Shown: positions 1 through 64,000 of the stretch, piece by piece | Position numbering within the stretch: position 1 is the stretch's first letter | Layout of the letters: each line of letters begins with the position of its first letter | Notes under the pieces: generated by a model | Seen by the model: only the letters and a program-made list of their open reading frames with translations | Database searches by the model: none | What the model was told of the DNA's origin: nothing | Program-made: the position numbers and the translations under genes | From: an uncultured Thermoleophilia bacterium | Lineage (GTDB): Bacteria > Actinomycetota > Thermoleophilia > UBA2241 | Reading direction: 5' to 3' | DNA: 64,000 bases | Assembly: GCA_963751215.1 (NCBI GenBank) | Contig: CAVVTV010000025.1 | Span: forward strand, 130,665 to 194,664

Positions 1-482
1 GCGGCGGGCTGGGCACGCCGGTGCTCGCCGGCGAGGATCCCCTGGACCTCGACGCCTACGCTGCCATCATCGCACGGCACTTCGGCCACCTGGGCGTGGC
101 CATAGGCGCGGAGCCGGGCGAGTTTCTCACGAACGAAGCCGGCCTCCTGCTTGCCGAGGTGATCACCGTCGAACCGCGCCAGGGCTCCCTATTCATCGGC
201 CTCGACGTCGGTTGGAACGTGCTCAATCACCGATTCATCTATGGCCGCGACCTCGTGCTCGTGGTATGCGACCGGGCCGACGATCCCTGTGCACAGCACG
301 TCACCGTCTGCGGCAACATCAATGAGGGCAACGACGTATTTGTTGTAGACCACCCGCTGCCCGCCGTACACGAGGGCGACGTGCTAGCGTTCGTGAGCAT
401 CGGCGGTTACAGCCAGGGCATGTTCACGCACCACTGCCTGCGGCCGGAGGCCGGCGCAATCTTCCTCGCCGATCGAATCTGA
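1..482 (+). CDS. PLP-dependent Orn/DAP/Arg decarboxylase family, C-terminal beta-barrel domain. Partial: the gene starts upstream of the window.
   Basis: The translation GEFLTNEAGLLLAEVITVE...VCGNINEGNDVF...GDVLAFVSIGGYSQGMFTHHCLRP matches the C-terminal region of group IV decarboxylases such as diaminopimelate decarboxylase. There is no start codon at the window edge. Confidence 0.6.
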   Translation, partial: GGLGTPVLAGEDPLDLDAYAAIIARHFGHLGVAIGAEPGEFLTNEAGLLLAEVITVEPRQGSLFIGLDVGWNVLNHRFIYGRDLVLVVCDRADDPCAQHVTVCGNINEGNDVFVVDHPLPAVHEGDVLAFVSIGGYSQGMFTHHCLRPEAGAIFLADRI

Positions 483-565
483 GCGCCGCCGCCACGCGGG
501 TGCGTCGCAGACACGATTGAGCTGCCCGTCGTGCGGGCACGGTACAGGCAAGGAGGTGGTTGAAG

Positions 566-1090
566 ATGGCAGTCCTCAAGAGAGGTAGAAACGTCATCAG
601 AGTTGCGGGAGCCGCCGGTGTGGCGGCGCCATATCTGCGCGAGCTGATCTCCGACAGCGAGCTGCGTGACAGCGCACGCACAGCCGTCCGCGCCGTCGGC
701 CGGTTGTACGAGGAGATGTCCGCCGACGAGCGCTTGCGTGATCTGCTGTTCAGCTCAGCACCGCACGCCGACCGGCACCGCTCCTCCCTGAGGTCGCGGT
801 TCCTGGGCAGCGCCAGAACCATGCGCAGCGGCAGGTTCATGCGCAGCGGCAGAATCATGCGTAGCGGCCTGCGGTGGGCGAGAATCGGGAGCTTCGCGCT
901 GGGCACCGGGGTGCTCGTGGGCGCGCTCGCTTACCCACGCAGTCGGCGGCGCATCACCAGAGCCGTCGGTGACGCCCGTGGCACCGTGACCAGCATTGCC
1001 GGCAAGGCCGGCGAGAGAACGGCGGCCACCGCGGGCAGCGCTCGCGAGAAGATCACATCTACCGTGCAGTCACTGCGTCCGGCTGCATAG
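566..1090 (+). CDS. Hypothetical protein with an Arg-rich tandem motif (MRSGRF/MRSGRI/MRSGLR)
   Basis: ATG at 566 is preceded by AGGAGG at 551-556. GC3 is high. The internal triplicated RSGR-MRSG motif and a C-terminal hydrophobic segment are visible. No family was recognised. Confidence 0.4.
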   Translation: MAVLKRGRNVIRVAGAAGVAAPYLRELISDSELRDSARTAVRAVGRLYEEMSADERLRDLLFSSAPHADRHRSSLRSRFLGSARTMRSGRFMRSGRIMRSGLRWARIGSFALGTGVLVGALAYPRSRRRITRAVGDARGTVTSIAGKAGERTAATAGSAREKITSTVQSLRPAA

Positions 1091-1097
1091 CGCGCGG

Positions 1098-1140
1098 CTG
1101 GCGCGGCTGGCTGTGCCGTCTGCACAGCCGGCCGCGCCTT
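1098..1140. terminator. GC-rich hairpin (GGCTGTGC-N5-GCACAGCC, flanked by GGCGCGGC/GCCGCGCC) downstream of the 566-1090 gene
   Basis: The inverted repeat is seen directly in the sequence. There is no U-tract, which is common in high-GC genomes. Confidence 0.35.
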
Positions 1141-1155
1141 AAGGTACTACCGTGA

Positions 1156-1647
1156 GCAAGCGCTCCTGCGACGGGGGGAGGAGCCACGACAACGCAGCAC
1201 TCCATCGTTCTCGGATACGACGGCTCGCCATGTTCCGCTGCGGCGCTGGACCAGGCGGTCGATCTGGCCCATGGGTTGGGCGACGGCGAGGTGATCGTGG
1301 TGTACTGCCGCGAGCCTCCGGCGGGGTTGAGCTGCGACCTCGACCCCACCTGCGAGGCGGCCAAGGCGCTACGCGACTGGGAGTGTGCCGCACGGCAGGA
1401 GGCGGAGCCGATGCTGCGTGAGGCCGCCGGCCGCGTCCAGCAAGCCGGGGTGCGCAGCGAGACGCGGTTCGTGTGTGGCGACCCCGTGCAGGGTCTCGCC
1501 CAGCTCGCCGAGGAACACGACTCGCGCGCCATCGTGGTGGGGTCTCACGCCGAGGGATGGCTGGCCGCCGCACTCCATCGTCGTACGCCACTCGAGCTGC
1601 TGCGCCGTAGCCGCGTGCCGGTGCTGGTGGTGCCGTTCAAAGACTGA
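1156..1647 (+). CDS. Universal stress protein (UspA family). The start codon is ambiguous.
   Basis: The in-frame translation from 1201 reads SIVLGYDGSPCSAAALDQAVDLAHGLGDGEVIVVYC...AIVVGSHAEGWLAAALHRRTPLELLRRSRVPVLVVP, a typical USP fold signature. No ATG/GTG/TTG lies in frame between the upstream stop at 1153-1155 and TTG 1276. A GTG at 1152 is in another frame across a GGGGGG run at 1174-1179, so a homopolymer indel is possible. Confidence 0.7.
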   Translation, partial: ASAPATGGGATTTQHSIVLGYDGSPCSAAALDQAVDLAHGLGDGEVIVVYCREPPAGLSCDLDPTCEAAKALRDWECAARQEAEPMLREAAGRVQQAGVRSETRFVCGDPVQGLAQLAEEHDSRAIVVGSHAEGWLAAALHRRTPLELLRRSRVPVLVVPFKD

Positions 1648-1656
1648 CGTCCACAA

Positions 1657-1823
1657 AGAGCCTATCCCGGTAGGGATGTGTGACCGGGGTGCCCGTGGGC
1701 CGCGTGGGGCGGTTCCGAGACGACTCCCTCGTAGCCGAGCTACGTGGGAGCCGGGGAGGGGCCTGCACGCCCGGATGTGCCCATGGGCACATCCGGGCGT
1801 GCAGGCCTACCGGGATAGGCTCT
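1657..1823. repeat. Nested inverted-repeat element in the convergent USP/glpK intergenic region
   Basis: The outer 18-bp inverted repeat AGAGCCTATCCCGGTAGG (1657-1674) is the reverse complement of 1806-1823. It encloses a perfect 46-nt palindrome at 1761-1806 (GCCTGCACGCCCGGATGTGCC-CATG-GGCACATCCGGGCGTGCAGGC). It likely acts as a bidirectional terminator and could be a REP/MITE-like element. Confidence 0.5.
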
Positions 1824-1869
1824 AAACTCGGGCGGAGTCCGCAGTGCCCGAGGAGCCCGCGCTGCCCGG

Positions 1870-3384
1870 CTACGGTGTGCGCTCCCCCAGCTCGCGCACG
1901 CAGGCTACGGCGTTGTGCCACCCGTCGAGCAGCCGGGCGCGATCTACGCGGGGGTCGGGCGCGAAGGTGCGCTCGGCACGCCACAGTCCCTCTGCCTCGG
2001 AGTCATCGCGCCAGAAGCCCACGGCGAGACCGGCGAGCATGGCCGCGCCGAGCGCCGTAGACTCCGTTTGCGCAGCCCGCCGCACCGGCATCCCGAGCAC
2101 GTCGGCCTGCCATTGCAGGAGCACATCGTCGGCCGCTGCGCCACCGTCAACGCGTAGCTCGCCTGGTGTAATCCCCGCGTCGGCGCTCACCGCGGCCACC
2201 AGATCGGCTACCTGGAAGGCGATGCCCTCGAGCGTGGCTCGGGCGATGTGGGCCGCAGTACTGCCCCGCGTGAGACCCAGGATCGCTCCTCGCGCGCGCG
2301 GTTCCCAGTACGGCGCGCCAAGGCCGGCGAGCGCGGGCACGAAGTACACACCTTCACTCTCCGGCACCCGCACCGCCAGCGCCGCACACTCAGACGCCTC
2401 ATTGATGATACCGAGACCGTCTCGCAGCCACTGGATGGCGGCGCCGCCGATGAACGCGCTGCCCTCCAGCGCGTAGGCGCGGCGCCCGTTGCGTTGCAGC
2501 GCCACGGTGGTCAGCAGACCGCTGCCCGAGGCTACCGGTACGTCTCCCGTATGAGCGAGCACGAAGCACCCCGTGCCGTAGGTGGCCTTGGTCATGCCCC
2601 GGCTGGTGCACGACTGGCCGAACAGGCCTGCCTGCTGGTCACCGGCGATGCCCGCCACGGGCAGCGGCCGGCCGAACAGCGCGGCCTCGGTCTCGCCCAC
2701 CACGCCGCCGCTATCGCACACCCGGGGCAGCATCGCCCGCGGCACGCCGAACAGATCAAGCAGCTCGTCGTCCCAGTCGCCACGCCGCAGGTCGTAGAGC
2801 AGGGTGCGGGAAGCGTTAGTGGCATCCGTTACGTGCAGTCGTCCGCCGCTCAGCTGCCACACGAGCCAGCTGTCGACCGTGCCGAAGGCAAGCTCGCCGC
2901 GCGCCGCGCGGTCGCGCGCCCCGGGCACGCTCGCGAGTATCCAGGCCAGCTTGGTGGCAGAAAAGTACGGATCCAGGACGAGGCCCGTCTTGCGCCGCAC
3001 CAGGGCTTGGGCTCCCGCGGCACGCAACTCGGCGCAACGGTCCGCCGTGCGCCGGTCCTGCCACACGATGGCCGGCGCCACCGGCTGCGAGGTTGCACGG
3101 TCCCACACGATGGTCGTCTCGCGCTGGTTCGCGATGCCTATGGCCGCGATCTGCGAGGTCGACTTGCCGCTACGCCGCAGCGCTTCCAGGGCGGTCTCGC
3201 GCTGTGTCGCCCACAGCTCCAGGGCATCCTGCTCCACCCATCCCGGCCGCGGGTAGCTCTGGCCGATCTCTCGTTGGGCCACGGCCAGAGCGCTTCCGTC
3301 GGCGCCGAAGACCATGGCCCGGGAGCTGGACGTGCCTTGATCGAGGGCAAGGATTGCCCGAGCGTCACGCGACCTTGGTGCCAC
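1870..3384 (-). CDS. glpK: Glycerol kinase
   Basis: The 504-aa translation has an FGGY-family N-terminus ([16 protein letters not shown]). Collinear motifs ([28 protein letters not shown]) run throughout. The length is typical for GlpK. Confidence 0.95.
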
Positions 3385-3488
3385 CTGGCAACCTCCGTGG
3401 GGCTCCGTACACTTAGGCTCAGTCGCCGCGTCCGTGGCTCAGCTGCGACAGGGCCGGCGGCGGACCAGCGAAAAGGCTGGCGGGTAGC

Positions 3489-4196
3489 CTACACCATCGC
3501 CAGGAGCCGCTCCGCCTCGAGCGCGCCACCGGGGTCGTCTTCGTGCTTGAACAGCCAGTACACATCACGGTCCACCGCGAGGAGCTCACGAGAACGCGCC
3601 GCGAACTTCTCAAGGTCGGCCGCGCCGTACGCAGGCTTGCGCAAGCGACGGTACACGTAGTCCGCGGTGGCCACGTCGGGCACCTCGAGGGTCTCGGACT
3701 CCGCCACGCACAGGGCGATGTTGCGTTCACGAAGCAGCGCGTACACGTCGTCTACGAACCACGAGGGGTCGCGGAACTCGAAGGCGCAACGCAGGTCGCC
3801 GGGCAGCAGCGGCAGGAACGCCGCCAGACGCGCGAGGTCCAGCTTGAGATAGGGCGGCAGCTGGAACAGCAGCGGTCCCAGCCGTCGCGCCACTCTGAGC
3901 GGCTCGAGTGCCTTGATGAAGAACTCGGTCGGCTCTTGCGCATCTTTCAAGCGAGCCACGTGGGTGATGCGCTGATGGGCTTTGATCGCGAACACAAACC
4001 CCGGCGGTGTGGCCGCCACCCACGACTCGAGGGTGGCGGCCGAAGGCATACGCCGGAACGTGTAGTTGATCTCGACGCAGTTCAGCCGGCCGGCATAGTG
4101 TTCCAAGAACCTGCCGGCCGGCAGTCCTGCGGGATAGAAGCCGGGCTTCCATGACGCGTAAGCGAACCCCGACGTACCCGCGAAGAGCGTGGCCAC
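3489..4196 (-). CDS. DUF72 (YecE-like) family protein
   Basis: [16 protein letters not shown]...[23 protein letters not shown] is the DUF72 signature. The start is 1 nt after the upstream ABC ATPase stop, which indicates coupling. Confidence 0.8.
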
Positions 4197-4197
4197 G

Positions 4198-5002
<805 letters not shown>

Positions 5003-5010
<8 letters not shown>

Positions 5011-5944
5011 GGCCCTTCACCACCCTTCGTGCAGCGCGCTTCTCCGCCGCCTCTGTCTCCTCGGCGCCGAAGCCTTTGCCGAAGTACGCCTCCAGGTAGT
5101 GCTGGCCGATCGTCATCAGCGTGGTGAAGAACAGGTACCACATGGATGCCACGATCAGCAGCGGGATCTGCTGAAACGTCTGCGAATACACGATCTGCAC
5201 GTTGGTCATGAGCTCGTGGCCGGCAATGACGATGAGCAGCGAGGTGGTCTTGAGCATCGAGATCGTCTCGTTGCCCATGGCGGGGATGATCACGCGCATG
5301 GCCTGTGGCAGAACGATGCGGCGCATGCTCAGGGTGGGCGACATGCCGAGTGACTCGGCCGCCTCGGTCTGACCCTTGTCGACCGAGATGATGCCGGCGC
5401 GCACGAATTCGGCCATGTAGGCCGCCTCGTTGAGGCCCAGCGCCAGGATGCCGGCGACCGCGCCGGCGATCACGCTGCCGGCGTCGAACGAGCCGAACAC
5501 GATGTGGGTGAACGGAAAGCCGACGAAGATGGTCTTGTACTCCGCGCCGATGAATCCCCAGAAGAGGATCTGGACCAGCACCGGTGTACCGCGGAAGAAC
5601 CAGATGTAGAAGCCCGACACGCTGGTGAGGATGTTGTTCGCCGACAACCGCATGACGGCGAGGATCGTGCCCCCCGCGATGCCGATGGCCATCGAGATGA
5701 ACGTCACGTAGAGCGTCACCACGCAGCCGCGCAGCACCAATCCGGTGAACAGGTACTGCCTGATCACCGAGAGCTCGGTGTTGGGGTTCTTCAGGAACGA
5801 GAAGATCAGCGCAACGCCGAGGTAGATGATGACGGCCGCGCTGATCCAGCGGCCGTAGTGACGCAGGGGTATCGCTTTGATCGTCTCGGGGCGGGCGGCG
5901 CCGCCGCCGCCCGCCCCCATGGATGCTTGACCTGCAGCTGCCAT
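5003..5944 (-). CDS. Polar amino-acid ABC transporter permease (His/Glu/Gln/Arg/opine family)
   Basis: Multi-TM translation carrying the EAA-like loop motif [33 protein letters not shown]. It sits between the SBP and ATPase genes. Confidence 0.9.
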
Positions 5945-5962
5945 GTCAGATACCGCGAGAGA

Positions 5963-7009
5963 TCACGGCGAGGCGCTTGCGCTGACCGGCACCGTACCTT
6001 GGTTGACTTGCGCCGACGTCACGGGCACCAGGCCGTAGGACGCGACGATCTTCTGGTAGGCGCCCTCGTTAATGAGGTCTTGCAGCCCCTTCTGCCACAC
6101 CGTGAGAAGCGCGGTGTTGGTCTTGAGGATGCCGGCGCCGACCAGCGTCGGGGCATAGCCGTTGGGCGCCGCCGGATCGACGGCGAGCTGGAACGAGTTG
6201 CCGTTGTTGGTGGTGCGCGCGATGTAGCCGGCGGTGGAGTGGTCGGTGAGATCGCCGACCGCCCGGCCGCTCTTGATGGCCAGCAGCGCCGACGGCTGAT
6301 CGGGGAGGGTGAGGATATTCATGGTCGACTGACCGGCGGCCTTGAACTTGGTGTTCTGGGTCTGCAGCAGAAGCTGCTGCGTGGTGCCGGTCTCCACGGC
6401 GACCGTCTTGCCCGCCAAGCTGTTGAGACCCGTGATGTTCTGCGGGTTGCCCTTGGGCACGATGATGGACGTGGTGTCGTAGGCGTAGTCGACGAAGCTG
6501 AGCACCTTCTCGCGCACGGCGTTGTCGTACATGTCCGACATGATGACGTCGTTCTTGCCGGCCTTGAGCGAGAGGATGATGCCGCTGAAGGGCTGCTCGT
6601 TGAACGACACGGGCACGCCTATCTTGGCGCCGATGGCCTGCGAGAGGTCATAGTCAAAGCCAGTGGGCTGCTTGCTGGTGGCGCTCACGTACATCTCCCA
6701 CGGCGGGTACGGGATGTCGCTCGCCACCCTGATCGAAGTCATGCCGGCGGGCAGCTGCGACTTGAGGGCGGCGTCGGGCGTGAGCGCGGCCAGGTCGGCC
6801 GGCGTCCAGGTGGCTGTCGCCGTGGTGGAACTGGCACTGGGGGTGGGGCTTGTTGTTGGGCCGGTGCTGCTGCTGCCGCATCCGGCGGCGAAGACCACGA
6901 CGGCGGCGACCCCCAAGACAGCCGCAAGGGTCAAAACGCTAAGGCCTTTCGGCCGGCGTATCCTGCGCCCTAAACCAATCGCCGGCGCGAACGGATGCGA
7001 TCTCAACAT
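5963..7009 (-). CDS. ABC transporter substrate-binding lipoprotein (family 3, polar amino acids)
   Basis: The ATG (reverse complement of 7007-7009) is preceded by GGAGGTG. The signal peptide carries the lipobox AAGCGSSS, followed by a Thr/Ser-rich linker and an SBP_bac_3-like domain (GFDYDLSQAIGAKIGVPVSF...). The ORF-track extension to 7231 is unlikely to be coding. Confidence 0.85.
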   Translation of the reverse strand: MLRSHPFAPAIGLGRRIRRPKGLSVLTLAAVLGVAAVVVFAAGCGSSSTGPTTSPTPSASSTTATATWTPADLAALTPDAALKSQLPAGMTSIRVASDIPYPPWEMYVSATSKQPTGFDYDLSQAIGAKIGVPVSFNEQPFSGIILSLKAGKNDVIMSDMYDNAVREKVLSFVDYAYDTTSIIVPKGNPQNITGLNSLAGKTVAVETGTTQQLLLQTQNTKFKAAGQSTMNILTLPDQPSALLAIKSGRAVGDLTDHSTAGYIARTTNNGNSFQLAVDPAAPNGYAPTLVGAGILKTNTALLTVWQKGLQDLINEGAYQKIVASYGLVPVTSAQVNQGTVPVSASASP

Positions 7010-7257
7010 GGCTGCACCTCCACTAAAAGTTGGACATTCCCCTGGCCCGTGGTGCCGGCGACCGCGAGGGGCCGCCCCTCCGCCAGGCACGCCAACGATT
7101 CTACGTCGTGAAGCCACGATTGGGACCGTTGGTGCGACAGGACGGTGTGACCTGCATAAACCGTATACACCGATGAGGGGCCGCTTGTCAAAGAAGACCC
7201 CGTCCACCAGCGCCCCGCGGCGGCCCGCCAACGCCCCGGATCAGGCCCTAGGCAGGC

Positions 7258-7557
7258 TCAGGCGGCCTCACACAGCCGGCGGTCGACGGCTTCGGTCTCC
7301 TTGACCCACGTGAGGCGCGGCGCGCTCTCTACACCGCCACGCTGCATGGCCTGCTCCATCGACGGCCCGGCTAGAAACGCCTCCGCCGCCTGGCGCGAGG
7401 GAAACTGCAGCAGCACCGTGAGGTCGGTGGGCAGGTCGCTATCGCGAAACACGAAATGGCCGGTGCATCCGTAGGTCTGACGCACCGGCTCCTGCTCATC
7501 GAACACGGGTTTCCAGGCGTCGAAGTCACGCACCTTGTGCTGGATCACCAGGATCAT
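7258..7557 (-). CDS. Small dimeric alpha/beta-barrel-like protein (DUF1330-like, tentative)
   Basis: 99 aa. The segment LTVLLQFPSRQAAEAFLAGPSMEQAMQ resembles the DUF1330/ABM-type fold signature. GC3 is high. The family assignment is from memory only. Confidence 0.45.
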   Translation of the reverse strand: MILVIQHKVRDFDAWKPVFDEQEPVRQTYGCTGHFVFRDSDLPTDLTVLLQFPSRQAAEAFLAGPSMEQAMQRGGVESAPRLTWVKETEAVDRRLCEAA

Positions 7558-7751
7558 CGCCGCCTCCTTACCGATGCGGGAGACGCCGCCCGGACGCGAC
7601 GCGGACGGCGTTGCTCCATAGTTGGGGCGTACCCGGCTCCGGCTCCGGCAAACCCCGGGTTAGCGCAGGCGCCCCCGCAGGCCGCCGGCGCCTGCCGCGC
7701 ACGGTGCCCGGGAGCCTGACGCCGATTCGGCTGCCGACTATCGGGCGGACG

Positions 7752-8468
7752 TCATGAGGCGTCGTGCCGGCGGGTGCCATGCGCCGCCGCCAGCAGCGAA
7801 CGGGCCAGCGACTCGCCCAGGCCGGCGAGGTCTTCGGTGGCGAGGTAGTGGCCGGCGACGGCGTCGAAGAGAAGGCTGGCCTGCGCGGGGAGCTCCTCGT
7901 CGGCGGTCCACAGCACCACGGCCAGCGGCAGCCGGGGCAGCGCCTGGAACGCGAAGCCGGCGTCGCCCAGTGGCAGTGGACTGCCGCCCACCGCCGCGGC
8001 CGCCTCACGCAGGGCGGCCACACTGAGGGCCTGCGCCAGGGGTGTTTCCCCGCGGCTCGTGAACGATTGCGCGTAGAACAGGCCGTCAGGCAGCTCGCGA
8101 AACGCGATCCAGCGTCCGGCCGGCGGCGTGCCGTCGGCGCGCGTGAGGTAGTGCAGGAGAACGATGGCCACGGCGGCGTGCGCGGGCTCGCCGCCGCCCG
8201 ACATGGCGACCACCCCCTGTGGGTGCGTCACCACATGCGGGCGGCCGAAGAACGGCACGAGCACGCCCGCGGCCGAAAGCTCGCACCCCGCCCGCGCGGC
8301 TTGCCGCGCGGGATCCGCTCGGGCCCACTCTGCCCGGGCCTGCGCCAGCGCCGTGCGAAAGCGCCGAGGAGTCTGGTCGGCGGCGGCGGGCGTAGGCCTA
8401 GGTCCCCACGCTGAAGGATCCCGTGCCCCAGGGCGACGAGGCCACAGCCGTAGCCACCGCCTCGGCAT
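7752..8468 (-). CDS. Hypothetical protein. The real start is probably internal (for example the Met near 8204), because the 5' end overlaps the upstream gene by 71 nt.
   Basis: The long minus-strand ORF has high GC3, and the antisense plus-strand ORFs are Arg-rich junk. No family was recognised with confidence. Confidence 0.3.
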   Translation of the reverse strand: MPRRWLRLWPRRPGARDPSAWGPRPTPAAADQTPRRFRTALAQARAEWARADPARQAARAGCELSAAGVLVPFFGRPHVVTHPQGVVAMSGGGEPAHAAVAIVLLHYLTRADGTPPAGRWIAFRELPDGLFYAQSFTSRGETPLAQALSVAALREAAAAVGGSPLPLGDAGFAFQALPRLPLAVVLWTADEELPAQASLLFDAVAGHYLATEDLAGLGESLARSLLAAAHGTRRHDAS

Positions 8469-9435
8469 CGTTGCCGTTGCCCAGGGCCGCCAGGATGCCG
8501 CCGTAGCGCCCGTTATGCAGTGTGATCACGGTCGCTTTCAGACCCTCCGCCCAGCTCGTGTAGGCCTTTACGCCGACCGAGTTGAAGACGGTCGCGCCGG
8601 GCATGGGCTCGGTGGTGTTCAAGGGATTGTAGTAGGCGGCGTTGTACCAGTTGCCGCCCTCGGCCATCTCCCAGGCGACGATGGCCGCCACGTTCTCGGA
8701 GGTCATGGGCACGGCGAGCGCCTTGAGCAACGTCTGTGCCCAGGTGACCTGGGTCACCTTGCCGCCGGCCTTCATGAGCAGCTCGGGCGCGCTCAGGATC
8801 TTCTTGATGCGCACCACGAGGCCCTTGAGAAGGGCGCTGCGTTCGGCGAGCTTCTCTTCCATGGCCAGACGCTGGGCATCGATCGCGGCCTGCGCGGTCA
8901 CGGTGTCCTGCCGCTCGCCCTCCAAGTTCTTCTCCAGGGCCTGCACCTGTACGGCGAGACGTTGGGAGCTCTTCTCTACCTGCTGGTCCTGCTGGGCGAT
9001 AGCACGCAGGAAATCGACGGCCGTCTGAGCGTCGGTGAGGCTCGCCGAGTGCACCAGAACGTCGAACCACGAGTAGTCATCGGACTTGTACATGGTCACC
9101 ACGCGGTCGTCTATGATGCCGCGCTGGCGCGCCAGGTCGCTCTGCGCGCGGGTGAGATCGAGACGCGTCTGCGAAAGCTGGGCGTTTACGTTATAGAGAT
9201 GCTGCTGGGCCAATTGATACTGCTGCTCGATCGCCTTCATTTGCACAGTGATCTGCGCCATCTGAACGCGCACCGTGTGGGCCTCCCTCTGGAGGCCGGC
9301 GAGCGAGGGCGACGCGGAAGTGGTGGCGGGGAACGCCGCGGTCATGGCGGTCACGGCCACGAGGAGCAGGGCGGCGCACGCCACCCTCAGGAGGTTAGTC
9401 GTGGTGATACGTAGCTGGGCGCTCATGGCTTTCAT
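8398..9435 (-). CDS. Secreted protein with a long N-terminal coiled-coil and a ~130-aa C-terminal domain of unknown function
   Basis: A signal peptide (LLRVACAALLLVAVTAMTAA) is followed by a Gln/Ala/Leu-rich heptad region resembling RipA/PcsB-type N-termini. The C-terminal domain (EMAEGGNWYNAAYYNPLNTTEP...) matches no hydrolase fold I recognise. Confidence 0.6.
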   Translation of the reverse strand: MKAMSAQLRITTTNLLRVACAALLLVAVTAMTAAFPATTSASPSLAGLQREAHTVRVQMAQITVQMKAIEQQYQLAQQHLYNVNAQLSQTRLDLTRAQSDLARQRGIIDDRVVTMYKSDDYSWFDVLVHSASLTDAQTAVDFLRAIAQQDQQVEKSSQRLAVQVQALEKNLEGERQDTVTAQAAIDAQRLAMEEKLAERSALLKGLVVRIKKILSAPELLMKAGGKVTQVTWAQTLLKALAVPMTSENVAAIVAWEMAEGGNWYNAAYYNPLNTTEPMPGATVFNSVGVKAYTSWAEGLKATVITLHNGRYGGILAALGNGNDAEAVATAVASSPWGTGSFSVGT

Positions 9436-9550
9436 AGGGATGTATCGACCTCCGGGCGCGCTCCTTGACCCCTCGGGGCCAAGCGACGTTCCACCAACCG
9501 GCGGGCCGCCTACGGCTTCGCGCCGCAGCCCGGGAACCCTGCCCGGCGTT

Positions 9551-10567
9551 TCAGACGGTGGGCGCGTCGAGACCGGTGGCTTGGCGTCCGCCGGAGCCGC
9601 TCGTCCAGCTCGCGCCGGCGGCGGCGGCCATCACGGCCGCCATGGCCGCGATCTCGAGCAGGCTGAGACGCTGAGAGAGCACGATGTAGCCGGCGAGCGC
9701 CGCGGCCGCCGGCTCGATGCTGAGCAGCACCCCGTAGGTGGAGGCGCGCACCATCCGCAGGGCAACCAACTCGAGGAAGTACGGGAAAGCGGACGACAGC
9801 ACGGCGACCAGGGCCCCCAGAGCGACCGCCGAACCGTGCCCGGCGATCTTGACACCGCCGAGCAGCAGCACCGGCGTCAGGAGCACCGCCGAGCCCGCGA
9901 GCATGAGCGTCGTCACCGAGAGCGGGTCGAGACGCCTCACGGCACGCTTGGCCAGCAGAAGATAGGCCGCCCAGCCGGTGGCCGCCGCCAGAGAAAGCCC
10001 TATGCCCAGGCCGCTCACGGCGCTGGTGGGGCCGGCGAGCAGGGCTACGCCCGCGCCCGCCAGCACGATCCAGAGAAAGTCCAGCGGCCGGCGCGTACCG
10101 ATCACCGCCACGGCCAGCGGGCCCACGAACTCGACGGCCACCACGATACCGACCGGCGCGTGGCTGATGGCACCGTAGAAGCTCAGGTTCATGCCCAGGA
10201 GGGCCAGGATGAGGGCGGCGACCGCCAGACGGTCACCGCCTTTGGGAAGGCGCAATGAACGCGGCCGCAGGGTCACCAGGATGGCCGCGGCCACGGCCTG
10301 GCGCAGCCAAAGAGCCTCCACGATGCCCAGCGATCCGACCACGCGCACCGCGAAGGCCGAGCCGGTTTGCATAGACACACCGATGATGACGACCAGCAGT
10401 CCCGCCGTGACGGCGGCGTGCTTGAGCGAAGGCCGATCGCCGGCCTGCGAGTCGGGCGTAGAGGGAGTCACCGGACGAGTGTATCCGAACGAAAGCTGCG
10501 GAGCCGCGGCGAGACCCCACGACCGGCGGAGCCCGCGGGAGTAGATGATTGTTCCGTGACGCAGCAC
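9551..10567 (-). CDS. EamA/DMT family permease. The start is uncertain and probably lies within the first ~50 codons of the ORF.
   Basis: About ten hydrophobic helices are visible, with the duplicated EamA-like architecture. Confidence 0.8.
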   Translation of the reverse strand: MLRHGTIIYSRGLRRSWGLAAAPQLSFGYTRPVTPSTPDSQAGDRPSLKHAAVTAGLLVVIIGVSMQTGSAFAVRVVGSLGIVEALWLRQAVAAAILVTLRPRSLRLPKGGDRLAVAALILALLGMNLSFYGAISHAPVGIVVAVEFVGPLAVAVIGTRRPLDFLWIVLAGAGVALLAGPTSAVSGLGIGLSLAAATGWAAYLLLAKRAVRRLDPLSVTTLMLAGSAVLLTPVLLLGGVKIAGHGSAVALGALVAVLSSAFPYFLELVALRMVRASTYGVLLSIEPAAAALAGYIVLSQRLSLLEIAAMAAVMAAAAGASWTSGSGGRQATGLDAPTV

Positions 10568-10648
10568 GCCGGTGGGGGAAGACTTGGAGAGTTAGACGAT
10601 GTACGTCGTTAAGAGGGCTGAGATGCACATCACTGGCGCGCCCTCACC

Positions 10649-11827
10649 ATGAGCACCAGACACACCGAGAAGCCACCTGCGCCGCTGGGGTACGGCCCCC
10701 CACGGACTCGTCTCGCCTTACGTCTGGCGCTCGTCTACGCCGCCGTGGCGTCGCTGTGGATACTCCTCTCCGACTCGGCCCTCGACGCACTGGGGCTGCC
10801 GCTGTCTGTGGAGCAGGAGCTCTCATCCCTTAAAGGCCTGGGTTTTGTGCTGGTCACGGCGGTGGTGCTCTATGTCTTCGTGAGCCGCTGGGTGAGGAGG
10901 CTGCGCGCGTCGCAGGAGCGGTACTGGCGCCTGTTCGAGAACGCCACCGAGGGCATCACCGTCTTCACCGTGGTGCGCGACCGGCAGGGCGCGCTGACCG
11001 ACCTTGTCGTTACCGACGTAAACTCCATCCAGCTAGAGCGCACCCAGCTCACGCGCGACCAGGTGGTCGGTCGCCGGATGACGCAGCAGCACGGCCCCGA
11101 CGAGCGCCTGCGCTCGTACTTCGATCTCGTCGCCAGCGCCGTGGCCGCGGGGCACCCCATAGAGTCTGAGCTGCGCGTGAGGTCGGTCGGAGCTCACGAG
11201 CTGCTCTCGGCGTATCCGTTCGAGCACGACCTGTGGGCGCTGGCCGCCCTGGACGTCACCCAGACACGCCGCGCCGAAGAGGATCTGCGCAAGCAGGAGG
11301 AGCACATCCGGCAGGCATACGTGGATGTGCTCGACGCGGTCACCGGCGGCAAGCTCATCCTCCTCACCGAGGAGGACCTGGCGGCCGAGCTCGGGGTGCC
11401 GCTCTGCATCCCTGCGCAGATCACCTCCGCGAAGCAGATGCCCGAGGCGCGCCGCCGCGTTTCGAAGGCGGCCCGGCAGAGTTTCCCCGGATGGACAGAG
11501 CTCACAGACCTTCTCAACCCCGCTTGTGAGGCCCTCGGCAACGCGCTCAAGCATGGCCACGGCGGAACCTACCAGGTGTACGCGAAGGACGGTCGCCTGC
11601 AGGTGGCGGTCAGCGACGATGGGCCGGGCATCGACTTCCGCACCCTGCCCAGGGCCGCGCTGGTGCCCGGCTTCTCCACCGCCGCGAGCCTGGGCATGGG
11701 CTTCACGATCATGCTCCAGCTCTGCGACCGCGTGCTCCTCAGCACGCGACCGGGGCGCACCGAGATCGTGCTCGAGGTGGCGGCCGGCAGCGCGGCCGCG
11801 CTGGAGATCGTCACGGCGCTCGCCTAG
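10649..11827 (+). CDS. Membrane-anchored PAS sensor protein with a C-terminal histidine-kinase-like ATPase (HATPase_c/RsbW-like) domain
   Basis: Two N-terminal TM helices are followed by a PAS-like segment (RYWRLFENATEGITVFTVVRDRQGALTDLVVTDVN). The C-terminus has N/G-box-like motifs (NALKHGHGG...VSDDGPGIDF...GMGFTIM). No H-box was recognised. Confidence 0.65.
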   Translation: MSTRHTEKPPAPLGYGPPRTRLALRLALVYAAVASLWILLSDSALDALGLPLSVEQELSSLKGLGFVLVTAVVLYVFVSRWVRRLRASQERYWRLFENATEGITVFTVVRDRQGALTDLVVTDVNSIQLERTQLTRDQVVGRRMTQQHGPDERLRSYFDLVASAVAAGHPIESELRVRSVGAHELLSAYPFEHDLWALAALDVTQTRRAEEDLRKQEEHIRQAYVDVLDAVTGGKLILLTEEDLAAELGVPLCIPAQITSAKQMPEARRRVSKAARQSFPGWTELTDLLNPACEALGNALKHGHGGTYQVYAKDGRLQVAVSDDGPGIDFRTLPRAALVPGFSTAASLGMGFTIMLQLCDRVLLSTRPGRTEIVLEVAAGSAAALEIVTALA

Positions 11828-11847
11828 CGAGGCCGACCCTCGCCGCC

Positions 11848-12948
11848 ATGAACGCTCAACCTCGACCAGGGAGCTCCTCGCGGAGCCGGCGGCCCGGCGC
11901 CGGCGCGCTCCGCCTGCGCCGCGGCGCGGCGCGCACCCGCCTTGTGGGACGCCTGGGGCTGGCCCGGGCACGCGGCCGGCCTCACACGTTGAGCCACCTG
12001 GTCACCGGCCGCTGCAACGGCCGCTGCCGCACCTGCCTCTGGCGCGACCCCGGCCGTGACGAGCTCGACACGGCGACGGTCAGGTGGCTCTATCGCGAGG
12101 CCGGTAGAGCTGGCCTCGCACAGCTCGTGATGTGGGGTGGCGAGCCACTGCTCCGGCAGGATCTGCCGGAGCTCTTGCGCGCCGCCCGGCACGCCGGCCT
12201 GCTCACCACCCTCATCACCAACGGCTGGCTCATCGGCAAGCGTTGGCCCGAGTTGCGCGGTCATGTGGACGCGCTCATCCTCAGCCTCGACGACGTGGGT
12301 CCCGCCCACGACCGTTTGCGCGGCCTGCCCGGCCTCTACGAACGCCTGCAAGCCTTCGTCGACATGCTGGCCGACGACCCGCTACGCCCGACCCTGCTCG
12401 TGAACACCGTGCTCTCCAATCTCAACCGTGGGGCTTTGGAGCGCGTTGCGGCGGTGGCCGCGGACTGGCACGCGGGTCTGTACTTCTGCCCTATGGAGAC
12501 GGGCGCGGCGACCTCCGCCGGCATCGTGACGCCGCTCGCCGAGCTGGCGCTCTCGCCCGCGCAGCTGAGCGCCGTGGCCGGCACCGCGGCGGAGCTCAAG
12601 CGCGCTGGCTACCCCATCCTCGCCACCGCCGAGTACCTGGATCTGCTCGCCCGCGACCCGGATCTGCAGGGCTACACGTGCCGGGCGCCGGCCGCGCGGC
12701 TCACAGTGGCCGCCGACGGCACGGTGCGCGACTGCCTGCATAGCGACCGCCCGCTGGCCGACGTGGCCGCCCTGCGGGCCGCCCACGAGCCCCTCTCGCT
12801 GCTGTTCTCTCAGCCCCGATACCGTGCCATGACGGCGCAGGCGACGCACTGCCGCAAGTGCAACAACCCAGATGTCATCGAGCTGTCGTGGCTCTGGGAC
12901 CTGCGGCCGGCGATGCTTCGCAAAGTGCTGCAACTCAGCACCCTGTAG
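11848..12948 (+). CDS. Radical SAM enzyme with a C-terminal SPASM/twitch-like Cys-rich domain
   Basis: It has the CNGRCRTC (Cx3Cx2C) motif and GGEPLL, plus C-terminal cysteines (CRAPAARLTVAADGTVRDC...HCRKCNNPD). It is not HydE- or HydG-like in length or motifs. Confidence 0.75.
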   Translation: MNAQPRPGSSSRSRRPGAGALRLRRGAARTRLVGRLGLARARGRPHTLSHLVTGRCNGRCRTCLWRDPGRDELDTATVRWLYREAGRAGLAQLVMWGGEPLLRQDLPELLRAARHAGLLTTLITNGWLIGKRWPELRGHVDALILSLDDVGPAHDRLRGLPGLYERLQAFVDMLADDPLRPTLLVNTVLSNLNRGALERVAAVAADWHAGLYFCPMETGAATSAGIVTPLAELALSPAQLSAVAGTAAELKRAGYPILATAEYLDLLARDPDLQGYTCRAPAARLTVAADGTVRDCLHSDRPLADVAALRAAHEPLSLLFSQPRYRAMTAQATHCRKCNNPDVIELSWLWDLRPAMLRKVLQLSTL

Positions 12949-12977
12949 GCCCGACACGACGGCGATGATGCACTACC

Positions 12978-13994
12978 ATGGTCTCTCGTCCACAGATCGC
13001 CGCAAGCCTACGTGCGGGAGGAGCGCAAGTGACAGCGCCATTCGATCGTGTGCCGCGCACCCGTAACGCCGGCAGCCGCAATCCGTCACGCCTCGGCCTG
13101 ATCGCGCTCGCGGTCCTCGCTCTGATCTGGGGTTACAACTGGGTGGTCATGAAGGTCGGCTTGCAGTATTCGCAGCCATTCACCTTCGCGGCCCTGCGCA
13201 CCTTCGTCGGAGCTCTCAGTCTGCTGGCGCTGCTGGCGGTCTTGCGCCGCCCCTTCTGGCCCAAGGCGATCGTCTTCACCCTGCTCATCGGCCTTCTGCA
13301 GACTACCGGCTTTGCGGGCCTCATCATGTGGGCACTCGCCAAAGGTGGCGCGGGCGAGATTTCGGTGCTCACCTACACCATGCCTTTCTGGCTGCTGCTG
13401 ATGGCCCGGGCGTTTCTCGGCGAGAGACTGAGGGGGCTGCAGTGGCTGGCCGTCGGGGTGGCCTTTGTCGGCCTCTTGCTCGTGCTCGAACCCTGGCGAC
13501 TGCACGGTGCGTGGAGCAGCTTGATGGCGGTGCTGGCAGGCCTCTCGTGGGCGGCCAGCGCGATCGTCGTCAAGATGCTGCAGCGACGACACGCCGTAGA
13601 CCTGCTGTCACTCACCGCGTGGCAGATGCTGTTCGGGTCGCTCCCGCTGATCGTGGTCGCGCTGCTCACCTACACCGCACCGCCGGTGTGGACCGTCTCG
13701 TTCATCTCGGCCCTGGTCTACAACGTGTTTCTCGGCAACGCGCTCGCCTGGCTGTTGTGGCTCTACGCCCTCCGCGCGCTGCCCGCCGGGAGCGCCGGAA
13801 TGGGCACGTTGGCGATCCCGCTGATCGGTGTGGTTACCGCCTGGATCCAGCTCGGCGAGCGCCCCGGCGGCGCCGAGGCGCTCGGCATGGCGGGCATCAT
13901 CGGCGCTCTCTGCCTGCTCGCGCTGCTCGGCGCGCGCCGCCCGGCGATGGAGCACGTGACACGCGCCAGCCCACCGCCGGGGGAGAGCACCTGA
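12978..13994 (+). CDS. EamA/DMT family permease
   Basis: Ten predicted TM helices. LIALAVLALIWGYNWVVMKVGL is a typical EamA N-terminus. The start is probably an internal GTG/ATG downstream of 12978. Confidence 0.8.
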   Translation: MVSRPQIAASLRAGGAQVTAPFDRVPRTRNAGSRNPSRLGLIALAVLALIWGYNWVVMKVGLQYSQPFTFAALRTFVGALSLLALLAVLRRPFWPKAIVFTLLIGLLQTTGFAGLIMWALAKGGAGEISVLTYTMPFWLLLMARAFLGERLRGLQWLAVGVAFVGLLLVLEPWRLHGAWSSLMAVLAGLSWAASAIVVKMLQRRHAVDLLSLTAWQMLFGSLPLIVVALLTYTAPPVWTVSFISALVYNVFLGNALAWLLWLYALRALPAGSAGMGTLAIPLIGVVTAWIQLGERPGGAEALGMAGIIGALCLLALLGARRPAMEHVTRASPPPGEST

Positions 13995-14044
13995 AAGCCG
14001 CGACCCCTGCGCTATACTCCCGCCAGCGGGCAAGGAGGGTGACG

Positions 14045-14554
14045 TTGGACCTATTCGAAGCGATCAAGACTCGCTACAGCGTGCGAGGGTACAAGCCGGA
14101 TTCCATCGACGACGGCCTGCTCCACCAAGTTCTGGAGGCGGCCCGCCAGGCGCCCACGGCCGCCAACAAGCAGCCGTTTCGCATCGTCGTCGTACACACC
14201 GAGGGACGTGCCGCCGATCTGGCCCGCATATACGGGCGCTCGTGGCTCGTTGAGGCCCCACTGGTGCTCGCCATGGTCGCCGTCCCCGGCGAGGCGTGGC
14301 GGCGCTCCGACGGCAAACTCTACGACGAGGTGGATGCGGCCATAGCCATGGATCACCTTGTGCTGGCCGCCACGGCCCTAGGGCTCGGCACGTGCTGGAT
14401 CGCGGCGTTCGATCCGGCCGCGGCGCGCGAGGTGCTCGGCCTGCCCGACGACGTGGAGCCAGTCGCTCTTACGCCGCTCGGCTACCCCGACAAACGGCCC
14501 GCCGGCACCGGCCGCAGACCACTCGAGGAGCTCGTCAAGTACGAACGCTGGTGA
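14045..14554 (+). CDS. Nitroreductase family protein
   Basis: A TTG start sits 5 nt after GGAGGG. The motif RYSVRGY...PTAANKQPFRIVVV...AIAMDHLVLAATALGLGTCW is the classical NADH nitroreductase fold signature. Confidence 0.85.
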   Translation: MDLFEAIKTRYSVRGYKPDSIDDGLLHQVLEAARQAPTAANKQPFRIVVVHTEGRAADLARIYGRSWLVEAPLVLAMVAVPGEAWRRSDGKLYDEVDAAIAMDHLVLAATALGLGTCWIAAFDPAAAREVLGLPDDVEPVALTPLGYPDKRPAGTGRRPLEELVKYERW

Positions 14555-14634
14555 GAGGCGGGCGCGCCCGCGCCGCGCCGGCGCCGGCCCGCAGCGCGCG
14601 CCCTACGGCGGTGGCGCCACAGGTCGCGGGGCGC

Positions 14635-15930
14635 CTAGGCCGGGCCGAGGTGCCTGCGGCGCAGCTCCTCCAGCTGCTTGGGGGAGAGAAACACGCAGTC
14701 ACCCCTGGCCGCCTCACCGGCGGCGACATCGTGGGCCAGCACCCGGCAACTGGGCGCGCCGCAGAGCCCGCAGTCCAGTCCCGGCAGGGTACCCGCGATG
14801 CGTTCCGCCTCCTTCACCCGCCGCACCCTCTCGCGCAGATCGCCCACCTTGGTGGTCGCGCGAGGCTCGAACGGACGCTCGGTGGAGTAGTCTTCTTGCG
14901 GGTAGCGACGCCACACCTCGGCCTCGGTCTCGAGGTCGGTCTCGGGGAGCTCCCTCACCAGGCTCTGCATCTTGGCCTGCGTCACGTAGAGGTTGTCGAC
15001 CGTAAGATTGCCGTTGGCGCAGCCGCCCCAGCAGGCGCTGCACTCCAGGAAGTCTATGTCTTTGAGCTTGCCCTTCTCGATGTCGTCGAAGACGCGCATC
15101 ACGTTGGGCAGCCCCGTCACCGACAGGTAGCGGTACCTGCTGAGCGTGCCGGCCAGCGGGCGTCGCGTAGACCAGCGCAGCATCCCCGCGGAACGCACGG
15201 GCGCCCAGGCGCAGTGAACGCCGGACTTCGCGACCCTACGCGCCCGGGCCAGCACCGTGTTGTACACCTGCGGAATGCCGATGGACCCGTCCAGGTAGCT
15301 CTTGCCACCTTCGGCCGGCTGCATGATGGAGACGGTCCGTGCCTGGCAGGGCGTGACGTAGATGGCGGCCACGTCTTCGGGCGCCACACCGCGCTCCAGC
15401 GCGAAGCGCCGCTTGACCTCGCGCCCGGCGATCTCGCGCGGAGGGTGCACGCGAATGAGCTGCTCCAGCATCCGCGGGTACGAGACCTGCATGAGCCGCA
15501 CCACCACGGGGCAGGTGATGGAGATGATGGGCCGCGGGCCACGCCAGGAGCCCACGAAATCGACGATCGCACGCGTCACGAGCTTCATCTCAACGCCGTA
15601 GTCCCACACGCTGTCGAAGCCCACGGCGAGCAGCCCCTCGGCGATGTGCTCAGGCCGTATCTCGCGCGGAAACTGGCCGAAGAGCACCGGCGAGGGCACC
15701 GCCACCTTGAGCGCGAAATGGTTGAACTCGTCCAGGGTCCGCGTGGTCGCCGTGATCGCCCCGCGCGAGCACGCGGTAAGGCACGAGCCGCAGTCGATGC
15801 ACAGCTCGCTCAGCACGCGCGCCTTGCCGTGCTTCACGCGAATCGCAAACGTGGGGCAGACCCGCATGCAAGCCAGGCAGCCGTTGCACACCGCGTCGGC
15901 TATGCGGAATCCATGCGTGTACTCAGCCAT
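14635..15930 (-). CDS. HydS-like putative sensory [FeFe]-hydrogenase homologue. It lacks a PAS domain and is the last gene of the redox operon.
   Basis: Two N-terminal ferredoxin-type motifs (CNGCLACMRVCP, CIDCGSCLTACS). The H-cluster-domain motifs are present in modified form: L1 ITCP has a single Cys where the proton-relay Cys of TSCCP is replaced, L2 is TPCQ, and L3 is ECSACWGGCANG. A C-terminal Cx2Cx4Cx16C motif (CGLCGAPSC-16-C) matches what is described for Thermotoga HydS. Confidence 0.75.
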   Translation of the reverse strand: MAEYTHGFRIADAVCNGCLACMRVCPTFAIRVKHGKARVLSELCIDCGSCLTACSRGAITATTRTLDEFNHFALKVAVPSPVLFGQFPREIRPEHIAEGLLAVGFDSVWDYGVEMKLVTRAIVDFVGSWRGPRPIISITCPVVVRLMQVSYPRMLEQLIRVHPPREIAGREVKRRFALERGVAPEDVAAIYVTPCQARTVSIMQPAEGGKSYLDGSIGIPQVYNTVLARARRVAKSGVHCAWAPVRSAGMLRWSTRRPLAGTLSRYRYLSVTGLPNVMRVFDDIEKGKLKDIDFLECSACWGGCANGNLTVDNLYVTQAKMQSLVRELPETDLETEAEVWRRYPQEDYSTERPFEPRATTKVGDLRERVRRVKEAERIAGTLPGLDCGLCGAPSCRVLAHDVAAGEAARGDCVFLSPKQLEELRRRHLGPA

Positions 15931-16363
15931 GCTCGTCCAGCTTGATCTTGCAGGTCACGACGGTGCCCTCACCTAGCTCTGAGCGGATACCGAACACGTC
16001 GGAGTTCTTCTGCACATTGGGCAGACCCATGCCGAAGCCGAAGCCCATCTCGCGCATCTCGTCGCTGGCGCTCGACCATCCCTCCTGCATGGCAAGCTCG
16101 AGGTCGGGGATGCCCGGGCCGTGGTCGGCCATCTCGATGCCGATGTCTTCGTCTGTGATCGCCAGGGTGAGCACCCCCTCGCGGGCGTACATCACCACGT
16201 TCATCTCGACCTCGAAGGCCACCACCACGGCGCGGCGGATGGTCTGCGGGTCGATCTCCAGGTCTTTGAGCAGCGTCTTGATCTCGGTCGACGTCTCGCC
16301 CGCCTTGTCGAAATCGAGGCCGTTCACCCGGTAGCAGCACGAGAGCAGCTCCTCGGCCATCAC
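15923..16363 (-). CDS. Histidine-kinase-like ATPase (anti-sigma-factor/RsbW-type HATPase_c) protein
   Basis: 146 aa with HGPGIPDLE...GFGFGMGLPNV G-box-like motifs. It shows ATGA-type overlaps with both neighbours. Confidence 0.8.
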   Translation of the reverse strand: MMAEELLSCCYRVNGLDFDKAGETSTEIKTLLKDLEIDPQTIRRAVVVAFEVEMNVVMYAREGVLTLAITDEDIGIEMADHGPGIPDLELAMQEGWSSASDEMREMGFGFGMGLPNVQKNSDVFGIRSELGEGTVVTCKIKLDEHG

Positions 16364-16701
16364 ATCGCCCCGTGCAGGCCGGCGACGTACAGGATGCCGC
16401 AGCTCTCGAACATGCCGAGGCAGGTCATGAGCACCGGGATGCCCTTCTCACGAGCGAGCTCTAGCACGCGCTCGGGCGGACGCTTGCCGCGCACGTACAC
16501 GATGGCGTGCACATCGGCCACCACGGCGGTGCGCACCGACTGGATGTTGGTGAGCCCGGTGAGCATCAAGGCGTGAGGCCGGTGAAAGGCGAGGATCTCG
16601 CTCATGCCGTCGGAGGCCACCACGGCCTCTATATCCACCTCGTGGTCGAGCGTCGTGAGCGGCTCGCAACACAGAGCCGCGGCGATCTCGTTCAGCCTCA
16701 T
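16360..16701 (-). CDS. DRTGG domain protein
   Basis: 113 aa with LMLTGLTNIQSVRTAVVADVHAIVYVRGK...GIPVLMT, typical of the DRTGG (CBS-associated) domain. Its start overlaps the NfnB-like stop (ATGA). Confidence 0.75.
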   Translation of the reverse strand: MRLNEIAAALCCEPLTTLDHEVDIEAVVASDGMSEILAFHRPHALMLTGLTNIQSVRTAVVADVHAIVYVRGKRPPERVLELAREKGIPVLMTCLGMFESCGILYVAGLHGAM

Positions 16702-18131
16702 GGCCGGCAGCCTCCTTCGCGATCAGGCACGCGCCTGCGCAGCGCCGCGTCGATCGACAGCGCCGCCCGGCGCCCGGCGCCCATGGCACTGATGACCGTG
16801 GCTGCGCCGGTAACCACGTCTCCGCCGGCCCAGATATGCTCGCGTGACGTACGCCCGGTCTCTTCGTCAGCCACAATGGTACCGCGCGGGCCCACCTCCA
16901 GGCCCGGGGTCGTCGCGGGAATCAGCGGGTTGGGGCTGTTGCCGATGGCGCACACCGAGGCGTCTACAGACATCATGAACTCGGAGCCCGCGATCTCTAT
17001 GGGCCGGCGGCGGCCGGAGGCATCGGGAGTACCCAGCTCCATGCGGCGGCACTCCATGGCGCGCAGCCAGCCCCGGTCGTCGCCGATGAGGCGCACCGGC
17101 AAGGTGAGGAAGTCGAAGATCACGCCCTCCTCCTCGGCGTTCTCCACCTCCTCGAGGCGCGCCGGAAGCTCGTCGCGGCTGCGCCGGTACACGATGTGTA
17201 CCTCCTCGGCGCCCAGACGCAGCGCGGTGCGGGCCGAGTCCATGGCCACGTTGCCGCCGCCGAACACGGCCACCTTCGCCGCCCGCTTGAGCGGCGTGTC
17301 CCAGGCGGGAAAGCGAAAGCCGCGCATGAGGTTGCAGCGCGTGAGGTACTCGTTCGCGGAGTACACGCCGTTCAGGTTCTCCCCCGGGATCTCGAGAAAC
17401 CACGGCAGGCCGGCGCCGGCGCCCACGAACGCCGCGTCGAACGATTCGAGCAACCGGTCGAGGGTGCGTGTCTTGCCGGCCACGAAGTCAAGGCGCAGCT
17501 CCACCCCCAGGCTGCGCACGTAGTCGATCTCGCGGCGCACGATGGCCTTTGGCAGGCGAAACTCCGGGATGCCGTAGGTGAGCACGCCTCCCGCCTCGTG
17601 CAGAGCCTCGAACACGGTCACCTGGTACCCCTGCCCGGCGAGGTCGGCGGCCACCGTAATGCCGGCCGGTCCCGAGCCGACCACGGCCACCCGGCGGCCG
17701 TTGGCGGGCGGCTGCGGGGGCGGCTGCGCCGCCCCCTCGGCCGCCTCCCAGTCGGCCAGGAAGCGTTCCAGACGGCCGATGGCGAGCGGCTCCCCCTTCT
17801 TGCCCAGCAAGCAGAGCTTCTCGCACTGCTCCTCCTGCGGACACACGCGGCCGCAGACCGCCGGCAGCGCGTTGGTCTCCTTGACCTTCTTGATGCCGGT
17901 CGCGAAGTCTCCCTCGGCGATGCAGGCGACGAAAGCCGAGATGTCGACGCCCACCGGGCAGCCCTGGCTGCAAGCGGGCTTCTTGCAGGCCAGGCAGCGC
18001 GCCGCCTCCTCCCGCGCGAGCTCGGGCGAGTAGCCCAGCGCCACCTCGTCGAAGTTGCGCACACGCGCGCCCGGCTCCTGCTTCGGCATGGGCCGTCTGG
18101 CCGTTCTGATTCTGCCGCCCACTCGCGTCAT
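16698..18131 (-). CDS. GltD/SudA/NfnB-like subunit: NAD(P)H-binding, FAD, two [4Fe-4S] clusters
   Basis: CLACKKPACSQGCPVGVD and CGRVCPQEEQCEKLC Fe-S motifs, and two GxGxxG folds (VAVVGSGPAGITVA, VAVFGGGNVAMDSA). Start chosen at M42 of the ORF, which sits 4 nt after the NfnA-like stop. Confidence 0.85.
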   Translation of the reverse strand: MTRVGGRIRTARRPMPKQEPGARVRNFDEVALGYSPELAREEAARCLACKKPACSQGCPVGVDISAFVACIAEGDFATGIKKVKETNALPAVCGRVCPQEEQCEKLCLLGKKGEPLAIGRLERFLADWEAAEGAAQPPPQPPANGRRVAVVGSGPAGITVAADLAGQGYQVTVFEALHEAGGVLTYGIPEFRLPKAIVRREIDYVRSLGVELRLDFVAGKTRTLDRLLESFDAAFVGAGAGLPWFLEIPGENLNGVYSANEYLTRCNLMRGFRFPAWDTPLKRAAKVAVFGGGNVAMDSARTALRLGAEEVHIVYRRSRDELPARLEEVENAEEEGVIFDFLTLPVRLIGDDRGWLRAMECRRMELGTPDASGRRRPIEIAGSEFMMSVDASVCAIGNSPNPLIPATTPGLEVGPRGTIVADEETGRTSREHIWAGGDVVTGAATVISAMGAGRRAALSIDAALRRRVPDREGGCRP

Positions 18132-18135
18132 CCTC

Positions 18136-18969
18136 TCAGAAGTGAGACGCGCACCCGCTGCGCCGAAGAGGTTCGACCTCCTCCGGATTGTAGGTCTCTC
18201 GCCGCGCCAGGAACTCTTCCCAGTCCACCTCGTGGCCGTTGAACTCGGGGCCATCGACGCAGGCGAACCTGGTCTTGCCGGCCACCGTCAGGCGGCACAC
18301 CCCGCACATGCCCGTGCCGTCGATCATGATTGGGTTCATGCTCACGATCGTCGTGATGCCCAGGGGCCGAGTCTGCTCGCAGACCTTCATCATCTGGAAG
18401 GTGCACCCATGGGCGACGATGCGCTCCGGGTGAAGGTCTTCGAGCGCCAGGATCTCGGCCAGGCGCGTCACGTGCCCTTTGTAGCCCCGGCTGCCGTCGC
18501 GGGTGACCGTGATCACGCGCTCGGCGACACCGCGCAGCCGGTCTTCCCAGTACAAGAGATAGGCGCTACGCGCCTCCACGAGCACCACCACGCGGTTGCC
18601 GGCCGCCGCCATGGCGGCGGCGACGGGCTGGATACTGCCGATCCCGTAGCAGCCGCCGATGAGCAGCACCGTGCCGAAGTGCTCCACCACGGTCGCATTG
18701 CCCAGGGGACCGGCATACGACGGGATCTCGTCGCCGGCGTGCAGGCGCGCAAGCCGACCCGTGGAGGCGCCGACCTGCACGAAGATGGAGGTAACGGTTC
18801 CGGCGGCGGCGTCCCAGTCGGCCAGGGTGAGCGGAATGCGCTCGCCGCCCTCTCCCGGTCGCAGGATGATGAAGTTGCCGGGCCGCGCTGACTCGGCCAC
18901 CTCGGGCGCGTCCACGGTGAGCAGGTGCACGTTGGGCACGATCATGCGGCGTTCAACGACCCGGACCAT
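18136..18969 (-). CDS. SudB/NfnA/PyrK-like subunit: FAD plus C-terminal [2Fe-2S]
   Basis: Ferredoxin-NADP-reductase-like fold (MVRVVERRMIVPNVHLLTVDAPE...) ending in GTGMCGVCRLTVAGKTRFACVDGPEF, a Cys4 [2Fe-2S] motif. An alternative ATG lies at 18945. Confidence 0.8.
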   Translation of the reverse strand: MVRVVERRMIVPNVHLLTVDAPEVAESARPGNFIILRPGEGGERIPLTLADWDAAAGTVTSIFVQVGASTGRLARLHAGDEIPSYAGPLGNATVVEHFGTVLLIGGCYGIGSIQPVAAAMAAAGNRVVVLVEARSAYLLYWEDRLRGVAERVITVTRDGSRGYKGHVTRLAEILALEDLHPERIVAHGCTFQMMKVCEQTRPLGITTIVSMNPIMIDGTGMCGVCRLTVAGKTRFACVDGPEFNGHEVDWEEFLARRETYNPEEVEPLRRSGCASHF

Positions 18970-21496
18970 GCTCCCTCCCCGAGTGAGTGGAGGATCGCCG
19001 GCGCCGGCCGGCGCCGGTGGCCCGCGCGCGCTCGCCGGCCCGGGCGTGCTCGCCGGCGCGCAGACGCACCTTCTGCGGTCCCGCCGGGCCCGGCCACCAA
19101 CGCGGCAGCACCATATACACAACGCCCCGCGGACAGTCGCGATCGGGGCGCGCAACGAGCACGAGATCGCGCTCCGCCAAGCCGACCGTCACAAGACCGT
19201 CCGGCGCCGCGCCGAGGCGCGCCAGGTCGTCTGGGTGAATGCGCAGCCCCTCCTCGAGGCGCAGCTCTCCGAGGCCCTCGACAACGCCGGCCAGATCGAC
19301 ACCGCGGTGAGCGAACGCCGTGCGCTCGGCCACCAGAACGTAGCGCCGCCCGCGGCGCGCGGTGTCTTGCGCCGGCTCCGCCGCCCTGCCGGCCGGCGCG
19401 CTCGCCACGGCCGGCGCGGTCATCCGGGCCGCTTCGCCGGCCGCCCCCAGCGGCACCATGCGGCGCGGCGCGCGGTCGCGCTCGGCGGGAAAGGCCGGCA
19501 CCTCGGCGCGCATGGCCTCTCGCACGGCGCCGGCGTCGCGGTACTGCAAAGCGGGGTGTCCCAAGCACGCCGCGAGGCTCGAGAAGATCCACCAGTCGGG
19601 CTGCGCAGCCTTGCTCGCGCCGCACGCGCGCAGCCGCTCGAGGCCGCACACCTCCTGCACCCGGCCCTCGAGGTTGGTCAGAGTGCCGTCGGCCTCCGCA
19701 AACGAGGCCGCGGGCAGAAACGCATCCACGGCAAAGGGTGGCAGGTACATGTCTTGGGCGATCACGTAGTCACAGTCGGGGCGTGTCGCGAACGGCGCTG
19801 CCCCGACGAGGTACAGCACCCTCGGGCAACGGCCCGCGCGGAGCTGCGCCAGGTCGAAGCCCCGGTTCGCCACGCGCGAGCCCGCCCCTGCTCGCGGGCT
19901 CGGCGCCGCCCGCGGACCGGGCCACACCTCACTCAGCCCGCCGAGCTCCAGCACGCCACGCGTATTGGCGCCATTCACCAGCGGCAAGACGCTCGTGCCC
20001 TCACGCGTGGCCACGCTCTCCAGCTTGGCCACCAGCTCCGCCGCCCCCGCGCCGGCGAAGACCCGCGGCCCCACCACCACAGCCAGCGGGGCGCCCTCCA
20101 CCGTACCCAGGGTCTCCGTCAGGGCGATGGCCTCGCTACCCGCCGCAGGACGCAGCCAGCGGTCGGCCGCCCGGGCAAGGTTCGACTCGCGAGCATCTAC
20201 CACCACCAGGCGCGCGCCATCACGCAGCGCGCGCCTGACCTGCACCCCGACCACCGAGAACGAGAACCGCGAGTCGAGCCCCGCGACCACCACCGTGGCC
20301 GCCCGACGAACCGCCAGTATGGACACGGGCAGCGCGAACAGGCGCGACCACAGATGCACGCCACCGGCAAGGTCGTCGCGGGCGGTGGAGTCGACGCCGC
20401 CGCGCAGACCTGCTCGCACCAGTCGTTGGGCCGCATACACCGCCTCGTTCGTGAGATCGCCGGAGACCAGCATCAGCAGCTCCTCCGGGGCCACGTCGGC
20501 CAGCCTCGCGCTCACCTCCGCGAGGACCTCGTCCCAGCTTGTGACGCGCAAGCTGGCGCCACGACGCAGCATGGGCTCACGGGCGCGGGAATGATGGTGG
20601 GTCACTTCCGGCAGGCAGAAGCGCCCTCGCACGCAGAGCTGGCCGTCGTTCAGGGCCGCGTCGCGCGCGCCGCTCACCGACGAAAGACGGCCGTCTCGGT
20701 GAGCCAGCCGCACACGGCAGCCGAGGCTGCAGAACGGGCAGGTGGAAATCTCCTGGCCGTCGGGCGTGCCGTCCCACTTGGACACCTTGTCGGCGAGCGC
20801 CCCCGTGGGGCACACCGAGACGCAGGCCCCGCAGAACTCGCAGCCGGCCTGCGCGTGCGAATCACCGAAGGCCGGCCCCACCAGCGTCTTGGGGCCGCGG
20901 TACTTGAAAGCGAGCACCGCGGCCCCCCGCACCTCCTGGCACATGCGCACGCAGCGACCGCACAGGATGCAAAGGTTGTAGTCGCGGTCGAAGAACGGGT
21001 CGTCGTGCTCCACGCTCAGCCCCAGGTAGGAGATGGGGTAGGGGATGCCGGCCACGCCGACGTGGTCCGCGACCACCTGCAACTCGCAGTCGCCGTCTTT
21101 GGGACAGTTGCCGCACCCGGTAGAGACTCCGGCCTTGCGGATCGTCTTCTGGGTGCGCCGGCACTCCTCCCTCTCGTCGCAGACCAGACAACTGGAGGGG
21201 TGCTTGGAGAGGATGAGCTGAAGGATCTCGCGGCGCATCTCGCGCAGGGTCACCGTGTCGGTCGTCACTCGCATGCCCTCGGCAGCCAGCGTGCTGCAGG
21301 CCAGCGGGTAGCCGCGCAGGCCCGAGATCTCGACCATGCACAGGCGGCAGGCGCCGAACGGTGAGAGCTCCTCGTGAGAGCAAAGGGACGGCACATATGC
21401 TCCGGCGAGCTCCGCGGCGCGCAACACGGTGACTCCCTCCGGCACCGAGACGAGGCGATGATCGACCGTCAGATGCAGACGGGTCTCAGAGCCCAT
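18953..21496 (-). CDS. NuoG/FdhA-like Fe-S subunit with a molybdopterin-oxidoreductase (MopB) domain that appears non-catalytic
   Basis: Start at ORF residue 190 (MGSETRLHLTVDHRLVSVPEGVTVL). It has an N-terminal 2Fe-2S ferredoxin fold, a His/Cys cluster, two 4Fe-4S motifs, a MopB Cys motif (STCPFCSLGCRV...C) and a C-terminal molybdopterin-dinucleotide-binding barrel (IHPDDLARLGAAPDGLVTV). At the position aligned by eye to the FDH active site (CCARVUHGP) it reads STARDDLAGGV, so there is no Cys/Sec and no His. There is no in-frame TGA. Confidence 0.8.
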   Translation of the reverse strand: MGSETRLHLTVDHRLVSVPEGVTVLRAAELAGAYVPSLCSHEELSPFGACRLCMVEISGLRGYPLACSTLAAEGMRVTTDTVTLREMRREILQLILSKHPSSCLVCDEREECRRTQKTIRKAGVSTGCGNCPKDGDCELQVVADHVGVAGIPYPISYLGLSVEHDDPFFDRDYNLCILCGRCVRMCQEVRGAAVLAFKYRGPKTLVGPAFGDSHAQAGCEFCGACVSVCPTGALADKVSKWDGTPDGQEISTCPFCSLGCRVRLAHRDGRLSSVSGARDAALNDGQLCVRGRFCLPEVTHHHSRAREPMLRRGASLRVTSWDEVLAEVSARLADVAPEELLMLVSGDLTNEAVYAAQRLVRAGLRGGVDSTARDDLAGGVHLWSRLFALPVSILAVRRAATVVVAGLDSRFSFSVVGVQVRRALRDGARLVVVDARESNLARAADRWLRPAAGSEAIALTETLGTVEGAPLAVVVGPRVFAGAGAAELVAKLESVATREGTSVLPLVNGANTRGVLELGGLSEVWPGPRAAPSPRAGAGSRVANRGFDLAQLRAGRCPRVLYLVGAAPFATRPDCDYVIAQDMYLPPFAVDAFLPAASFAEADGTLTNLEGRVQEVCGLERLRACGASKAAQPDWWIFSSLAACLGHPALQYRDAGAVREAMRAEVPAFPAERDRAPRRMVPLGAAGEAARMTAPAVASAPAGRAAEPAQDTARRGRRYVLVAERTAFAHRGVDLAGVVEGLGELRLEEGLRIHPDDLARLGAAPDGLVTVGLAERDLVLVARPDRDCPRGVVYMVLPRWWPGPAGPQKVRLRAGEHARAGERARATGAGRRRRSSTHSGREHGPGR

Positions 21497-23396
21497 CAGA
21501 CGCTCCCGACTCAATGCGGATGGCGTCGCCGGCGACGGCGTCGAAACGGCAGATCTCGTAGCAGGAGCGGCACTTGATGCACTTCTCCGGGTCGAGATTG
21601 TGAACCTCGGCGCGTGGTCCAGTGATGGCTCCGGTAGGGCACACCTGCACGCAGCGCTGGCAGCCGGTGCACCGCTCAGGCATGATCCGGTACACGACGA
21701 GATCACGGCAGACCGCCGCCCGGCAGCGTCTCTCGACGATGTGCTCCACGAACTCGGCGCGGAAGTACTTGAGCGACGAGAGCACCGGGTTGGGCGCCGT
21801 CTGCCCGAGGCCGCAGAGGGAGCTGGCCTTGACCACACCGGCGAGCTTCTCGAGACGCGCGAGGTCGGTGAGCTGCGCCTCGCCGGAGCAGATCGCCGTG
21901 AGAATCTCTGCGAGGTGCCCGGTGCCGATGCGACACGGCACGCACTTGCCACATGATTCATCTTGGGTGAAGCCGAGGAAGTAGCGCGCCATGTCGACCA
22001 TGCACGTGTCGCGGTCGAGCACGATGAGCCCGCCCGAGCCCATGATGGAGCCGGCCGCGGCAAGGCTCTCGTAGTCGATGGGGATGTCGAGAAACTCCTC
22101 CCCGAGGCAGCCCCCCGACGGGCCCCCGGTTTGCACGGCCTTGAAGTCTTTGGCGAGCCCGCCGCCGATATCGTAGACCACCTGGCGCAGCGTCATGCCG
22201 AACGGGATCTCTATGAGTCCCGTGCGGCGCACCTTGCCGACCAGGCTGAAGGTCTTCGTGCCCTTCGACGTCTCGGTGCCGAAGCTCGCATACCACTCGG
22301 GCCCGCGGGCGAGGATCGCCGGCAGGGTCGCGAGCGTTTCCACGTTGTCGATAATCGTGGGCTCGCCGTGCAGACCTGCGACGGCGGGAAACGGGGGCCG
22401 CGTGCGCGGCATCCCGCGACGACCCTCGAGGCTCGCGATGAGAGCCGTCTCTTCACCGCAGACAAAGGCTCCCGCCCCTTCCTGGAGGCTGATGTCGAAC
22501 GAGAAGTCGCTGCCCAGGATCCTGTCGCCGAGCAGGCCGAGCTTGCGCATGGCGGCCAGCGCCGAGCGCAGGCGCTGGATCGCCAGCGGGTACTCGGCCC
22601 TGATGTAGATATGACCGTGTGCGGCGCCGATGGCGTAGCCGGCGATCAGCATGCCCTCGAGCACCTCGTGCGGGTCGCCCTCGATGAGGGAGCGGTTCAT
22701 GAAGGCGCCGGGGTCGCCCTCGTCGGCGTTGCAGATGAGGTGGCGCGCGTCGCTCTCGGTCTGCCGGCAGAAGGTCCATTTCTGCCAGGTAGGAAAGCCC
22801 GCCCCTCCACGGCCGCGCAACCCCGCGCGCCGAACGGCGTCGATCACGTCCTGCCACGGCATGTCGAGGCAGTGCGCGAACGCCGCATACCCGCCCCGGG
22901 CCAGATAGTGATCGATCTGCTCGGGATCGATGATGCCGCAGTTGCGCAGCACGATGCGCTTCTGGCGACTGAGCATCGGGTGGTCCGCGAGACTCGGTAC
23001 GCCGGCGCCATCGTACCCGCCGGCGCCCTCGTACTCGCCATCGCCAAGGTACCCCACGAGATGCCGCCGAGGCACCTCACCGCCGCGCAGAGCGTCGAGC
23101 GTGTCGGCGGCCAGGTCGCCCGTCATGTTGGAGTAGCTCAGACGAGGCCTGCCGGGGAGCTGCACGTCAAGGAGCGGCTCCAGGTAGCAGAGCCCCAGGC
23201 AGCCGACCGCCACGATCTCGGCGTCGACCTGCCGTTCCTCTAGATACCGGCGCACCCCGGCGAGCACCTCCAGGGCGCCCGCCGCCAGCCCGCACGACCC
23301 CATGCCGAGATAGACGACCGGGCGCCCGCTGGACGTGAGAGCCCGCCAGCGCGCTCCGGCTCTACGGCGGCGACGGTCAAGGGCGGGGGCGAGCAT
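21486..23396 (-). CDS. NuoF/HydB-like flavoprotein subunit: NAD(H)-binding, FMN, Fe-S; N-terminal thioredoxin-like 2Fe-2S and C-terminal 2x[4Fe-4S] extensions
   Basis: GAGAFVCGEETALIASLEGRRG is the FMN/NADH site. An N-terminal NuoE-like domain is present (GMGSCGLAAG...VGCLGLCYLEP). The C-terminal Cys motifs are CTGCQRCVQVCP and CIKCRSCYEICR. This architecture is as in HydB/HndC-type subunits. Confidence 0.9.
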   Translation of the reverse strand: MLAPALDRRRRRAGARWRALTSSGRPVVYLGMGSCGLAAGALEVLAGVRRYLEERQVDAEIVAVGCLGLCYLEPLLDVQLPGRPRLSYSNMTGDLAADTLDALRGGEVPRRHLVGYLGDGEYEGAGGYDGAGVPSLADHPMLSRQKRIVLRNCGIIDPEQIDHYLARGGYAAFAHCLDMPWQDVIDAVRRAGLRGRGGAGFPTWQKWTFCRQTESDARHLICNADEGDPGAFMNRSLIEGDPHEVLEGMLIAGYAIGAAHGHIYIRAEYPLAIQRLRSALAAMRKLGLLGDRILGSDFSFDISLQEGAGAFVCGEETALIASLEGRRGMPRTRPPFPAVAGLHGEPTIIDNVETLATLPAILARGPEWYASFGTETSKGTKTFSLVGKVRRTGLIEIPFGMTLRQVVYDIGGGLAKDFKAVQTGGPSGGCLGEEFLDIPIDYESLAAAGSIMGSGGLIVLDRDTCMVDMARYFLGFTQDESCGKCVPCRIGTGHLAEILTAICSGEAQLTDLARLEKLAGVVKASSLCGLGQTAPNPVLSSLKYFRAEFVEHIVERRCRAAVCRDLVVYRIMPERCTGCQRCVQVCPTGAITGPRAEVHNLDPEKCIKCRSCYEICRFDAVAGDAIRIESGASDGL

Positions 23397-23880
23397 CTAG
23401 CACCCCCTGGAGCTTGAGCACACTCATCTGCCCATAGATGATGTCGTCCAGCGTGATCACCGGGGCCAGGGCGCAGCACCCGAGGCAGGCCACGCGCTCC
23501 AGGTCGAACTCCCCGTCGGACGTGGTCTCGCCGGCCTCCACACCCAGCCTGCGCGCGGCCGTGTCGAGCATCTGCACACCCCCCTTGACGTGGCAGGCTG
23601 TGCCGAGGCAAATACGCAGGCGATGACGGCCGGGCGGGCAGAAGCGAAACTGCGAGTAGAAGGTGGCGACGCCGAAGACCTCGCCCTCCGACATCCGCAA
23701 CCAGCGCGCGATGCGCCGCACCGCGTCCGGCGAGAGATACCCGAGAGCCGCCTGCGCCTTCTGCAGCGCCGGCACGAGATCCGCGCGATGGCCGGCGAAC
23801 CCGCGCATGATGCCCGGCCAGGGATCGCCGTGTGACGACCCGCCCCGGGCGCCGGCCGGCTCTCGAGCCGACGCCTCCAT
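23377..23880 (-). CDS. NuoE/HydC-like thioredoxin-like [2Fe-2S] subunit
   Basis: CLGTACHVKGG...CLGCCALAPV is the Cys4 NuoE motif. The gene overlaps the nuoF-like start by 20 nt. Confidence 0.85.
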   Translation of the reverse strand: MEASAREPAGARGGSSHGDPWPGIMRGFAGHRADLVPALQKAQAALGYLSPDAVRRIARWLRMSEGEVFGVATFYSQFRFCPPGRHRLRICLGTACHVKGGVQMLDTAARRLGVEAGETTSDGEFDLERVACLGCCALAPVITLDDIIYGQMSVLKLQGVLDARPRP

Positions 23881-23889
23881 GGCAACCTC

Positions 23890-24228
23890 CTACCTCAGGC
23901 CGAGCTCGACCAGGCGCACGGCGTACGACCAGGTGTCGTCCATGGTTGTGAAGAGCGCGATGCCCACTCTGTCGGCGAGGCTCACGACATCGTCGGCCGG
24001 ACGCTTGTCGTGGGCGAACACGACCATGGCGGCATCGACCACGTTGGCCGCCGCGATGAGGTTCTTATGCGTCTGTAGAGTCACCAGTAGGCTGCCGCTC
24101 TGAGCACCCGTGATGATGTCCGACGCCATGTCGGACACATACACCCCCGAGACGTCGGCATCTTCCTGCACATTGAGCGCTTCGAGCCCTGTTCTCTCGA
24201 CGATCTCGGAGATTCTCACGGTGCCCAC
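23890..24228 (-). CDS. DRTGG domain protein (second copy)
   Basis: 112 aa with LLVTLQTHKNLIAAANVVDAAMVVFAHDKRPADDVVSLADRVGIALFTT, similar to the 16360-16701 product. Confidence 0.7.
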   Translation of the reverse strand: MGTVRISEIVERTGLEALNVQEDADVSGVYVSDMASDIITGAQSGSLLVTLQTHKNLIAAANVVDAAMVVFAHDKRPADDVVSLADRVGIALFTTMDDTWSYAVRLVELGLR

Positions 24229-24258
24229 CTCCTTGCTCGGCTTGACCGACGCGTGCTG

Positions 24259-24777
24259 TTACAGCTCTGTGAGCCCAGCGTCGGCGATGACGACGCCCGC
24301 GCAGCAGTCGATGTCGCTGCACATGCTGCACGGCACTACCACGATCTTCTTGTGCGCCGAGCGCAGGCGCTGGTTGAAGTACTCGCCCAGCGCCGCGACC
24401 CCCTCGTCGCTCACACAGTGACCCGCGGAGTGGCTAGAGTCGGCACAGAGTGCCACGTAGACCGAGGTGCCCTTGCCCATCTCGAGAGCCATGCAGCCGA
24501 CTTGGCACTCGGGGTCTTCGCAGGTCGACAGCATGAGACCCGTCATGTCGCTGAGGTCGACCACCGTGCCGCAGATCTCGCAGCGCAGGCCGAAGGCGAC
24601 CGCCTGAGAGCTTGAGAGGTACCTCCACATGTGCTCACCCTGACGGTACTCGTCCATGGGCGCGGCCGGTTCCGTGGAGAAGAACGAGCCGCGGGCGCCG
24701 CAGTGGTAGCAGCCTTCGACGACCAGATACCCGCTGCGGACGTTGGTCATCGACCAGTGATGGGGGCAGGTGCTCAT
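24259..24777 (-). CDS. Cys-rich protein of unknown function (14 Cys in 172 aa), first gene of the redox operon
   Basis: The ATG at 24777 is preceded by GGAGGA. It carries CxxC pairs (CYHC, CEIC), CEDPECQVGC, and CSMCSDIDCC. No family was recognised. Confidence 0.5.
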   Translation of the reverse strand: MSTCPHHWSMTNVRSGYLVVEGCYHCGARGSFFSTEPAAPMDEYRQGEHMWRYLSSSQAVAFGLRCEICGTVVDLSDMTGLMLSTCEDPECQVGCMALEMGKGTSVYVALCADSSHSAGHCVSDEGVAALGEYFNQRLRSAHKKIVVVPCSMCSDIDCCAGVVIADAGLTEL

Positions 24778-25274
24778 ACGTCCTCCAGTCCCGGGTGGCC
24801 GCGCGCAGCGAGGATCGTGCGAGAAGAAACGGGAGTGCCCGCGGCCTCCCAAAGCCGCAGCCTGCCGCTGGCGCGCCACCGCCGCGTAGCTAGCCGCGAC
24901 GGCATGGCGTCGAAAGAGAGCAAACGTGACGTCTCGTCCACAGCTCCTCCGCCCTTGCTTTGCGAGCCCCGGACCCAAGGGCCAAGTCGAGTCCCGATAC
25001 CATAGTACCACCGGCCCATCGCCGCGGGGCGACAAATCCCCGCTGCCTGGGCGATCGCATGACGCCGCGCTCTGCGCAGGCGCATCGGGTTGCATTCGCG
25101 GCCGAGTTGGGGTTAAATCGCCCCGGATCTACACAGAAGAGGCGCCCCGACGCCTCGCCCCGCTGCAGGTTCGTCCCTTTCCCTTTTGTGTGACGGTCAT
25201 GCCGTGCGGTTGGCGAGCGCCCGGGCGCGGACCGCCCGCCGGGCACAGGCACATGCCGCTGCCCTGCCGGGATA

Positions 25275-25994
25275 GTGCGTCGGAAGGATGTTGTGCGGAG
25301 CAGAACCCTACTCACAATCGCTGCCCTGGCCACGATCGCTGCCGCGGCACACGCCCCCTCGGCCGGGGCCTCCCCCCTCACTACACACCAGATGCAGACC
25401 CATCTCCAGCAAGCCAAGTCACGCTTGCGCCTTGCTCGCCGGCACTCCTCTCAGGCGGCCGTCAACGCCGCCGGCGCCCGCGCCTTGCAGGCCCTCACCC
25501 CATCCGCGACCCCCGTCACTCCGCCCCCGGGTATGGACCAGGCGCTCGCCGCCCAGCTCCTGGCCGATGGCGTGGTGACCGCCGACGAAGTCGCCACCGT
25601 TCAGGCCCGTGCCGACCAGCTCAAGGGCGGCGTGCACGTCTGGGCGCGGCGCGTACGTGGCCTCGGCAGACGCCTGCGGCACGTGCAGCGCATCAGCGAC
25701 TGGGCACGCCGCGGAACCTGGAAGCCACTGATCGCCATCGCCGCACGTGAGTACGGTGTGAGCCAGACCGGCCTGTACCGGATGATGATGTTCGAGTCTG
25801 GCGGCCGGCGCTACGCAGGCACAGCCTACAAGGGGCTGTTCCAGTACTGCCCGAGCACCTGGGCGGCTTCGTGGAACCCCTGGCGCTGCGAGAGCGTCTT
25901 CAACGGCTGGGCGCAGATCAGGGCCACCGCCCTCGCCGTCAGCAGGGGCATGGGCCCGAGCCAGTGGCCCAACACGTACCCCAGGGCGTTCTGA
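25275..25994 (+). CDS. Secreted protein with a C-terminal Rpf/lytic-transglycosylase-like domain
   Basis: A signal-peptide-like N-terminus (LLTIAALATIAAAAHA; likely GTG start near 25293) is followed by MMFESGGRRYAGTAYKGLFQYCPSTWAA, which resembles the transglycosylase-like ESGG...GLFQ...TW motif. Confidence 0.6.
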   Translation: MRRKDVVRSRTLLTIAALATIAAAAHAPSAGASPLTTHQMQTHLQQAKSRLRLARRHSSQAAVNAAGARALQALTPSATPVTPPPGMDQALAAQLLADGVVTADEVATVQARADQLKGGVHVWARRVRGLGRRLRHVQRISDWARRGTWKPLIAIAAREYGVSQTGLYRMMMFESGGRRYAGTAYKGLFQYCPSTWAASWNPWRCESVFNGWAQIRATALAVSRGMGPSQWPNTYPRAF

Positions 25995-26013
25995 AGGCCG
26001 ATCTAGAGAAGTC

Positions 26014-26061
26014 GACGAGCCGGGGCGGGCGGTCCACTAGTGACCGCCCGCCCCGGCTCGT
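26014..26061. terminator. Perfect 20-bp GC-rich stem (ACGAGCCGGGGCGGGCGGTC-cactagt-GACCGCCCGCCCCGGCTCGT) between convergent genes
   Basis: The inverted repeat is seen directly in the sequence. Confidence 0.55.
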
Positions 26062-26142
26062 CGTGCCGCCCGCCGGCCGTCTGCGCCAGCGGTGCGCGCC
26101 AGCGGTGCTCGCCACGGCCCTGGAGCCTATCCCCGTAGGCTC

Positions 26143-26382
26143 CTAACGCTTCACCAGATAGACCCCGTCGAGGCGCGTGACGACCTTGACCGCCGCGTTC
26201 AGCTGGATCACGGCCTTCTTCAGCCCGGCGACGATCGTCGCCGGCTTCGCGTTTCCTTCCACGCGGGCGCTCTCGTACCCGGCATCGCCGAACTCCCGCA
26301 CCATCTCTACGTACTTGCCGGTGGCTCGCGAAGCGCGTGGCGGCAAGGGGGCCGGCACCAGCTTCAGTTTGCGTTCTGCCAT
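26143..26382 (-). CDS. Small hypothetical protein (~79 aa)
   Basis: ATG at 26382 with AGGAGG 8 nt upstream. GC3 is high. No family was recognised. Confidence 0.4.
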   Translation of the reverse strand: MAERKLKLVPAPLPPRASRATGKYVEMVREFGDAGYESARVEGNAKPATIVAGLKKAVIQLNAAVKVVTRLDGVYLVKR

Positions 26383-26672
26383 CGTCCCAACCTCCTGGCG
26401 TGTCATGTGTAGCGCGACCACAAGGGTACTCCATTAAACGTAGACAGCACAATGCATCGCCCGCCATAGCGGCTTTGAAGCACCGTTACCGGGCCACATC
26501 GCGTTGCTGCACCTGACCTGCCAGGGAATCGCCCGTGACGCTGCGTCGCAAGCGGACCTCGGCGCGGCATACTTAGTCATCGACGAGCGGTCGACGACCG
26601 GTCACCCCATCATCGTACTGAGTGGCTCCTATCGCGCGACATCGTTCGCCGAGAGCCGGGCCGGCGCGAATG

Positions 26673-27236
<564 letters not shown>

Positions 27237-27319
27237 GACGTCAGCCTCCCTTTGCGTAGCGGTATCACACTTCGCTGAGATACCCGCTACGGCGAGGGGG
27301 TAGCCGCGAGATCGCGGAT

Positions 27320-28531
27320 CTAGGCCGCCGCGAGCGCCTGCTTGAGGTCGGCGATCAGGTCGTCGCAGTCTTCGATGCCCACGGAGTAGCGGATCAGCCC
27401 CTCGGGAATGCCCATGGCCTCGCGCTCCGCGGCCGTGCACTCCACGTGGCTGGTCGTCGCCGGGGGCCCGGCGATAGTCTCTACAGCGCCCAGGTTGGCG
27501 GCGCGGTGCGCCAGGCGCAGCCGCGGTAGCACGTCCCTGACCGCCTCGAAGCCGCCGGCCAGCATGAAGCTGAGAACGCCGCCGAACCCGCGCATCTGAC
27601 GCACCGCCACGTCGTGGTGCACATGGGTGGCGAGGCCGGGGTAGTACACGGCGGCGACCGCCGGCTGCTCCTGCAGCCAGCACGCGATGCGCAGGGCGCT
27701 CTCGTTCTGCCGATGGATGCGCAGGGGCAACGTCTTGAGGCCGCGGATGAGCAGGTACGCGGCCATCGGGTCGAGGGTGGCGCCGGTGATCTCGCGGTAG
27801 TGAAACACCTGCCCCACCAGCTCGGGCGCCCCGCAGATCACCCCGCCCAGTGCGTCGGCGTGACCGCCGAGGAACTTGGTGGCACTGTGGATCACCAGGT
27901 CTGCGCCGAGAGCCAGGGGATTCTGGTTCACCGGCGTCGCGAACGTGTTGTCGGCGAGCACGATGGCGCCGGCCTTGTGCGCGGCGGCGGCCAGGCGCGC
28001 GATGTCCATCACCTTGAGCGTGGGGTTGGTGGGCGTCTCCAGGTAGAGGGCCCGGCAGCCGGCCGCGACGGCGGCCTCGATCTGCTCGTGGTCGCTCGTG
28101 TCGCAGAGCTCCACCTGCACGTCCACGCGGGGCAGAAAGTCGAGGAATAGTCTATTGGTGCCGCCGTAGGTGTCTTTCACCGACACCACGCGGTCGCCCG
28201 GCGCTAGCAGGGCGAACAGCGTGTTGCTCACCGCTGCCATGCCCGTCGCGAAGCTGGTGGCGGCAGGCGCGCCTTCGAGCGCGCCCACCTTCTGCTCGAA
28301 GGCTTGCACGGTGGGGTTGGTGTTGCGGCTGTAGATGTGGCCCGGCTTGCGGCCCAGGGCGACGTCGAGCCATTCGTCAACATCTGGGTAGCCATAGGCG
28401 GCGCTGTACACCACCGGCACCTGGGTCGCGCCCTGCACCAGGGAGTTGCCCTCACCGGCCCATACGGCGAGGGTGGCGGGCGCCAGCGCGGCGGACCAAG
28501 CGTCCTTCAACGTTTGCGTCGGATCGATCAT
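27320..28531 (-). CDS. Cys/Met-metabolism PLP-dependent enzyme (cystathionine gamma-synthase / beta-lyase / methionine gamma-lyase family)
   Basis: ATG at 28531 with AAGGAG upstream. The PLP-lysine motif is SATKFLGGHADALGG, and the fold I family is collinear throughout. The N-terminal ORF-track extension is rejected. Confidence 0.85.
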   Translation of the reverse strand: MIDPTQTLKDAWSAALAPATLAVWAGEGNSLVQGATQVPVVYSAAYGYPDVDEWLDVALGRKPGHIYSRNTNPTVQAFEQKVGALEGAPAATSFATGMAAVSNTLFALLAPGDRVVSVKDTYGGTNRLFLDFLPRVDVQVELCDTSDHEQIEAAVAAGCRALYLETPTNPTLKVMDIARLAAAAHKAGAIVLADNTFATPVNQNPLALGADLVIHSATKFLGGHADALGGVICGAPELVGQVFHYREITGATLDPMAAYLLIRGLKTLPLRIHRQNESALRIACWLQEQPAVAAVYYPGLATHVHHDVAVRQMRGFGGVLSFMLAGGFEAVRDVLPRLRLAHRAANLGAVETIAGPPATTSHVECTAAEREAMGIPEGLIRYSVGIEDCDDLIADLKQALAAA

Positions 28532-28703
28532 GCCGGGGCTCCTTCGGTCACTCGGGCGGCGCGCGCGCCGGCCCTCTGGATGCGGCCAGCATAGCGGCAG
28601 ACGAGCGGCGGAGCGAGTGCGCGGCGCAGCGAGTGCGGTGGTCGCGACCGGTCGTCTTGGGGCCCTCCGCTGCTGAGGGTAGGCCACGGCGCCGGACGGG
28701 GGC

Positions 28704-28904
28704 TTGCGCGTGTACGACCTCGCCAAGATCATAGGCGCCGACACGACCATGCCGGCCGATCTGGTGCAGGGGCTGTGGGAGCAGATCGCGCCCCTCGCCG
28801 AGGAGTGGCGAGCCATGGGCGTATTCGGGCCGACGGTCGAGGTGCCCGAAGAGGCACCGCTGCAGCACGGGCTGCTGGGCCTCTGCGGGCGTCGCCCCGA
28901 CTGA
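28704..28904 (+). CDS. Possible small protein (66 aa)
   Basis: GC3 is high. TTG/GTG start with no clear RBS. No family was recognised. Confidence 0.2.
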   Translation: MRVYDLAKIIGADTTMPADLVQGLWEQIAPLAEEWRAMGVFGPTVEVPEEAPLQHGLLGLCGRRPD

Positions 28905-28980
28905 ACGGCGAACAGGTGGAGCGGCGAGCCTTACGGCCCGCCGCCCCACCCGAACATCGCGGCTTTCTCTGCGACCCGGC

Positions 28981-31900
28981 TCAGTGCACGGTCAGAGTGT
29001 TGCTGCCCAGCACCGCTTCGGCGTTGCCCGCCTGATCCAGAGCATGAACGTAGAACTTGTAGACACCCTTGGCCAGGGTGCACCTCCACGAGGTGATCGG
29101 CGAGTTGAACTCCTGGCCGGTGGTGAACCATCCCAGCGGAAGGGTCTTGACCACGCGCCCCGCCGAGTTCTTCACGACGATCGTCACCTTGGCCTTGTTG
29201 CTGAGATTGTCGTCCGCCCAGAAGGCGAGCACCGGATGGGCGCCCCTGGCCACTGAAGCGGCGGCCGGTGCGTAGGTGCGCGGCCCGATCGTGTCGACCG
29301 TCACCCAGATGTGCCTGGGAACCTCCAGGCCACCGTTCATCAGCCAGAACGGGTCGAGCTCGATGTTGCCCACGTTGTCGAGCGACTGGAAGTACACCAG
29401 GTGCTTGGTACCGGGCGCGTCACCGACCGTGCTGAAGGTCACGGTGGTGCCGTACTGCCAGTCCCAGGTGTCCCAGTCGCCCGCGGGGCCATTGCCGCTG
29501 GCGCCTGGAGGGTCGACGATCCACCGTGTCCAGGCGACGCCAGACTTCGCGTCTGCCCCCGAGATCGTGAAGACGGGCGCCCTGAGCCAGCCGCTGGCAG
29601 GCTGGCAGGTAGTGGTCGGCGCCATTCTGTCGAACGACAGGATCGTGCCGCGGTCGCCCACCGCCCAGGCGTTCAGCCAGTCGACGACCGCCAGGCTATG
29701 GAGCTGGTTGTCCTGGCCGCTGCCGCCGGTGTGATTCAGCAGGTGACTGCCGGTGACCACGACGAAGGAGATAGTGCTGGAGACGGTGCCGGCCGCCGTC
29801 GTCACCGACACGGGGCCCGTGACCGCGCTCGCCGGCACGGTGGCGGTGATCTGCGCGTCGGAGTTCACCGTGAACTTGGCCGTTACGTTGCTCGAGAAGG
29901 TCACGGCCGTGGCGTCGTCCGTGAAGCCGCTGCCGCTGATCAGCACCTGCGAGCCGGCGACACCCGAGGCCGGCAGGAAACCGGTGACGGTGGGTAGGCT
30001 TGCCGCCCGGCTCGAAGACGAGGCGCCCAGCGCCGACCCTGCAGTCTTCATGGGGCCGGCCGCGGTTACGTCGAACCCGGCGGAGCTGGTGGCAGTGAAC
30101 GTCGGGGTCGTGACGCTGATGGTGTTACTGCCCGGGCTGGCGCCGCTCGGCACGACGACCGTGATCTGGGTGTCTGAGACCACGGTGAAGACCGTGGCGC
30201 TGACTGTCTCCGAACTTCACCGCGGTGACGCCCGTGAACCCGCTGCCGGAGAGGGTTACCAGCGTGCCCGCCGGCCCGCTGGTCGGCGTGAAGCTTGAGA
30301 TGGGCGACGTCACGTTGAACCTGTCGGTGCTGACGCCGGTGCCGAGCGGAGTCGTGACGCTGATTCTGCACGTGCCGAGGGGAGTCCCCGAGGGCACGTG
30401 GGCTGTGAGCTCGTTGTCTGAGATCACGCTGTAGACTGTGGCGGTGACGCCTCCGAACGTCACCGCGCTGGCACCGGTGAAGCCGCTGCCGTACAGGGTG
30501 ACCGGGGTGCCCACCGGCCCGCTGATTGGCGTGAAGCTGGAGATGGTCGGCGCCAGCTGCCACAGCGGCGGGGTGCCCGCCCTGTTGTGCGTCCACATGT
30601 CACCGCCGTCGCCCAAAATCCATCCGTCGGCGTCGTCGGCGGCCACCAGAGCGCCCTGCGGGATAACGCACTGGCCGACGTCGAAGAAGTGGGGATACGG
30701 CGGGTCTTGCACCACATCGTTGGGGTCGATCGCCGTGAAAGTCCAGGTCGTCCCTCCGTCACCCGACGTGAAGAGCTGACCGCGGTCGCCCACCACCGTG
30801 AGGCCCTTGCCGGCGTCCGTCTTGATCGAACGTAGCGGCGCATCCGGCGTCGGCGTGGGGTTGGGGTTGCTCCACGTCACGCCGCCGTTGGCGGTGCGCC
30901 ATATGACACCGCTGGCGCTGACCGTACCGGTCTCGCCGCCCACGGCGATGGCCGTCTTGGCATCGGTGAACTGCACGGCGCGCAGGGTCACGGTGCCCAC
31001 CGTCCTGAACCACCAGGTGCGACCGCCGTCGGTGGTGCGTACCACGAGGCCGTCGGTGCCTACGGCCAGGCCGACCTTGGTGTTGAAGAAGTCCACCCCG
31101 GCCAGACCGGGACTGGTGCTGCGATTGATCTGGAACTTCCAGTGTCGGCCGCCGTCGGTGGTCTTCAGCACCACCGCGCCGTAGCCGGCGTCCAGGTCGG
31201 CATAGGGCACGTGCGGGCCCGAGCACCCCACCGCCCAGCCTATCTTGCCGGTGACCATGTCGAGGCCTTCCAGGGAGATGCCGCGGGGTACGCTGGTCAT
31301 GCCCCAGGTGCGCCCGCCGTTGGTGGTGCGCAAGATGGTCGACTTCCAGCCGACCGCCCAGCCCAGGTTCGCGTTGAGAAACTGCACGTGGGTGAGATTG
31401 GTGCGCACGCCCGGCGCGCTCTGGCTCCAGTTCCCAGTGCCCGCGTTGCGGGTGAGGAAGAGGCCGCCCGCGCCGACGGCCATGGCCGTGCCGGAGGAGA
31501 AATCGACGGCCTGGGGCTTTACCGTCTCTTCGCTGTACTCTTCCTTCCAGGTTGAGCCGTGGTCGGTGGTGTGCAGCACGAAGCCCTCCCAGTCGCTCAC
31601 ACCCTGGGTCTGGCCGGTTGCATAGCACTCGCCGCTCGAAGAGGCGGCCAGATCGGTGATGGTCGCGCCCTCCTTGGTGGTCGAGGCCGCCCAGGTGCTC
31701 CCGCCGTCGGTGGTGTGCCAGATCGTAGCCGGCGCGTAGTTGGCGAGCGACGCCGTCGCGAGCCAACCCTCGCTCGCGCTGGTGAAGTCCATCGCGCTCA
31801 GGCTGGCCTGGCCGTCACCGAACAGGCTAACCGTCCAATTAGCGCCACCGCTGGTGGTCTTCAGCAGGACGTAGCCCCACTTGGCGGCGCTCGGATCGTA

Positions 31901-32500
31901 GCCCCAGCCGGTCGCCCAGCCATCTGACGTGTTGACGAAGTCGACCTGCTCGAGAAGCTTGATGTTGGCCGGCAAGGATTCCGCCGTCCACGTGTCCCCG
32001 CCGTCCGGAGTGTGAATGATCCGGTAGCTGGTCGCGCCGACGGCCGGCGAAAAGAGCCCGCAGGCCCAGCCATCGCTGGCGTCGACAAAGCTTACGTCGC
32101 TGATCTGGTAATAGTCCTGTGTGGGGAGGGGAATGAGAGTCTCATTCGTCCAGGTAACGCCACCGTTGGTGGTCTTGACAATGCCGCCGGGACCGGCCGC
32201 CCAGCCGTCCGAGGCATTCACGAAATCGACGGCCAGCAGCTTGCTGTGCAGGCGGGAATTGCGCTGCGTCCACTTGGCGCCACCGTTGGCGGAGGTGAAG
32301 ATCACCCCGCCGTCGCCCACCGCGACGGCCCCGGAGGAGGTAAGGGCGAGGTCGTTGAAGGAGTAGCCCTGCAGCAGAGGGTTCTGCCAGTACCACCCTC
32401 CCGCTGTGCCCTCGAACGCCGCGGCCGCGCTCACGCCGACGATCATGAACGCCAGGCACGCCAGTACGGCGAGGATCGAGCTATGAACTGACCATCTCAT
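28981..32500 (-). pseudogene. Giant secreted protein: repeated BNR/Asp-box beta-propeller units, then tandem IPT/TIG domains, then a C-terminal beta-rich domain. It is interrupted by a -1/+1 frameshift near 30210.
   Basis: ATG at 32500 with GGAGGG upstream, and a signal peptide (MRWSVHSSILAVLACLAFMIVGVSAAAA). There are many SxDGGxTW-type motifs. IPT units read PISGPVGTPVTLYGSGFTG...ISVTTP. Frame A ends within an IPT unit (…TAVKFGDSQ*), and frame C resumes the same unit (SETVSATVFTVVSDTQITVVVP) at a GG run. Restoring one base gives one ~1170-aa ORF. Confidence 0.6.
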
Positions 32501-32563
32501 CAGACACCCTCCGTGCTTGACGTAAGTCACGGGCCGCTCGCAAGAAGAGCCCGCGGCGGCCGG

Positions 32564-33721
32564 CTACTTCAGCGCTTTGAGCTCGGCGATCCCCTTCTTG
32601 AGCTCTGGCCGTCCTTGGGCCAACTCGGCTTTGCCTGCCTTCAAGGATTTCGCGCTGCTGTTCTGCGCGGCGTCGGTCAGATCATTGGTGGCCACACGGA
32701 TCACCTTCAGCCCCTTGATGTATTCGTCGAACCCGGCGGTCACGCGAGACCCGGCCGGATGCCTCGCGGTCCATGTGTCACAGGCGTTCTGGACGAACCC
32801 CATGTTGAGACAGAAGGAGGTCACCACGGCGTCGTCCCAGGGCAGCGGCTGAGCGATGGTGTCGTTGGCGGAGTCGAGGATGCCGCCCAGCCAGGAATCG
32901 AGCGCGACCATGTCTGTGATCTGGGTGGACTCGGCCGTCGTGAGACTAGGCTTGGGCTTGGCGGTGGGACTGGTTGTAGGCCCCGCGGTAGGGCTGGTGG
33001 TCGGCTGCGTACTGGCGCTCGCCGAGGGGGTCGGTGACGCCGTTGTGGTGGGCGACGGTGGCGGCGTGTAGGGATTGCTTCCGTAGAGGTCGCGCACGTT
33101 GCTGCCCCAGTCGGTGACGCTCCCCACGCTGCTCGGCAGAGCCGCACCCAGCGTGGCGACCTTGCCGGCCAGCGTCGTCTTCTCCGCGGGGCTCTGGCTG
33201 CCGGCATAGTCAGTGGTGAGCTGCGCCATGCTGCTGAGGCGCTGCATGAGCGCGTGCACACTATCGCGCAGGTCGACGAAGCGCTTGCTTGGTGAGGCCG
33301 TCTCGACCCACACCGTCGCCTGCCGCCCCATCTTCTTAGCGAGCTTGACGGCGCCGGACGAGCCCGGATCCGGGAGCTGGGCGTAGTCGGCCGCCTCGGC
33401 ACTGATGCTGGCCCAGGCTATGTCGACGTCGCGCAAGTAGGTCTGCTCGGAGCTGCTGAAGCCCTTCGCGCCGCTCACCGTGAGGCCGAAGAGCGACGCT
33501 CCCGCGTTGCCCACCTGCGCCCACACCGGGGCGATGGCCGCCGACGAGGCGGCCGGAGACTGCGGTGGGGTGGTGGGCTGTGAGGTCGGGGCGTTGGAGC
33601 CGCAGCCCCCGAGCACGATCAGAAGGGCGGCGGCGAAGCAGGCGGCGGCGAGAACGCTCGCGCTCGTGATCGCGCGCCTGAATCTGCGCCCGCCACGGCC
33701 TTCGTGGCTGGTCGAGTCCAT
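32564..33721 (-). CDS. Lipoprotein of unknown function
   Basis: Signal peptide with lipobox LGGCGS, and a Pro/Thr/Ser-rich linker (PSPTTTASPTPSASASTQPTTSPT). No domain was recognised. Confidence 0.55.
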   Translation of the reverse strand: MDSTSHEGRGGRRFRRAITSASVLAAACFAAALLIVLGGCGSNAPTSQPTTPPQSPAASSAAIAPVWAQVGNAGASLFGLTVSGAKGFSSSEQTYLRDVDIAWASISAEAADYAQLPDPGSSGAVKLAKKMGRQATVWVETASPSKRFVDLRDSVHALMQRLSSMAQLTTDYAGSQSPAEKTTLAGKVATLGAALPSSVGSVTDWGSNVRDLYGSNPYTPPPSPTTTASPTPSASASTQPTTSPTAGPTTSPTAKPKPSLTTAESTQITDMVALDSWLGGILDSANDTIAQPLPWDDAVVTSFCLNMGFVQNACDTWTARHPAGSRVTAGFDEYIKGLKVIRVATNDLTDAAQNSSAKSLKAGKAELAQGRPELKKGIAELKALK

Positions 33722-33880
33722 CGCCCCCCTCCTCGGTCACTGGCCATGCAGCCCGGCACCGCGCAGTGTTAATCGCACATAGTACTGGCGAGCTTATTCT
33801 CGGCACGAATGGAGCAACACTTGAATACGACGAGGTGGCGTATATACCTGCGCGAATCGCCTGCCAGGACGGCTTCATTC

Positions 33881-35103
33881 TTACGTCCCGCGACTGTGGA
33901 TCGCCACGCCGGAGGATGCGCCTTGCGGCGGCGCGCTCCGGTAGACGGCCTTGGCCGCTGGAACCGAGCACGCGAACCAGACGACCGCCGCCGAGATCGC
34001 CAGCATAGCGCCGACGGCGATGGCGCGTGGGCGCTCCGCCCACCGTCCGATAGCCAGGCCGAATGCGCGAGTGGCGAGCAGCGCGACGGCCAGGGCCAGG
34101 GCCGGCACCGACGCGGTCACGTAGCGATCGACGAACACGGGCCGCACCAGCGAGGTGATGGCCAGGATCGCGGTAGGCAGAACGGCCCACGAAAGGAGGA
34201 CGGCCAGGAGCTCGAGGTCGAGGCGTGCCGGTCGCCAGCTCCCGGCCTTCCACGCCCGCGCGCACAGAGCGGCCGCGACGACGGCCAGGCCCAGGACGAC
34301 AATGGCGTAGAGGGCGTGCTCACCGGAGGCCGGTCCCGTCAATGCGGTGATGAGCTGCCTACCCTCGAAGAGGGAGGGGATCCACGCGATCTGACGCCGC
34401 TGGCCCGCGCCGAGGATCGCCACAGAGAGCGCGGCGGCCAGCACGAGCCCAAGCGGCGCGATCAGCGCCCGCCAGGCGCCGCGAAACAGCGCGGGCCTCA
34501 CGGCGCAGGCGGCGACCAGCACCGCGAGCGGCACGAGGACGGCGAAGAGCTGGAGGAGCAGCGTGACGACCGCCGCCAGGCAGAACCACCAGAGCCAGCG
34601 CACGCCGCCGTCGCCCAGCCAGCGAACGAGCGCGGCGACGCATGCCGTGGCGGCCAGGGCCGACAGCGCGTAGGGCCGGGCGCTCAGCGCGGCGGCGACC
34701 GACAGGGGAGCAGTCGCCACCAGGGTCGCGGCCAGCACTCCGCCCAGACGCCCCCGGCCAGTCTCACCCCGAGACGCCCCACCAGGAGCACGGTGAGCCC
34801 GAAGGCCACGAGGGAGAGGAACCGCGCCCACTCGATGCCGCCGAAGACCTGCAGCCAGAGATGAAGAAGCGAGTAGTACGGCAGCAGGACCAGATCGATC
34901 ACCCGAGAGTGCTGCGCCAGCGCAGTCCAGCTCAGACGGGCGGCGCGCAGAGAGACGCGCTCGTCGGGAAACACCGGCTTGTTCAACCATGGCAGCAGTG
35001 CCAGCGACGATGCCACGGCGAGCGCGACAAGGATGCCGCCGGTCACTCGGGCGTGCCGCGAGCCGCCGGCAGAGGTAACCTCTGTGCGGCCTTCACCGGT
35101 CAC
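33881..35103 (-). pseudogene. Polytopic membrane protein, possibly a GT-C-type glycosyltransferase, split by a frameshift in a C5/G5 run near 34750
   Basis: Two overlapping same-strand ORFs (34684-35103 and 33881-34990) are both highly hydrophobic. The junction at GVRLAGG / RLGGVLAATLV sits in a GGGGG tract. The family assignment is weak. Confidence 0.45.
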
Positions 35104-35291
35104 ATCTTCAGGTGGTGAAAGATCCCGTAGGCGAAGTATGCGGGCCAGACCAGCGATTGGAAGACGCCGTACACTCCGTCCCAGAATGAATGCGCGCTCT
35201 GGATGAAGTAGACGAGCGATCCGACGAGGCCCAGCCCATAGAAGGCCCCGCCGCCAACGGCTCCGCCCCTGTTCCTCTTGCCTTCCGCCAT
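35100..35291 (-). CDS. Small membrane protein (63 aa)
   Basis: ATG at 35291 with AAGGAGGAG upstream. One or two TM helices (FYGLGLVGSLVYFI...LVWPAYFAYGIF). Confidence 0.35.
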   Translation of the reverse strand: MAEGKRNRGGAVGGGAFYGLGLVGSLVYFIQSAHSFWDGVYGVFQSLVWPAYFAYGIFHHLKM

Positions 35292-35318
35292 GGCTCCTCC
35301 TTGCTCTCCCAGTGCCCC

Positions 35319-35798
35319 CTACGCGCAGTACACCCGCACGACGTCGCCATTCTTCCCGTCCACGTTGATCTCCATCTCGCGCAGGCTCTCGATGAGCTCG
35401 TCGATGTCTTCGGGCTTGAGGTTCGTGAAGTCGACCGACATACCGTGCTCCGACATCGAGGTGTTGATCTGGTCGATCGCCTGCGGAGGGATGAGCGACG
35501 TGAGCTTGAGCCCGGAGCGCACGAGGGCGATGGGTATCTTCACGTCGACGTTGTCGCCCGTGGCCCCGACGACCTGAACGTAGAGGTACTTGGGGAGCGC
35601 CGTGATCGGGCGTGCCGGGTCACCCGTGAAGGCCGGCCCGGCGGCGCCGGCCGGCCCGGCGGCGGCCGGCCCGGACGCCCCTGTGGCGCCGGCATGCGCA
35701 GCGAGCGCGTCGAGCAGACGCTCGGCTTCTTCGGCGGTGATCTTGCCCTCGGCCAGCAGGTTCAGGATCCGGCTGCGGTCTTCGCTCATTGTCAACAC
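35319..35798 (-). CDS. Hypothetical protein with a SHOCT-like N-terminal helix motif
   Basis: ILNLLAEGKITAEEAERLLDAL is followed by an Ala/Gly/Pro linker and a ~90-aa beta-rich C-terminal domain. It is in an operon with the DUF2089 gene. Confidence 0.5.
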   Translation of the reverse strand: MLTMSEDRSRILNLLAEGKITAEEAERLLDALAAHAGATGASGPAAAGPAGAAGPAFTGDPARPITALPKYLYVQVVGATGDNVDVKIPIALVRSGLKLTSLIPPQAIDQINTSMSEHGMSVDFTNLKPEDIDELIESLREMEINVDGKNGDVVRVYCA

Positions 35799-35804
35799 CC
35801 TTTC

Positions 35805-36089
35805 TCAGCGGACCGTCATGTCGACGGCCGCGCTCTCGCTTCTGATATGCACAACCATCCCGCGCGTCTCACACAGCGTCGCGAAAGAGTGGGCCAGCAA
35901 CACGGTGTAGCGGTGATAGCGCCGGCCGCAGAGCAGCAGCACGGCGTCGGCGACGAGCGTGCCCGCGAAGGCGAGGGCGCCGAGCACGAGGACCACCGGC
36001 CAGAGCAGGAACAGCGGCAGCCACAGGCGCAGCGCACGCCGCCCCGGCCGTTCGACCGCCAGATGAAGGATCAGCGGCGGGACGGTCAT
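35805..36089 (-). CDS. Small membrane protein
   Basis: Two TM helices. Its start overlaps the DUF2089 gene stop (ATGA). Confidence 0.4.
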   Translation of the reverse strand: MTVPPLILHLAVERPGRRALRLWLPLFLLWPVVLVLGALAFAGTLVADAVLLLCGRRYHRYTVLLAHSFATLCETRGMVVHIRSESAAVDMTVR

Positions 36090-36445
36090 CGCCTGAGCCT
36101 CTCGGCCGCCTCGTCTGCCGTGATCTCGCCGCGCTCGAGCAGGTCGAGGGCTTCGTCGCGCGCCGTAGAGGCGCCGACCTCGACAAGCTGAAGCTGCTCG
36201 ATGATGCGGTTGAGCCGGTTCTTGACCGTCGGGTAGCTGATGCCGAACGCCTTCTCCATGTCTTTGATGGAGCCGTGGCTGCGCACGAACTCGCTGACGA
36301 ACACCTGGTCTTCGTACCGCAGGCGAGCCAGAGGCGGCAGCTCGAACTCGCCCCGGATGGCGATGCCAGTGCTGAGCCGCACCTCGGTCACAAGAAAGCG
36401 CCGCTCGCCGGTGAGGTCGGTGAGCTCGTGCCAGTTGTTCGTCAT
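36086..36445 (-). CDS. DUF2089 family protein (putative zinc-ribbon/HTH regulator)
   Basis: MTNNWHELTDLTGERRFLVTEVRL...SIKDMEKAFGISYPTVKNRLNRI...LLERGEITADEAAERL resembles DUF2089 with a SHOCT-like tail. Confidence 0.6.
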   Translation of the reverse strand: MTNNWHELTDLTGERRFLVTEVRLSTGIAIRGEFELPPLARLRYEDQVFVSEFVRSHGSIKDMEKAFGISYPTVKNRLNRIIEQLQLVEVGASTARDEALDLLERGEITADEAAERLRR

Positions 36446-36688
36446 GAAGTGCTCCGCTCTGATTCAGTTGTCGTACTCAAGATACGGAAAGTACTTAAGA
36501 AAGTCAATGTCGATGTTATGAAAGTAAAGTCTGGGCAGCGAATGCATGGGCACAACGCTCCTCGCGTATACCCGCGGAGGGGCTACACTGAAGGGAGGAG
36601 AGCGTTGGAGTCGCCCGCGGACCCCGAGGCGGAAGACGCCCCGCGGGGCTCCGAGGGCCGATCACCAGGGAGGGCCGGTGACGGGAGC

Positions 36689-37582
36689 ATGACCAGACCA
36701 CTTCCACTGCTGCTGATGCAGGCGCCACCGCGGCCGCCGGCGAGCGCCGCGCGTGAGCTGCGCGCGGAGCTCACCGGCCTGCTGGCCGACTACCCCGCCA
36801 CCAGGCTCGTGGTGTACCCCGAGTACCACACGTGCGCCGTGAAAGGTGGCCCCGAAGGCCGCCACGCGGCCTACGAAGCCCTCGCCGAGCCGCTCGACGG
36901 CCCCCGCGTGACGGAGCTGCGCGCCATCGCCCGCGAGGCCGGTGTGTGGCTGCTGCCGGGCTCGGTGCCCGAGCGCGGTGAGGACGGCGGCCTCTACAAC
37001 ACCAGCATCCTGCTCGCGCCCGGCGGCGAGCTGGCCGCCAGCTACCGCAAGATCTTCCCCTGGCGGCCGTTCGAGCCTTTCAAGCCCGGCGACCGTTTCG
37101 TGGTCGTCGACCTGCCCGGAGTGGGGCGCCTCGGGCTCGCCATCTGCTACGACATCTGGTACCCGGAGGTCGCGCGCCAGCTTGCCTGGATGGGGGCCGA
37201 GGCGCTCATCTTCGTGGCGCAGACGTCCACCTGCGACCGCGCCCAGGAGCTCGTGCTAGCGCGCGCCGCGGCGATCGCCAACCAGGTGTTCGTCGTCAGT
37301 CTAAACGCCGCGGCGCCGGGGGGCACCGGCGAGAGTATCGTCGTCGATCCCGAGGGTCTCGTACGCGCGCAGGCGCCAAGCGAGTCGCCGGCCATGCTCA
37401 CCGACGTCATCAACCTCGACGAGGTGGCGCGTCTGCGCACCTACGGCACCTGCGGGCTGAACCGTCTGTGGTCGCAGTTCCGCCCCGGCGACGCGACGCT
37501 CGAGCTGCCCGCATACCGCGGTTCCATCGATCCGCTGCGCTGGGACCCGGCCGGCCATCCCGCCGAGGAGAACCTCGGCTAG
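36689..37582 (+). CDS. Carbon-nitrogen hydrolase (nitrilase superfamily) protein
   Basis: The catalytic triad context reads EYH...RKIFPW...GLAICYDIWYPE (the Glu, Lys and Cys motifs of CN hydrolases). Start at ATG 36689. Confidence 0.85.
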   Translation: MTRPLPLLLMQAPPRPPASAARELRAELTGLLADYPATRLVVYPEYHTCAVKGGPEGRHAAYEALAEPLDGPRVTELRAIAREAGVWLLPGSVPERGEDGGLYNTSILLAPGGELAASYRKIFPWRPFEPFKPGDRFVVVDLPGVGRLGLAICYDIWYPEVARQLAWMGAEALIFVAQTSTCDRAQELVLARAAAIANQVFVVSLNAAAPGGTGESIVVDPEGLVRAQAPSESPAMLTDVINLDEVARLRTYGTCGLNRLWSQFRPGDATLELPAYRGSIDPLRWDPAGHPAEENLG

Positions 37583-37586
37583 GAGT

Positions 37587-38642
37587 CTAGCGGTCTCGCG
37601 AAAGCGCCCGCTTCAGCAAGGCAAACCCCTTGTCGGACGGCACGCTGACACGCACCGTGCCGGGCGCCTCCAGCGCGCTTCCGGGCCGCACGCTGACGCC
37701 CTGCCGCTCCAGTCGCTCGGCCAGATCGTCCGCTCGTTCCGCAAGCACCAGCACGAAGTTCGTCTGCGAGGGAACGACTGTGTAGCCGGCCGCCTCAAAC
37801 AGATCAGTCAGACGCTCACGACCCGCGCGCACCTGCCGGCGCGTCCACTGGCGGTGCGCGTCGTCGGCGATGGCGGCCTCCGCGGCCGCCTGCCCGAGAG
37901 TGCCAACCGAGAACGGCGGGCGGATGCGCCGCAGGAAGTCGACGATCGCCGGCGCGCCGACGAGGTAGCCGACACGCGCCCCCGCTAGACCGTAGGCCTT
38001 GGAGAGCGTGCGGGTGACGACGAGCTTGCCCGACGCCTCGCCAACCATGGTGGTAGCCTCCGGGTCGTCGACGAAGTCGATGTAGGCCTCATCGACCACG
38101 ACAAGCCGGGCGCGGCAGGTAGCGACGAACGAGCGCAACGCATCCCGCGAGACGATCGTCCCGCTAGGGTTATGCGGGTTGCAGACGAAGGCGATGTCGG
38201 CGGCAACCTGAGCCATGCCGTCGAGGTCGTGCACCCAGTCGTTCAGCGCTACCCTGGTGACCGAGGCCCCCACGATCCTCGCGGCTATGTCGTGGATGCG
38301 ATAGGCAGGATCGGCGCACACCACCGACCCGCCGCCGGCCGCGTAGGCCAGGGCGAGCAGATAGACGAGCTCGTCCGAGCCGTTGGCGACCAATATGGAC
38401 TCGGGGTCGATGTTGAGCCGAGAGCCAAGCAGACGCCGTAGGGTGCTTGCCAGGGGATCGGGATAGCGGTGTAGCCGGGCGACCGCCGACTGCAGGGCCG
38501 CCGCCACCGCGGGTGAGGCTCCGAAGGGCGACTCGTTGGAGGCGAGACAGCCGTCTTCAGCGGCCGCCGGGCGACCGGGGGTGTAGGGGTGAAGCTGTCG
38601 TACCTCGGGCCGGGGCTCCGGCACGCCGTCGGCGGCATTCAT
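37587..38642 (-). CDS. Class I/II PLP aminotransferase (HisC / histidinol-phosphate aminotransferase-like)
   Basis: LHPYTPGRP...LASNESPFG...YPDP... has the typical HisC-family N-terminus and length (351 aa). Confidence 0.8.
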   Translation of the reverse strand: MNAADGVPEPRPEVRQLHPYTPGRPAAAEDGCLASNESPFGASPAVAAALQSAVARLHRYPDPLASTLRRLLGSRLNIDPESILVANGSDELVYLLALAYAAGGGSVVCADPAYRIHDIAARIVGASVTRVALNDWVHDLDGMAQVAADIAFVCNPHNPSGTIVSRDALRSFVATCRARLVVVDEAYIDFVDDPEATTMVGEASGKLVVTRTLSKAYGLAGARVGYLVGAPAIVDFLRRIRPPFSVGTLGQAAAEAAIADDAHRQWTRRQVRAGRERLTDLFEAAGYTVVPSQTNFVLVLAERADDLAERLERQGVSVRPGSALEAPGTVRVSVPSDKGFALLKRALSRDR

Positions 38643-38654
38643 CGCGACCCGCCT

Positions 38655-40031
38655 TCAGACCGCAGACCGTGAAGCGAGCTGCTGCTTCGCCACCTTGGTG
38701 GACGCGGCGATCACGTCGAGGCTCGCGTCTACGTCGGCTTGCGTGTGCGCGGTGCTCGCGAAGAACCGCTCGAAGTTGAAGTTGTGGAAGTAGACGCCGC
38801 GCGCCTGGCACTCGGCCTGAAGATGGCTGAAGAAGGTGGTATCGCTGGCCCGCGCCTGGCGATAGCGGGTCACGGGTTCTTCGTGCCCGAAGAACACCTG
38901 CCACATGGGCCCGACCTGATTGATGACGGCAGGCACGCCCTGCTCGGCGAAGATGCCGCGCATGCCCCCCACCATGGCGTCGGCGATCATGTTGAGATGC
39001 CCGTAGACGCGCTCGCGATCGTCGATCAGGATGTCGAGCGCGGCGTTCATGCCGGCAAGGGTCAGCGGGTTGCCACTGTACGTACCGCCATGAAGAACGA
39101 CACCCTCGGTCTCGAGCTCCATGATGTCTCTGCGGCCCCCGAACGCGGCGGCCCCCGGCGTGCCGCCACCAACCGCTTTGGCCACGCAGGTGATGTCGGG
39201 AGTGACTCCGTAAAGTTCCTGGGCGCCGCCCAGCGACACGCGAAAGCCCGTGATGATCTCGTCGAAGATGAGCAGCACGCCGTGCTCGTCGCAGATGCGG
39301 CGCAGCCCTTCGAGAAAGCCGGGCTCCGGCGGGATGATGCCGGCATCGGCCAGGATGGGCTCGCTGAGCACCGCGGCGAGCTCGCCGGCGTTGCGGCTGA
39401 TCAGTTGCTCCGCGCTGTCGAGATCGTTGAAGCAGCCAACGACCACCATGTCTTCGAAGGTCCTAGGTATGCCGGCCAGCGAGGGCAGCGTGCGGGGAAA
39501 ACGCTCCGTGCCGGCGGCTTCGAGGGCCGGCATGTGCGAGAACGCGTGGCAGTCGAGAAAGCCGTTGTAGCTGCCCTCCCACTTGAGGATCTTGTCTTTG
39601 CCGGTGTAGGCACGGGCCAGCCTGATGGCCGCTTGCGTGGCCTCGGAGCCTGAGTTCGCGAAGCGGATCTGATCGATGCCCGGAACGGCCGCGACGATCT
39701 TGCGGCCCACCTCATAGTCGAGCTCGTGAGGAAACGTGTACAGCATGCCCCGCTCGTTGATCTGCCGCGTAACGGCGTCGACGATGGCCTGTGGGCGGTG
39801 CCCGAAGATCATGGGCCCGTAGCCCAGGCACCAGTCGATGTAGGCGTTGCCGTCGACGTCGAAGAAGCGGGCGCCTTCGCCACGGTCCATCACGATGGGC
39901 CGCGTGCCGATCAGGCGCGCGTAGCTACTCTCACCACCCGACACGACCTCCTTGCACTTGGCGAAGAGCGCGCGCGTCTTCTCGAGGTGACCGTCTTCGA
40001 TGAGATCGTCGTTCACGAGGGAGTCTGTCAT
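38655..40031 (-). CDS. Class III PLP aminotransferase (glutamate-1-semialdehyde aminomutase-like)
   Basis: SYARLIGTRPIVMDRGEGARFFDVDGNAYIDW...ANSGSEATQAAIRLARAYTGK is the AT-III family signature. Confidence 0.85.
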   Translation of the reverse strand: MTDSLVNDDLIEDGHLEKTRALFAKCKEVVSGGESSYARLIGTRPIVMDRGEGARFFDVDGNAYIDWCLGYGPMIFGHRPQAIVDAVTRQINERGMLYTFPHELDYEVGRKIVAAVPGIDQIRFANSGSEATQAAIRLARAYTGKDKILKWEGSYNGFLDCHAFSHMPALEAAGTERFPRTLPSLAGIPRTFEDMVVVGCFNDLDSAEQLISRNAGELAAVLSEPILADAGIIPPEPGFLEGLRRICDEHGVLLIFDEIITGFRVSLGGAQELYGVTPDITCVAKAVGGGTPGAAAFGGRRDIMELETEGVVLHGGTYSGNPLTLAGMNAALDILIDDRERVYGHLNMIADAMVGGMRGIFAEQGVPAVINQVGPMWQVFFGHEEPVTRYRQARASDTTFFSHLQAECQARGVYFHNFNFERFFASTAHTQADVDASLDVIAASTKVAKQQLASRSAV

Positions 40032-40080
40032 TGCGGCTCATGGCTCCTTTACGATTGACCGAGACATGTGCGGACGACGT

Positions 40081-41427
40081 TCAGCCGCCGCGCCTGTCGT
40101 CTACGCGGTGACACGCGGTCTTCCCCTGGCCGCTCGTCATGCGCGGCAGCGAGAGGGGTTCCGCCAGCTCAACCCGGGGAGTGACGCCTACCGTGGCCTT
40201 CGTGGCCGCGGCCACCTTCTTGGCGAAGATGTCCCTGGCCTCGTCGCTGAGCTCGCCGAGACCGATGACCTCGACCTGCAGGGTCAGCCGATCGAGGTTG
40301 TTGACGCTGTCGACGACCAGGCAGAAGTTGTTGCCGATCTCGTCGAACCCGACGAGCACTTCTTCGATCTGGCTGGGGAAGACGATCAACCCGCCGATCG
40401 AGAGGGCATCGTCGCTGCGCCCCGTGATACGCCCTATGCGCGGGTGCGTTCGCCCGCACGGGCACGGCTCCCAGGTGAGCGACGAGATGTCGTGGCTGCG
40501 GTAGCGGATCATGGCCATAGAGTCGCTGGTGAGCGACGTCCATACCAGCTCACCCGGTTGGCCGTCGGCAACCCACTCACCGGTCTCGGGGTCGATGCAC
40601 TCCACCAGCAGGTGGTCAGACCACACATGCATGCCCTGCTTGGTGGGGCACTCGCAGGCCATCCCGGGGCCGAGGAACTCGCCCATACCGTACTCGTTAA
40701 AGGCGTCGACGCCGAGCGCGTTCGCAAGGCGCTGGCGGCCGGATTCCGGCCACGGTTCGGCGCCGAAGAGGCCAACGCGCAAGCGCGAGTCACGGCGCAG
40801 GTCGATACCGCGCGCGAGCGCCTTGTCGGCCAGGAACAGCGCGTAGGAGGGCGTCGTGCACAGAGCGGTCACGCCGAGGTCGACGATGAGGTCGATGAGC
40901 AGCTCGTGGCGGCCGATGCCGGCCGGGACGACACCGATGCCGGCCCTCTGGGCGCCGTACTGAAGGCCGACGCTGGTGGCAAGGCCGTAGGCGAAGCAGT
41001 TCTGCAGAAGGTCGCCCGGGCGCAGGCCGACCATCCATAGGGAACGAGCGTTGCGCAGCGCCCAGGCGTCCATGTCGTGCCGGGAGGCCCAGATGGGCGT
41101 GGGCTTGCCGGTTGTGCCGGAGGTGCTGTGCACCTCGATGATGGTCTCGAGGCCGCACGTGCGCAGACCGTCAGGATAGGTCTCACGCAGAGTCGCCTTC
41201 TCGAGAAACGGCAGGTTCACGACGTCGCCCAGCGCGCGAATGTCCGCGGGCACGACGCCTGCCGCACGACACATCTCACGGTACGTGGCGCTGCACTCGT
41301 ACGCCACGGCCACCTGACGCTTGAGACGCTCGAGTTGCAGCGCCCGCAGGGCGTCGCAGTCGAGCCTCTCGAGCCCAGGGTCGAAACAGACGCTCTGATC
41401 GACCGCGGTGCTTGCCGTCGTGCTCAT
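40081..41427 (-). CDS. Phenylacetate-CoA ligase family protein (PaaK / coenzyme F390 synthetase-like)
   Basis: ATG at 41427 overlaps the iorB stop (ATGA). STSGTTGKPT is the AMP-binding P-loop, and the family is collinear to the C-terminus. Confidence 0.85.
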   Translation of the reverse strand: MSTTASTAVDQSVCFDPGLERLDCDALRALQLERLKRQVAVAYECSATYREMCRAAGVVPADIRALGDVVNLPFLEKATLRETYPDGLRTCGLETIIEVHSTSGTTGKPTPIWASRHDMDAWALRNARSLWMVGLRPGDLLQNCFAYGLATSVGLQYGAQRAGIGVVPAGIGRHELLIDLIVDLGVTALCTTPSYALFLADKALARGIDLRRDSRLRVGLFGAEPWPESGRQRLANALGVDAFNEYGMGEFLGPGMACECPTKQGMHVWSDHLLVECIDPETGEWVADGQPGELVWTSLTSDSMAMIRYRSHDISSLTWEPCPCGRTHPRIGRITGRSDDALSIGGLIVFPSQIEEVLVGFDEIGNNFCLVVDSVNNLDRLTLQVEVIGLGELSDEARDIFAKKVAAATKATVGVTPRVELAEPLSLPRMTSGQGKTACHRVDDRRGG

Positions 41428-42170
41428 GACCCGGCCTCCCCCATTCCGGCCTCCCCCATTCCGGCCTCCCCCGAGACGGCTGCTCCCGAGACGGCTGCTC
41501 CCGCGCGTACGGCGACCGCCTCGCGACCCGCGCCGAAGGCGGCGAGATTCATCTGCAGCCATCTCGCCGGTACGTTTCTCTGGATGGCCTGCTCCCAGGT
41601 CTCGGCCGCGAAGCTCAGGTAGGCCGAGAGCGCGCCGACCAAAACGACGCCCGCGACCTTGACGCCGCCGGCGGCCTCGGCGATTGCGTTGCCCTCGACC
41701 GCGACGACCGTGCGGCTGCCGTCGTTCATGCGCGCAATGGCGTCGCACGGATAGCTGAAGTCGCCTTGCGAAGCCAATGGCGGCACGATCTGCAGAGTGT
41801 TGACGATAGCCACGCCGGCGCGCCTGACCGAGACCGCGAAGCGCAGGCCCTCGGCGGCTTCGAAGGCCAGAAGATAGTCGACCTCTCCGGGGCTGATGGA
41901 GGGCGCCACCACCTTCCGCCCGATCCTGATGTGCGAGCAGACGCTGCCGCCGCGCTGCGACATGCCACGCGTCTCGCTGAGCTTCACGTCGAGGCCACCG
42001 TGGAGCAGCGCCGTATCGGCGATGATGGCGGCGGCCATGATCACGCCCTGCCCACCAACACCGACCACCATGACGTTGTCGATGAGGCCTTCGGCATAGT
42101 GGCGGTCGGCCGGCCGGCCGGTGCTGCCGGCGGCCGGACGGTCGGCGGGCGTCGTCGCCTGGCGGTTCAT
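41424..42170 (-). CDS. iorB: Indolepyruvate:ferredoxin oxidoreductase beta subunit, with a repetitive C-terminal tail
   Basis: VMVVGVGGQGVIMAAAIIADTALLHGGLDVKLSETRGMSQRGGSV is the IorB signature. The start overlaps the iorA stop. The tail reads AGAAVSGAAVSGEAGMGEAGMGEAGS. Confidence 0.8.
   Translation of the reverse strand: MNRQATTPADRPAAGSTGRPADRHYAEGLIDNVMVVGVGGQGVIMAAAIIADTALLHGGLDVKLSETRGMSQRGGSVCSHIRIGRKVVAPSISPGEVDYLLAFEAAEGLRFAVSVRRAGVAIVNTLQIVPPLASQGDFSYPCDAIARMNDGSRTVVAVEGNAIAEAAGGVKVAGVVLVGALSAYLSFAAETWEQAIQRNVPARWLQMNLAAFGAGREAVAVRAGAAVSGAAVSGEAGMGEAGMGEAGS
41432..41500. repeat. Two 15-bp tandem repeat families (CCGGCCTCCCCCATT about 2.8 copies; GAGACGGCTGCTCCC 2 copies) inside the 3' end of iorB
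   Basis: Seen directly in the sequence. They stay in frame and encode the GEAGM/AAVSG peptide repeats. Confidence 0.6.
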
Positions 42171-44005
42171 GCCACACCGGCCTTTGTGATGGCACCGGGT
42201 TTGCACAGTTGCGCGCACAGCGAGCAGCCGGTGCAGGTGTCGGGCGCGATCTCCACCTTGTGGCGGTTCTTGTGCGTCGCCGCGGAGTGACTGAGCGACG
42301 GGCAGCCGAGCTTCAGGCACTGCTGGCAGGCGTTGCACAGCTCTTCGTCGACCTCGAAGTGGCCGTCGCCGGGCACCTTGCGCGGGAAGAGCATGCAGGG
42401 CCGGTTGGTGACGATCACCGCGGGGCCATCGCAGGCGAGACCGGCCCTGAGGGCCGCCAGGCAGGCCTGGTAGTCGTAAGGGTCGACGGTCTCGATGTGT
42501 TCCACACCCAGCGCGCGGCAGATGGCTACGAGGTCGACCGGTCTGGTGTCCGCTCCGGCGAGCGTCTTCTCGTTACCAGGGTTGGTCTGGCCGCCGGTCA
42601 TCGCCGTGATGCCGTTGTTCTGGATGAGCACCGTGACGTTGGCACGCTGGTGTACCGCATTGAGAAGGCCGGTGAGACCGCTATGCAGGAAGGTGGAATC
42701 GCCGATCACGGCCACCGAACCCGTGGCGCTGCCGCCGGCCCGCCAGAACCCCTGGTCGATGGGTATGCTGGCCCCCATCTCGAAGGCGGAGTGCATATGG
42801 CTCACCGGCGGCAGGCTCGTGAGGTCGTAGCAGCCAATGTCGCCGTGCACATCGAGGTCGAGCTTCTTCATGGCGGTCGCCATGCCGCGATGAGGGCAGC
42901 CGGTGCACAGCACCGGCGGGCGCGGAATGACACTCGCATCCTCCGCGGCCTTCTCGTGGGTCCAGCGCGGCAGATCGAGGCCGGCGGCACGGAACCCGTA
43001 ACCCACGCGCGCCGGCGAGAGCTCGCCCCATTGTGGGAACCAGCGTTTGCCCTCGCAGGCGATGCCGGCCGCCAGGATCTGCTCTTCGAGGTAGGGCTCG
43101 AGCTCCTCGACGACGAAGAGTCGATCAACCCCCGCGGCGAAACGGCGGATGGCCGCGATGGGCAGCGGATGGATGATGCCGAGCTTGAGAAACGTCGCGC
43201 CGGGCAAGGCCTCCTTGGCGCTCATGTAGGCGGCGCCCGCCGCAACCACGCCGATGCGCGCCGTTCCGCCGCCCGCCGTACCGTGGCCGCGCAGCGGCAC
43301 CCGGCCGCCGCCGTCCGGCAGCTCCACGCGGGCCAGGGCGCTCGCCTCGGAGTAGGCGCGCAAGCGCTCGAAGCGCTCGAGCAGGCTGATGTGCATGGGG
43401 CGCGAGAATCGCGGCAGCATGCAGTACTTCTCGGTCTTGCGGTCGGGCGGCCGCCGCTCGGGCGCGGGGCGCATGTCACCCTCTTGGTTCACCGTGACGA
43501 CAGACTTCTGATGCGCCGTTTGAATGCTCATGCGCACCATAACGGGCACGTCGTAGGTCTCACTGAGCTCGTAGGCCAACTTGACGAACTCGTAGCATTC
43601 CTGGCTGTCTGCCGGCTCCAGCATGGGCATGCTGGCGATGCGGCCGAAGTAGCGGTCGTCCTGCTCGGTCATGCCACTGGCCATGCCGGGGTCGCCCGCC
43701 AGACAGACCACGAGCCCGGCGTTGATGCCCGTGTAGACGGAGGTGATGAGGGGGTCGGCCGCCACGCTGGCGCCCGCACTCTTCATGGCTGTGAGCGCAC
43801 GGGCACCGCCCATGGCAGCACCGAAGGCGACCTCGTAGGCCACCTTCTCGTTGGTGGACCATTCGGCGTAGACGCCCTTGTAGGCGGCGAGGTTAGTGAC
43901 GATCTCGGTGCTCGGCGTGCCCGGGTAGGCGGCCGCGACACGCACTCCAGATTCCCAGGCGCCGCGCGCCAGGGCCTCGTTGCCGAGCATCAACACCGCT
44001 GTCAT
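42167..44005 (-). CDS. iorA: Indolepyruvate:ferredoxin oxidoreductase alpha subunit
   Basis: The 612-aa translation has an N-terminal TPP/PFOR-like domain (LMLGNEALARGAWESGVRVAAAYPGTPSTEI) and two ferredoxin Cys motifs at the C-terminus (CNACQQCLKLGCP, CTGCSLCAQLCKP). Confidence 0.9.
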   Translation of the reverse strand: MTAVLMLGNEALARGAWESGVRVAAAYPGTPSTEIVTNLAAYKGVYAEWSTNEKVAYEVAFGAAMGGARALTAMKSAGASVAADPLITSVYTGINAGLVVCLAGDPGMASGMTEQDDRYFGRIASMPMLEPADSQECYEFVKLAYELSETYDVPVMVRMSIQTAHQKSVVTVNQEGDMRPAPERRPPDRKTEKYCMLPRFSRPMHISLLERFERLRAYSEASALARVELPDGGGRVPLRGHGTAGGGTARIGVVAAGAAYMSAKEALPGATFLKLGIIHPLPIAAIRRFAAGVDRLFVVEELEPYLEEQILAAGIACEGKRWFPQWGELSPARVGYGFRAAGLDLPRWTHEKAAEDASVIPRPPVLCTGCPHRGMATAMKKLDLDVHGDIGCYDLTSLPPVSHMHSAFEMGASIPIDQGFWRAGGSATGSVAVIGDSTFLHSGLTGLLNAVHQRANVTVLIQNNGITAMTGGQTNPGNEKTLAGADTRPVDLVAICRALGVEHIETVDPYDYQACLAALRAGLACDGPAVIVTNRPCMLFPRKVPGDGHFEVDEELCNACQQCLKLGCPSLSHSAATHKNRHKVEIAPDTCTGCSLCAQLCKPGAITKAGVA

Positions 44006-44479
44006 GGAGCTCCTCCCCTACCGGTGTGTGGGGTTGTCTGCGGCTGGCTTGCCAGCGGGCCTGACCGCGGCTGGCTTTGACGTAGCTGGCTTGCCGGCGG
44101 CGGACGGCCGCACGCGCCGGTGACGCGAACGGTCGGTCGCCCGGGCTGGACGGGCGCCGTCTACACTTCAGTCAAACGGAAGTGCCTGAGCAATACAAGC
44201 CGCCTCGGCGATGCGGCCACGGATCGGCCCCCAGGGCCCGCCCGGCGACCACCGCTCAATGAACTCGTCGCCACGGCGCACGGCCTCTTGAGCCGGTTGA
44301 ACGCCGACGCCCCCGTGTCGGACAGCAGTCGCCTGCTCACACAGCGGCGATCCCGCCGGCTGCCCCACGCCAGCCCACGCGCTCTGGAGTGTGACTAGCA
44401 CACGGCGACCCACGCGAGGGGGCCGGGGCGGGAGGGTCTGCACGGCCCTCCATCCCCGGCCCCCGCCTCCGCCCGCCGT

Positions 44480-44989
44480 TCAGACCAGCGTGGCCAGCAG
44501 CCGGTCGAGGGCCTCGTAACTCTGGCTCATGCCATGCGCCATGCCCGAGCTCAGCATGCCGTCGCGCTCCTGCCCGGTGTGGAACTGCGACGTGACGACG
44601 ACCCGCGTGCGGCCGCCACCGAGATCCTGGAGCTCCGCCGTGTTGATGGCGACGTACCCAGGCATGCCGTCCCACTCGAACGTCTGCACGATGCGCTCCG
44701 GCGGGGTCACTTCGCGAAAGCGGCCCTCGAAGCCCGAGAAGCCCTCGGGGCCGTGCTCGACGAAGCGCCAGTGCCCGCCGCGCTCGACCTCGAGCCGCTC
44801 GATGTCGAGCTCGTTGCCGCGGCCCCACCACTGGGCGACTAGCTCCGGCTCGGTGTACGCGCGCCACACGAGCTCCCGTGGCGCCTCGAAGATGCGCTCG
44901 ATGCGGATCTCCCGCGGCGCCGGCGTGGTCACTATCATCTCGCCCACGGGCTCGGGCTCCGGCTTTCTCAAAGGTGTGCTCATGATCAA
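44480..44989 (-). CDS. SRPBCC family protein (Aha1/AHSA1-like activator-of-Hsp90 fold)
   Basis: REIRIERIFEAPRELVWRAYTEPELVAQWWG is the typical AHSA1 N-terminus. Confidence 0.8.
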   Translation of the reverse strand: MIMSTPLRKPEPEPVGEMIVTTPAPREIRIERIFEAPRELVWRAYTEPELVAQWWGRGNELDIERLEVERGGHWRFVEHGPEGFSGFEGRFREVTPPERIVQTFEWDGMPGYVAINTAELQDLGGGRTRVVVTSQFHTGQERDGMLSSGMAHGMSQSYEALDRLLATLV

Positions 44990-45318
44990 GATCCTTTCTG
45001 CTTCTCCAGGAAGTCACCCAGCCGGTCTAGCCGAGCCTCCAGCATCTCCCGGTAGGTGGCGATCCAAAGCGTTTCGTCGTCGAGCCGGCGCGGGCCCAGC
45101 GTGCAGAGGCGTACCCGGCCGGCCTTCACGGTGGTCACCAACCCTGCCAGCTCGAGGATCCGTACGTGCTTCTTGATACCCGTGAGCGTCATCCCATAGG
45201 CGGCGGCGAGCTCACCGATGGAGGCGTCCTGCCGCCCCAGCCGTTCGAGTATGCCCCGGCGGGTGGGGTCGGAGAGCGCCGCGAACGCGGAATCGAGTTG
45301 ACCAGAATACTGAACCAT
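44986..45318 (-). CDS. ArsR/SmtB family transcriptional regulator
   Basis: LSDPTRRGILERL...ELAAAYGMTLTGIKKHVRILELAGLV is the HTH_5 signature. Start at ATG 45318. Confidence 0.85.
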   Translation of the reverse strand: MVQYSGQLDSAFAALSDPTRRGILERLGRQDASIGELAAAYGMTLTGIKKHVRILELAGLVTTVKAGRVRLCTLGPRRLDDETLWIATYREMLEARLDRLGDFLEKQKGS

Positions 45319-45333
45319 GCAGTTCAGTATTCT
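45304..45333. promoter_or_regulatory. Perfect 12-bp inverted repeat AGAATACTGAAC-catgca-GTTCAGTATTCT spanning the ArsR start codon: putative autoregulatory operator
   Basis: Seen directly in the sequence. ArsR-family repressors typically bind 12-2-12-type palindromes that overlap their own promoter. Confidence 0.5.
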
Positions 45334-45931
45334 CCGGGCGCGCGGTCGGCAAACACGTAGCAGCGGGAATGCATCACCGATGCGGGTCGTTTCAGCGTGG
45401 TCATGCTGCTTTGCCGGCGCCTCTGGGCCTACCCGACGGCGATTGCCGTCTTCGCCGCTTTCGGTGTCTACCAGGTCTACCAGTACACCTTCTCGCACTC
45501 ACCGTTCTGGACGCCGTGGTCATCACGCTTACGACGTGGGAGTACCGGATACTGACCGGGCACAACGCACGGCCTTGGCCACTACCCGGGCCCAGATTGA
45601 CGTAGGTGAGACTGACGTGAACGATCCCGAAGCCCTTCTCGAGAATCTCGACCAGCAGCGCGCCCGAATTCTGCGCAAAGGGATCCACCTGCGGCGGATG
45701 AATCGCCCAGACAATGCCTGGAATCTGCTGTGCGACCACCGCGGCAAGACCCGCGAGTGAGAGTCCAGAGACAAGCCAACCGGGCATGGGTGCCACCCTC
45801 CACTCCATTTAGTGCACCGCTCATGGCCTGCGGGGACTGCGATCTGAACTTCCTACGGAGACGCTAGGACGCGTCGGGCTGACGCGATTGTCTCCCTTGA
45901 CCGCCAGCGGCCCGGTGGTAGCCTCGCGGCG

Positions 45932-46387
45932 TCAGCCAGGTCCCTGGCTGGCAGCCCCAACCGGCGTCGCAGCCGCAACTTCAATCGCCGCGCCCCCGAG
46001 GACAGCCCCATCGACAGCGCACTGCACAACGTACCGACCTTCGGAGGCGAATTGCGGCTGCGCCGGCACCGCGACCTGAAAGCGCTGCGATACGCCGGCG
46101 CGCATGCCGACGGGCCGACCGACCTCAAACTCCCCGCCGGCAAGATGCGTCACGTGGCCGCCGTCGGCATCAAGCACGTCAATGCTCAAGCGCAGCTTCT
46201 TGTTGGTCATGCTCCACGGCACGCTGATACCGACGGCCACCGCGAACGGTGCCGCCGGAGGGCCGGGCAAGTGAGGCACGAGCAGCCTGTCCCAACCTCC
46301 GCCAAGCAGATAGAGCTTGCCGCCGACCGCCTCGGCAGCATCGGAGACAAGAAGGTAGTCGAGCCTCAATTCGTCAGGATCCCTCAT
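45932..46387 (-). CDS. Hypothetical protein
   Basis: ATG at 46387. GC3 is high. No family was recognised. Confidence 0.4.
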   Translation of the reverse strand: MRDPDELRLDYLLVSDAAEAVGGKLYLLGGGWDRLLVPHLPGPPAAPFAVAVGISVPWSMTNKKLRLSIDVLDADGGHVTHLAGGEFEVGRPVGMRAGVSQRFQVAVPAQPQFASEGRYVVQCAVDGAVLGGAAIEVAAATPVGAASQGPG

Positions 46388-46546
46388 GGTTTGACCCCGC
46401 CGCGTCGATGTCATACATTGTATGACACATCATACACTCGTTCGTGACTCGGGCAAGCGATGGTCACGATCCATGCCCTCGAGTAGGACGAAAGAAGCGA
46501 GGATCACATCGCAGAGCACGGGCTAAGTGTTGCACAAGTCAACCAG

Positions 46547-46744
46547 GTGGTCGCCAACGATCATGTCATCGTCAGAAACCGCCGCCACAGGCGGGCACAG
46601 TACCTCATGATCGGCCGTACGCACGGTGGCGATTCCCTTACCGTGGCGCTACGACGCACAAAAGACCCGGGCATATGGCGTGTCGCGACCGCCTACCCGG
46701 CAAGCGATGCGCAGCGCGCAGTTCTCCGTGACAACGTGAGATGA
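46547..46744 (+). CDS. BrnT-like (DUF497) toxin, apparently N-terminally truncated or lacking a canonical start
   Basis: RRAQYLMIGRTHGGDSLTVALRRTKDPGIWRVATAYPASDAQRA resembles the BrnT core. An in-frame upstream extension from 46487 (DHIAEHGLSVAQVNQVV...) continues the BrnT-like N-terminus, but it has no ATG/GTG/TTG before the GTG at 46547. Confidence 0.5.
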   Translation: MVANDHVIVRNRRHRRAQYLMIGRTHGGDSLTVALRRTKDPGIWRVATAYPASDAQRAVLRDNVR

Positions 46745-46763
46745 CGCGACTAGAGGAGCGGTC

Positions 46764-47099
46764 ATGAATCAGCGCAAACCGCGCAAGGACAGCCCGGAAG
46801 ACTACGAAGTGGTGAGCGTCAACCGCGGCCGGCTGCCCGGAGGCGTTGTGTCCGTGCGGCTCAAGCCCGACGAGATGGAGCTGCTCGCGGCTCTGTCGGA
46901 GACTAGCGGCAGAACGCTGTCAGAGACGCTTCGTCTCGGGCTCCGGTGTCTCGGCCAACGGCCCGGCCTTGCCGGTACCGGCAAGGCCCCATCTCTGCGG
47001 GCCGATACGAGAGCATCCGCCTTGATCATCGAGAATACAGCACAGCCACAAGGGTGGAGCCAGCCAAACCCCGCTCGTCCGGCGCTCGTGGTCGAGTAG
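46764..47099 (+). CDS. BrnA-like ribbon-helix-helix antitoxin
   Basis: It lies downstream of the toxin gene, as in the brnTA arrangement. VVSVRLKPDEMELLAALSETSGRTLSETLRLGL is an RHH motif. Confidence 0.5.
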   Translation: MNQRKPRKDSPEDYEVVSVNRGRLPGGVVSVRLKPDEMELLAALSETSGRTLSETLRLGLRCLGQRPGLAGTGKAPSLRADTRASALIIENTAQPQGWSQPNPARPALVVE

Positions 47100-47199
47100 A
47101 GCGCGGGGTCGTTGCGGCCAGGGCCGCGACGGCAGTCTCGCAGGCCTGCCTTCCGGGCACGTGAGCGGTTGGGTCATTCAAGCTGGAAGGAAGGATCAT

Positions 47200-48114
47200 A
47201 TGAGCAAGCATGAGCCGCTCCTCGCCAGCCGTCGGGCGATCATCACGGGCGCCAGTCGTGGGATCGGCGCGGAGATCGCGCGCGAGATGGCTCGTGAGGG
47301 GGCCGCCGTCGCGCTCGCGGCGCGCGACCCCGGCGCGCTTGCCTCGGTAGCGGCGCAGATCGAGCGAGAGGGCGGGCGAGCGCTGGTCGTCCCCACCGAC
47401 GTGTCCGACCCGCACGCGGTCGAGCGCCTCGTGGCCATGGCGGTAGAAGAGTTCGGCGGGCTGGACGTCGCCGTCAACAACGCGGCCGGCGGCGGCCATC
47501 CGCCTACTCCGCTGACCGATGTGACTGTGGAGCAGTACCGAAGCGCACTCGCGATCAGCCTCGAGGGGATCTTCTACTCACTCAAGTACGAGATCCCGGC
47601 GATGCTCGCTTCCGGCGGCGGAACGATCGTTAACGTGTCTTCGACGGCGGGCCTCGAGGCTGCCGGCGGTCTCGCCGGCTATGTTTCGGCCAAGCATGGG
47701 CTCATTGGGCTCACCAAGGTCGCCGCTCTCGACTACGCGGCGAAGGGCATAAGGGTCAACGCCATCGCGCCCAGCTCCATCTTGACCGAGCGGCTGCAGG
47801 CCGCCGAGGAGATGCAGCGTCTGGCCGCGCGTGCCATGCCGCTGCAGCGGATAGGCCGGCCCAGCGATGTCGCGGCGGCTGCCATCTGGCTCTGCTCCGA
47901 GCAGGCGTCGTTCGTCACGGGCACGACGCTGCTGCTCGACGGCGGCAAGCTCGCGGCACGCCGCCCTACATGGTCAAGTCTGCCTGAGGAGCCGCGGCGG
48001 CACTGCGCGTGGCCGCGCCTCGCGCCGCCGCGCAAGGCTCACGCACGGCCCACACTGAGCAGCCGAACCTTACGCGAAGGGTCGCGGTTGTACAGCCGCA
48101 TCGCCCAGCCGTAG
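47200..48114 (+). CDS. Short-chain dehydrogenase/reductase (SDR)
   Basis: ATG at 47200 with AAGGAAGGA upstream. TGASRGIG is the cofactor-binding motif, and NNAA plus YVSAKHG give the catalytic Tyr/Lys. The C-terminal ~50-aa tail overlaps the convergent gene, so the true stop may lie earlier if a frameshift is present. Confidence 0.85.
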   Translation: MSKHEPLLASRRAIITGASRGIGAEIAREMAREGAAVALAARDPGALASVAAQIEREGGRALVVPTDVSDPHAVERLVAMAVEEFGGLDVAVNNAAGGGHPPTPLTDVTVEQYRSALAISLEGIFYSLKYEIPAMLASGGGTIVNVSSTAGLEAAGGLAGYVSAKHGLIGLTKVAALDYAAKGIRVNAIAPSSILTERLQAAEEMQRLAARAMPLQRIGRPSDVAAAAIWLCSEQASFVTGTTLLLDGGKLAARRPTWSSLPEEPRRHCAWPRLAPPRKAHARPTLSSRTLREGSRLYSRIAQP

Positions 48115-48860
48115 CCGGCGAAGCCGATGATGGCGCACCAGGCGACGGCCAGCACGGCGTGGTCGCCGATGGCGGTACCCATGAGCAGCCCCCGGAGCGT
48201 CTCGATGACGGGCGTAAACGGCTGATAGTCGGCGAACCAGCGCAGCCAGACCGGCATCGACGCGGTGGGGACGAAGCCACTGCCGAGGAAGGGCAGCAGC
48301 ATCAGCGGCATGGGGAGGTTGCTCGCGCTCTCGACGCTCTTGGCGAACAGGCCGAGAGCGGCCGATAGCCACGTGATCGCGAGGGTGACCATCGCGAGCA
48401 CGCCGATCGCCGCGATCCACTCGAGCGGGCCGGCGTCGGGCCGGAACCCAACGGCCAGGGCGACGCCGATCACGACCGCCAGACCGAGCATCGTCTGGAT
48501 CGTGGCGCCGAGCACATGGCCGGTGAGCACCGCGCCGCGAGAGATCCCCATGGTGCGAAACCGGGCGATGATGCCTTCGGCCATGTCCATGGAGACGGAG
48601 ATGGCCGTGCCCTGGGCCACGCCAGCCACCCCCGTTAGGATGATCCCGGGGGTGACGTAGTTGACGTACGCGGTGCGGCCGCCCGAGACGGCGCGCAGCC
48701 CGGCGCCCAGCGTGCCGCCGAAGACGTAAACGAACAGCAGCAGGAGGATCACCGGGAGGCCGACGACCAGAAGCGTCACCGACGGGTAGCGCACCATGTG
48801 CTTGAAGTTGCGCCGCAGCATCGTGACCGAGTCCGTCAGCGCGAAAGCATGTGTGCTCAT
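48039..48860 (-). CDS. ABC-2 type transporter permease
   Basis: ATG at 48860 overlaps the ATPase stop (ATGA). Six TM helices, with the ABC-2 family signature near the C-terminus. Confidence 0.8.
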   Translation of the reverse strand: MSTHAFALTDSVTMLRRNFKHMVRYPSVTLLVVGLPVILLLLFVYVFGGTLGAGLRAVSGGRTAYVNYVTPGIILTGVAGVAQGTAISVSMDMAEGIIARFRTMGISRGAVLTGHVLGATIQTMLGLAVVIGVALAVGFRPDAGPLEWIAAIGVLAMVTLAITWLSAALGLFAKSVESASNLPMPLMLLPFLGSGFVPTASMPVWLRWFADYQPFTPVIETLRGLLMGTAIGDHAVLAVAWCAIIGFAGYGWAMRLYNRDPSRKVRLLSVGRA

Positions 48861-49831
48861 GGCAGCGATTCCTCTTCGTGGTCGGAATGGCCGGTGAGGG
48901 CCAGAAAGACGTCGTCGAGATCTGGCGTATGGGTAGAGACCCGTTCGACCTGGATCGAGGCACCATCGAGCCGGTCGAGCATGGCTCGCAGCGAGCGGCC
49001 GTCCCCCTCGCTCGCGACCTGCAAGGTGAGGGCGTCGTCGTCCGCACTGGACCCAGAAAGGGCACGGGCCGCCGCCCGGAGCGCCTTTGTGTCGGCGAAC
49101 TGCAGGCGCACATGCCCGCCGGGGATGAGGCGCTTGAGCTCGTCGGGCGTGCCTTCGGCGATCAGCCTGCCGCGGTCGAGCAGGGCCACCCTGTCGGCAA
49201 GTTGGTCGGCCTCCTCCAGGTAGTGCGTCGTGAGGAAGACCGTGGCTCCGGCGGCAACCAGCTCGCGGACGATCCGCCAGACTGTGCGGCGGCTGCGCGG
49301 GTCGAGCCCGGCGGTGGGCTCGTCGAGAAAGATGATCTGGGGGTCGCCCATGAGGGTCATCGCCAGGTCGAGCCGGCGGCGCAGGCCACCCGAGTAGGTG
49401 GTGGCGGGCTTGCGGCTCTCCTCGACCAGGTCGAGCCGTTCGAGGAGATGGGCGGCTCGCCGCCGGCCCTGCGCGCGCCCCAGATGGTTCAGGTCGGCCA
49501 TGAGCCTGAGGTTCTCCTCGCCAGTGAGGAGGTTGTCGACCGCGACGGACTGGCCGGTGACGCCGATCACGCGACGCACCGCATGCGGCTCGCGTGCGGG
49601 GTCGTGGCCGGCCACCAGAACCTGGCCGGCGTCGGCGTGGATCAGGGTGGTCAGGATCCGCACGGTTGTGGTCTTGCCGGCTCCGTTGGGGCCGAGCAAG
49701 GCGAACACCGAGCCTGCGGCAACCTCCAGGTCGAGGCCGTCCAGCGCTACGGTATCGCCGAACGACTTGCGCAGCCCGGTGGCCTTCAGCGCCGGAGCCT
49801 TTGGCGCTGCGAGCGACCCGGCGGCGCTCAT
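48857..49831 (-). CDS. ABC transporter ATP-binding protein (DrrA-like)
   Basis: Walker A is GPNGAGKTT, the ABC signature is YSGGLRRRLDLA, and Walker B is IIFLDEPTAGLD. Confidence 0.9.
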   Translation of the reverse strand: MSAAGSLAAPKAPALKATGLRKSFGDTVALDGLDLEVAAGSVFALLGPNGAGKTTTVRILTTLIHADAGQVLVAGHDPAREPHAVRRVIGVTGQSVAVDNLLTGEENLRLMADLNHLGRAQGRRRAAHLLERLDLVEESRKPATTYSGGLRRRLDLAMTLMGDPQIIFLDEPTAGLDPRSRRTVWRIVRELVAAGATVFLTTHYLEEADQLADRVALLDRGRLIAEGTPDELKRLIPGGHVRLQFADTKALRAAARALSGSSADDDALTLQVASEGDGRSLRAMLDRLDGASIQVERVSTHTPDLDDVFLALTGHSDHEEESLP

Positions 49832-50703
49832 GGCTCATCCTTGAGAGTAGGGGTCGCGAACGAGCGGTAGACCGTGATGTTGCCCATGGAGGTGTGGGCG
49901 CGGACCTCGACCACGGCCTCACCCGACCCAGGATGCTGAGCGGCGTCCAGGTCGTTCTGCACGGTGCCGAACTTCGTCTCCAGATCCAGCCAGGCGGCAA
50001 CGCCGTCCCGCACACCTACCTCGACCTTGCCGCAGGCACTTTGGGCGACGACAGAACCGCGCGCGACCTCGCCGAGGCGGACTTCGCCGTTGGCGCTCTT
50101 GGCGACAACCCCCGCTTGCGCGCGGTCGATCTGGATCGCGCCGTTGGCAGCATTTACGCGAGCCTCGCCCGTGACCTCGCCGATCCACGTGTCGCCGTTG
50201 GAGTTCTTGATCACCGCCGACCCGTCGACCCTGCCGATGCGAATCGCGCCGGCCGTCTTGATCTGGGTGCTGCCAGCGGCCACATCGACGGTGACGTCGC
50301 CCATGCCGGCCTTCAGCTCCAGTGGGCCCGACTCCTCGAGCTGGATGTCGCCCAAACCCGTTCGGTACCTGCACTCGCCGAGGCGACCCTTAGAACGCAG
50401 GGCGCCGGCCCCGGCCGTACCGTGCACCTGCGAGCCCGCCGGCAACTCGATGCGCACATCGATCGACTCACGGCCACCCCAGGGGGCCCACTGTCGCCAC
50501 AGCTTGGGCGCCTTGATGAGCAACGTGCCGCTCGCGTACTCCACGAGGGTCTGCTCGGCAAAGGCTACGTCGAACTTCTTCAAGGGATCGCCAGGCCGCA
50601 CCTCGACGACCGTGTCGGCGCGATCACCGGCCACGATGCGGACGTCGCCGACGCTAAGCTCCAGGCTGACGGAGATGGGTTGGGGGGTATCGAAGGCAGG
50701 CAT
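49828..50703 (-). CDS. DUF4097 family beta-helix protein (YvlB/LiaG-like putative adhesin)
   Basis: Repetitive G-D-V/I-x-V beta-strand units (GDVRIVAGD, GDVTVDVAAGS, GAIRIGRVDGS, GEVRLGEV...). ATG at 50703. Confidence 0.7.
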   Translation of the reverse strand: MPAFDTPQPISVSLELSVGDVRIVAGDRADTVVEVRPGDPLKKFDVAFAEQTLVEYASGTLLIKAPKLWRQWAPWGGRESIDVRIELPAGSQVHGTAGAGALRSKGRLGECRYRTGLGDIQLEESGPLELKAGMGDVTVDVAAGSTQIKTAGAIRIGRVDGSAVIKNSNGDTWIGEVTGEARVNAANGAIQIDRAQAGVVAKSANGEVRLGEVARGSVVAQSACGKVEVGVRDGVAAWLDLETKFGTVQNDLDAAQHPGSGEAVVEVRAHTSMGNITVYRSFATPTLKDEP

Positions 50704-50711
50704 CAGGTTCG

Positions 50712-51254
50712 TCAGCGCGCCCAGCCGGTGTAGCGCTGCGTGCCATAAGACGTGGGTGGCTCCCGCCGGCGCGCTGGGTCGGTTAGATCCAGCCGGGCGG
50801 CGGCCGCGCGCACGAGCCAGGAGTTGACCGAGAGCCCCTCGCCGGCAGCCGCCTGCTCGACCCGGGACTTCAAACGATCGGGCAGCCGCAAGTTGATCCG
50901 CGAGACGGCGGCCTCTTCGCCTTCGACCACCCCTAGCCCCGCCCCGGCTGCACGCCAGCCGCTTGCCAGGACGTCGGTGCCCTCGCCGCTTCCCTGCGCG
51001 GGCGGCTCGGCCGGTGGGAGGCTCACCACAAACTCGGGCTCGCGCCCGCGCAGGCGCAGTTCGACCGAGCCCGGCGCGAGCTCCAGCGTGATCTCTTCTG
51101 CCGCCGCGGCCAGTGCGTCCTGCACGGTAAGCCGGACCGCCGCCTCCAGCGGCGCGACGAGGCGCTCGGCCAAGGCCCGAACATCGTCCCCGCCGGCTTC
51201 GGCGCTGAGCTCCAGCTGACGGCGAAGGCTCTCGATGTACGGCTCCAGATTCAT
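50712..51254 (-). CDS. Hypothetical protein with a C-terminal Arc/CopG-like ribbon-helix-helix motif
   Basis: SRINLRLPDRLKSRVEQAAAGEGLSVNSWLVRAAAARL is RHH-like. It is the first gene of the DUF4097-DrrAB operon. Confidence 0.5.
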   Translation of the reverse strand: MNLEPYIESLRRQLELSAEAGGDDVRALAERLVAPLEAAVRLTVQDALAAAAEEITLELAPGSVELRLRGREPEFVVSLPPAEPPAQGSGEGTDVLASGWRAAGAGLGVVEGEEAAVSRINLRLPDRLKSRVEQAAAGEGLSVNSWLVRAAAARLDLTDPARRREPPTSYGTQRYTGWAR

Positions 51255-51368
51255 GGTGCCATGATGGCATCATGAATGGTGCCATGTCAATGCCACATGA
51301 GCACCAGGGAGCGTGCGCCCAGAGAGCGTGCGCTCCTATGCGGCCCTACCGGCCGAGAGCGTGCGCTC

Positions 51369-52248
51369 CTACGCGGCCCTACCGGCCGATTCGCTCTGGC
51401 TTCTGCTCTGCGGGACGAACTGGCTGGCGATGAACGTCGCCCCCTGCGGGTCGGCGATCACGGTCATCCTGACCCAAGGGGCGTCGAACGGCGGGGCGAG
51501 CACCTTGCCACCCAGCGCGGCTGCTCGCGTGGCGATGGCATCCGCGTCATCGGTTGCGAACGTCACGCTCCAGTGGGCCGGGACATCCTGCTGGTCGGCG
51601 CGGATGGGGTTGATGTTCGCGACGACGTCCTCGAAGCCCGGAGCGGTGCCATACTCTGCTATGCGCTTTCGCAGCCCGGGCTCGCGCTCCTCGAGGTGAT
51701 CGCCGTAGCCGGGCAGCGTCCATAGCTCGCCGCCATCGATCGTCAGAGTCTGCCAGCCGAATACGGACCCATAGAACTTCTTCGCGGCGCCCGCATCGCG
51801 CGTGTTCAGGCTGTTGAAGTTCAACGACCCTGCCTCGTTGACGACCCGCGCGCCCTTGTGCTGCTTGGCCTGCCAGGCGAAGAAGACGGCACCTTCGGGG
51901 TCCGAGAAGACCGCCATGCGGCCGGCGTCTGTCATGTCGAACGGCTCCGTCAGCGTCCGGCCGCCGGCCTCCAGGACCCTGGAGGCGGTCTCGTCAGCGC
52001 TCTCCACCCACACAAATGTGTTCCACACGCCGATCGCTGGGGCTCCCTCGGGCAGTGACCCGACGGCGGCGACGTCGCGGCCGCGAATCCGCGCGACGAA
52101 GTACCTGCTCTCAGAGCCCGGCGGCATGACGTCCTCAAACTCCCAGCCAAACAGATCGTGGTAGAAGGCAACGGCAGCCTCCGGGTCGGGCTGGTTTGTG
52201 TCGACCCAGCATGGGACGCCGGGGATGTATCCGTCTCGTTCGGGCATT
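51369..52248 (-). CDS. VOC family protein (two glyoxalase/bleomycin-resistance-like modules)
   Basis: An ATG near 52248 is preceded by AAGGAG. Duplicated beta-alpha-beta-beta-beta modules (FYHDLFGWEFE..., FYGSVFGWQTLTI...). The exact start coordinate is uncertain by 1 nt in my count. Confidence 0.75.
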
Positions 52249-52428
52249 GTTGCTCCTTCGTGGACGACGTCAAGCCATACCGTCACCGCGCGGAGCGGCG
52301 GCGGCATTAGCCTTCTTTTCCCGCCGTGAGGGCCGGCGGGACAGCCGCAGCGTTGAGCAATGTCGCCCGACACTTGGGTCGCTCGTTCCCGTGACCTCAG
52401 GCGAGAAGGCTCGGGAAGAAGCCCAGCC

Positions 52429-52890
52429 CTACGAGACCAGTCGTGAATCGTAGGTAAACGGAGCCACGGATGCGACCGTGATGCGGGGCAGGTCGGGGTG
52501 CAGAGGGTTCAGGAGGTAGTTGGCTTCTCGGGGAATCACCGAAGACGGCACCTGGAGGACGGGGGTAGACCGATCGGCCAGCCACTCGTCGCCGAGTTTC
52601 TGAAGCTCTGGCGGCGCGGGATATAGCCGCCAATCCTCGGGAAGTGAGCCGACGCCAATCGCCCGAACGGCCACGTCGTCCGGTATGTCAATCTCGACCT
52701 GGGCCATGCCCGCCGGAGCTATGTCCCTATCTACATGTACGAGGATCTCGAGCGCAGCCAAGGCCAGCGAAGCCGATGTGTAGACGATCGGCTGTCCTGC
52801 GCTGTGCCATCGCCCCGGGGTAAGAAGCCCGCCCCGCCCTGTGAGCGTCTCGGCAGCGTGGCGCCCAGCGCAGATGCGCCAGACGCGCAC
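52429..52890 (-). CDS. RES domain toxin (MbcT/ParT-like NAD+-targeting toxin family)
   Basis: 153 aa with GRWHSAGQPIVYTSASLALAALEILVH and conserved R..E..S spacing. It lies immediately downstream of the Xre-like antitoxin gene. Confidence 0.8.
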   Translation of the reverse strand: MRVWRICAGRHAAETLTGRGGLLTPGRWHSAGQPIVYTSASLALAALEILVHVDRDIAPAGMAQVEIDIPDDVAVRAIGVGSLPEDWRLYPAPPELQKLGDEWLADRSTPVLQVPSSVIPREANYLLNPLHPDLPRITVASVAPFTYDSRLVS

Positions 52891-53342
52891 TAGCCGTAGA
52901 TGCCGTAGTCGATGCGTTCGAGTACGTGCTCGATGCGACGCTCACCGATCTCGGTATCGAGTTGACCAATGGGGGTGTCGCCCCCCAGAGCCTGGTTCGG
53001 CCGATGCAGCCATAAGCGGGCTTTCTCGAGTGAACCCAACGTATCGGTCGCCTGGAGGGTCACACGAGCAACGCGGTAGAGCCGATCTGACTCAGTGGGG
53101 GAAAGGACACGCTTGATCTTTCTCCGCGCCATCGTGCGAGGAGAGGCGCCGACCAGCCAGACAAGCGTCGGGGTGTCCAGCTGAAGAGCACCCAGAACAG
53201 CCTCGAAGGCGGCATACGGAAACCCCCGGCGGAGAGCCTCCCGCAGGTCCTCCGCGTTCTTGATGCGAGGGGTGAAGGCCTTAGGCCCGCCCAGCAACGA
53301 CACCACTCTCCTGGTGTCTTCTTCCTGATAGACAGTTGCCAT
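52890..53342 (-). CDS. Xre-like antitoxin (DUF2384/MbcA-ParS family) of the RES-Xre pair
   Basis: 150 aa. The C-terminal ...WLHRPNQALGGDTPIGQLDTEIGERRIEHVLERIDYGIYG is typical of DUF2384. The gene order antitoxin then toxin is canonical. Confidence 0.75.
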   Translation of the reverse strand: MATVYQEEDTRRVVSLLGGPKAFTPRIKNAEDLREALRRGFPYAAFEAVLGALQLDTPTLVWLVGASPRTMARRKIKRVLSPTESDRLYRVARVTLQATDTLGSLEKARLWLHRPNQALGGDTPIGQLDTEIGERRIEHVLERIDYGIYG

Positions 53343-53563
53343 TTGTCGAGAATCATACCGCCAAATGGCAGCATATCAAACAGGTCTCGACGCTGGGAAT
53401 GGCACTCACTCTGATACCCGAAGACCTCGAGCCAGAACGACGAGGGCGAAGCCCATTGCCGCCGCCCGCCTGCGGGCTAGGCGTGTTCGCCATCGAGATC
53501 ACAAGACAGACATGGCCGACGGGCGAGGGCTACAGCCCTCGGCACGCCAGCGCGTTGCCGCTT

Positions 53564-53581
53564 TTATCAGCATGCTGATAA
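53564..53581. promoter_or_regulatory. Perfect 18-bp palindrome TTATCAGCATGCTGATAA 10 nt upstream of the MarR start: putative MarR operator
   Basis: Seen directly in the sequence, in a lower-GC intergenic region. Confidence 0.5.
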
Positions 53582-53590
53582 ACTAGCTTC

Positions 53591-54034
53591 ATGGCAACTT
53601 CTCACTACCACGTCGGCAATCAACTGCACCGTGCCGAACATGCGATGGGCATGAGCTTCAGCGAAGCGCTGCGGCCACTCGGCATCACGCCATCACAGGC
53701 CGGCGTGCTGCTGCACATCGATCGCTACCCGGACGTGAACATGGCGAGGCTGGCCGATGTTGCTTCTGTCGCACCGCAAACGATGCACCGCATCGTCGTC
53801 GGGCTGGAGCGCCGCGAACTGGTGCACCGCAACCAAAGGACCGGGGACAGGAAGTCCATCTATCTCTCCCTCACCCCCGCGGGCGCAGATGTGCTCAGCC
53901 AGGCAGAAGCCATCCTCAGGGCCGAGCAGGAGGTTCTGAGGCAGGCATTCAACCCGCAAGAGCTGGATGCGTTCTTTGACTTCCTGCAACGATTTGAGGC
54001 CGCGTTTCAAAGACCAGAGAGGCGGCATCCCTGA
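53591..54034 (+). CDS. MarR family transcriptional regulator
   Basis: LGITPSQAGVLLHIDRYPDVNMARLADVASVAPQTMHRIVVGLERRELVHRNQRTGDRKSIYLSLTPAG is a winged-HTH MarR signature. Confidence 0.85.
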   Translation: MATSHYHVGNQLHRAEHAMGMSFSEALRPLGITPSQAGVLLHIDRYPDVNMARLADVASVAPQTMHRIVVGLERRELVHRNQRTGDRKSIYLSLTPAGADVLSQAEAILRAEQEVLRQAFNPQELDAFFDFLQRFEAAFQRPERRHP

Positions 54035-54035
54035 T

Positions 54036-55076
54036 ATGCAACGCAGGGGAGTCTGCTACGACGTGGGCCGCTATCTCTACGGCGATTGGCGCAAGGATTA
54101 CAACCCCCAGACGGTTCACCGTGAGCTGGAGATCATCCGAGACGACTTGCACGGCAACGCGGTCAGGATCTGCAGCAGGGATCTCGACCGTTTGGCGGTC
54201 GCCTCTGAAGACGCCCTGCGGCTAGGGCTTGAGGTCTGGTTCTCTCCAGAGCTCTGGAACAAGAACCCTGAAACAACCCTTGCCTACACGGCCAAAGCAG
54301 CCGAGATTGCTGAGAACCTCCGCCGCCACTACCCTGACAAGCTGGTGATGAGCGTCGGCAGCGAGCTGACGCTGTTCATGAAGGGCATTGTCGAGGGTGG
54401 CTCGCTTTGGTCGCGGATGCGCCATGCCTTGCGCGATGGTGACGTGAAGGCCGGCAAGCACAACAAACCACTCAACGAATACTTGTCCCAGGTGGTCGAG
54501 TCCGTGCGCCGGGTCTACCAAGGCCCCATTACCTACGCATCGCTATCCTTCGAGGAGGTCAACTGGGAGCCGTTTGACTTCATCGGCATCGATCATTACC
54601 GAGCAACGCGAATCAATTATCGCTATGCAGACATGCTGAAGCCGCTCATCGCCCAACGTAAGCCGGTGGCGATCATGGAGTTCGGCTGCTGCACCTACCA
54701 AGGTGCCGAGCACGCCGGCGGCCAGGCATTCAACATCGTAGACATCAAGACGCTAGTCATGCACGGCATCCCCTTGCTGGGCAGATTCGTGCAGCCGCGG
54801 CTGAAGGGGCAGTACGTACGCAATGAAACGCTGCAGGCCCGCGAAATCGTCGAATCGCTCAAGGCGTTCGATAGCGTCGGCGTGGATGGTGCCTTTGTCT
54901 TTACGTTCGTGTTCCCGCAAAGCCCATACCATGAGAACCCCCTGCACGACCTCGACATGGCGAGCTACAGCATCGTGAAGTCCTATGAAGACGGAAGACA
55001 TGGCGTGACCTATCCGGACATGACATGGGAGCCGAAAGAGTCATTTGCGGCGGTGGCCGAGTACTACAGCAAGTGA
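54036..55076 (+). CDS. TIM-barrel glycoside-hydrolase-like protein (GH5-superfamily-like, tentative)
   Basis: The ATG at 54036 is 1 nt after the MarR stop. The translation reads GVCYDVGRYLYGDWRKDYNPQTVHRELEIIRDDLHGNAVRI...VAIMEFGCCTYQG, cellulase-like in appearance. The family is not certain. Confidence 0.45.
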   Translation: MQRRGVCYDVGRYLYGDWRKDYNPQTVHRELEIIRDDLHGNAVRICSRDLDRLAVASEDALRLGLEVWFSPELWNKNPETTLAYTAKAAEIAENLRRHYPDKLVMSVGSELTLFMKGIVEGGSLWSRMRHALRDGDVKAGKHNKPLNEYLSQVVESVRRVYQGPITYASLSFEEVNWEPFDFIGIDHYRATRINYRYADMLKPLIAQRKPVAIMEFGCCTYQGAEHAGGQAFNIVDIKTLVMHGIPLLGRFVQPRLKGQYVRNETLQAREIVESLKAFDSVGVDGAFVFTFVFPQSPYHENPLHDLDMASYSIVKSYEDGRHGVTYPDMTWEPKESFAAVAEYYSK

Positions 55077-55180
55077 GCGTGACTACGATCTTCACCGGAA
55101 CGTTGCCCATGGAGTCTGCACTGATCACGACGTAGGGCCGCTTCTTCTGCAATTGGCACCGACGGTCTTGCCGGGCCTGA

Positions 55181-55354
55181 TTCACCACACCTCGCCACGC
55201 TTCGGCTGAGGGCGGTCGGCCATTAGTAGTCGACCAGCTACCGCGCATCCGGTTGCACGACCTGCGACATACGCATGCCACCCTGGCGCGTCGGGCCGGC
55301 TTCCATCTCAAGGTCGTCTCGGAGCGCCTCCGCCCCGCGACGTCCCCCTGCTAG
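55181..55354 (+). pseudogene. Tyrosine-recombinase (phage integrase) C-terminal remnant
   Basis: The translation ...LPRIRLHDLRHTHATLARRAGFHLKVVSERLRPATSPC* contains the integrase box II HDLRHT motif but stops before the catalytic Tyr. It has no N-terminal domain, and stops lie upstream. Confidence 0.55.
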
Positions 55355-55404
55355 CCCCGACACCCGACGCTGGTGTAGCTTCTCGGCTCAAGGAGGCCTC
55401 GCCC

Positions 55405-55950
55405 ATGGCGCGCACATGGTTGTCGATCCAAGTGGAGCTCGTGCAGGGCCACGGCGAGGCCCTCTGGCCGCGGCCGGGCCGCATCTTCGCCGCGGCGCGC
55501 TCACACACTTTCGCCCAGCTCGCCGAAGCCATCGACGACGCCTTCGCGCGCTGGGACCGCTCCCACCTCCACGAGTTCAGCCTCGGCGACGGCACGCGCC
55601 TAACGACGCCCTACGACGACTGGGACGATGGCGATGAGGCGCTCGACGATAGCAAGATAAGACTGAGCCGCCTGCAGCCTGGCGGGCAGTTCGTCTACGT
55701 CTTCGACTTCGGCGACGACTGGGCCCACCTCTCCACCGTGGCGGACATGCGCATCGATCCACTCAGGATGCTCGGCATCATCCCCGCGCAACCCCTGCCC
55801 TACTGGGGCTGGGGCGACATCCCCGACCAGTACCAGCGCCACTTTGACGGCGACGACGGCGAGACGGAGCGGCCGCCAGACCCCGGGCTCTGCGACCTGC
55901 CGCCGCTACGACCGTGGTGGGGGTCGCAGAACCGCCGACGGGGACGATGA
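55405..55950 (+). CDS. Plasmid pRiA4b ORF-3-like family protein
   Basis: WLSIQVELVQGHGEALWPRPGRIF...YVFDFGDDWAH resembles PF07929-family proteins, which are often found on mobile elements. Confidence 0.6.
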   Translation: MARTWLSIQVELVQGHGEALWPRPGRIFAAARSHTFAQLAEAIDDAFARWDRSHLHEFSLGDGTRLTTPYDDWDDGDEALDDSKIRLSRLQPGGQFVYVFDFGDDWAHLSTVADMRIDPLRMLGIIPAQPLPYWGWGDIPDQYQRHFDGDDGETERPPDPGLCDLPPLRPWWGSQNRRRGR

Positions 55951-56154
55951 GATCGCCCTGATTCGGCGGCCGCCGAGGCGTTCACCCGGGACGGAGGAAC
56001 CGAGTCGCGCAGTTGTCTCACTGGCTGCATTCCTCGGCGAGCGCCGTCTGGTCGGTAATCTCCTCATCTCCAGCGCACGCGACTGCGGGCTGCCGCTGCG
56101 GCGCGCGGATGACCGCGACCGCGACGAAGATGGCGCCGGCCAGAAATTACCCGT

Positions 56155-56442
56155 TTGCAGGCGTCACGAACTGGAGAGTTCTCGAACAACCGCCAGTACA
56201 GTCTCTCCCATACCAGACTAGCGGAGAAGGTCGGGCTAACGGCACCAAAGGCGACAGCCCTGATACGTTGCCTGGGAATTGAGGACAACCCTGACTGCTA
56301 CAAGCGAATCATGATCGGAAAGTCGGCGTTCAAGCGCTACTCGCCAAAAGCGATCGACGACATGAAGGCTGCGCTCCAAGAGATGTCCATCGACGAGGTC
56401 TGGAGGAAGCACAAGCCTCGCCCCCACACGCCGAGCCCCTAG
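56155..56442 (+). CDS. Small hypothetical protein, possibly HTH-containing, in a lower-GC region
   Basis: SLSHTRLAEKVGLTAPKATALIRCLGI is helix-turn-helix-like. GC is about 55% against about 70% elsewhere. The start is uncertain. Confidence 0.3.
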   Translation: MQASRTGEFSNNRQYSLSHTRLAEKVGLTAPKATALIRCLGIEDNPDCYKRIMIGKSAFKRYSPKAIDDMKAALQEMSIDEVWRKHKPRPHTPSP

Positions 56443-56607
56443 GGGGTGCGGAGCCTGTGCCGAGTGCCGGCGGGCATCTCTGAGAACCGCCGCATGCCGC
56501 CACCTGACACCACGTGCGTTTGCCGAGCGTTTGCCGAGAACCCTTTCGGGGCCAAAGCGAGACGCGCGGAGAGTGCGGAAACACCTGCAAATGAGCGTAA
56601 ACGAGGC

Positions 56608-56683
56608 TGGTGGACCGCAGGGGATTCGAACCCCTGACCTCCGCCGTGCAAAGGCGGCGCTCTCCCAACTGAGCTAGCGGCCC
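56608..56683 (-). tRNA. tRNA-Ala (anticodon TGC), with encoded CCA
   Basis: The reverse complement GGGCCGCTAGCTCAGTTGGGAGAGCGCCGCCTTTGCACGGCGGAGGTCAGGGGTTCGAATCCCCTGCGGTCCACCA folds as a cloverleaf. It has the G3:U70 identity pair, anticodon loop CTTTGCACG, and a T-loop GGTTCGAATCC. Confidence 0.9.
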
Positions 56684-56940
56684 ACAAGGGCGCCATTATA
56701 GCGCGAAGCGGAGCGCCGAGATCGGCCATGGGTCGCCGCCGATCGCCGACGACTGCCATCGCCAGGCGGGGCCGAACTGGCGCACCGCGCCACGCAAGGG
56801 TAATGGTTGACAGGCGCGGGTGGGTGAGCGGCGGCGGGACCGCCGGCAAACGCTTTCCCCCTCGCACCCGCGGGGAAGAGACGCGGGTACGCCGCCGTTG
56901 CGCGAGCGCCAGCATCTGCCCCCGAGACCAAGGGACTCTC

Positions 56941-57495
56941 ATGAGCAACGATCCTTACGACAGACTGCCACAGGTACGGTCGTTCCGACTCACCAGCGAC
57001 GACGTGCGCGACGGCGATGAGATGCCGCGGCCACATGTGAGCGAGAGCTCGGGCGGCGACAACCTCTCGCCGCAGCTCTCCTGGTACGGCTTCCCGCCCG
57101 AGACGCGCAGCTTTGTAGTCACCATGTACGACGCCGACGCGCCCACACCCAGCGGCTTCTGGCATTGGGCGATGGCCGATATCCCGGCCGGCACCACCTC
57201 GCTGCCGCGTGGCGCCGGCAGCCCCGGCAAGAGCGGTCCCGACGGCCTGCCGGCCGGCGCCTTTCACGTGCGCAACGACGCCGGCCTTGCCGGCTACCTG
57301 GGTGCCGCACCGCCGGAGGGGCACGGCAGGCATCGCTACTTCATCGCCGTGCATGCCGTCGACGTGGAATCGCTGGGCCTGGGCGCCGACGCCACTCCGG
57401 CCTACCTCAGCTTCATGCTGTTTGGTCACACGCTGGGCCGCGCGCTGATGGTGCCCTGGTTCGAGGCGAGGTCCGGAGAGCAGCAGGTGGCCTGA
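56941..57495 (+). CDS. YbhB/YbcL (PEBP, Raf-kinase-inhibitor-like) family protein
   Basis: ATG at 56941. SPQLSWYGFPPETRSFVVTMYDADAPTPSGFWHWAMADIP...GHGRHRYFIAVHAVD is the PEBP signature. Confidence 0.8.
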   Translation: MSNDPYDRLPQVRSFRLTSDDVRDGDEMPRPHVSESSGGDNLSPQLSWYGFPPETRSFVVTMYDADAPTPSGFWHWAMADIPAGTTSLPRGAGSPGKSGPDGLPAGAFHVRNDAGLAGYLGAAPPEGHGRHRYFIAVHAVDVESLGLGADATPAYLSFMLFGHTLGRALMVPWFEARSGEQQVA

Positions 57496-58724
57496 GCGCG
57501 GCCACCGTCGGCCGCCTCGTCGCAGGCGCCTCCGGCCGCACAGCCGCCGAGAAAGACCTCGAGCGGTACACCGCCCTCGCCGACCAGCGTCACATCCCGG
57601 GGGGAGTACCGCGCTGCGAACCTGGTGAGGCCGGCAGCGTCGCGCTTGCGCGGCCGGCCGCTCTTCACCTCAATGGCGGTGAGTGACCCGGCAGCCTCGA
57701 CGACGTAGTCCACCTCGAGGTCTCCCTCGCGCCAGTAGTGCAGCCGCCGAGTCGGGTCTTCAGCCGCCAGGGCCACGAGGTGGGCGCCCACCGCCGTCTC
57801 CACGAGCCGGCCCCAGTGGTCACGGTCGGAGCGCGCCTGTTCAAGGGGGAGGCCCTTCACAGCACTGTGCAGTGCCGTATTGAGCACCAGGAGCTTGGGC
57901 GACGAGCCACGTTTGCGCACGGCCCGTCCCGAGTACTTCTGCAGCCCCACGATCAGCCAAGCGTCGGCCAGCCGCCTGAGGTACTCGGCAAGAGTGGTGG
58001 TGTTACCGGCATCCTGCAACTGGCCGACCAGCTTGCTATAGCTCACGATCTGCCCGGAGTAGTCACAGCCGAGATAGAAGAGCTGGCGCAGCAGCGCGGG
58101 CTTGTCTATGCGGCCCAGAGAAAGCACGTCGCGCGACACGGTCGTCTCAATGATGGAGTCGAGCACGTAGCTGCGCCAGCGGCCGAAGTCGTGGACGAGT
58201 GGAGCCGCACCGGGGTAGCCGCCGTAGAAGACGTAGGTGTCGCAGTCCCAGCCGAAGGCGTCGCGGCATTCTGACAAGCTCCAGTGGGTCGCTGGCAAGG
58301 TCTCGAAGCGGCCCGCTAGTGACTCCTCCATCCGTTTCCTCACGAGCAGCGGCGACGAGCCCAGGAGGACCAGGCGCAGATCGCGACCCTCCCGTGTGTC
58401 GCGATCCCAGTTCGCCTTCACGCGCTCCGCCCAGCCCGGGATCTTGTGCACCTCGTCGAGCACGAGCACGGCCAGCTCGCTGGGAGAGGTGGAGGCACGC
58501 GCGATGCTCCATTGCTCGTCGATCCAGATCGCGGAGGGTAGCAACGGCTCGTCGCCTGAGGCGTAGTGAACCGGCGTGCCCTGTGCCCCCAAGTGGGCTC
58601 GCGCATGCAACACAGCGGTGGTCTTGCCCACCTGCCGCGGGCCGAGAATGGCCTGCACGAAGCGGCGAGGCTCGCCGAGGCGTTCGAGTAACCTCGCCAC
58701 AAGCGGACGTTCAAAAGTGGCCAT
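57426..58724 (-). CDS. AAA-domain ATPase with a C-terminal DUF4143 domain
   Basis: ATG at 58724. Walker A is GPRQVGKTT, Walker B is VLVLDEVH, and a DUF4143-like C-terminus follows (…LHYWREGDLEVDYVVE). The ORF-track N-terminal extension overlies the promoter palindromes and is rejected. Confidence 0.8.
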   Translation of the reverse strand: MATFERPLVARLLERLGEPRRFVQAILGPRQVGKTTAVLHARAHLGAQGTPVHYASGDEPLLPSAIWIDEQWSIARASTSPSELAVLVLDEVHKIPGWAERVKANWDRDTREGRDLRLVLLGSSPLLVRKRMEESLAGRFETLPATHWSLSECRDAFGWDCDTYVFYGGYPGAAPLVHDFGRWRSYVLDSIIETTVSRDVLSLGRIDKPALLRQLFYLGCDYSGQIVSYSKLVGQLQDAGNTTTLAEYLRRLADAWLIVGLQKYSGRAVRKRGSSPKLLVLNTALHSAVKGLPLEQARSDRDHWGRLVETAVGAHLVALAAEDPTRRLHYWREGDLEVDYVVEAAGSLTAIEVKSGRPRKRDAAGLTRFAARYSPRDVTLVGEGGVPLEVFLGGCAAGGACDEAADGGRAQATCCSPDLASNQGTISARPSV

Positions 58725-58740
58725 ATGCAGGGATCCCATC

Positions 58741-58790
58741 ATGTACTCAGTGTACTGAGTAATGTTACTCAAGACACTGAGTAATGTCAA
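58741..58790. promoter_or_regulatory. Two inverted repeats (TACTCAGT-gt-ACTGAGTA and TTACTCA-agacac-TGAGTAA) in a lower-GC stretch just upstream of the AAA ATPase gene
   Basis: Seen directly in the sequence. A plausible operator pair. Confidence 0.35.
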
Positions 58791-58858
58791 ACGACGGCAG
58801 AGCACGTAAGGCCCGCAGCGCGCAGAACCTGCCCCTGCCGGCGCACGTCTGCGCCGCG

Positions 58859-60337
58859 CTAGTGATGAAAGCCGCCGCCCGTCTCGGCCAGCGGCGCGCG
58901 CAGCCTCTCGAGGTGCTTGACCTTCTTCGCGAGGTCTTCGAGCAGCATGTCGGCCACATCGCGGGTCATGTCGCTGCGCACCACTACGCGCAGCGCCGCG
59001 AGGTCCTCGCGGTTCTTGGGAAACGTGTAGGCCGGCACCTGCCAGCCGCGCTCGCGCAGCGACGCCGAGACGTCGAAGACGGTGAAGTTCTTCACCTCAT
59101 CCTTGAGCTTGAAGGCGAAGACCGGCAGCTCGTCGCCCCTGGTGAGCAGCTCAAAGGGCCCCATTTTGGCGATCTCCCCCGACAGGTACGTGGCCACCTT
59201 GCGGGCATAGCCCTGCACGCGCCGGTAGCCTTCAAAGCCGAGCCGCAGGAAGGTGTAATACTGGGCCACCACCTGCGAGCCGGGGCGCGAGAAGTTGAGC
59301 GCAAAGGTGGGCATGGTGTCGCCGAGGTAGTTGACCCAGAAGATGAGGTCGTCCGGCAGCGCGGCGGCGCCCCGCCAGACGGCCCAGCCCACGCCCGGGT
59401 ACACCAGCCCGTACTTGTGACCCGACGTGTTGATGGACTGCACGCGCGGCACGCGAAAGTCCCATTCCAGCTCGGGATCCAGGAAGGGAGCGATCATGCC
59501 GCCGCTGGCGCCGTCAACGTGTATCGGGATGTCGAGCCCCGTGCGCGCCTGCAGGTCGTCGAGCAGCTCGGCGGTCTTCTTCACGTCTTCGTAGCTGCCG
59601 TCGAAGGTGGAGCCCAGCACCACCACCACGCCGATGGTGTTCTCGTCGCACAGCTTCACCGCCTCTTCGGGCGACAGATGGTAGCGCTCGCCCTCCATGG
59701 GCACCAGACGCATCTCAACATCCCAGTAGTTGGCGAACTTGTCCCAGCACACCTGCACGTTGATGCCGGTGACGAGGTTGGGTCTGTCGGCGGGCTTGCC
59801 CGCGGCACGGCGCCTCTGCTGCCAGCGACGCTTGAGGGCCAGACCGCCGAGCATCGCCGCCTCGCTGGAGCCGGTGGTGGAGCAGCCTGTCGCCTCGCTC
59901 GCCCGCGGCGCGTGCCAGAGGTGGCTCAGCATGTTCACGCAGCGCATCTCCATGATCGCCGTCTGCGGATACTCGTCCTTGTCGATCATGTTCTTGTCGA
60001 AGGTCTCGGCCATGAGCTTGTCGGCGAATGAGTCCATGGAGGTGGTTACAAAGGTCGCCAGGTTAAGGCGGGCGTTGCCGTCGAGCATGAGCTCGTCGTG
60101 AACGATCTGGTACGCCACGTCGGCCCGCATCTCGGCGGCGGGCAGCTCGCGGCGAGGTACGCTATCCGCCTCGGCCGAGAAGACGGAGTCCAGGGCGGCG
60201 TTGCGCCGGCGTTCACGCGGACCTTTGGGGTGTTGCAGCGCCACTGGACCTCCTCGCGTTCGGCGGGACACGCCTGTGCCTACCCGCCGGCGCATCCTCC
60301 GATACGTATCGTCCCGCCGCGCCGGCGGCGTAGACAA
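58859..60337 (-). CDS. Glutamate decarboxylase (group II PLP decarboxylase)
   Basis: ADVAYQIVHDELMLDGNARLNLATFVTT is the GAD N-terminal signature, and SINTSGHKYGLVYPGVGW is the PLP-Lys motif. The start could be 60337 or an internal Met 13 codons downstream. Confidence 0.9.
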   Translation of the reverse strand: MSTPPARRDDTYRRMRRRVGTGVSRRTRGGPVALQHPKGPRERRRNAALDSVFSAEADSVPRRELPAAEMRADVAYQIVHDELMLDGNARLNLATFVTTSMDSFADKLMAETFDKNMIDKDEYPQTAIMEMRCVNMLSHLWHAPRASEATGCSTTGSSEAAMLGGLALKRRWQQRRRAAGKPADRPNLVTGINVQVCWDKFANYWDVEMRLVPMEGERYHLSPEEAVKLCDENTIGVVVVLGSTFDGSYEDVKKTAELLDDLQARTGLDIPIHVDGASGGMIAPFLDPELEWDFRVPRVQSINTSGHKYGLVYPGVGWAVWRGAAALPDDLIFWVNYLGDTMPTFALNFSRPGSQVVAQYYTFLRLGFEGYRRVQGYARKVATYLSGEIAKMGPFELLTRGDELPVFAFKLKDEVKNFTVFDVSASLRERGWQVPAYTFPKNREDLAALRVVVRSDMTRDVADMLLEDLAKKVKHLERLRAPLAETGGGFHH

Positions 60338-60418
60338 CCCGCACGCCCTGCGCTACCGTGCGTTCGGTCTACGGCACCCCTCGCGGCAGCCTGCCTGCGG
60401 CTGGTATTGTGACCGGCG

Positions 60419-61870
60419 ATGTTCAATATCCCTGCTTATATCATCGTCCTGCTGTTTCTGGCCTATACCGCCGCGCTCATCGTGCTGCTCATCAGCGACG
60501 ACCGCGAACCGGCCATCACCATCGCCTGGCTGTTCATCCTCATGTTCGTGCCTGTCATCGGCGTGTTCTTCTACATCTTCTTCGGCCGCGACTGGAAGGT
60601 CGTGGCCCAGCGCACCGGCTGGGTGTCGGCGCTGCGCGTGGTGCGCGTGGAGGCCATGGCGCCCATCTACCGGCGCAACGCGGCCGCCGAGATGCGCTTC
60701 CGCAGGGAATGGGCCGGCAGCACCGCCGACAAGGTCGCCAGAGCCATCGGCGCCGAGGACGTCGTGCACGTGCTGCCGGCGCGCTCGCTCGAGCTCTTCG
60801 TGGCCGGCGGCGCCAAGTTCGCGAGCCTCAAGAACGACTTGGCGCAGGCGCGGCGCTTCATCCACCTGCAATACTTCATCTGGGAGCAGGATCGGCTCAC
60901 CGCCGAGATCACTCACATCCTTCTCGACCGGCTCGCGGCCGGCGTAGAGGTGCGCATCATGTTCGACTGGTTCGGCAGCCTGGCGTTCAAGAAGCGCGAG
61001 CTGCAGCGGCTCGCCCAGGCCGGCGCCCAGGTGCGCGCCGACATCACCGACCTGGCCCGCATCAACTACCGCAACCATCGCAAGATCGCGGTGATCGACG
61101 GCGACGTGGGCTACACGGGCGGCATGAACATGGGCCAGGAGTACATCGACGGCGGTCAGCGTTTCGCCACCTGGCGCGACACCCACGTGCGCATCACCGG
61201 GCAGGCGGTGGCCGAGCTCGAGAAGCTCTTCGCCTCGCGCTGGTTCGAGCACCGCCGAGACCGCGAGAACCTCTTCGGCGAGCAGTACATGCCCGCCGCG
61301 GAGGCCCATGCGGAGCGCGAGGGGATCCTCGTCGAGGCCGCCGCCCAAGGCGTGGAAGATCCCTGGGAAGCCGCGCGCCGCGCGCACATGATCGCGATCG
61401 CCCAAGCCAAGCGCTCCATCTATGTGCAGTCACCCTACTTCGTGCCCGACTACAGCCTCTACGACCTTCTCATCAATGGCGCGCTGGCCGGCCTCGACGT
61501 GCGCTTCATGATGACCGGCGTCCCCGACAAGAAGACCGCCTTCTGGGCGGCGCACACGTACTTCCGCAAGCTCATCGAGGCCGGGGGCCACATCTACCTG
61601 TACCAGGCCGGCTTCTTTCACTGCAAGACGATCGTCGTGGATGGCAACCTGAGCGCCGTGGGCACTATGAATATGGACAACCGTAGTCTCAAGCTTCACA
61701 AGGAGCTCATGCTGTGGGTGTTTCACGAGCCCTTCGCACAGCAGGTGCAGCAGTCGTTTGTGTCCGACATGGCGCATTGCCACGAGGTGACCATGGAAGA
61801 CGTGCTCGCGGTGGGCCGCCTGAGACACTTTCGCAATCAGGCGGCGCGGCTCTTCTCCAACGTGCTCTGA
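60419..61870 (+). CDS. cls: Cardiolipin synthase (PLD superfamily)
   Basis: Two N-terminal TM helices and two HKD motifs (HRKIAVIDGDVGYTGGMNM, HCKTIVVDGNLSAVGTMNMDNRS). Confidence 0.9.
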   Translation: MFNIPAYIIVLLFLAYTAALIVLLISDDREPAITIAWLFILMFVPVIGVFFYIFFGRDWKVVAQRTGWVSALRVVRVEAMAPIYRRNAAAEMRFRREWAGSTADKVARAIGAEDVVHVLPARSLELFVAGGAKFASLKNDLAQARRFIHLQYFIWEQDRLTAEITHILLDRLAAGVEVRIMFDWFGSLAFKKRELQRLAQAGAQVRADITDLARINYRNHRKIAVIDGDVGYTGGMNMGQEYIDGGQRFATWRDTHVRITGQAVAELEKLFASRWFEHRRDRENLFGEQYMPAAEAHAEREGILVEAAAQGVEDPWEAARRAHMIAIAQAKRSIYVQSPYFVPDYSLYDLLINGALAGLDVRFMMTGVPDKKTAFWAAHTYFRKLIEAGGHIYLYQAGFFHCKTIVVDGNLSAVGTMNMDNRSLKLHKELMLWVFHEPFAQQVQQSFVSDMAHCHEVTMEDVLAVGRLRHFRNQAARLFSNVL

Positions 61871-61889
61871 CACCCGGGCAAGGGGATCA

Positions 61890-63092
61890 ATGGTGAGCTC
61901 GAGCGGCCGCGAAGATCCCCCTTCGGTGTCGGGCGGCGAGCCACCGGCGGCACCGGGCGGCACGCCCGCGGGCAGCGGCGCGCCGGCGTCCGGTGACGCA
62001 CCGGCGCCGGCGGGCGCGCCGGCGCCCCGCGGCGCGCAACCGACACCGCGCATGGTCAAGGTCCCCGGCCGCCGCCGGGTCATCACCGTGCGCCGCATGC
62101 TCGTGCTTGGGGTAACGGGGATCGGACTCTATGTGGTGTACCCCAGCCTCGCCAGGGTCTTCTCCGCAAGTCCCCTACTGGCCACCGTCAACCCGCTCTG
62201 GGGCATCCCCATTGTGGCCGCCGAGGTGGCCAGCTTCGTCTGCATCTGGGCGCTGTTGCGGCTCGCACTCGGCGTGCGCGAATGGTTCCCTATCGCCAGC
62301 GCGCAGCTCGCCAGCAACGCGTTCAGCCGCATCGTGCCGGGCGGCGTGGCGGCCGGCGGGCCCATGCAGTTCGACATGCTTAACCGGGCGGGCATCAAGC
62401 CTGCGCGCGCCGCTACGAGTGTCACCACCGTTTCGCTCATCTCCACCGCCACGCTGCTTGCACTGCCACTGCTCAGCATCCCCGCCATCATCATTGGGGG
62501 GGTACCGGTGAACCGCAGCCTCCTGGAGGTGGGCTCCATCGCCGTCGCGGTCTGCGTGGCGGCCATGGCGGGCGGTGCCGTGCTGCTATTCGCCGACCGC
62601 CCCCTGCGGGCCATCGCCGTGGTCATCCAGGCCGGCCGCAATCGTGTCATGCGCCAGCATCCGCCGCTGCACGGCCTGCCCGCCCACCTGGTCGACGAGC
62701 GCGACCTCATCCGCGGCGTGCTCGGCAGCGGCTGGTGGAAGGCTCTGCTGTACGCCGCCGGCAACTGGCTGCTCGACCTCACTGCCCTGCTCCTCGCCCT
62801 GGCCGCGGTGGGCGCCCGGCCGCGCGCCTCGCTGGTACTGCTCGCCTACGTGGTGGCCGCCTTCCTCGGCATGGTCCCCATCACCCCCGGCGGGCTGGGT
62901 TTCGTGGAGGCCGGTCTCACCGCCACCCTGGGTCTGGCCGGCATCAGCGCCGGCCAGGCGTTGCTGGCCACGCTCGTCTACCGCCTGGTGGCCTACTGGC
63001 TGCCCATGCCGGTGGGCGCCGTGGCCTACACGCTGCACGCCATCCGCTACGGACGGCGGCGCTCAGGCGGGCAACGCTCCATCCCGTTGTAG
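61890..63092 (+). CDS. Lysylphosphatidylglycerol-synthase-TM-region (flippase-like) domain membrane protein
   Basis: A Pro/Ala/Gly-rich N-terminus is followed by eight TM helices with a PF03706-like pattern (…LAYVVAAFLGMVPITPGGLGFVEAGLTATL). It lies adjacent to cls. Confidence 0.65.
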   Translation: MVSSSGREDPPSVSGGEPPAAPGGTPAGSGAPASGDAPAPAGAPAPRGAQPTPRMVKVPGRRRVITVRRMLVLGVTGIGLYVVYPSLARVFSASPLLATVNPLWGIPIVAAEVASFVCIWALLRLALGVREWFPIASAQLASNAFSRIVPGGVAAGGPMQFDMLNRAGIKPARAATSVTTVSLISTATLLALPLLSIPAIIIGGVPVNRSLLEVGSIAVAVCVAAMAGGAVLLFADRPLRAIAVVIQAGRNRVMRQHPPLHGLPAHLVDERDLIRGVLGSGWWKALLYAAGNWLLDLTALLLALAAVGARPRASLVLLAYVVAAFLGMVPITPGGLGFVEAGLTATLGLAGISAGQALLATLVYRLVAYWLPMPVGAVAYTLHAIRYGRRRSGGQRSIPL

Positions 63093-63150
63093 CGGCACGG
63101 AGATCTCATTGGAGCGCTACAGTGCGGGCAAAGCGGGTAGCGTGCAGCCA

Positions 63151-64000
63151 TGAGCGACGAATGGCGCGTCGAGCACGACAGCATGGGCGAGGTTCGCGTG
63201 CCCGCGGAGCACTATTGGGGCGCCCAGACTCAACGCTCCGTGGAGCACTTTCCCATCGGCACCGCCAGGTTCCGCCTGGGGCGCCCGGTGATCCGCGCCC
63301 TGGGGGTTCTCAAGCTGGCCGCGGCACGCGCCAACGAGGAGCTCGGCCTGCTGCCGGCCGACCAGGCCGAGCTCATCGCCGGCGCCGCGCAAGAGGTCAT
63401 CACGGGGGCCCTGGACGAGGAGTTCCCGCTCGTCGTCTTTCAAACGGGCTCGGGCACACAGAGCAACATGAACGCCAACGAGGTCATCGCCAACCGCGCC
63501 AACGAGATGGCCGGCGGTGCCCGCGGCGCGGGCCGCCCCATTCACCCCAACGATCACGTGAATCTCGGCCAGTCGAGCAACGACACCTTTCCCACGGCGA
63601 TGCACATCGCCGCCGCGGAGCAGATCGAGGATGTGCTCATACCTGCCGTCGCGGAGCTGCGCGATACCCTGCGGGTCAAGGCGGACGATTTCGCCGGCGT
63701 AGTTATGGTCGGCCGCACTCATCTGCAGGATGCCACACCGCTCACCCTCGGCCAGGTGATCTCCGGCTGGGTCGCGCAACTCGACCAAGCTCTCGCCACC
63801 GTGAGAGGCGTCCTGCCGGCGCTGCACGAGCTCGCCCTGGGCGGCACGGCCGTTGGTACCGGCCTGAACACACACCCTCGCTTCGCCGCCATGGCGGCGC
63901 GTCACATCTCGGCACTCACCGACAAGGAGTTTCGCCCGGCGCCCAACTTCTTCGCCGCCCTCGCCGCGCACGACGCCATCGTCAACGCCAGCGCCGCGCT
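63151..64000 (+). CDS. fumC: Class II fumarate hydratase / aspartase-fumarase family. Partial: the 3' end is outside the window.
   Basis: [37 protein letters not shown]...[19 protein letters not shown]...[14 protein letters not shown] matches FumC almost position by position. The ORF track does not list it because no stop lies in the window. Confidence 0.85.

Follow-up and report, generated by a model that had tools for sequence, protein, structure and literature searches.

A Bfu-type core encoded with an NfnAB module and a putative H2/redox-sensor cassette in an uncultured Thermoleophilia bacterium

An uncultured Thermoleophilia bacterium carries, on the minus strand of the 64,000-nucleotide stretch of DNA analysed here (the window), ten tightly packed genes (14635-24777) coding for the parts of an electron-bifurcating enzyme and of a sensor-like cassette. 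The five central genes read as a complex of the Bfu family, because BfuB and BfuC display the published hallmarks of that family, with a Cys/His/Cys/Cys set of ligands for cluster B2 and the NADH and FMN motifs. They would form a single soluble, multi-cofactor complex of the HydABC type, 'Type 3' as Schut et al. (2022) use the term, and we give a probability of about 0.55 to the view that this Bfu-NfnAB core is an NADH/ferredoxin/NADP(H) transhydrogenase under the control of an H2 or redox sensor. BfuB and BfuC would make the FMN/Fe-S bifurcating core for NAD(H) and ferredoxin, while BfuA would be a pure Fe-S wire, its formate dehydrogenase-like domain being merely a scaffold. The module for the third substrate would be a separate NfnAB-type heterodimer, with NADP(H) bound at the FAD of NfnB. 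The predicted net reaction, NADH + reduced ferredoxin + NADP+ <-> NAD+ + oxidized ferredoxin + NADPH, is the chemistry of NfnABC/Stn, yet it would be obtained from unfused parts and with NfnA; its substrate NADP(H), its direction and its stoichiometry are those that we infer. The five other genes may sense H2 or the redox state and tune the enzyme post-translationally, possibly, like a partner switch, through phosphorylation or through binding that depends on nucleotides. A literature search found no published description of this Bfu-NfnAB-sensor combination, in agreement with an earlier note on this DNA, which knew of no characterized case of the exact set of subunits.

Organization of the operon

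Pfam and NCBIfam profile searches assigned the domains of the ten products (Table 1), and the identities proposed in the earlier note were all right. The open reading frames lie where it had placed them, and GC3 values of about 0.85-0.89, in a sequence with 69% GC, support the frames chosen. Six of the nine junctions are overlaps of 4 to 20 nt, the other three being gaps of 4, 9 and 30 nt; GGAGG-like Shine-Dalgarno sequences precede most starts, and genes of the operon are translationally coupled. Adjacent genes are convergent or unrelated. The single ten-gene unit of the earlier note holds for the packing of the genes, but not for their make-up: five of them form the enzyme core, and the other five an accessory cassette. 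No hydA, fdhA or hydEFG was found among the approximately 40 window ORFs submitted to the Pfam/NCBIfam screen, which left aside parts such as 32.5-38.6 kb and 44-51 kb.

Table 1. Genes of the operon and its flanks, with positions in the window.
Gene	Product	Position	Strand	Profile evidence
g1	Cys/His-rich protein, 172 aa, fold unknown, conserved; first gene; accessory	24259-24777	-	no Pfam/NCBIfam family
g2	small DRTGG-domain protein; accessory	23890-24228	-	PF07085, 21.8 bits, below cut-off
g3	BfuC (NuoE/HydC-like, thioredoxin-like [2Fe-2S])	23377-23880	-	PF01257 (2Fe-2S_thioredx), E = 1.4e-42
g4	BfuB (NuoF/HydB-like, FMN/NAD(H))	21486-23396	-	Complex1_51K PF01512, NADH_4Fe-4S PF10589, 2x Fer4 PF00037
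g5	BfuA (NuoG/FdhA-like)	18953-21496	-	Fer2_4, NADH-G_4Fe-4S_3, Fer4_Nqo3, Molybdop_Fe4S4, Molybdopterin
g6	NfnA/NfnS (SudB, PyrK-like; FAD + Asp/3Cys [2Fe-2S])	18136-18969	-	DHODB_Fe-S_bind; NF004862, 327 bits
g7	NfnB/NfnL (SudA, GltD-like)	16698-18131 (alternative start 18089)	-	Fer4_20, Pyr_redox_2; TIGR01316, 566 bits, above cut-off
g8	second DRTGG-domain protein; accessory	16360-16701	-	PF07085, 28.5 bits
g9	single-domain GHKL ATPase, SpoIIAB-like; accessory	15923-16363	-	HATPase_c PF02518
g10	M2e/group-D HydS [FeFe]-hydrogenase; accessory	14635-15930	-	Fe_hyd_lg_C, PF04060
flank	EamA transporter	12978-13994	+	Pfam/NCBIfam screen
flank	DJ-1/PfpI	26673-27251		Pfam/NCBIfam screen

The Bfu core

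The best NCBIfam matches of BfuC are NuoE, HoxE and the gamma subunit of formate dehydrogenase. BfuB ends in a 2x[4Fe-4S] ferredoxin domain and holds the ligands of clusters B1 (C482/C485/C488/C528), B2 (C465/H552/C558/C563) and B3/B4 (C576-C616, kept in 81-86% of 77 homologues). Its 'DEGDPGAFM' and 'GAGAFVCGEETAL' motifs are those of the bifurcating class (Schut et al., 2022, Supplementary Figs 9-10). Judged by its residues, BfuB bears all published bifurcating-type signatures, which bears out the Bfu-like core claimed in the earlier note.

The domains of BfuA account for a [2Fe-2S] cluster, His-ligated and ferredoxin-type [4Fe-4S] clusters, and the [4Fe-4S] cluster of MopB; residues 99-137 contain a doubled motif, HxxxCxxCx5C and CxxCx5C, that is invariant. 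The nearest solved chains are FdsA (6tg9, 9wxb), NiFe-BfuA (7t2r), Csac NfnA (9bov) and StnC (8oh5). The best overall sequence match is FdsABG of Rhodobacter capsulatus (6tg9, 239 bits), and Fdh-Bfu systems of this kind encode the same Fe-S domains as the window, in genes ordered NuoE-NuoF-NuoG/FdhA. However, the active-site 'ARVCHS' of FdsA, with Cys386-His387, aligns to 'ARDDLA' in g5, where Asp-Leu takes the place of that pair, and R. capsulatus FdsB is not of the bifurcating type to which the BfuB of the window belongs. The Molydop_binding domain of g5 stays below cut-off (17.5 bits). A degenerate molybdopterin site had been suspected from the start: the catalytic Cys/Sec-His of formate dehydrogenase is lost, and the domain is predicted to be catalytically dead. 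BfuABC alone therefore has no third substrate.

The NfnAB module

As the earlier note had it, a SudAB/Nfn-type module, NfnA and NfnB, stands at the position of the catalytic partner of other Bfu enzymes. NADP(H) is favoured as its substrate because NfnB is about 63% identical to characterized Thermotoga maritima NfnB (4ylf_B, 548 bits), with intact NADP(H)/FAD and cluster motifs, among them the NfnL-type 'CPQEEQCE' (three Cys and a Glu) and 'EFRLPK'; its predicted cofactors are FAD and two [4Fe-4S] clusters, beside the NADP(H) site. Sequence comparison found no residue positions separating it from canonical NfnB, and it is, on this evidence, of the canonical bifurcating type with a Glu-ligated cluster. 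NfnAB could therefore act alone, and a second bifurcating core would then seem redundant for the same net reaction.

NfnA, which aligns with Pyrococcus furiosus NfnS (5jca_S) at 255 bits and with T. maritima NfnA at 210 bits, has an intact 'DGTGMCGVC...FAC' motif. Its dinucleotide loop is 'GGCYGIG', where characterized NfnA proteins have 'GGGVG', and 'ADWD' and 'TRDG..KGH' are further signatures of what, by its residues, is a separate, Bfu-linked subfamily in which GGC[Y/F]G replaces the canonical loop. The 56 NfnA sequences that have GGC[Y/F]G all come from BfuA-containing loci; a script confirmed BfuA directly upstream of 47 of them, the other nine being missed through the adjacency threshold. 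A second nfnAB pair adjoins the Bfu-linked one in three genomes (L082, L083 and L065). Since Bfu linkage tracks GGC[Y/F]G while the extra NfnA of L082 and L083 has GGGVG, the partner would appear to be non-redundant and co-evolved. The altered loop may mean that NAD(H) is unbound there, or that another ligand binds, in which case the reaction would change.

Canonical NfnAB/NfnSL (T. maritima, 4ylf; P. furiosus, 5jca) shares all its Fe-S ligands with the module of the window, including those of the Asp-ligated [2Fe-2S] and Glu-ligated [4Fe-4S] clusters, but it is a stand-alone heterodimer, whereas NfnAB of the window sits with a Bfu core. The NfnABC/StnABC systems of Sporomusa ovata, Caldicellulosiruptor saccharolyticus and Thermococcus sibiricus (8oh5, 9bov, 9n5u), whose chains are matched by both g5 and g7, share a BfuBC-type core, a NuoG-like BfuA with a dead FdhF-like domain, and a GltD/NfnB-type FAD domain with a likely NADP(H) site; their structure papers describe a matching domain logic. 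These characterized enzymes show that a BfuA chain and a BfuBC core can be fed by such a domain. There, by contrast, the GltD domain is inserted in BfuA, within one polypeptide of about 960-1180 aa, and the FAD-proximal cluster is Lys-ligated, the FAD being non-bifurcating. The Stn structure paper states that Stn lacks a homologue of NfnA, and Nfn one of HydBC, whereas NfnA is present here and fused to BfuA in some relatives; the HydS/GHKL/DRTGG cassette is also undescribed for Stn. The operon is thus neither an Fdh-Bfu nor a StnABC cluster of the standard kind, an outcome that the earlier note had considered; what sets it apart from StnABC/NfnABC is that its NADP(H) module is unfused, its NfnB of the canonical bifurcating type, and an NfnA homologue there. 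Another unfused pair is reportedly found in Geobacter sulfurreducens, where SfrA is said to be NuoG/FdhA-like with no functional Mo site and SfrB a GltD-like NADPH flavoprotein, the two proposed to link NADPH and ferredoxin. SfrAB reportedly differs from the window in having neither a NuoE/NuoF (BfuBC) core nor NfnA.

The completeness of both flavin sites invites another reading, in which bifurcation occurs twice, at the FAD of NfnB and at the BfuBC flavin/Fe-S site, with BfuA linking the two in series; electrons of the low-potential branch of NfnB may, for example, pass to BfuA and not to free ferredoxin. NfnB lacks no feature of a bifurcating NfnL, and its proximal cluster is Glu-ligated, while StnC/NfnA(BC) have a Lys ligand there and have lost bifurcation; BfuB likewise retains its bifurcating-type features, and BfuA has the extra invariant CxxCx5C motif. 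Genomes that keep an additional, canonical nfnAB suggest a reaction beyond that of ordinary Nfn. There is also a precedent: Schut et al. (2022) interpreted Bam-Bfu (BamBCDEFGHI) as a complex that unites a Bfu core with a second bifurcating module, although there the second, unrelated flavoprotein module is HdrA, the substrate is benzoyl-CoA and bifurcation is only proposed. The NADPH:NADH:ferredoxin stoichiometry would then be unlike that of Nfn or Stn, and unusually low-potential electrons could be produced. We nevertheless hold this arrangement to be unlikely: each of its steps is one that we infer, a back-of-envelope redox balance suggests that, at physiological potentials, thermodynamics would allow only some of the wirings, and the altered loop of NfnA might just as well reflect a loss of function at that site.

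Conservation and gene fusions

Genomic neighbourhoods, which the earlier note had proposed to search, were compared with one genome for each species: of 68 evaluable loci, 49 have NfnA and NfnB after the BfuA homologue. BfuC-BfuB lie upstream in most of these, a proportion given without a separate count. The core is found in Actinomycetota, Planctomycetota, Aminicenantes, Zixibacteria, Bacteroidota, Desulfobacterota, Chloroflexota, Cloacimonadota, Thermoplasmatota and Thorarchaeota. The BfuC-B-A-NfnA-NfnB combination is common in uncultured anaerobes, and the operon is not a peculiarity of one genome, being widespread in more than ten bacterial and archaeal phyla. Flanks differ among loci and contain no conserved partner gene. 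This constancy of the core amid changing flanks, two independent BfuA-NfnA gene fusions (P0049 in L001, P0082 in L084) and the translational coupling seen in the window favour one complex, whose physical formation is suggested by synteny and fusions.

The same neighbourhoods might be explained by simple co-expression of two independent enzymes, ordinary NfnAB and BfuABC, sharing pools of NADH and ferredoxin; the real catalytic partner of BfuABC would be encoded elsewhere, or BfuABC would be an NADH:ferredoxin oxidoreductase. An NfnB indistinguishable from the canonical protein fits this account, which is viable at two loci where an intact formate dehydrogenase site adjoins NfnA/NfnB-like genes. 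In L037 (Chloroflexi), BfuA with that site precedes a canonical-type NfnAB, and a pathway coupling formate to NADH and ferredoxin, then to NADPH, is sensible; in L047 a CF-type NfnA adjoins it and an NfnB-like gene lies on the opposite strand. For the core at large co-expression is improbable, in view of the fusions, of an NfnA signature that goes together with Bfu linkage, the stand-alone copies of those loci being of the canonical form, and of a BfuA without catalytic site among flanks that offer no conserved partner; furthermore, BfuABC has no thermodynamically sensible reaction without a third substrate.

The accessory cassette

Elsewhere the cassette is absent, upstream of the core or divergent to it, and it moves as a block, divergently transcribed in L009. 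Orthologues of g2 always adjoin g1. The ATPase g9 matches the anti-sigma F factor family (TIGR01925, E = 2.3e-10), its nearest solved chains being SpoIIAB (1th8, 1l0o), of equal length. Beside its Fe_hyd_lg_C domain, g10 has an N-terminal 2x[4Fe-4S] domain and a C-terminal PF04060 domain with Cx2Cx4Cx16C; the domain search found no PAS domain. All four H-cluster cysteines are present, and in 20 orthologues three are invariant (20/20), the C499 equivalent being His in two (L020, L029). Substitutions are C299 to Thr, M353 to Thr, M497 to Ser and K358 to Arg.

By these features g10 matches the M2e description (PMC8163306), of which TamHydS of Thermoanaerobacter mathranii, the sole characterized enzyme, interconverts H+ and H2 slowly and reversibly and has sensor-like properties. 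Two N-terminal [4Fe-4S] motifs, the C-terminal cysteine motif, the missing PAS domain, an H-domain without the C299 equivalent, Ser or Thr for M353, an adjoining histidine-kinase-like ATPase and a place in a Bfu-type operon are common to both. The T. mathranii sensor, however, accompanies a true bifurcating [FeFe]-hydrogenase, whereas the window operon has no catalytic HydA, and Arg for K358 sets the window lineage apart. The earlier claim that no catalytic hydrogenase is present stands as far as HydA is concerned, but cannot be upheld in its strict form, as g10 keeps the four cysteines and TamHydS turns over H2.

H2 as the third substrate, with g10 docked on BfuA as the catalytic subunit of a bifurcating NAD(P)- and ferredoxin-linked hydrogenase to which NfnAB would add NADP coupling, draws on those cysteines, on terminal Fe-S domains that could relay electrons, on the activity of TamHydS and on translational coupling of g10 to the operon, but it is very improbable: g10 is missing within 10 kb in 35 of the 49 BfuA-NfnA-NfnB loci and, where present, keeps company with the genes for the GHKL ATPase and the DRTGG proteins and not with BfuA (divergently in L009); other residues stand in for its proton-transfer Cys and for the Met on either side, as is the case in sensory groups C and D; His occupies the C499 position in two orthologues; and hydEFG was not found among the window ORFs screened.

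A regulatory role of the cassette is favoured by this block movement, by a DRTGG-NfnB fusion in L001 (g8 type; a 582-aa product) and by the sensor-like TamHydS with its GHKL ATPase. The signal perceived and the mode of action would be those proposed above. The earlier note named a DRTGG/HATPase pair as companion of HydABC operons; the TamHydS paper reports the flanking histidine-kinase-like (GHKL) ATPase, while no literature was found on DRTGG in the context of HydABC-type operons, and neither g1 nor the DRTGG partners are discussed in the M2e/HydS literature. At loci of Zixibacteria and Bacteroidota, the match to g8 directly adjoins that to g9, and the ORFs extracted across both, 265-307 aa long, are consistent with a putative DRTGG-GHKL fusion.

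Organization of the operon

The ten minus-strand genes that the earlier note had described are borne out by open reading frames, GC3 and homology (see the table), the frames having been picked by ORF length, a GC3 of ~0.85-0.89 and homology in a window of 69% GC, and the identities of the genes coming from Pfam and NCBIfam profiles together with comparison with solved structures. The nine gene junctions comprise six overlaps (4, 4, 8, 11, 17 and 20 nt) and three gaps (4, 9 and 30 nt), and Shine-Dalgarno-like purine-rich sequences stand upstream of most starts. The first gene, g1, begins at 24777 (MSTC...) and not at 25095, 28 homologues sharing this first residue. A scan for promoter and terminator consensus sequences returned nothing informative at this GC content. 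Upstream of the operon some 500 bp lack a convincing gene, with unrelated genes beyond, and a convergent EamA transporter gene lies downstream. The nearest relatives are found in metagenome-assembled genomes (MAGs) of uncultured Actinomycetes/Thermoleophilia, with identities of 62-67% for BfuA and up to 86% for NfnB. What is said below about the function of the operon is read from sequence throughout.

Coordinates and identities of the features of the window
Feature	Position	Strand	Description
Ten-gene operon	24777 to 14635	-	ORFs, GC3, homology
g1	24259-24777	-	~172 aa; no Pfam model
g2 and g8		-	small DRTGG proteins
g3		-	NuoE/HydC-like, BfuC (Pfam, NCBIfam, structures)
g4		-	NuoF/HydB-like, C-terminal 2x[4Fe-4S] domain, BfuB
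g5		-	NuoG/FdhA-like, BfuA, 847 aa
Doubled motif of g5	21088-21202	-	aa 99-137; HxxxCxxCx5C, 15 residues on CxxCx5C
g6		-	NfnA/NfnS, SudB/PyrK-like
NfnA dinucleotide loop	18640-18663	-	aa 103-110 of g6; reads GGCYGIG
g7		-	NfnB/NfnL, SudA/GltD-like
g9		-	GHKL ATPase, 146 aa; closest solved relatives are SpoIIAB anti-sigma-F kinases
g10		-	[FeFe]-hydrogenase H-domain with Fe-S domains on both sides
Gene of a 392-aa protein	10649-11827	+	RsbA/SpoIIAB-like HATPase_c_2 at the C-terminus
Radical-SAM gene	11848-12948	+	SPASM-type
First large ORF	28981-30183	-	IPT/TIG and BNR/YCF48-like repeats
Second large ORF	30125-32563	-	IPT/TIG and BNR/YCF48-like repeats
Third large ORF	32564-33736	-	
Oxidoreductase gene	42167-44017	-	indolepyruvate/2-oxoacid:ferredoxin oxidoreductase alpha-like; POR_N, TPP_enzyme_C, 2x[4Fe-4S]
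Low-GC stretch	52000-56700		GC 0.63 vs 0.69
Toxin-antitoxin pair	52429-53342	-	RES toxin / Xre-MbcA-ParS antitoxin
tRNA-Ala	56608-56683	-	adjoins the low-GC stretch

A Bfu core with a dead molybdopterin site

The Bfu family of HydABC-type bifurcating enzymes is defined by a conserved BfuBC core, in which BfuB unites a NuoF FMN domain, an SLBB domain, the NuoF [4Fe-4S] cluster and ferredoxin-type 4Fe-4S domains, with BfuC supplying a NuoE-type [2Fe-2S] domain (Schut et al., 2022; PMC9304861). This domain content is found in the window, g4 matching PF01512, PF10589 and twice PF00037, and g3 matching PF01257; the SLBB domain of g4 (PF10531) scored 20.7 bits, under the cut-off. Bifurcating NuoF homologues are told from non-bifurcating ones by the ligands of cluster B2, by the C-terminal clusters B3/B4 and by residues of the NADH/FMN pocket; B2, held by three Cys and one His around the B1 motif, is missing along with B3/B4 from the non-bifurcating homologues (PMC9304861). 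In g4 the B1 ligands are C482/C485/C488/C528, and those of B2 (C465, H552, C558, C563) recur in 96-100% of the 77 homologues compared. Two C-terminal CxxCxxCxxxC motifs between C576 and C616 correspond to B3/B4 (compared with Supplementary Fig. 9 of Schut et al.), and the pocket motifs ICNADEGDPGAFMNRS and QEGAGAFVCGEETALI match the bifurcating-type DEGDPGAFM and GAGAFVCGE[ES][TS]AL (Supplementary Fig. 10 of the same work), the protein carrying 'DEGDPGAFM' and GAGAFVCGEETAL. In the N-terminal thioredoxin-like region, where a B5 [2Fe-2S] cluster may lie, only three Cys are conserved (C35, C66, C70); some characterized members of the family lack clusters in this region of BfuB. As judged by sequence motifs, g3 and g4 thus carry every bifurcating-type feature of the family that was looked for, the uncertain N-terminal B5 excepted.

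Besides its [2Fe-2S] domain and the MopB [4Fe-4S] cluster, BfuA (g5) contains two ferredoxin-type clusters and the motif of a His-ligated one, so that positions A3 and A5, which define 'Type 3' in the scheme of Schut et al., are both present. Its molybdopterin site is dead: the 'ARVCHS' of Rhodobacter capsulatus FdsA (6tg9; Cys386-His387) aligns with 'ARDDLA', and an in-frame TGA, looked for in g5, was not found. BfuA cannot therefore be a formate dehydrogenase, the Cys/Sec-His pair being absent. Elsewhere in the family alignment the site is intact as 'CH' at two loci, L037 and L047 (such numbers denote loci of BfuA homologues in other genomes), and at L022, L025 and L063 an in-frame stop precedes the His, most likely encoding selenocysteine. 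L037 (Chloroflexi MAG JACQTR010000081.1, 6850-14400) has its intact BfuA upstream of NfnA and NfnB, the NfnA being of the GGGVG type discussed below; L047 (Methanotrichaceae, 6594-10200) has its own upstream of NfnA. These relatives suggest that BfuA with a dead MopB site evolved from an arrangement of Fdh-Bfu plus NfnAB.

A further trait of BfuA is a doubled motif (HPSSCLVCDEREEC...CGNCPKDGDCELQ), of which FdsA and NiFe-BfuA have a single copy. Its seven ligands are invariant in an alignment of 24 sequences and occur in nearly all of 67 BfuA homologues, NfnAB-linked or not; the pattern may indicate an additional Fe-S or Zn site.

A complete NfnAB pair beside BfuABC

The two genes that follow BfuA add a second module. 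The protein g7 aligns end to end with Thermotoga maritima NfnB (4ylf_B; 548 bits, ~63% identity) and Pyrococcus furiosus NfnL (5jca_L), scores above the TIGR01316 cut-off, and has the FAD/NADPH Rossmann domains and two [4Fe-4S] clusters, one Glu-liganded, of NfnSL; it carries VCPQEEQCEKLC, the NfnL form, and keeps 'VCPQEEQCE', the three-Cys-plus-Glu cluster of bifurcating NfnL. Its partner g6 aligns with NfnS/NfnA at 255 and 210 bits and has the FAD site and the Asp/3-Cys [2Fe-2S] motif of NfnSL ('DGTGMCGVCR...FAC'). Since both align with their Nfn counterparts and keep the cluster motifs, a complete NfnAB-type pair is present in addition to BfuABC.

According to the structural work on Stn, that enzyme lacks a homologue of NfnA, and Nfn lacks one of HydBC; the window cluster contains both an NfnA homologue and a HydBC-type core. 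In NfnABC/Stn, the Type 1 Nfn-Bfu enzymes, a Lys ligand replaces Cys at the FAD-proximal [4Fe-4S] cluster and the FAD is non-bifurcating. The Thermococcus sibiricus NfnA reads 'VCPA--FCEEEC' at this place, in contrast to the Glu-type cluster of g7. Furthermore, StnC holds its GltD/NfnL-like domain inside the BfuA polypeptide (residues 102-565), whereas g5 lacks Pyr_redox and Fer4_20 domains and the GltD-like part is the separate protein g7. A standard StnABC/NfnABC can thus be rejected: GltD is unfused, the ligand is Glu and not Lys, and NfnA is present.

The explanation that we consider most likely, with a probability of about 0.55, is a Type-3 Bfu enzyme in which NfnAB would be the module for the third substrate. 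It would be a transhydrogenase akin to NfnABC/Stn, built from separate subunits, with BfuA serving as an Fe-S wire and scaffold. This leaves the retention of a bifurcation-competent NfnB and of NfnA unaccounted for. One rival to be set beside it, a tandem pair of bifurcating sites with a different stoichiometry, seems to us unlikely.

A dedicated NfnA subfamily and fusions to BfuA

Could the operon instead encode two independent enzymes, simply co-expressed? The NfnA proteins bear on the question. When 64 NfnA-like sequences from the sampled loci were aligned with two crystallized NfnA proteins, GGGVG[IV]A was the form of the glycine-rich dinucleotide loop, the NAD(H)-binding loop of NfnA, in T. 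maritima, in P. furiosus, in the stand-alone nfnAB copies of L082/L083 and in the Chloroflexota loci L037, L039 and L032. It is GGC[Y/F]G in 56 sequences, all from BfuA-containing loci, an adjacent upstream BfuA being confirmed by script for 47 (nine fell outside the distance or coverage thresholds). In 46 of these 47 the upstream BfuA is without the formate dehydrogenase site, the exception with an intact site being L047. The motifs 'ADWD' and 'TRDG..KGH' go with the GGC[Y/F]G form, a potential diagnostic motif for annotating this class of enzymes. At L082/L083 the stand-alone nfnAB copies exist beside Bfu-linked ones; because both types co-occur in one genome, and because the loop co-varies with loss of the molybdenum site, these patterns argue that the Bfu-linked pair is more than an ordinary Nfn that happens to be near. 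NfnB is less telling: no residue separated Bfu-linked from canonical NfnB at the thresholds used, and a crude neighbour-joining tree gave no clean separation, the two characterized NfnB lying outside a broad Bfu-linked group with the extra copies of L082/L083 nested inside.

More than 2000 BfuA homologues were retrieved at E <= 1e-20. A scan limited to a single genome of each species, for which close homologues had been aligned, returned 80 loci, against which the ten proteins of the window were run by tblastn. Downstream sequence sufficed at 68 loci, and in 49 of these NfnA and NfnB directly follow BfuA, a frequency that, the sample having been selected by BfuA similarity, is not an unbiased one; BfuC and BfuB precede BfuA in most of the 49. 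The hosts span Actinomycetes/Thermoleophilia, Planctomycetota, Aminicenantes, Zixibacteria, Bacteroidota, Deltaproteobacteria (including Syntrophorhabdus), Dehalococcoidia/Anaerolineae, Cloacimonadota, WOR-3/TA06, Thermoplasmatota and Thorarchaeota. The Methanotrichaceae loci have NfnA alone, or NfnB on the opposite strand. Flanking genes vary between loci, which marks the cluster itself as what is conserved. All ten genes stand in the order of the window in L001, on a Phycisphaerales chromosome (L002, CP070744.1) and in several further MAGs. In four loci of Dehalococcoidia/Chloroflexi (L032, L044, L060, L063), which have NfnA-NfnB downstream as well, a more distant GltD-like gene (~40-43% identity to g7) separates BfuB from BfuA, making for still more complex Bfu clusters.

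In two lineages BfuA and NfnA form a single polypeptide (P0049, 1131 aa, in L001; P0082, 1153 aa, in L084), with NfnB next in both, so that NfnA is joined to the C-terminal end of BfuA's dead FdhF-like domain. These fusions speak for a physical association and, like the NfnA signature, oppose co-expression of two independent enzymes, a reading that we find improbable. Together with the synteny they also argue against NfnAB working as a heterodimer on its own.

A separable cassette of putative sensor genes

The five accessory genes (g1, g2, g8, g9 and g10) behave as a separable block among the sampled loci. In L001, L002, L005, L008, L011 and probably L012 (where the contig begins within g2) they flank the core on both sides, as they do in the window; they stand together upstream as g1-g2-g8-g9-g10 in L016, L018, L020, L023, L029, L043 and L057; they are divergent in L009; and L007, L034 and most loci of Chloroflexota and archaea have none of them within 10 kb. 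An HydS-like gene is nearby in 14 of the 49 core-positive loci. Matches to DRTGG and to the GHKL ATPase are contiguous in single ORFs of 265-307 aa in several phyla, which is consistent with a fusion, and in L001 NfnB and the DRTGG domain behind it make up a single product of 582 aa. Since the latter places a DRTGG protein on the enzyme, the fusions argue for post-translational rather than transcriptional control. The g1 family, with twelve invariant Cys/His residues, occurs among the sampled loci only with the DRTGG/GHKL/HydS cassette (16 loci), and no structural neighbour was found for it in the PDB.

The protein g10 fits the description of M2e/group-D [FeFe]-hydrogenases (PMC8163306). Its N-terminus has two [4Fe-4S] motifs (Fer4 matches at aa 11-60) and its C-terminus a PF04060 domain (382-414; Cx2Cx4Cx16C, CGLCGAPSCRVLAHDVAAGEAARGDC); PAS domains gave no match. 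All four Cys of the H-cluster are there, three of them invariant across 20 orthologues and the fourth, the C499 equivalent, being His in L020 and L029. The motifs 'ITCP', 'TPCQAR' and 'ECSACWGGC' align with TSCCP, MPCxxK and ExMxCxxGC of HydA, with Thr at the equivalent of the proton-transfer C299, Thr at M353 and Ser at M497; at the K358 equivalent the actinobacterial clade has Arg and the other orthologues Lys. Assembly of the [2Fe]H subcluster requires HydEFG, and no hydEFG was found among the ORFs of the window that were screened. The radical-SAM gene near the operon matches SPASM families alone, so that hydE/hydG beside the operon was rejected, the flanks examined containing no maturase. 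The earlier note had named the DRTGG/ATPase pair as a companion of hydrogenase operons: this is confirmed in part, a histidine-kinase-like ATPase being a neighbour of the M2e hydrogenase TamHydS of Thermoanaerobacter mathranii, but for DRTGG a link to hydrogenase or Bfu operons was not found in the open-access and preprint literature. That H2 would be the true third substrate, by way of g10, is very unlikely, as most core clusters have no g10 nearby and g10 moves with the regulators, not with BfuA.

Place among bifurcating enzymes

Electron-bifurcating enzymes fix the energetic bounds within which anaerobes live. NfnSL and NfnABC/Stn are currently treated as alternative, largely mutually exclusive solutions to transhydrogenation; in the window and in dozens of similar loci both NfnAB and BfuABC occur whole and side by side, along with an NfnA subfamily of their own and gene fusions. 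Supplementary Table 1 of Schut et al. (PMC9304861) holds no such class, and no description of BfuABC with separate NfnAB was found in the open-access and preprint literature searched. To be sure, the building blocks and the Bfu concept had been described before, and the operon of the window has many counterparts; it is not categorically new. The architecture nevertheless departs from NfnABC/Stn in three defining features and differs from NfnSL in that the pair is linked, sometimes fused, to a Bfu core and has its own NfnA subfamily.

A more ambitious reading, unlikely in our view, joins all these parts into a natural 'double bifurcator'. The FAD site of NfnAB, fully able to bifurcate, and the FMN/Fe-S bifurcation site of BfuBC would be hard-wired via a cofactor-only BfuA; an H2-sensing M2e hydrogenase would gate the complex post-translationally through the SpoIIAB-like kinase, the DRTGG proteins and a new Cys/His-rich metalloprotein; and the GGC[Y/F]G loop would be a docking or alternative-ligand site, not one for NAD(H). 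If true, this would allow a redox stoichiometry, or an output of very low potential, that is out of reach for both Nfn and Stn. These loci raise the questions of whether one complex can run on two bifurcating sites, of what the conserved FdhF-like domain of BfuA docks to, and of what M2e 'sensory' hydrogenases control when the hydrogenase is absent. The architecture matters to work on electron bifurcation and to the annotation of many uncultured anaerobes. Metabolic reconstructions of many uncultured lineages are affected through these genes, which now go there under the names 'formate dehydrogenase', 'YjgC', 'glutamate synthase' or 'RnfB'.

Other features of the window

Close by on the plus strand, beyond the operon's 3' end, the gene of the 392-aa protein with the RsbA/SpoIIAB-like domain is followed by the radical-SAM gene. 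Of RNA genes the window yielded tRNA-Ala alone, with no rRNA. The low-GC stretch that adjoins it holds the toxin-antitoxin pair, a MarR regulator and a PRiA4_ORF3-like protein, and may be an integrated island. The indolepyruvate/2-oxoacid:ferredoxin oxidoreductase-like protein is consistent with a ferredoxin-based anaerobic metabolism of the host. Finally, three large ORFs stand in a row on the minus strand, and the two with IPT/TIG and BNR/YCF48-like repeats are probably cell-surface proteins.

Follow-up and report, generated by a model that had tools for sequence, protein, structure and literature searches.

The M2e, or group D, [FeFe]-hydrogenases are distinguished by the lack of a PAS domain, a non-conserved C299, replacement of M353 by Ser or Thr and a C-terminal Cx2Cx4Cx16C motif (PMC8163306; for the PAS-less definition also PMC3561251), and in the passage of PMC3561251 that cites Calusinska et al. 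this architecture is one classified before 2012. The PAS-less architecture as such is not new; it is that of a class already described. TamHydS, the group D member of Thermoanaerobacter mathranii, has been studied biochemically since 2019-2020 (PMC8163306, PMC10407848, PMC13104023). It binds [2Fe]adt and turns over H2 with low activity and high H2 affinity (PMC8163306), its H2 evolution being about a thousand-fold slower than that of prototypical group A enzymes (PMC11803613), and residues E252, E289, S249 and D265 have been assigned to the group D proton pathway (PMC10407848). For the entire class the term "sensory" is still only putative; the C-terminal cluster of TamHydS is unresponsive to H2, no partner has been demonstrated by experiment, and the signal output of group D enzymes and its recipient were left as an open question in the 2026 TamHydS study (PMC13104023).

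The DNA analysed here (the window) is a 64-kb stretch of 69% GC from a Thermoleophilia (Actinomycetota) MAG. A ten-gene operon on its minus strand was found to encode a NuoEFG-like, predicted bifurcating core, NfnS/NfnL and a HydS module, with no catalytic hydrogenase. The genes, and the motifs within the hydS-like gene, are as follows.

14635..15930, minus strand: HydS-like [FeFe]-hydrogenase homologue, probably group D/M2e, 431 aa (Pfam Fer4, Fe_hyd_lg_C and FeS; TamHydS alignment; Foldseek)
14695..14772, minus strand: C-terminal Cx2Cx4Cx16C [4Fe-4S] motif, C387x2C390x4C395x16C412 (PF04060; Pfam, translation, relatives)
15019..15045, minus strand: L3 "ECSACWGGC" (residues 296-304), with E296, S298 (CpI M497) and ligands C300 and C304
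15337..15354, minus strand: L2 "TPCQAR" (193-198), with T193 (CpI M353), ligand C195 and R198 (CpI K358)
15508..15522, minus strand: L1 "SITCP" (137-141), with T139 at the proton-relay Cys site (CpI C299) and H-cluster ligand C140
15769..15888, minus strand: two ferredoxin-type [4Fe-4S] motifs, C15x2C18x2C21x3C25 and C44x2C47x2C50x3C54 (translation)
15923..16363, minus strand: stand-alone GHKL ATPase, 146 aa, SpoIIAB/anti-sigma-F-like (Pfam HATPase_c)
16360..16701, minus strand: DRTGG-domain protein 1, 113 aa (Pfam DRTGG, 28.5 bits)
16698..18131 (ORF open to 18254), minus strand: NfnL/GltD-like subunit with FAD, NAD(P)H and 2x[4Fe-4S] sites (Pfam Fer4_20 and Pyr_redox_2)
18136..18969, minus strand: NfnS/PyrK-like FAD, [2Fe-2S] subunit (NF004862, 326 bits, over cut-off; DHODB_Fe-S_bind)
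18953..21496, minus strand: BfuA/NuoG-FdsA-like Fe-S subunit with a divergent molybdopterin-type domain (Pfam)
21486..23396, minus strand: BfuB/NuoF-like FMN subunit with a C-terminal 2x[4Fe-4S] domain (Pfam, NCBIfam)
23377..23880, minus strand: BfuC/NuoE-like [2Fe-2S] subunit (NCBIfam)
23890..24228, minus strand: DRTGG-domain protein 2, 112 aa, a weak match (Pfam DRTGG, E 1.7e-4, 21.8 bits, under cut-off)
24259..24777, minus strand: Cys-rich protein, 172 aa, of a family without a name, first gene of the operon (exact NCBI protein P0396)

The hydS-like ORF starts with ATG, has a GC3 of 0.88-0.89 and showed dN/dS values of 0.16-0.30 against its relatives. Pfam placed a Fer4 dicluster at residues 11-60, Fe_hyd_lg_C (PF02906) at residues 77-307 (E 5.6e-22, 79 bits versus a cut-off of 22.1) and FeS (PF04060) at residues 382-414 (E 7.7e-11). 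The original prediction had read two N-terminal ferredoxin-like clusters, all H-cluster motifs, a single-Cys L1 (ITCP) with loss of the proton-relay Cys, and a C-terminal Cx2Cx4Cx16C followed by no PAS domain; Pfam and our motif reading agreed on the clusters and H-cluster motifs, T139 occupies the relay position, C387, C390, C395 and C412 form the exact C-terminal pattern, and Pfam gave no PAS match in the 431 residues, only 19 of which follow C412. An AF2 model (pLDDT 84, pTM 0.83) was searched against the PDB with Foldseek, and the top 50 matches were all [FeFe]-hydrogenases (prob 1.00, TMq 0.52-0.65). That 14635-15930 encodes a real [FeFe]-hydrogenase-like Fe-S protein is thereby confirmed; taken alone, the protein is an ordinary member of its clade. 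Its synteny and the natural gene fusions described below are likewise shown.

Alignment by phmmer to the solved [FeFe]-hydrogenases 7qv7_D, 7q4v_A and 8a6t_A placed L1, L2 and L3 opposite "TSCCP", "MPCxxK" and "ExMxCxxGC", respectively, so that C140, C195, C300 and C304 correspond to the four H-cluster ligands (CpI C300, C355, C499 and C503), in line with the three H-cluster motifs read in the original prediction. No variation was seen at these four cysteines in sets of 30 and of 74 relatives, and seven of the eight N-terminal cluster cysteines were invariant in the 30 relatives, the eighth, C18, being Cys in 25 of them. At the T139 site Ser is commonest in the clade (S33/T7/M5), and Ala is typical of TmHydS and TamHydS; at the T193 site Thr prevails (T46/A4), and the CN-binding K358 position has K or R in every clade member, R in the window protein. 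Comparison with the group D relay suggested that Tam E252 and D265 are replaced by L259 and T272 and that only E289 (E296 here) is clearly retained, the loop alignment being uncertain; the same uncertainty applies to Tam S249, which falls on R256 by MAFFT or S254 by BLAST. In many clade members a Glu lies two residues earlier in this loop.

The group A enzymes CpI, DdHydAB and HydA of HydABC share with the window protein the H-domain fold and the four ligand cysteines, but in the latter TSCCP reads SITCP, MPCxxK reads TPCQAR and ExMxC reads ECSAC, so that the group A relay Cys and the Met residues at M353 and M497 are represented by T139, T193 and S298; overall identity is about 17-21%, and the small-subunit-like C-terminus is missing. 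SmHydA of group A could be aligned over the N-terminal half only (21% identity), whereas TamHydS aligned over the full length (32% identity, E 3e-80), and a neighbour-joining tree, whose only references were TamHydS (group D) and SmHydA (group A), united TamHydS and all relatives in one group far from group A. The likeness to TamHydS extends to length (431 versus 435 aa), domain order, absence of PAS, the C-terminal Cx2Cx4Cx16C, absence of the relay Cys, a hydroxyl residue at M353, an equivalent of E289 and a common "LTVxN" after L3. The two proteins differ in that, apart from the modest identity, the window protein has Thr for Ala at C299, R for K at K358, and L259 and T272 in place of the relay residues E252 and D265. 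Group C (M2f) members TmHydS and HfsB resemble the window protein in having two N-terminal [4Fe-4S] clusters, an H-domain without the relay Cys and a C-terminal four-Cys cluster, and bifurcating hydrogenase genes lie near them, but they carry a C-terminal PAS domain after the four-Cys cluster (PMC8163306, PMC3561251). The window protein, predicted earlier as "PAS-less HydS-type", matches the published definition of M2e/group D (PMC8163306, PMC3561251), and it is rather probable that it is a group D homologue of the same class as TamHydS acting within a regulatory module; its separation from group C rests on the absent PAS domain, the alignment and tree containing no group C sequence. Longer relatives were considered as possible PAS-bearing group C proteins and rejected, since they were mostly fusions with DRTGG or HATPase domains and none of the 10 long relatives examined, drawn from the best 150 representatives, had a PAS domain.

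The hydS-like gene overlaps the HATPase gene by 8 nt, which in turn is overlapped by the first DRTGG gene by 4 nt, in keeping with the co-operonic arrangement noted previously. The HATPase resembles the anti-sigma serine kinases SpoIIAB and RsbW in size, in having a single GHKL domain without DHp and in its N, G1 and G2 Bergerat boxes ("EaEMNvVmyA", "DxGpGI" and "GFGxGmGLPN"), which were conserved in 75 orthologues. Its best PDB match was SpoIIAB, a weak one (E 1e-3) on which the kinase assignment rests, and its score with the NCBIfam model spIIAB (40.5 bits) was far under the cut-off of 135. Unlike SpoIIAB and RsbW, it has DRTGG proteins as conserved neighbours and no STAS antagonist or sigma factor nearby: neither was found by Pfam scan in the operon or in about 40 other window ORFs, nor does the operon encode a transcription factor. 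The second DRTGG protein is conserved in the operon and has a positional equivalent following hydS in Thermoanaerobacter. The 172-aa Cys-rich protein, with about 12 invariant Cys/His residues, was syntenic in 38 loci; it gave no match in Pfam, NCBIfam or PDB and no fold match.

Across related genomes, an HATPase gene and, directly before it, a DRTGG gene lay immediately upstream of hydS in 72 of the 73 informative loci, and natural fusions of the HydS-DRTGG, DRTGG-HydS and HATPase-HydS types were found; both observations strengthen the earlier suggestion that signal output is delegated to separate proteins. The order DRTGG-HATPase-M2e-DRTGG also occurs in C. bescii and in Thermoanaerobacter, where the M2e protein is 94% identical to TamHydS, and in several genomes (loci L005, L053, L006 and L062) a DRTGG2-DRTGG1-HATPase-HydS unit stands detached from the enzyme genes. 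As in the window, the DRTGG-HATPase...DRTGG genes around TamHydS lie beside a BfuABC-type operon. The window differs from that Firmicute locus in lacking the PHP protein, the second HATPase and HydD, in having the Cys-rich protein and in its partner operon, which is NuoEFG plus NfnSL here and FeFe-HydABC there. A literature search for DRTGG in connection with hydrogenase found nothing relevant.

The original prediction was silent on the NuoEFG-like and NfnS/NfnL enzyme of the operon, whose lack of a hydrogenase is the unusual aspect of the locus. The NuoE-like, NuoF-like (with C-terminal 2x[4Fe-4S]) and NuoG-like subunits that define BfuABC are encoded together, and NfnL scored 566 bits with TIGR01316, over the cut-off. 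Like NfnABC/Stn, NiFe-HydABCSL and FeFe-HydABC of the Bfu family, the enzyme has a NuoE/NuoF/NuoG-like core with a ferredoxin domain at the C-terminus of the NuoF-like subunit, but its NADP(H)-reactive part consists of separate NfnS/NfnL-like subunits and is not fused into BfuA, an arrangement for which we found no name in the Bfu literature (PMC9304861, PMC12018979). BfuABC together with NfnS/NfnL is predicted to be an NADP(H)/NAD(H)/ferredoxin oxidoreductase, probably bifurcating, and not a hydrogenase. The NuoG-like subunit was also considered as a formate dehydrogenase and this was rejected: FdsA (6tg9) covers only its N-terminal half, the next PDB match being A. mobile NiFe-HydA (7t2r); NCBIfam NuoG scored higher than Fdh-alpha, both under cut-off; and the region of the FDH Cys/Sec-His reads "ARDDLAGG" by eye, without formal alignment. 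The module accompanied NuoEFG plus NfnSL in 50 loci of several phyla, NiFe-HydABCSL-type enzymes in 12 and FeFe-HydABC in 2 (Firmicute). The rationale of an H2 sensor regulating a hydrogenase is weakened by the fact that the co-encoded enzyme is not a hydrogenase.

Four [4Fe-4S] clusters are the most likely complement of the HydS-like protein: a pair at the N-terminus, one at the H-site and one C-terminal. If HydEFG is encoded in the genome, a [2Fe] subsite would be added, giving an H-cluster of the slow, sensor kind. Together with the SpoIIAB-like GHKL ATPase/kinase and two DRTGG proteins, and in this clade the Cys-rich protein, the HydS-like protein belongs to a conserved module beside BfuABC-family operons, in which 1) H2, or the redox poise mirrored by it, may alter the state of the H-site and N-terminal clusters, 2) the bound ATPase/kinase and DRTGG proteins may read the conformational change in a partner-switching-like manner, and 3) these proteins may then adjust how active the bifurcating enzyme encoded beside them is, or how it is assembled. 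In this scheme the in vivo loading of cofactors, the role of H2 as signal, the phosphorylation and the target are inferences.

Whether the H-site holds the [2Fe] subsite bears on the foremost alternative, namely that the protein has only a [4Fe-4S] cluster there, as in Narf/Nar1-like proteins, and that it informs the ATPase and DRTGG proteins of the ferredoxin or NAD(P)H redox state and not of H2, thereby tuning the shared BfuBC core. In favour of this, BfuABC is all that the three Bfu types found beside the module have in common, one of them being the non-hydrogenase NfnSL type of the window, and the window protein lacks the relay Cys, E252 and D265. Furthermore, searches with radical-SAM and HydF motifs found no hydE, hydF or hydG and no other hydrogenase, TSCCP-type HydA included, in the 64-kb window, as had been stated for the maturases, or in 80 related loci (about 1.3 Mb). 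Within the window the HydF-like GTPase motif was not found, and Pfam, run on about 40 of some 65 remaining ORF candidates, recognised no hydrogenase or maturase; CxxxCxxC occurred in a single ORF of 250 aa or longer, 11848-12948, which was SPASM/PqqE-like by NCBIfam, not HydE/G. However, hydEFG genes are often unlinked to the structural genes, and their absence nearby is therefore weak evidence. H2 sensing has been doubted for the related HydDB group C1 proteins (PMC11406978), but residues relevant only to a [2Fe] subsite are conserved throughout the clade (K/R at K358, Thr/Ser at M353, S80-P81 and E296), and TamHydS, the characterised relative, both takes up [2Fe]adt and converts H2 (PMC8163306). 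A purely [4Fe-4S] redox sensor is thus unlikely, if still worth weighing.

A catalytic role, in which the N-terminal clusters of the HydS-like protein would attach it to NuoEFG-NfnSL to give an H2-dependent NAD(P)/ferredoxin oxidoreductase, would agree with the single operon and its translational coupling, with the suitability of two [4Fe-4S] clusters for electron transfer and with the recruitment of extra catalytic subunits by type 2/3 Bfu enzymes (PMC9304861). This is very improbable, since HydS also adjoins complete bifurcating hydrogenases of the FeFe and NiFe types, which have no need of another catalytic unit, and H2 evolution by TamHydS is so far below that of group A (PMC11803613). DRTGG and HATPase genes also stand between hydS and the enzyme genes, the module is detached in several genomes, and the window protein has no proton relay.

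GHKL ATPases include chaperones, and the module co-occurs with the shared BfuABC core whatever the third substrate, as would suit an assembly or maturation set in which the ATPase would be the chaperone and Bfu complexes would be built with the help of the hydrogenase-like protein, the DRTGG proteins and the Cys-rich protein, serving as Fe-S scaffolds or escorts. Such a set has a slim chance at best, given that Pfam, NCBIfam and PDB searches brought up no known Fe-S assembly protein, that the H-site pocket is conserved and that other Bfu enzymes have been purified or produced from the ABC genes (PMC12018979).

Returning to the group D regulatory module, it is possible, if doubtful, that the group D protein, the SpoIIAB-like ATPase, the two DRTGG proteins and, in this clade, the Cys-rich metalloprotein form one physical complex that controls the BfuBC core post-translationally, whatever the third substrate. 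If so, group D proteins would not be dedicated hydrogenase regulators, an NADPH-linked transhydrogenase of Actinomycetota, Planctomycetota, Acidobacteriota and further phyla would be gated by H2 or by a redox signal at the ferredoxin level, and interaction partners that the TamHydS field lists as unknown would be named. The SpoIIAB-like ATPase and DRTGG proteins, nearly always adjacent and sometimes fused, are concrete candidates for these partners. The module is not confined to hydrogenase operons, as a large multi-phylum clade has it in the operon of an NADPH-linked, predicted bifurcating enzyme, and this, if confirmed, would recast the physiological role expected of these proteins: they would regulate bifurcating redox hubs and not hydrogenases as such.

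At the borders of the operon, the ORF upstream showed no similarity to the gene upstream of the Thermoanaerobacter module, and no sigma-70 promoter or intrinsic terminator was seen at either end, such scans being uninformative in DNA of this GC content. The Rfam search of the 64-kb window returned a single tRNA.

The reading frame at 14635-15930 (-) started with ATG and encoded 431 amino acids. Its GC content by codon position was that of a genuine gene in this window of 69% GC; dN/dS against four relatives was 0.16-0.30. Pfam assigned three domains to the HydS-like product:

residues 11-60, 4Fe-4S dicluster domain
residues 77-307, Fe_hyd_lg_C (E 5.6e-22)
residues 382-414, PF04060 'FeS' domain (E 7.7e-11)

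The N-terminal clusters were represented by two CxxCxxCxxxC motifs, and the C-terminal motif, C387x2C390x4C395x16C412, was followed by 19 further residues. In phmmer alignments with solved [FeFe]-hydrogenases, loops L1 (SITCP), L2 (TPCQAR) and L3 (ECSACWGGC) matched TSCCP, MPCxxK and ExMxCxxGC, respectively; therefore, the four ligand cysteines are present. In CpI numbering, the proton-relay residue C299 was replaced by Thr139, M353 by Thr193, K358 by Arg198 and M497 by Ser298. All top 50 PDB structural matches to the AlphaFold model (pLDDT 84, pTM 0.83) were [FeFe]-hydrogenases, with probability 1.00. The protein is an [FeFe]-hydrogenase homologue, far beyond chance. The domain order, L1 sequence, four-Cys C-terminal motif and H-cluster loops, together with the missing relay Cys and the absence of a PAS domain, had all been described in the original prediction and were found as described, the Pfam scan detecting no PAS domain.

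By definition, proteins of M2e, or 'group D', have an H-domain preceded by two [4Fe-4S] motifs at the N-terminus and followed by Cx2Cx4Cx16C at the C-terminus; they lack PAS and C299 and carry Ser or Thr for M353, and their genes, which lie upstream of those for a bifurcating hydrogenase, adjoin a histidine-kinase-like ATPase gene (PMC8163306). TTE0887, Athe_1292 and Cthe_0335 had been assigned to the sensory class 'D M2e' by Carere et al. 2012 (PMC3561251). TamHydS, the characterised group D enzyme of Thermoanaerobacter mathranii (sequence from the supplement of PMC6984386), aligned with the HydS-like protein end to end, including the C-terminal domain (32% identity, E 3e-80, 435 vs 431 aa), and the group A enzyme SmHydA aligned over the N-terminal half only (21% identity). 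In a neighbour-joining tree with these two, from groups D and A, as the only references, TamHydS and all collected relatives formed one group, separated from SmHydA by a long branch. Ten long proteins from the 150 best representatives were checked, and none had a PAS domain. The HydS-like protein very probably belongs to group D, and the 'PAS-less HydS-type' interpretation agreed with the class in the literature. This architecture is that of an already named, partly characterised class and is not new; the protein itself, already on record in NCBI, is a new, divergent member, unusual in host lineage and operon context. It had more than 1000 close homologues, the family comprised 266 clusters at 50% identity (E <= 1e-30), and Danish samples had yielded the nearest genomes, those of uncultured Thermoleophilia MAGs, with identities of up to 88%.

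The main value lies in the neighbourhood, less in the gene itself. Ten genes ran from 24777 to 14635, overlapping or with gaps of at most 30 nt, in the following order:

24259-24777 (-), Cys-rich protein, 172 aa
23890-24228, DRTGG-2
third gene, NuoE-like subunit
fourth gene, NuoF-like subunit with C-terminal 2x[4Fe-4S] domain
fifth gene, NuoG/FdsA-like subunit
sixth gene, NfnS (PyrK-like)
seventh gene, NfnL (GltD-like)
16360-16701, DRTGG-1
15923-16363, HATPase, 146 aa
14635-15930 (-), HydS-like protein

Named as in PMC9304861 and PMC12018979, the encoded enzyme is predicted to be a BfuABC core with extra NADP(H)-reactive subunits, and judged by sequence it is not a hydrogenase. The match of the NuoG-like subunit to FdsA was limited to the N-terminal half, and inspection by eye suggested that the catalytic Cys/Sec-His pair appears to be missing. 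Elsewhere in the window, an IorA-like 2-oxoacid:ferredoxin oxidoreductase alpha subunit (42167-44005, -; POR_N, TPP_enzyme_C and Fer4) would suit an anaerobic host whose metabolism depends on ferredoxin.

The predicted co-operonic HATPase and DRTGG genes were well borne out: the HATPase gene overlapped the hydS start by 8 nt and the DRTGG-1 gene by 4 nt, and both genes lay directly upstream of the hydS-like gene in 72 of the 73 related loci whose sequence extended far enough upstream. At a Thermoanaerobacter locus, whose protein was 94% identical to TamHydS, the order was DRTGG, HATPase, M2e, DRTGG, PHP, HydC, HATPase, HydD-like, HydB and HydA, and the same order was found in Caldicellulosiruptor bescii. 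Given the shared DRTGG-HATPase-M2e layout, the module in the window is therefore the one around the characterised TamHydS, except that DRTGG-2, a weak Pfam match, stood at the front of the operon, whereas its Thermoanaerobacter counterpart directly followed M2e. Natural fusions (P0263, P0265, P0284, P0306, P0320, P0393 and P0307) joined a HydS-like protein to DRTGG at the C-terminus in five long representatives, to DRTGG at the N-terminus in one and to an N-terminal HATPase_c in another, all seven being free of PAS; they are the best evidence that the three proteins may cooperate physically, and the HATPase and DRTGG proteins are likely partners of the HydS-like protein. The N, G1 and G2 ATP-binding boxes of the HATPase were kept in 75 orthologues, and its best solved relative, at a weak E of 1e-3, was the anti-sigma-F serine kinase SpoIIAB. 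L009, on a 1.41-Mb contig of an uncultured Actinomycetes MAG, was the only full-flank locus in which the 10 kb around the HydS-like gene (63% identity) contained neither HATPase nor DRTGG nor Bfu genes.

The NuoEFG-NfnSL association recurred in 50 of 80 related loci; among the recorded taxa were Thermoleophilia and further Actinomycetes, Anaerolineae, Phycisphaerae and further Planctomycetota, Acidobacteriota (Aminicenantes among them), Eisenbacteria and Krumholzibacteria. In a clade further off (39-42% identity), the layout resembled that of Thermoanaerobacter and stood before the genes of a bifurcating hydrogenase of the NiFe-HydABCSL type; 12 loci contained a NiFe large subunit. Such loci (L059, L060, L074 and others, from MAGs recorded as Aminicenantes or 'Eubacteriales') carried the module, then PHP, a second HATPase, HydC, HydD-like, HydB (in some cases a fusion with a GltD-like domain), HydA-like, MvhD, NiFe small and large subunits and a protease, a predicted NiFe-HydABCSL-type operon. 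No TSCCP-type HydA was found in any related locus. With the NuoEFG-NfnSL, NiFe-HydABCSL and FeFe-HydABC contexts, the module therefore accompanies three Bfu enzymes that share only the BfuABC core, an association not found in the literature examined. In Hydrogenedentota, many HydDB group C1 genes are not beside hydrogenases and some carry HATPase_C (PMC11406978); we infer that M2e may equal group C1.

In the Cys-rich protein, about 12 Cys/His positions were invariant (C23/C26/C66/C69 plus other conserved Cys and His), and its 261 homologues were of equal length and all annotated 'hypothetical'; no sequence match in Pfam, NCBIfam or PDB and no convincing structural neighbour of its confident AF2 model were found. 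Its gene directly preceded DRTGG-2 in 38 loci and, in six (L005, L053, L006, L062, L027 and L030), travelled with a detached DRTGG2-DRTGG1-HATPase-HydS unit away from the enzyme genes.

The interaction partners of TamHydS were still to be identified in its study (PMC13104023); the module provides candidates that are near-universal for the class and linked to non-hydrogenase bifurcating enzymes. We somewhat favour a group D sensor-type homologue signalling via the ATPase and DRTGG proteins to the bifurcating enzyme. The H-site and N-terminal clusters would respond to H2 or redox poise, the SpoIIAB-like ATPase and DRTGG proteins would bind the HydS-like protein, and they would pass its state on to the co-encoded enzyme. 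Post-translational control is favoured because the operon encodes no DNA-binding protein and module and enzyme genes are translationally coupled across phyla; that it proceeds by phosphorylation-based partner switching is doubtful.

That an H-cluster is present and H2 is the signal has about even chances. For group D, proton pathway residues including E289, E252 and D265 were proposed (PMC10407848). Only E289 was clearly retained (E296), whereas E252 and D265 corresponded to L259 and T272, tentatively, in a gapped loop alignment; in many clade members, a Glu stood two positions before, at a site that was Arg in the protein of the window. The C299 position was Thr here but mostly Ala in TamHydS and the NiFe-linked clade, and among 50 NfnSL-linked members 33 had Ser and 7 had Thr there; the K358 position was K or R throughout the clade. 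These features would fit a very slow, sensor-like site or one no longer handling protons. The missing relay residues and the non-hydrogenase partner would suit a redox sensor free of an H-cluster, but the conserved [2Fe]-pocket-specific residues and the biochemistry of TamHydS make this rather unlikely. A role as the catalytic subunit of a hydrogenase complex is highly improbable, and one within an assembly-factor set marginally more so.

The predicted lack of hydE, hydF and hydG in the window was upheld. Its only radical-SAM gene (11848-12948, +) was SPASM/PqqE-like, its best matches being PTO1314- and SPASM/PqqE-type models, all below cut-off; the window contained no HydF-like GTPase motif, Pfam, run on about 40 of the other approximately 65 ORF candidates, detected no hydrogenase or maturase, and the 80 related loci (approximately 1.3 Mb) held no HydE- or HydG-like ORF. 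The hydEFG genes are frequently unlinked to structural genes. Directly before the radical-SAM gene, on the strand opposite to hydS and some 3 kb away from its stop codon, lay a gene (10649-11827, +) whose 392-aa product carried an RsbW-like HATPase_c_2 domain at its C-terminus.

In the stretch of roughly 2.5 kb that precedes the operon (24800-27300), only weak ORF candidates without family matches were seen (25275-25994, +, with a signal-peptide-like N-terminus; 26143-26421, -), with no Rfam match in this region. Two adjacent genes at 28981-32530 (-), bearing no relation to the hydS finding, encoded large IPT/TIG-domain proteins, the larger also with BNR/PSII_BNR repeats. Finally, a possible acquired island was seen at 52000-58800, a stretch of lower GC (0.63 vs approximately 0.69) that adjoins a tRNA gene (56611-56683, -) and the gene of a DUF4143/AAA_14 ATPase (57426-58805).

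Follow-up and report, generated by a model that had tools for sequence, protein, structure and literature searches.

In Geobacter SfrAB and in the Moorella NADP-FDH FdhAB, an FDH-alpha-like subunit works together with a GltD-like subunit for NADPH, and SfrA has no Mo site; both are two-subunit enzymes that contain neither NuoEF-like subunits nor an NfnS. FDH-like domains without cofactor are already known as such from NuoG, StnC/NfnA and NiFe-HydA. In StnC/NfnA this domain has neither catalytic activity nor pterin density, and assembly depends on it (PMC10482914, PMC11829005). By the definition of the Bfu family, BfuA has at least one 2Fe-2S ferredoxin-type domain and one 4Fe-4S ferredoxin-type domain, BfuB has FMN-binding, SLBB, NADH_4Fe-4S and C-terminal 4Fe-4S ferredoxin domains, and BfuC is NuoE-like (Schut et al. 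2022, PMC9304861).

The window analysed here, a stretch of 64,000 nucleotides, carries on its minus strand an operon in which components of two known electron-bifurcating systems are combined. At its center is a gene, which we call X, for a BfuA/NuoG/FdsA-like Fe-S subunit whose MopB body probably has no cofactor (18953..21496). On balance we favor the interpretation that X is the BfuA of a soluble five-subunit complex of Bfu and NfnSL proteins, that it acts as a wire and scaffold without Mo/W-pterin, and that the complex is an Nfn-type transhydrogenase.

The bfuC-bfuB-X-nfnS-nfnL cluster

Upstream of X, and on the same strand as all the genes described below, are bfuC (23377..23880), coding for a NuoE-like [2Fe-2S] thioredoxin-fold subunit (PF01257), and bfuB (21486..23396), coding for a NuoF-like FMN/NAD(H) subunit with an N-terminal Trx-like domain and a C-terminal 2×[4Fe-4S] domain. 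Pfam hits to BfuB are clear for PF01512, PF10589 and two Fer4 domains, and weak for SLBB (20.7 bits). BfuB matches Csac NfnB (711 bits), Tsi NfnB, Sov StnB and Amo NiFe-HydB over the full length, C-terminal domain included, whereas its matches to FdsB and Nqo1 reach only 360-410 bits. Downstream of X are nfnS (18136..18969; SudB-like, with FAD and [2Fe-2S]) and nfnL (16698..18131; SudA/GltD-like, with FAD, 2×[4Fe-4S] and an NADPH site). NCBIfam places this pair within its family (NF004862, 327 bits against a cut-off of 220; TIGR01316, 566 bits against 472), NfnS matches P. furiosus NfnI-S with 255 bits, and both proteins keep their Fe-S cluster ligands in alignments to 4YLF and 5JCA. A sequence-only reading of this DNA had placed X in a soluble NuoEFG-like module coupled to SudAB-like proteins. 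The NuoEF-like partners are indeed present, but by the BfuB matches they are of the Bfu type (HydBC/NfnBC-like) and not of the complex I type; the SudAB-like pair adjoins X, with conserved synteny and fusions, and scores, more precisely, as canonical NfnS/NfnL.

The genes are packed tightly. There are overlaps of 20 nt between bfuC and bfuB, 11 nt between bfuB and X, and 17 nt between the stop of X and the start of nfnS, and the nfnL ATG lies 4 nt past the nfnS stop. X ends in a basic tail that is predicted to be disordered (approximately residues 816-847; 18956..19051) and that carries the start of nfnS and its Shine-Dalgarno sequence, GGGAGGGAG, the latter in the last codons of X. A 45-aa basic tail overlapping the next gene had been described before; the tail is real, and the overlap is limited to those 17 nt.

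Of 71 informative GTDB loci, 55 show the same gene order, bfuC-bfuB-X-nfnS-nfnL, with junctions that overlap. In these 55, nfnS directly follows X with a median gap of 0 nt, and the gap is 20 nt or less in 50 of them. The syntenic loci come from many bacterial and archaeal phyla, and we found the five-gene operon in many anaerobic phyla. A Phycisphaerales genome carries the same cluster. Two lineages have natural X-NfnS fusion proteins (P0049 and P0082) of independent origin, in which the tail of X, a disordered linker, has been turned into a covalent link.

An unlikely alternative is that the operon encodes two separate enzymes, co-transcribed only on account of a shared redox-balancing role: an ordinary stand-alone NfnSL, and an X-BfuBC complex with a different third partner, perhaps encoded elsewhere. 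NfnS and NfnL pass the canonical NCBIfam cut-offs with all cluster ligands and no extra domains, and they resemble the stand-alone NfnSL of T. maritima and P. furiosus as closely as they resemble one another between loci. Because they are so like a self-sufficient NfnSL, and we saw no obvious docking extension in either protein, they may work as an enzyme in their own right that shares no more than a transcript with X-BfuBC. Eleven degenerate X homologues have no adjacent nfnS, and at one Dehalococcoidia locus an FNR-like gene takes its place after X. Against two separate enzymes stand the close spacing of X and nfnS in distant phyla, the two independent fusions, and the correlation across loci between the identity of NfnS/NfnL and that of X (rho 0.59-0.63). 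By elimination, moreover, a BfuABC without a catalytic third-substrate site has no thermodynamically possible reaction to carry out alone, and therefore needs a partner.

The cluster is flanked by further genes. Upstream of bfuC is a gene for a DRTGG-domain protein (23890..24228) and, at the head of the cluster, one for a conserved 172-aa Cys-rich orphan protein without a family (24259..24777). On the other side are genes for a second DRTGG-domain protein (16360..16701), an anti-sigma/kinase-like HATPase_c protein (15923..16363) and a sensor-like 431-aa homologue of the [FeFe]-hydrogenase H-domain that carries 2×[4Fe-4S] and, at its C-terminus, a PF04060 Fe-S domain (14635..15930). We consider it quite improbable that the third substrate is H2, with this 431-aa protein feeding X as in a Type-2/3 Bfu hydrogenase. 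The protein does have Fe_hyd_lg_C and 2×[4Fe-4S], it keeps the four H-cluster-binding cysteines, and it recurs near the cluster in about 20 loci. However, its proton-relay Cys is replaced by Thr, its neighbors are the regulatory-type HATPase_c and DRTGG proteins, and its gene is much less frequent at these loci than nfnSL and in some cases lies on the opposite side or strand. Its L2 and L3 motifs are also altered, presumably in the manner of the putative sensory (group C) hydrogenases.

Fe-S clusters and loss of the active site in X

The X open reading frame is real: it encodes 847 aa, from an ATG at 21496 to a stop at 18953-18955, with no internal stop and hence no in-frame TGA, as first noted from the sequence. 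Pfam detects Fer2_4, NADH-G_4Fe-4S_3, Fer4_Nqo3 (also Fer4_7), Molybdop_Fe4S4 and Molybdopterin (74 bits). All the N-terminal Fe-S motifs are intact, and so is the MopB [4Fe-4S]. Residues 5-81 (21254..21484) are a [2Fe-2S] ferredoxin domain with C39, C50, C53 and C67 invariant, and residues 99-140 (21077..21202) contain a His-ligated cluster motif, H99-x3-C103-x2-C106-x5-C112-x15-C128-x2-C131-x5-C137-ELQ, whose CxxCx5C loop is a tandem duplication. Two ferredoxin-type [4Fe-4S] motifs (C176/179/182/186 and C219/222/225/229) occupy residues 168-234 (20795..20995), and the MopB N-terminal [4Fe-4S] (C253, C256, C260 and C288) lies in residues 251-296 (20609..20746). The MopB [4Fe-4S] cysteines are present in all 51 of 51 degenerate homologues and more than 100 columns are invariant across 118 sequences, which suggests that the scaffold is under selection. 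X has the domains (Fer2_4, Fer4_Nqo3/Fer4_7) and the gene neighbors (bfuB, bfuC) of a Bfu A subunit, and we regard BfuB, BfuC and X as a putative Bfu-type bifurcating unit with X as its A subunit.

In HMMER alignments with solved FDHs, the segment '..VDSTARDDLAGG..' of X aligns with '..TDTCARVCHSP..' of R. capsulatus FdsA, '..VDCCARVxHGP..' of E. coli FdhF and '..VDHCARLxHSA..' of an F420-FDH. Within the equivalent of the FDH active-site motif (residues 369-379, DSTARDDLAGG; 20360..20392), the position of the Mo-ligand Cys/Sec is occupied by Asp375, or falls in a gap in the FdhF alignment, and the active-site His that follows is Leu376. The catalytic Arg (FdhF Arg333, in the P-x-R-G-Q-N-N-V-Q-G motif) has become Val507, in residues 505-514 (PLVNGANTRG; 19955..19984), which are equivalent to 'P-V-R-G-Q-N-N-V-Q-G' of FDHs. 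FdhF Lys44, located between the [4Fe-4S] and the pterin in a C-x-K-G motif, corresponds to Arg290 (C-V-R-G). The absence of the Mo ligand and the His had been proposed by eye, and it holds in these alignments; no alternative alignment brings a Cys to the ligand position. Among 120 homologues (50-67% identical) the ligand column varies (S in 40, Y in 18, D and A in 12 each, R and C in 8 each), with Y, R or S in the closest relatives (62-67% identity), and the column after it is Leu in 115.

Decay of the MopB half is evident when columns that are invariant in 11 FDH-intact relatives are taken as the reference. X keeps 42 of 43 such columns in its Fe-S half and 52 of 132 in its MopB half, where the other 80 are changed or deleted. 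The deletions relative to these relatives include a 52-aa segment and a C-terminal pterin-binding-type motif, 'VLTNAALDPVCKIPEF', and only the 11 relatives retain an unaltered P-x-R-G-Q-N-N-V-Q-G motif. As a Mo/W-bisPGD FDH alpha subunit (FdhF/FdsA/FdhA), X was rejected on the ligand, His, Arg and Lys, on Molydop_binding (PF01568; 17.5 bits, below the Pfam cut-off of 26.8) and on the FDH model TIGR01591 (161 bits, cut-off 666). Some pterin-contact-like motifs, such as 'LPAASFAEAEGTLTNIEGRVQ', are still conserved, and because they persist a structural pterin in X is conceivable. We infer from these comparisons that X descended from a formate dehydrogenase, that the Mo site was lost, and that pterin is absent.

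An AlphaFold model of X (pLDDT 79.8, pTM 0.83; mostly >90 in the MopB part) fits full-length FdsA in Foldseek to the same degree as it fits bacterial NuoG/Nqo3 (TMq 0.60-0.64, including 8e9g_G, mycobacterial NuoG, and 4hea_3, Thermus Nqo3). By this match, the four-domain fold and the C-terminal barrel are kept, in line with the sequence-only reading. The barrel (residues 715-815, MopB domain IV fold; 19052..19354) has no 'VLTNAALDPVCKIPEF'-type motif.

It is very improbable that X still holds Mo/W-pterin, or pterin alone, and catalyzes a reaction through a non-canonical ligand such as Asp (cf. NarG). The fold and barrel retained in a high-confidence model, Asp375 at the ligand position of X itself and the several conserved MopB motifs would fit this idea, but the ligand column is unstable even among the closest relatives, the His, Arg and Lys are all gone, the altered MopB columns include the C-terminal pterin-binding-type motif, PF01568 is under its threshold, and solved homologues with similar decay have no pterin (PMC11829005). 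The earlier suggestion of a non-catalytic conduit or scaffold gains support from the loss of four catalytic residues, the variable ligand column, the decay of the MopB half against retention of the Fe-S half, the synteny and the fusions, all of which point to such a role. Hardly credible is the idea that X and BfuBC are the NADH-input NuoEFG module of a respiratory complex I whose membrane subunit genes lie elsewhere: NuoG is the best NCBIfam name for X, and the fold of X is as near to NuoG/Nqo3 as to FdsA, but the NuoG model gives X 240 bits (cut-off 470) and the NuoF model gives BfuB 463 (cut-off 559), BfuB has Bfu-specific terminal domains and scores about 300 bits better with bifurcating B subunits than with Nqo1/NuoF, and the conserved neighbors are nfnSL and not nuo genes.

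A possible electron route

In the five-subunit complex that we favor, the N-terminal half of X would form an Fe-S chain of one [2Fe-2S], a His-ligated cluster, two ferredoxin-type [4Fe-4S] and a MopB-type [4Fe-4S], and its C-terminal 600 residues, an FDH body minus the Mo/W-pterin site, would now serve as a structural scaffold and docking platform. The bifurcating core would consist of BfuB, with its FMN, NAD(H) site and C-terminal ferredoxin-reducing clusters, and BfuC. NfnS/NfnL, encoded directly downstream, would provide the third substrate site, for NADP(H), and X would connect the core electrically to them. The likeliest net reaction would be 2 NADPH + NAD+ + 2 Fd(ox) ⇌ 2 NADP+ + NADH + 2 Fd(red). 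We infer the assembly, the electron route and the reaction from the sequence. If NfnL keeps a bifurcating FAD and NfnS an NAD site, the complex would bind NAD(H) at two sites and have two branches leading to ferredoxin, an arrangement of no obvious benefit; a simple tandem scheme looks thermodynamically wasteful.

More tentatively, it is possible that the operon encodes a five-subunit supercomplex with two bifurcation sites of different mechanism (the bifurcating FAD of a fully canonical NfnL and the FMN/Fe-S 'flavobicluster' of BfuBC), wired by the pterin-less FDH body and possibly with an extra metal site from the duplicated CxxCx5C loop; that it is a free-standing evolutionary precursor of NfnABC/Stn; and that the FDH-intact relatives are redox hubs. 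These relatives (e.g. L031, L038 and L072) stand in the same bfuC-bfuB-X-nfnS-nfnL synteny. If this is true, those in Chloroflexi and Methanotrichaceae would link formate, NADP, NAD and ferredoxin as hubs of an uncharacterised kind.

Comparison with known enzymes

FdsA of the NAD+-dependent FDH FdsABG (R. capsulatus, 6TG9) is the best sequence and fold match of X and has the same order of Fe-S domains, but X is without the Cys/Sec, His, Arg, Lys and pterin-binding-type motifs, and FdsB is without the Bfu-specific domains. NuoG/Nqo3 of complex I is similarly a cofactor-less MopB-fold Fe-S wire and scaffold, with a fold match equal to that of FdsA, whereas the partners of X are a Bfu-type B subunit and NfnSL, all soluble, and X falls below the TIGR01973 cut-off (239.8 against 470 bits). 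The window pair scores within the NfnSL family (NfnAB, 'SudAB'; T. maritima 4YLF, P. furiosus 5JCA) and keeps its cluster ligands, but canonical NfnSL is a stand-alone heterodimer; the literature searched yielded no NfnSL encoded alongside a BfuA-type subunit or joined to one. NiFe-HydABCSL of Acetomicrobium mobile (Type-3 Bfu, 7T2R) also consists of BfuABC and two extra subunits delivering electrons to A, and in both systems the A subunit combines A1-A5-type clusters with a vestigial MopB-like domain at the C-terminus. The extra subunits of NiFe-HydABCSL, however, make up a NiFe hydrogenase and have no relation to NfnSL, and HydA is shorter (692 aa) and has no barrel.

The Type-1 enzymes NfnABC/StnABC (S. 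ovata 8OH5, C. saccharolyticus 9BOV, T. sibiricus 9N5U) have the BfuB/BfuC core in common with the window and provide the best PDB matches of BfuB. They resemble it, too, in having an inactive, pterin-less NuoG/FDH-like A subunit and an NfnL-type FAD/NADPH module as the third-substrate site. In NfnABC/Stn the NfnL-like domain follows the [2Fe-2S] domain within the A subunit itself, there is no NfnS and the FAD no longer bifurcates, whereas the window has separate full-length nfnL and nfnS genes, and Pyr_redox and Fer4_20 domains are lacking from X. NfnL of the window is much nearer to bifurcating NfnSL (554 bits with T. maritima NfnB) than to the NfnA-embedded domains (281-334 bits). The duplicated Cys loop of X is approximately at the position of the NfnABC/Stn insertion (residue ~101). 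We found no description of a split five-subunit Bfu and NfnSL arrangement in the literature searched. The five-gene arrangement appears to be a further, new form of Nfn-Bfu transhydrogenase, and its complex would be a split five-subunit counterpart of Type-1 NfnABC/Stn.

Gene X and its lost active site

Gene X lies on the minus strand, with its ATG at window position 21496 and its end at 18953, and its 847 codons contain no internal stop and therefore no in-frame TGA. A Shine-Dalgarno sequence (GGGAG) precedes the ATG, and the start of X shares 11 nt with the end of the gene upstream. We dropped a longer ORF that begins at a TTG at 22063 (1036 aa), because its first 189 codons are an out-of-frame overlap with the upstream NuoF-like gene bfuB, and homologs begin at the ATG at 21496 that has the Shine-Dalgarno sequence. 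Both strands have long spurious ORFs because of the G+C content of the window, about 69–70%. A 901-aa ORF opposite X (18659-21364, plus strand) and many other overlapping ORFs are without homology support, and they are the expected by-product of this base composition.

Pfam searches of X gave matches to Fer2_4 (residues 5-81), NADH-G_4Fe-4S_3 (two stretches, beginning at residue 88), Fer4_Nqo3 (168-234), Molybdop_Fe4S4 (251-296) and Molybdopterin (304-642, 74 bits), as well as a sub-threshold match to Molydop_binding at residues 747-800 (17.5 bits versus a cut-off of 26.8). Its NCBIfam scores are under the cut-offs of both NuoG (240 versus 470) and the formate dehydrogenase (FDH) alpha subunit (161 versus 666). 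The AlphaFold2 model, made from an alignment of 118 sequences, has a pLDDT of 79.8 and a pTM of 0.83, with most of the MopB part above 90. In Foldseek searches it matches NAD-dependent FDH alpha subunits (9ktl_A, 6tg9_A, 7vw6_A) and bacterial NuoG/Nqo3 (8e9g_G, 4hea_3) alike, with TMq values of 0.60–0.64, and the model contains both the four-domain MopB fold and the C-terminal barrel. The nearest named relatives are from metagenome-assembled genomes (MAGs) of Thermoleophilia and Actinomycetes.

HMMER alignments of X to solved structures place the segment G367-V-D-S-T-A-R-D-D-L-A-G-G on the FDH active-site motif, which reads '..TDTCARVCHSP..' in Rhodobacter capsulatus FdsA, '..VDCCARVxHGP..' in Escherichia coli FdhF and '..VDHCARLxHSA..' in F420-dependent FDH, with other FDHs also aligned. 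The Mo-ligand Cys/Sec corresponds to Asp375 of X (or to a 3-residue gap in the FdhF alignment), the His that follows it to Leu376, FdhF Arg333 (P-V-R-G-Q-N-N-V-Q-G) to Val507 (P-L-V-N-G-A-N-T-R-G), and the Lys past the fourth Cys of the [4Fe-4S] cluster (C-x-K-G) to Arg290. No Cys was found at the ligand position elsewhere in X, with the FdsA, FdhF, F420-FDH, HDCR-FdhF and ForCE alignments all giving the same register or a gap. In the 120 closest database homologs (50–67% identical to X) the ligand column is S40/Y18/D12/A12/R8/C8 and the 'His' column is Leu in 115, while the surrounding D369-S-T-A-R … L-P-G-G … W383 is almost invariant. The Asp375 position is occupied by Y, R or S in the closest GTDB relatives (62–67% identity). 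Because this residue varies even among its nearest relatives, Asp is not a conserved ligand, and we ruled out Asp375 as a NarG-like ligand. The sequence-only reading, which had described an ORF without an in-frame TGA that retains the MopB fold and barrel and lacks the Mo-ligand Cys/Sec and active-site His, is thus confirmed, and HMMER alignment to FdhF and FdsA, two of the references that it named for a structure-based check, puts the ligand Cys/Sec on a gap or on Asp375, with none of the alignments giving a Cys there.

To see how far the decay extends, we used X homologs that keep an FDH site. We scanned one genome for each GTDB species and found at least 593 relatives; among the best 80 loci, which we used, there are 11 with an FDH-intact X, as defined by the signature D-H-C-A-R-L-(Cys or TGA)-H plus R-G-Q-N-N-V-Q-G. 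Taking the columns that are invariant in these 11 as a yardstick, the N-terminal Fe-S half of X keeps 42 of 43 columns; the MopB half keeps 52 of 132, and 23 of its columns are deleted. Compared to the 11 FDH-intact relatives, X has lost a 52-residue segment, 'SCGLHWP', and the C-terminal 'VLTNAALDPVCKIPEF' segment, which we take to be the conserved pterin-contacting end of MopB domain IV. The four MopB [4Fe-4S] cysteines are kept in all 51 of 51 degenerate homologs (those that have lost the FDH catalytic residues). Decay in X is selective: it has struck the pterin and active-site parts, and every cluster is strictly kept. X is not pseudogenized, because 118 sequences of its family have more than 100 invariant columns in common. 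In a crude, midpoint-rooted neighbor-joining tree of 75 X homologs, from which loss events are not countable, the FDH-intact sequences form one clade amid many degenerate ones.

The His-ligated cluster motif of X contains a tandem duplication of a CxxCx5C loop (residues 99-140; window 21077-21202, minus strand), reading H99-x3-C103-x2-C106-x5-C112-x15-C128-x2-C131-x5-C137-ELQ. All seven of these ligand-type residues are invariant across the 118 sequences. The duplication is present in X and most of its relatives (L029, L031 and L038 are among the few loci with the canonical single motif), and solved homologs align to one copy or the other, never both. It adds three invariant cysteines (C112, C128 and C131), which are in a low-confidence loop of the model and may make up a further site for a metal or a cluster.

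The gene cluster around X

X is one of ten clustered genes, all on the minus strand. In the direction of transcription they code for a 172-aa Cys-rich protein (24259-24777), a DRTGG protein (23890-24228), NuoE-like BfuC (23377-23880), the 636-aa NuoF-like BfuB (21486-23396), X, an NfnS/SudB-like protein (18136-18969), an NfnL/SudA/GltD-like protein (16698-18131), a second DRTGG protein (16360-16701), a HATPase_c protein (15923-16363) and a [FeFe]-hydrogenase-like Fe-S protein (14635-15930). The operon junctions are overlaps of 20, 11 and 17 nt, and then a 4-nt gap.

The best solved relatives of BfuB are the B subunits of bifurcating Bfu enzymes: Caldicellulosiruptor saccharolyticus NfnB (711 bits), T. 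sibiricus NfnB (706), S. ovata StnB (698) and A. mobile NiFe-HydB (695), compared to 344–409 bits for FdsB and 382 for Nqo1. These matches cover all of BfuB, from the N-terminal thioredoxin-like domain to the C-terminal 2×[4Fe-4S] domain. NfnL scores 554 bits against Thermotoga maritima NfnB (4YLF) versus 281–334 bits against the NfnL-like domains within NfnA/StnC, NfnS scores 255 bits against Pyrococcus furiosus NfnI-S, and both are above their own NCBIfam cut-offs. The basic C-terminal tail of X (residues ~816-847) differs in both length and sequence from one family member to another and is predicted to be disordered. Its last codons (…S-G-R-E-H-G-P-G-R) contain the Shine-Dalgarno sequence GGGAGGGAG of nfnS together with the first 17 nt of that gene, which accounts for the recurrent 'GGG(H/R)GPGR' endings of X relatives. 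Natural fusions occur in two lineages: in the database proteins P0049 (1131 aa, 59% identical to X) and P0082 (1153 aa, 53%), X is joined through the basic tail to a full-length NfnS.

Three features of the sequence-only reading need adjustment in this light. Its soluble NuoEFG-like module is correct in that NuoE- and NuoF-like genes precede X, but the NuoF-like protein is of Bfu type rather than complex-I type. The SudAB-like pair that it saw is present downstream and scores as canonical NfnSL, with their coupling to X a likely rather than an observed property. Its 45-aa Arg-rich tail overlapping the next gene is basic as described, but only 17 nt overlap, not 45 codons.

The 172-aa Cys/His-rich protein starts MSTCPHHW and has CxxC pairs at 23/26 and 66/69. 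It heads the cluster in 15 of the best 80 loci (of at least 593), across phyla, and its 261 homologs are all annotated as 'hypothetical'. We found no Pfam or NCBIfam family for it and no significant PDB fold match to its confident AlphaFold model (pLDDT 85). The 431-aa hydrogenase-like protein keeps four Cys at H-cluster-ligand positions (L1-L3 motifs), has Thr at the proton-relay position, bears a C-terminal PF04060 Fe-S domain, and is set with the HATPase_c protein and the two DRTGG proteins. The kinase-like and DRTGG proteins beside it suggest that it is a redox or H2 sensor. The genes at 14635-16701 and 23890-24228 look like a sensory-hydrogenase-type regulatory set, on a complex without a hydrogenase subunit.

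Conservation of the bfuCB-X-nfnSL order

The same ten-gene order is found in a complete Phycisphaerales genome. Among the best 80 of at least 593 relatives, 71 loci are informative (near-full-length X and at least 1 kb downstream). A degenerate X has nfnS immediately downstream in 49 loci and no adjacent nfnS in 11; for FDH-intact X the numbers are 6 and 5. The distance from the X stop to the nfnS start has a median of 0 nt and is at most 20 nt in 50 of 55 cases, and in most loci nfnL follows nfnS and bfuC-bfuB precede X. Going by the names in the records' own titles, bacterial carriers include Thermoleophilia/Actinomycetes, Planctomycetota, Aminicenantes, Zixibacteria, Bacteroidota, Cloacimonadota, Anaerolineae, Dehalococcoidia, Syntrophorhabdus, Desulfocapsaceae, WOR-3, TA06, Coatesbacteria and Stahlbacteria, and archaeal carriers include Thermoplasmatota, Thorarchaeota and Methanotrichaceae. 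Across loci, identity to the X of the window correlates with identity to NfnS, NfnL and BfuB (rho 0.59–0.63), a result that fits joint inheritance of these genes but that the phylogeny of the organisms could also give by itself.

The six loci in which an FDH-intact X (Sec or Cys) is directly followed by nfnS (L031, L036, L038, L043, L059 and L072) are from Chloroflexi and Methanotrichaceae MAGs, and in most of them X is at about 8001-10750. The five Chloroflexi loci have nfnL after nfnS; in L072 the best nfnL match is on the opposite strand and upstream of X. These loci suggest uncharacterized formate-linked Bfu-NfnSL complexes. A Dehalococcoidia clade has a degenerate X of ~945 aa without nfnSL (L065, L066, L070, L071, L073-L075, L077 and L078), and in the one locus examined, L070, a gene for an FNR-like flavoprotein (FAD_binding_6 plus NAD_binding_1) lies 85 nt downstream of X.

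A possible split Nfn-Bfu complex

In the Bfu family, the conserved element is the BfuBC core and the variable one is BfuA, which carries electrons from the module for the third substrate; this module is a domain of BfuA in Type 1, and Types 2 and 3 have extra subunits for it (Schut et al. 2022, PMC9304861). From gene content and homology, we think that the operon in the window rather probably encodes a five-subunit 'split' Nfn-Bfu whose net reaction would be the Nfn reaction. X would provide the BfuA wiring, and NfnS plus NfnL would be the NADP(H) module as separate subunits. We propose NfnSL as the partner because a BfuABC without a third-substrate site has no favorable reaction alone, and because no redox partner other than NfnSL is consistently encoded alongside BfuABC here. 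Electrons could pass between NfnSL and X through the MopB [4Fe-4S] cluster, which is kept in every homolog, or through the duplicated Cys loop by the [2Fe-2S] domain. In StnC, the NfnL-like domain is inserted past residue ~101, straight after the [2Fe-2S] domain (PMC10482914). The non-catalytic, NuoG-like character that the sequence-only reading gave to X agrees with its lost FDH residues, decayed MopB part and retained clusters, and its place in a complex is the presumptive part.

We consider it unlikely that NfnSL is instead a stand-alone enzyme, with X-BfuBC as a separate one. This arrangement retains some probability because NfnSL looks fully autonomous, with conserved cluster ligands and without docking extensions, and because a five-subunit complex would have doubled NAD and ferredoxin branches if the FAD of NfnL bifurcates and NfnS binds NAD. 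By a rough calculation, a simple tandem scheme would also be energetically wasteful. Pairings of two bifurcating modules have been put forward earlier as proposals, for Bam-Bfu with HdrA and for the HdrA-NfnB fusions of ANME-1.

A MopB-fold subunit without Mo is already well known, and the residue-level observation is an ordinary one. The bfuCBA-nfnSL module was not found in the Bfu classification and its supplement (PMC9304861), where BfuABC plus NfnSL is not among the types, nor in the papers on the Nfn/Stn structures, in a survey of bifurcating enzymes, or by full-text searches, a coverage that takes in few subscription journals. Relatives of X are labeled 'formate dehydrogenase (NADP+) alpha subunit' or 'YjgC' by JGI and 'molybdopterin-dependent oxidoreductase' by NCBI; taken at face value, the formate dehydrogenase labels would point to a formate metabolism that X cannot support. 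NfnSL and Bfu have been regarded as unrelated answers to one transhydrogenase problem. An operon of canonical NfnSL with BfuABC, in at least about 55 species-level genomes and more than a dozen phyla, is a natural test of how an autonomous bifurcating flavoenzyme became a module that was later fused and 'de-bifurcated' in Stn/NfnABC. Since an intact Sec/Cys FDH site occurs in the same synteny, there is a graded series from catalytic FDH to degenerate scaffold to fused NfnA, usable for studying the conversion of a molybdoenzyme into a structural subunit, as also happened in the origin of NuoG of complex I.

In the solved Nfn-Bfu/Stn enzymes, the A subunit consists of an inserted NfnL-like domain and an FDH-like domain that is 'catalytically inactive', with an 'incomplete' pterin site and no density there; this domain is a dead-end cluster branch, yet assembly needs it (PMC10482914, PMC11829005, PMC12018979). 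X resembles that A subunit as a BfuA with an inactive FDH-like body, and differs from it in that the NADP(H) module here would be the separate NfnS and NfnL.
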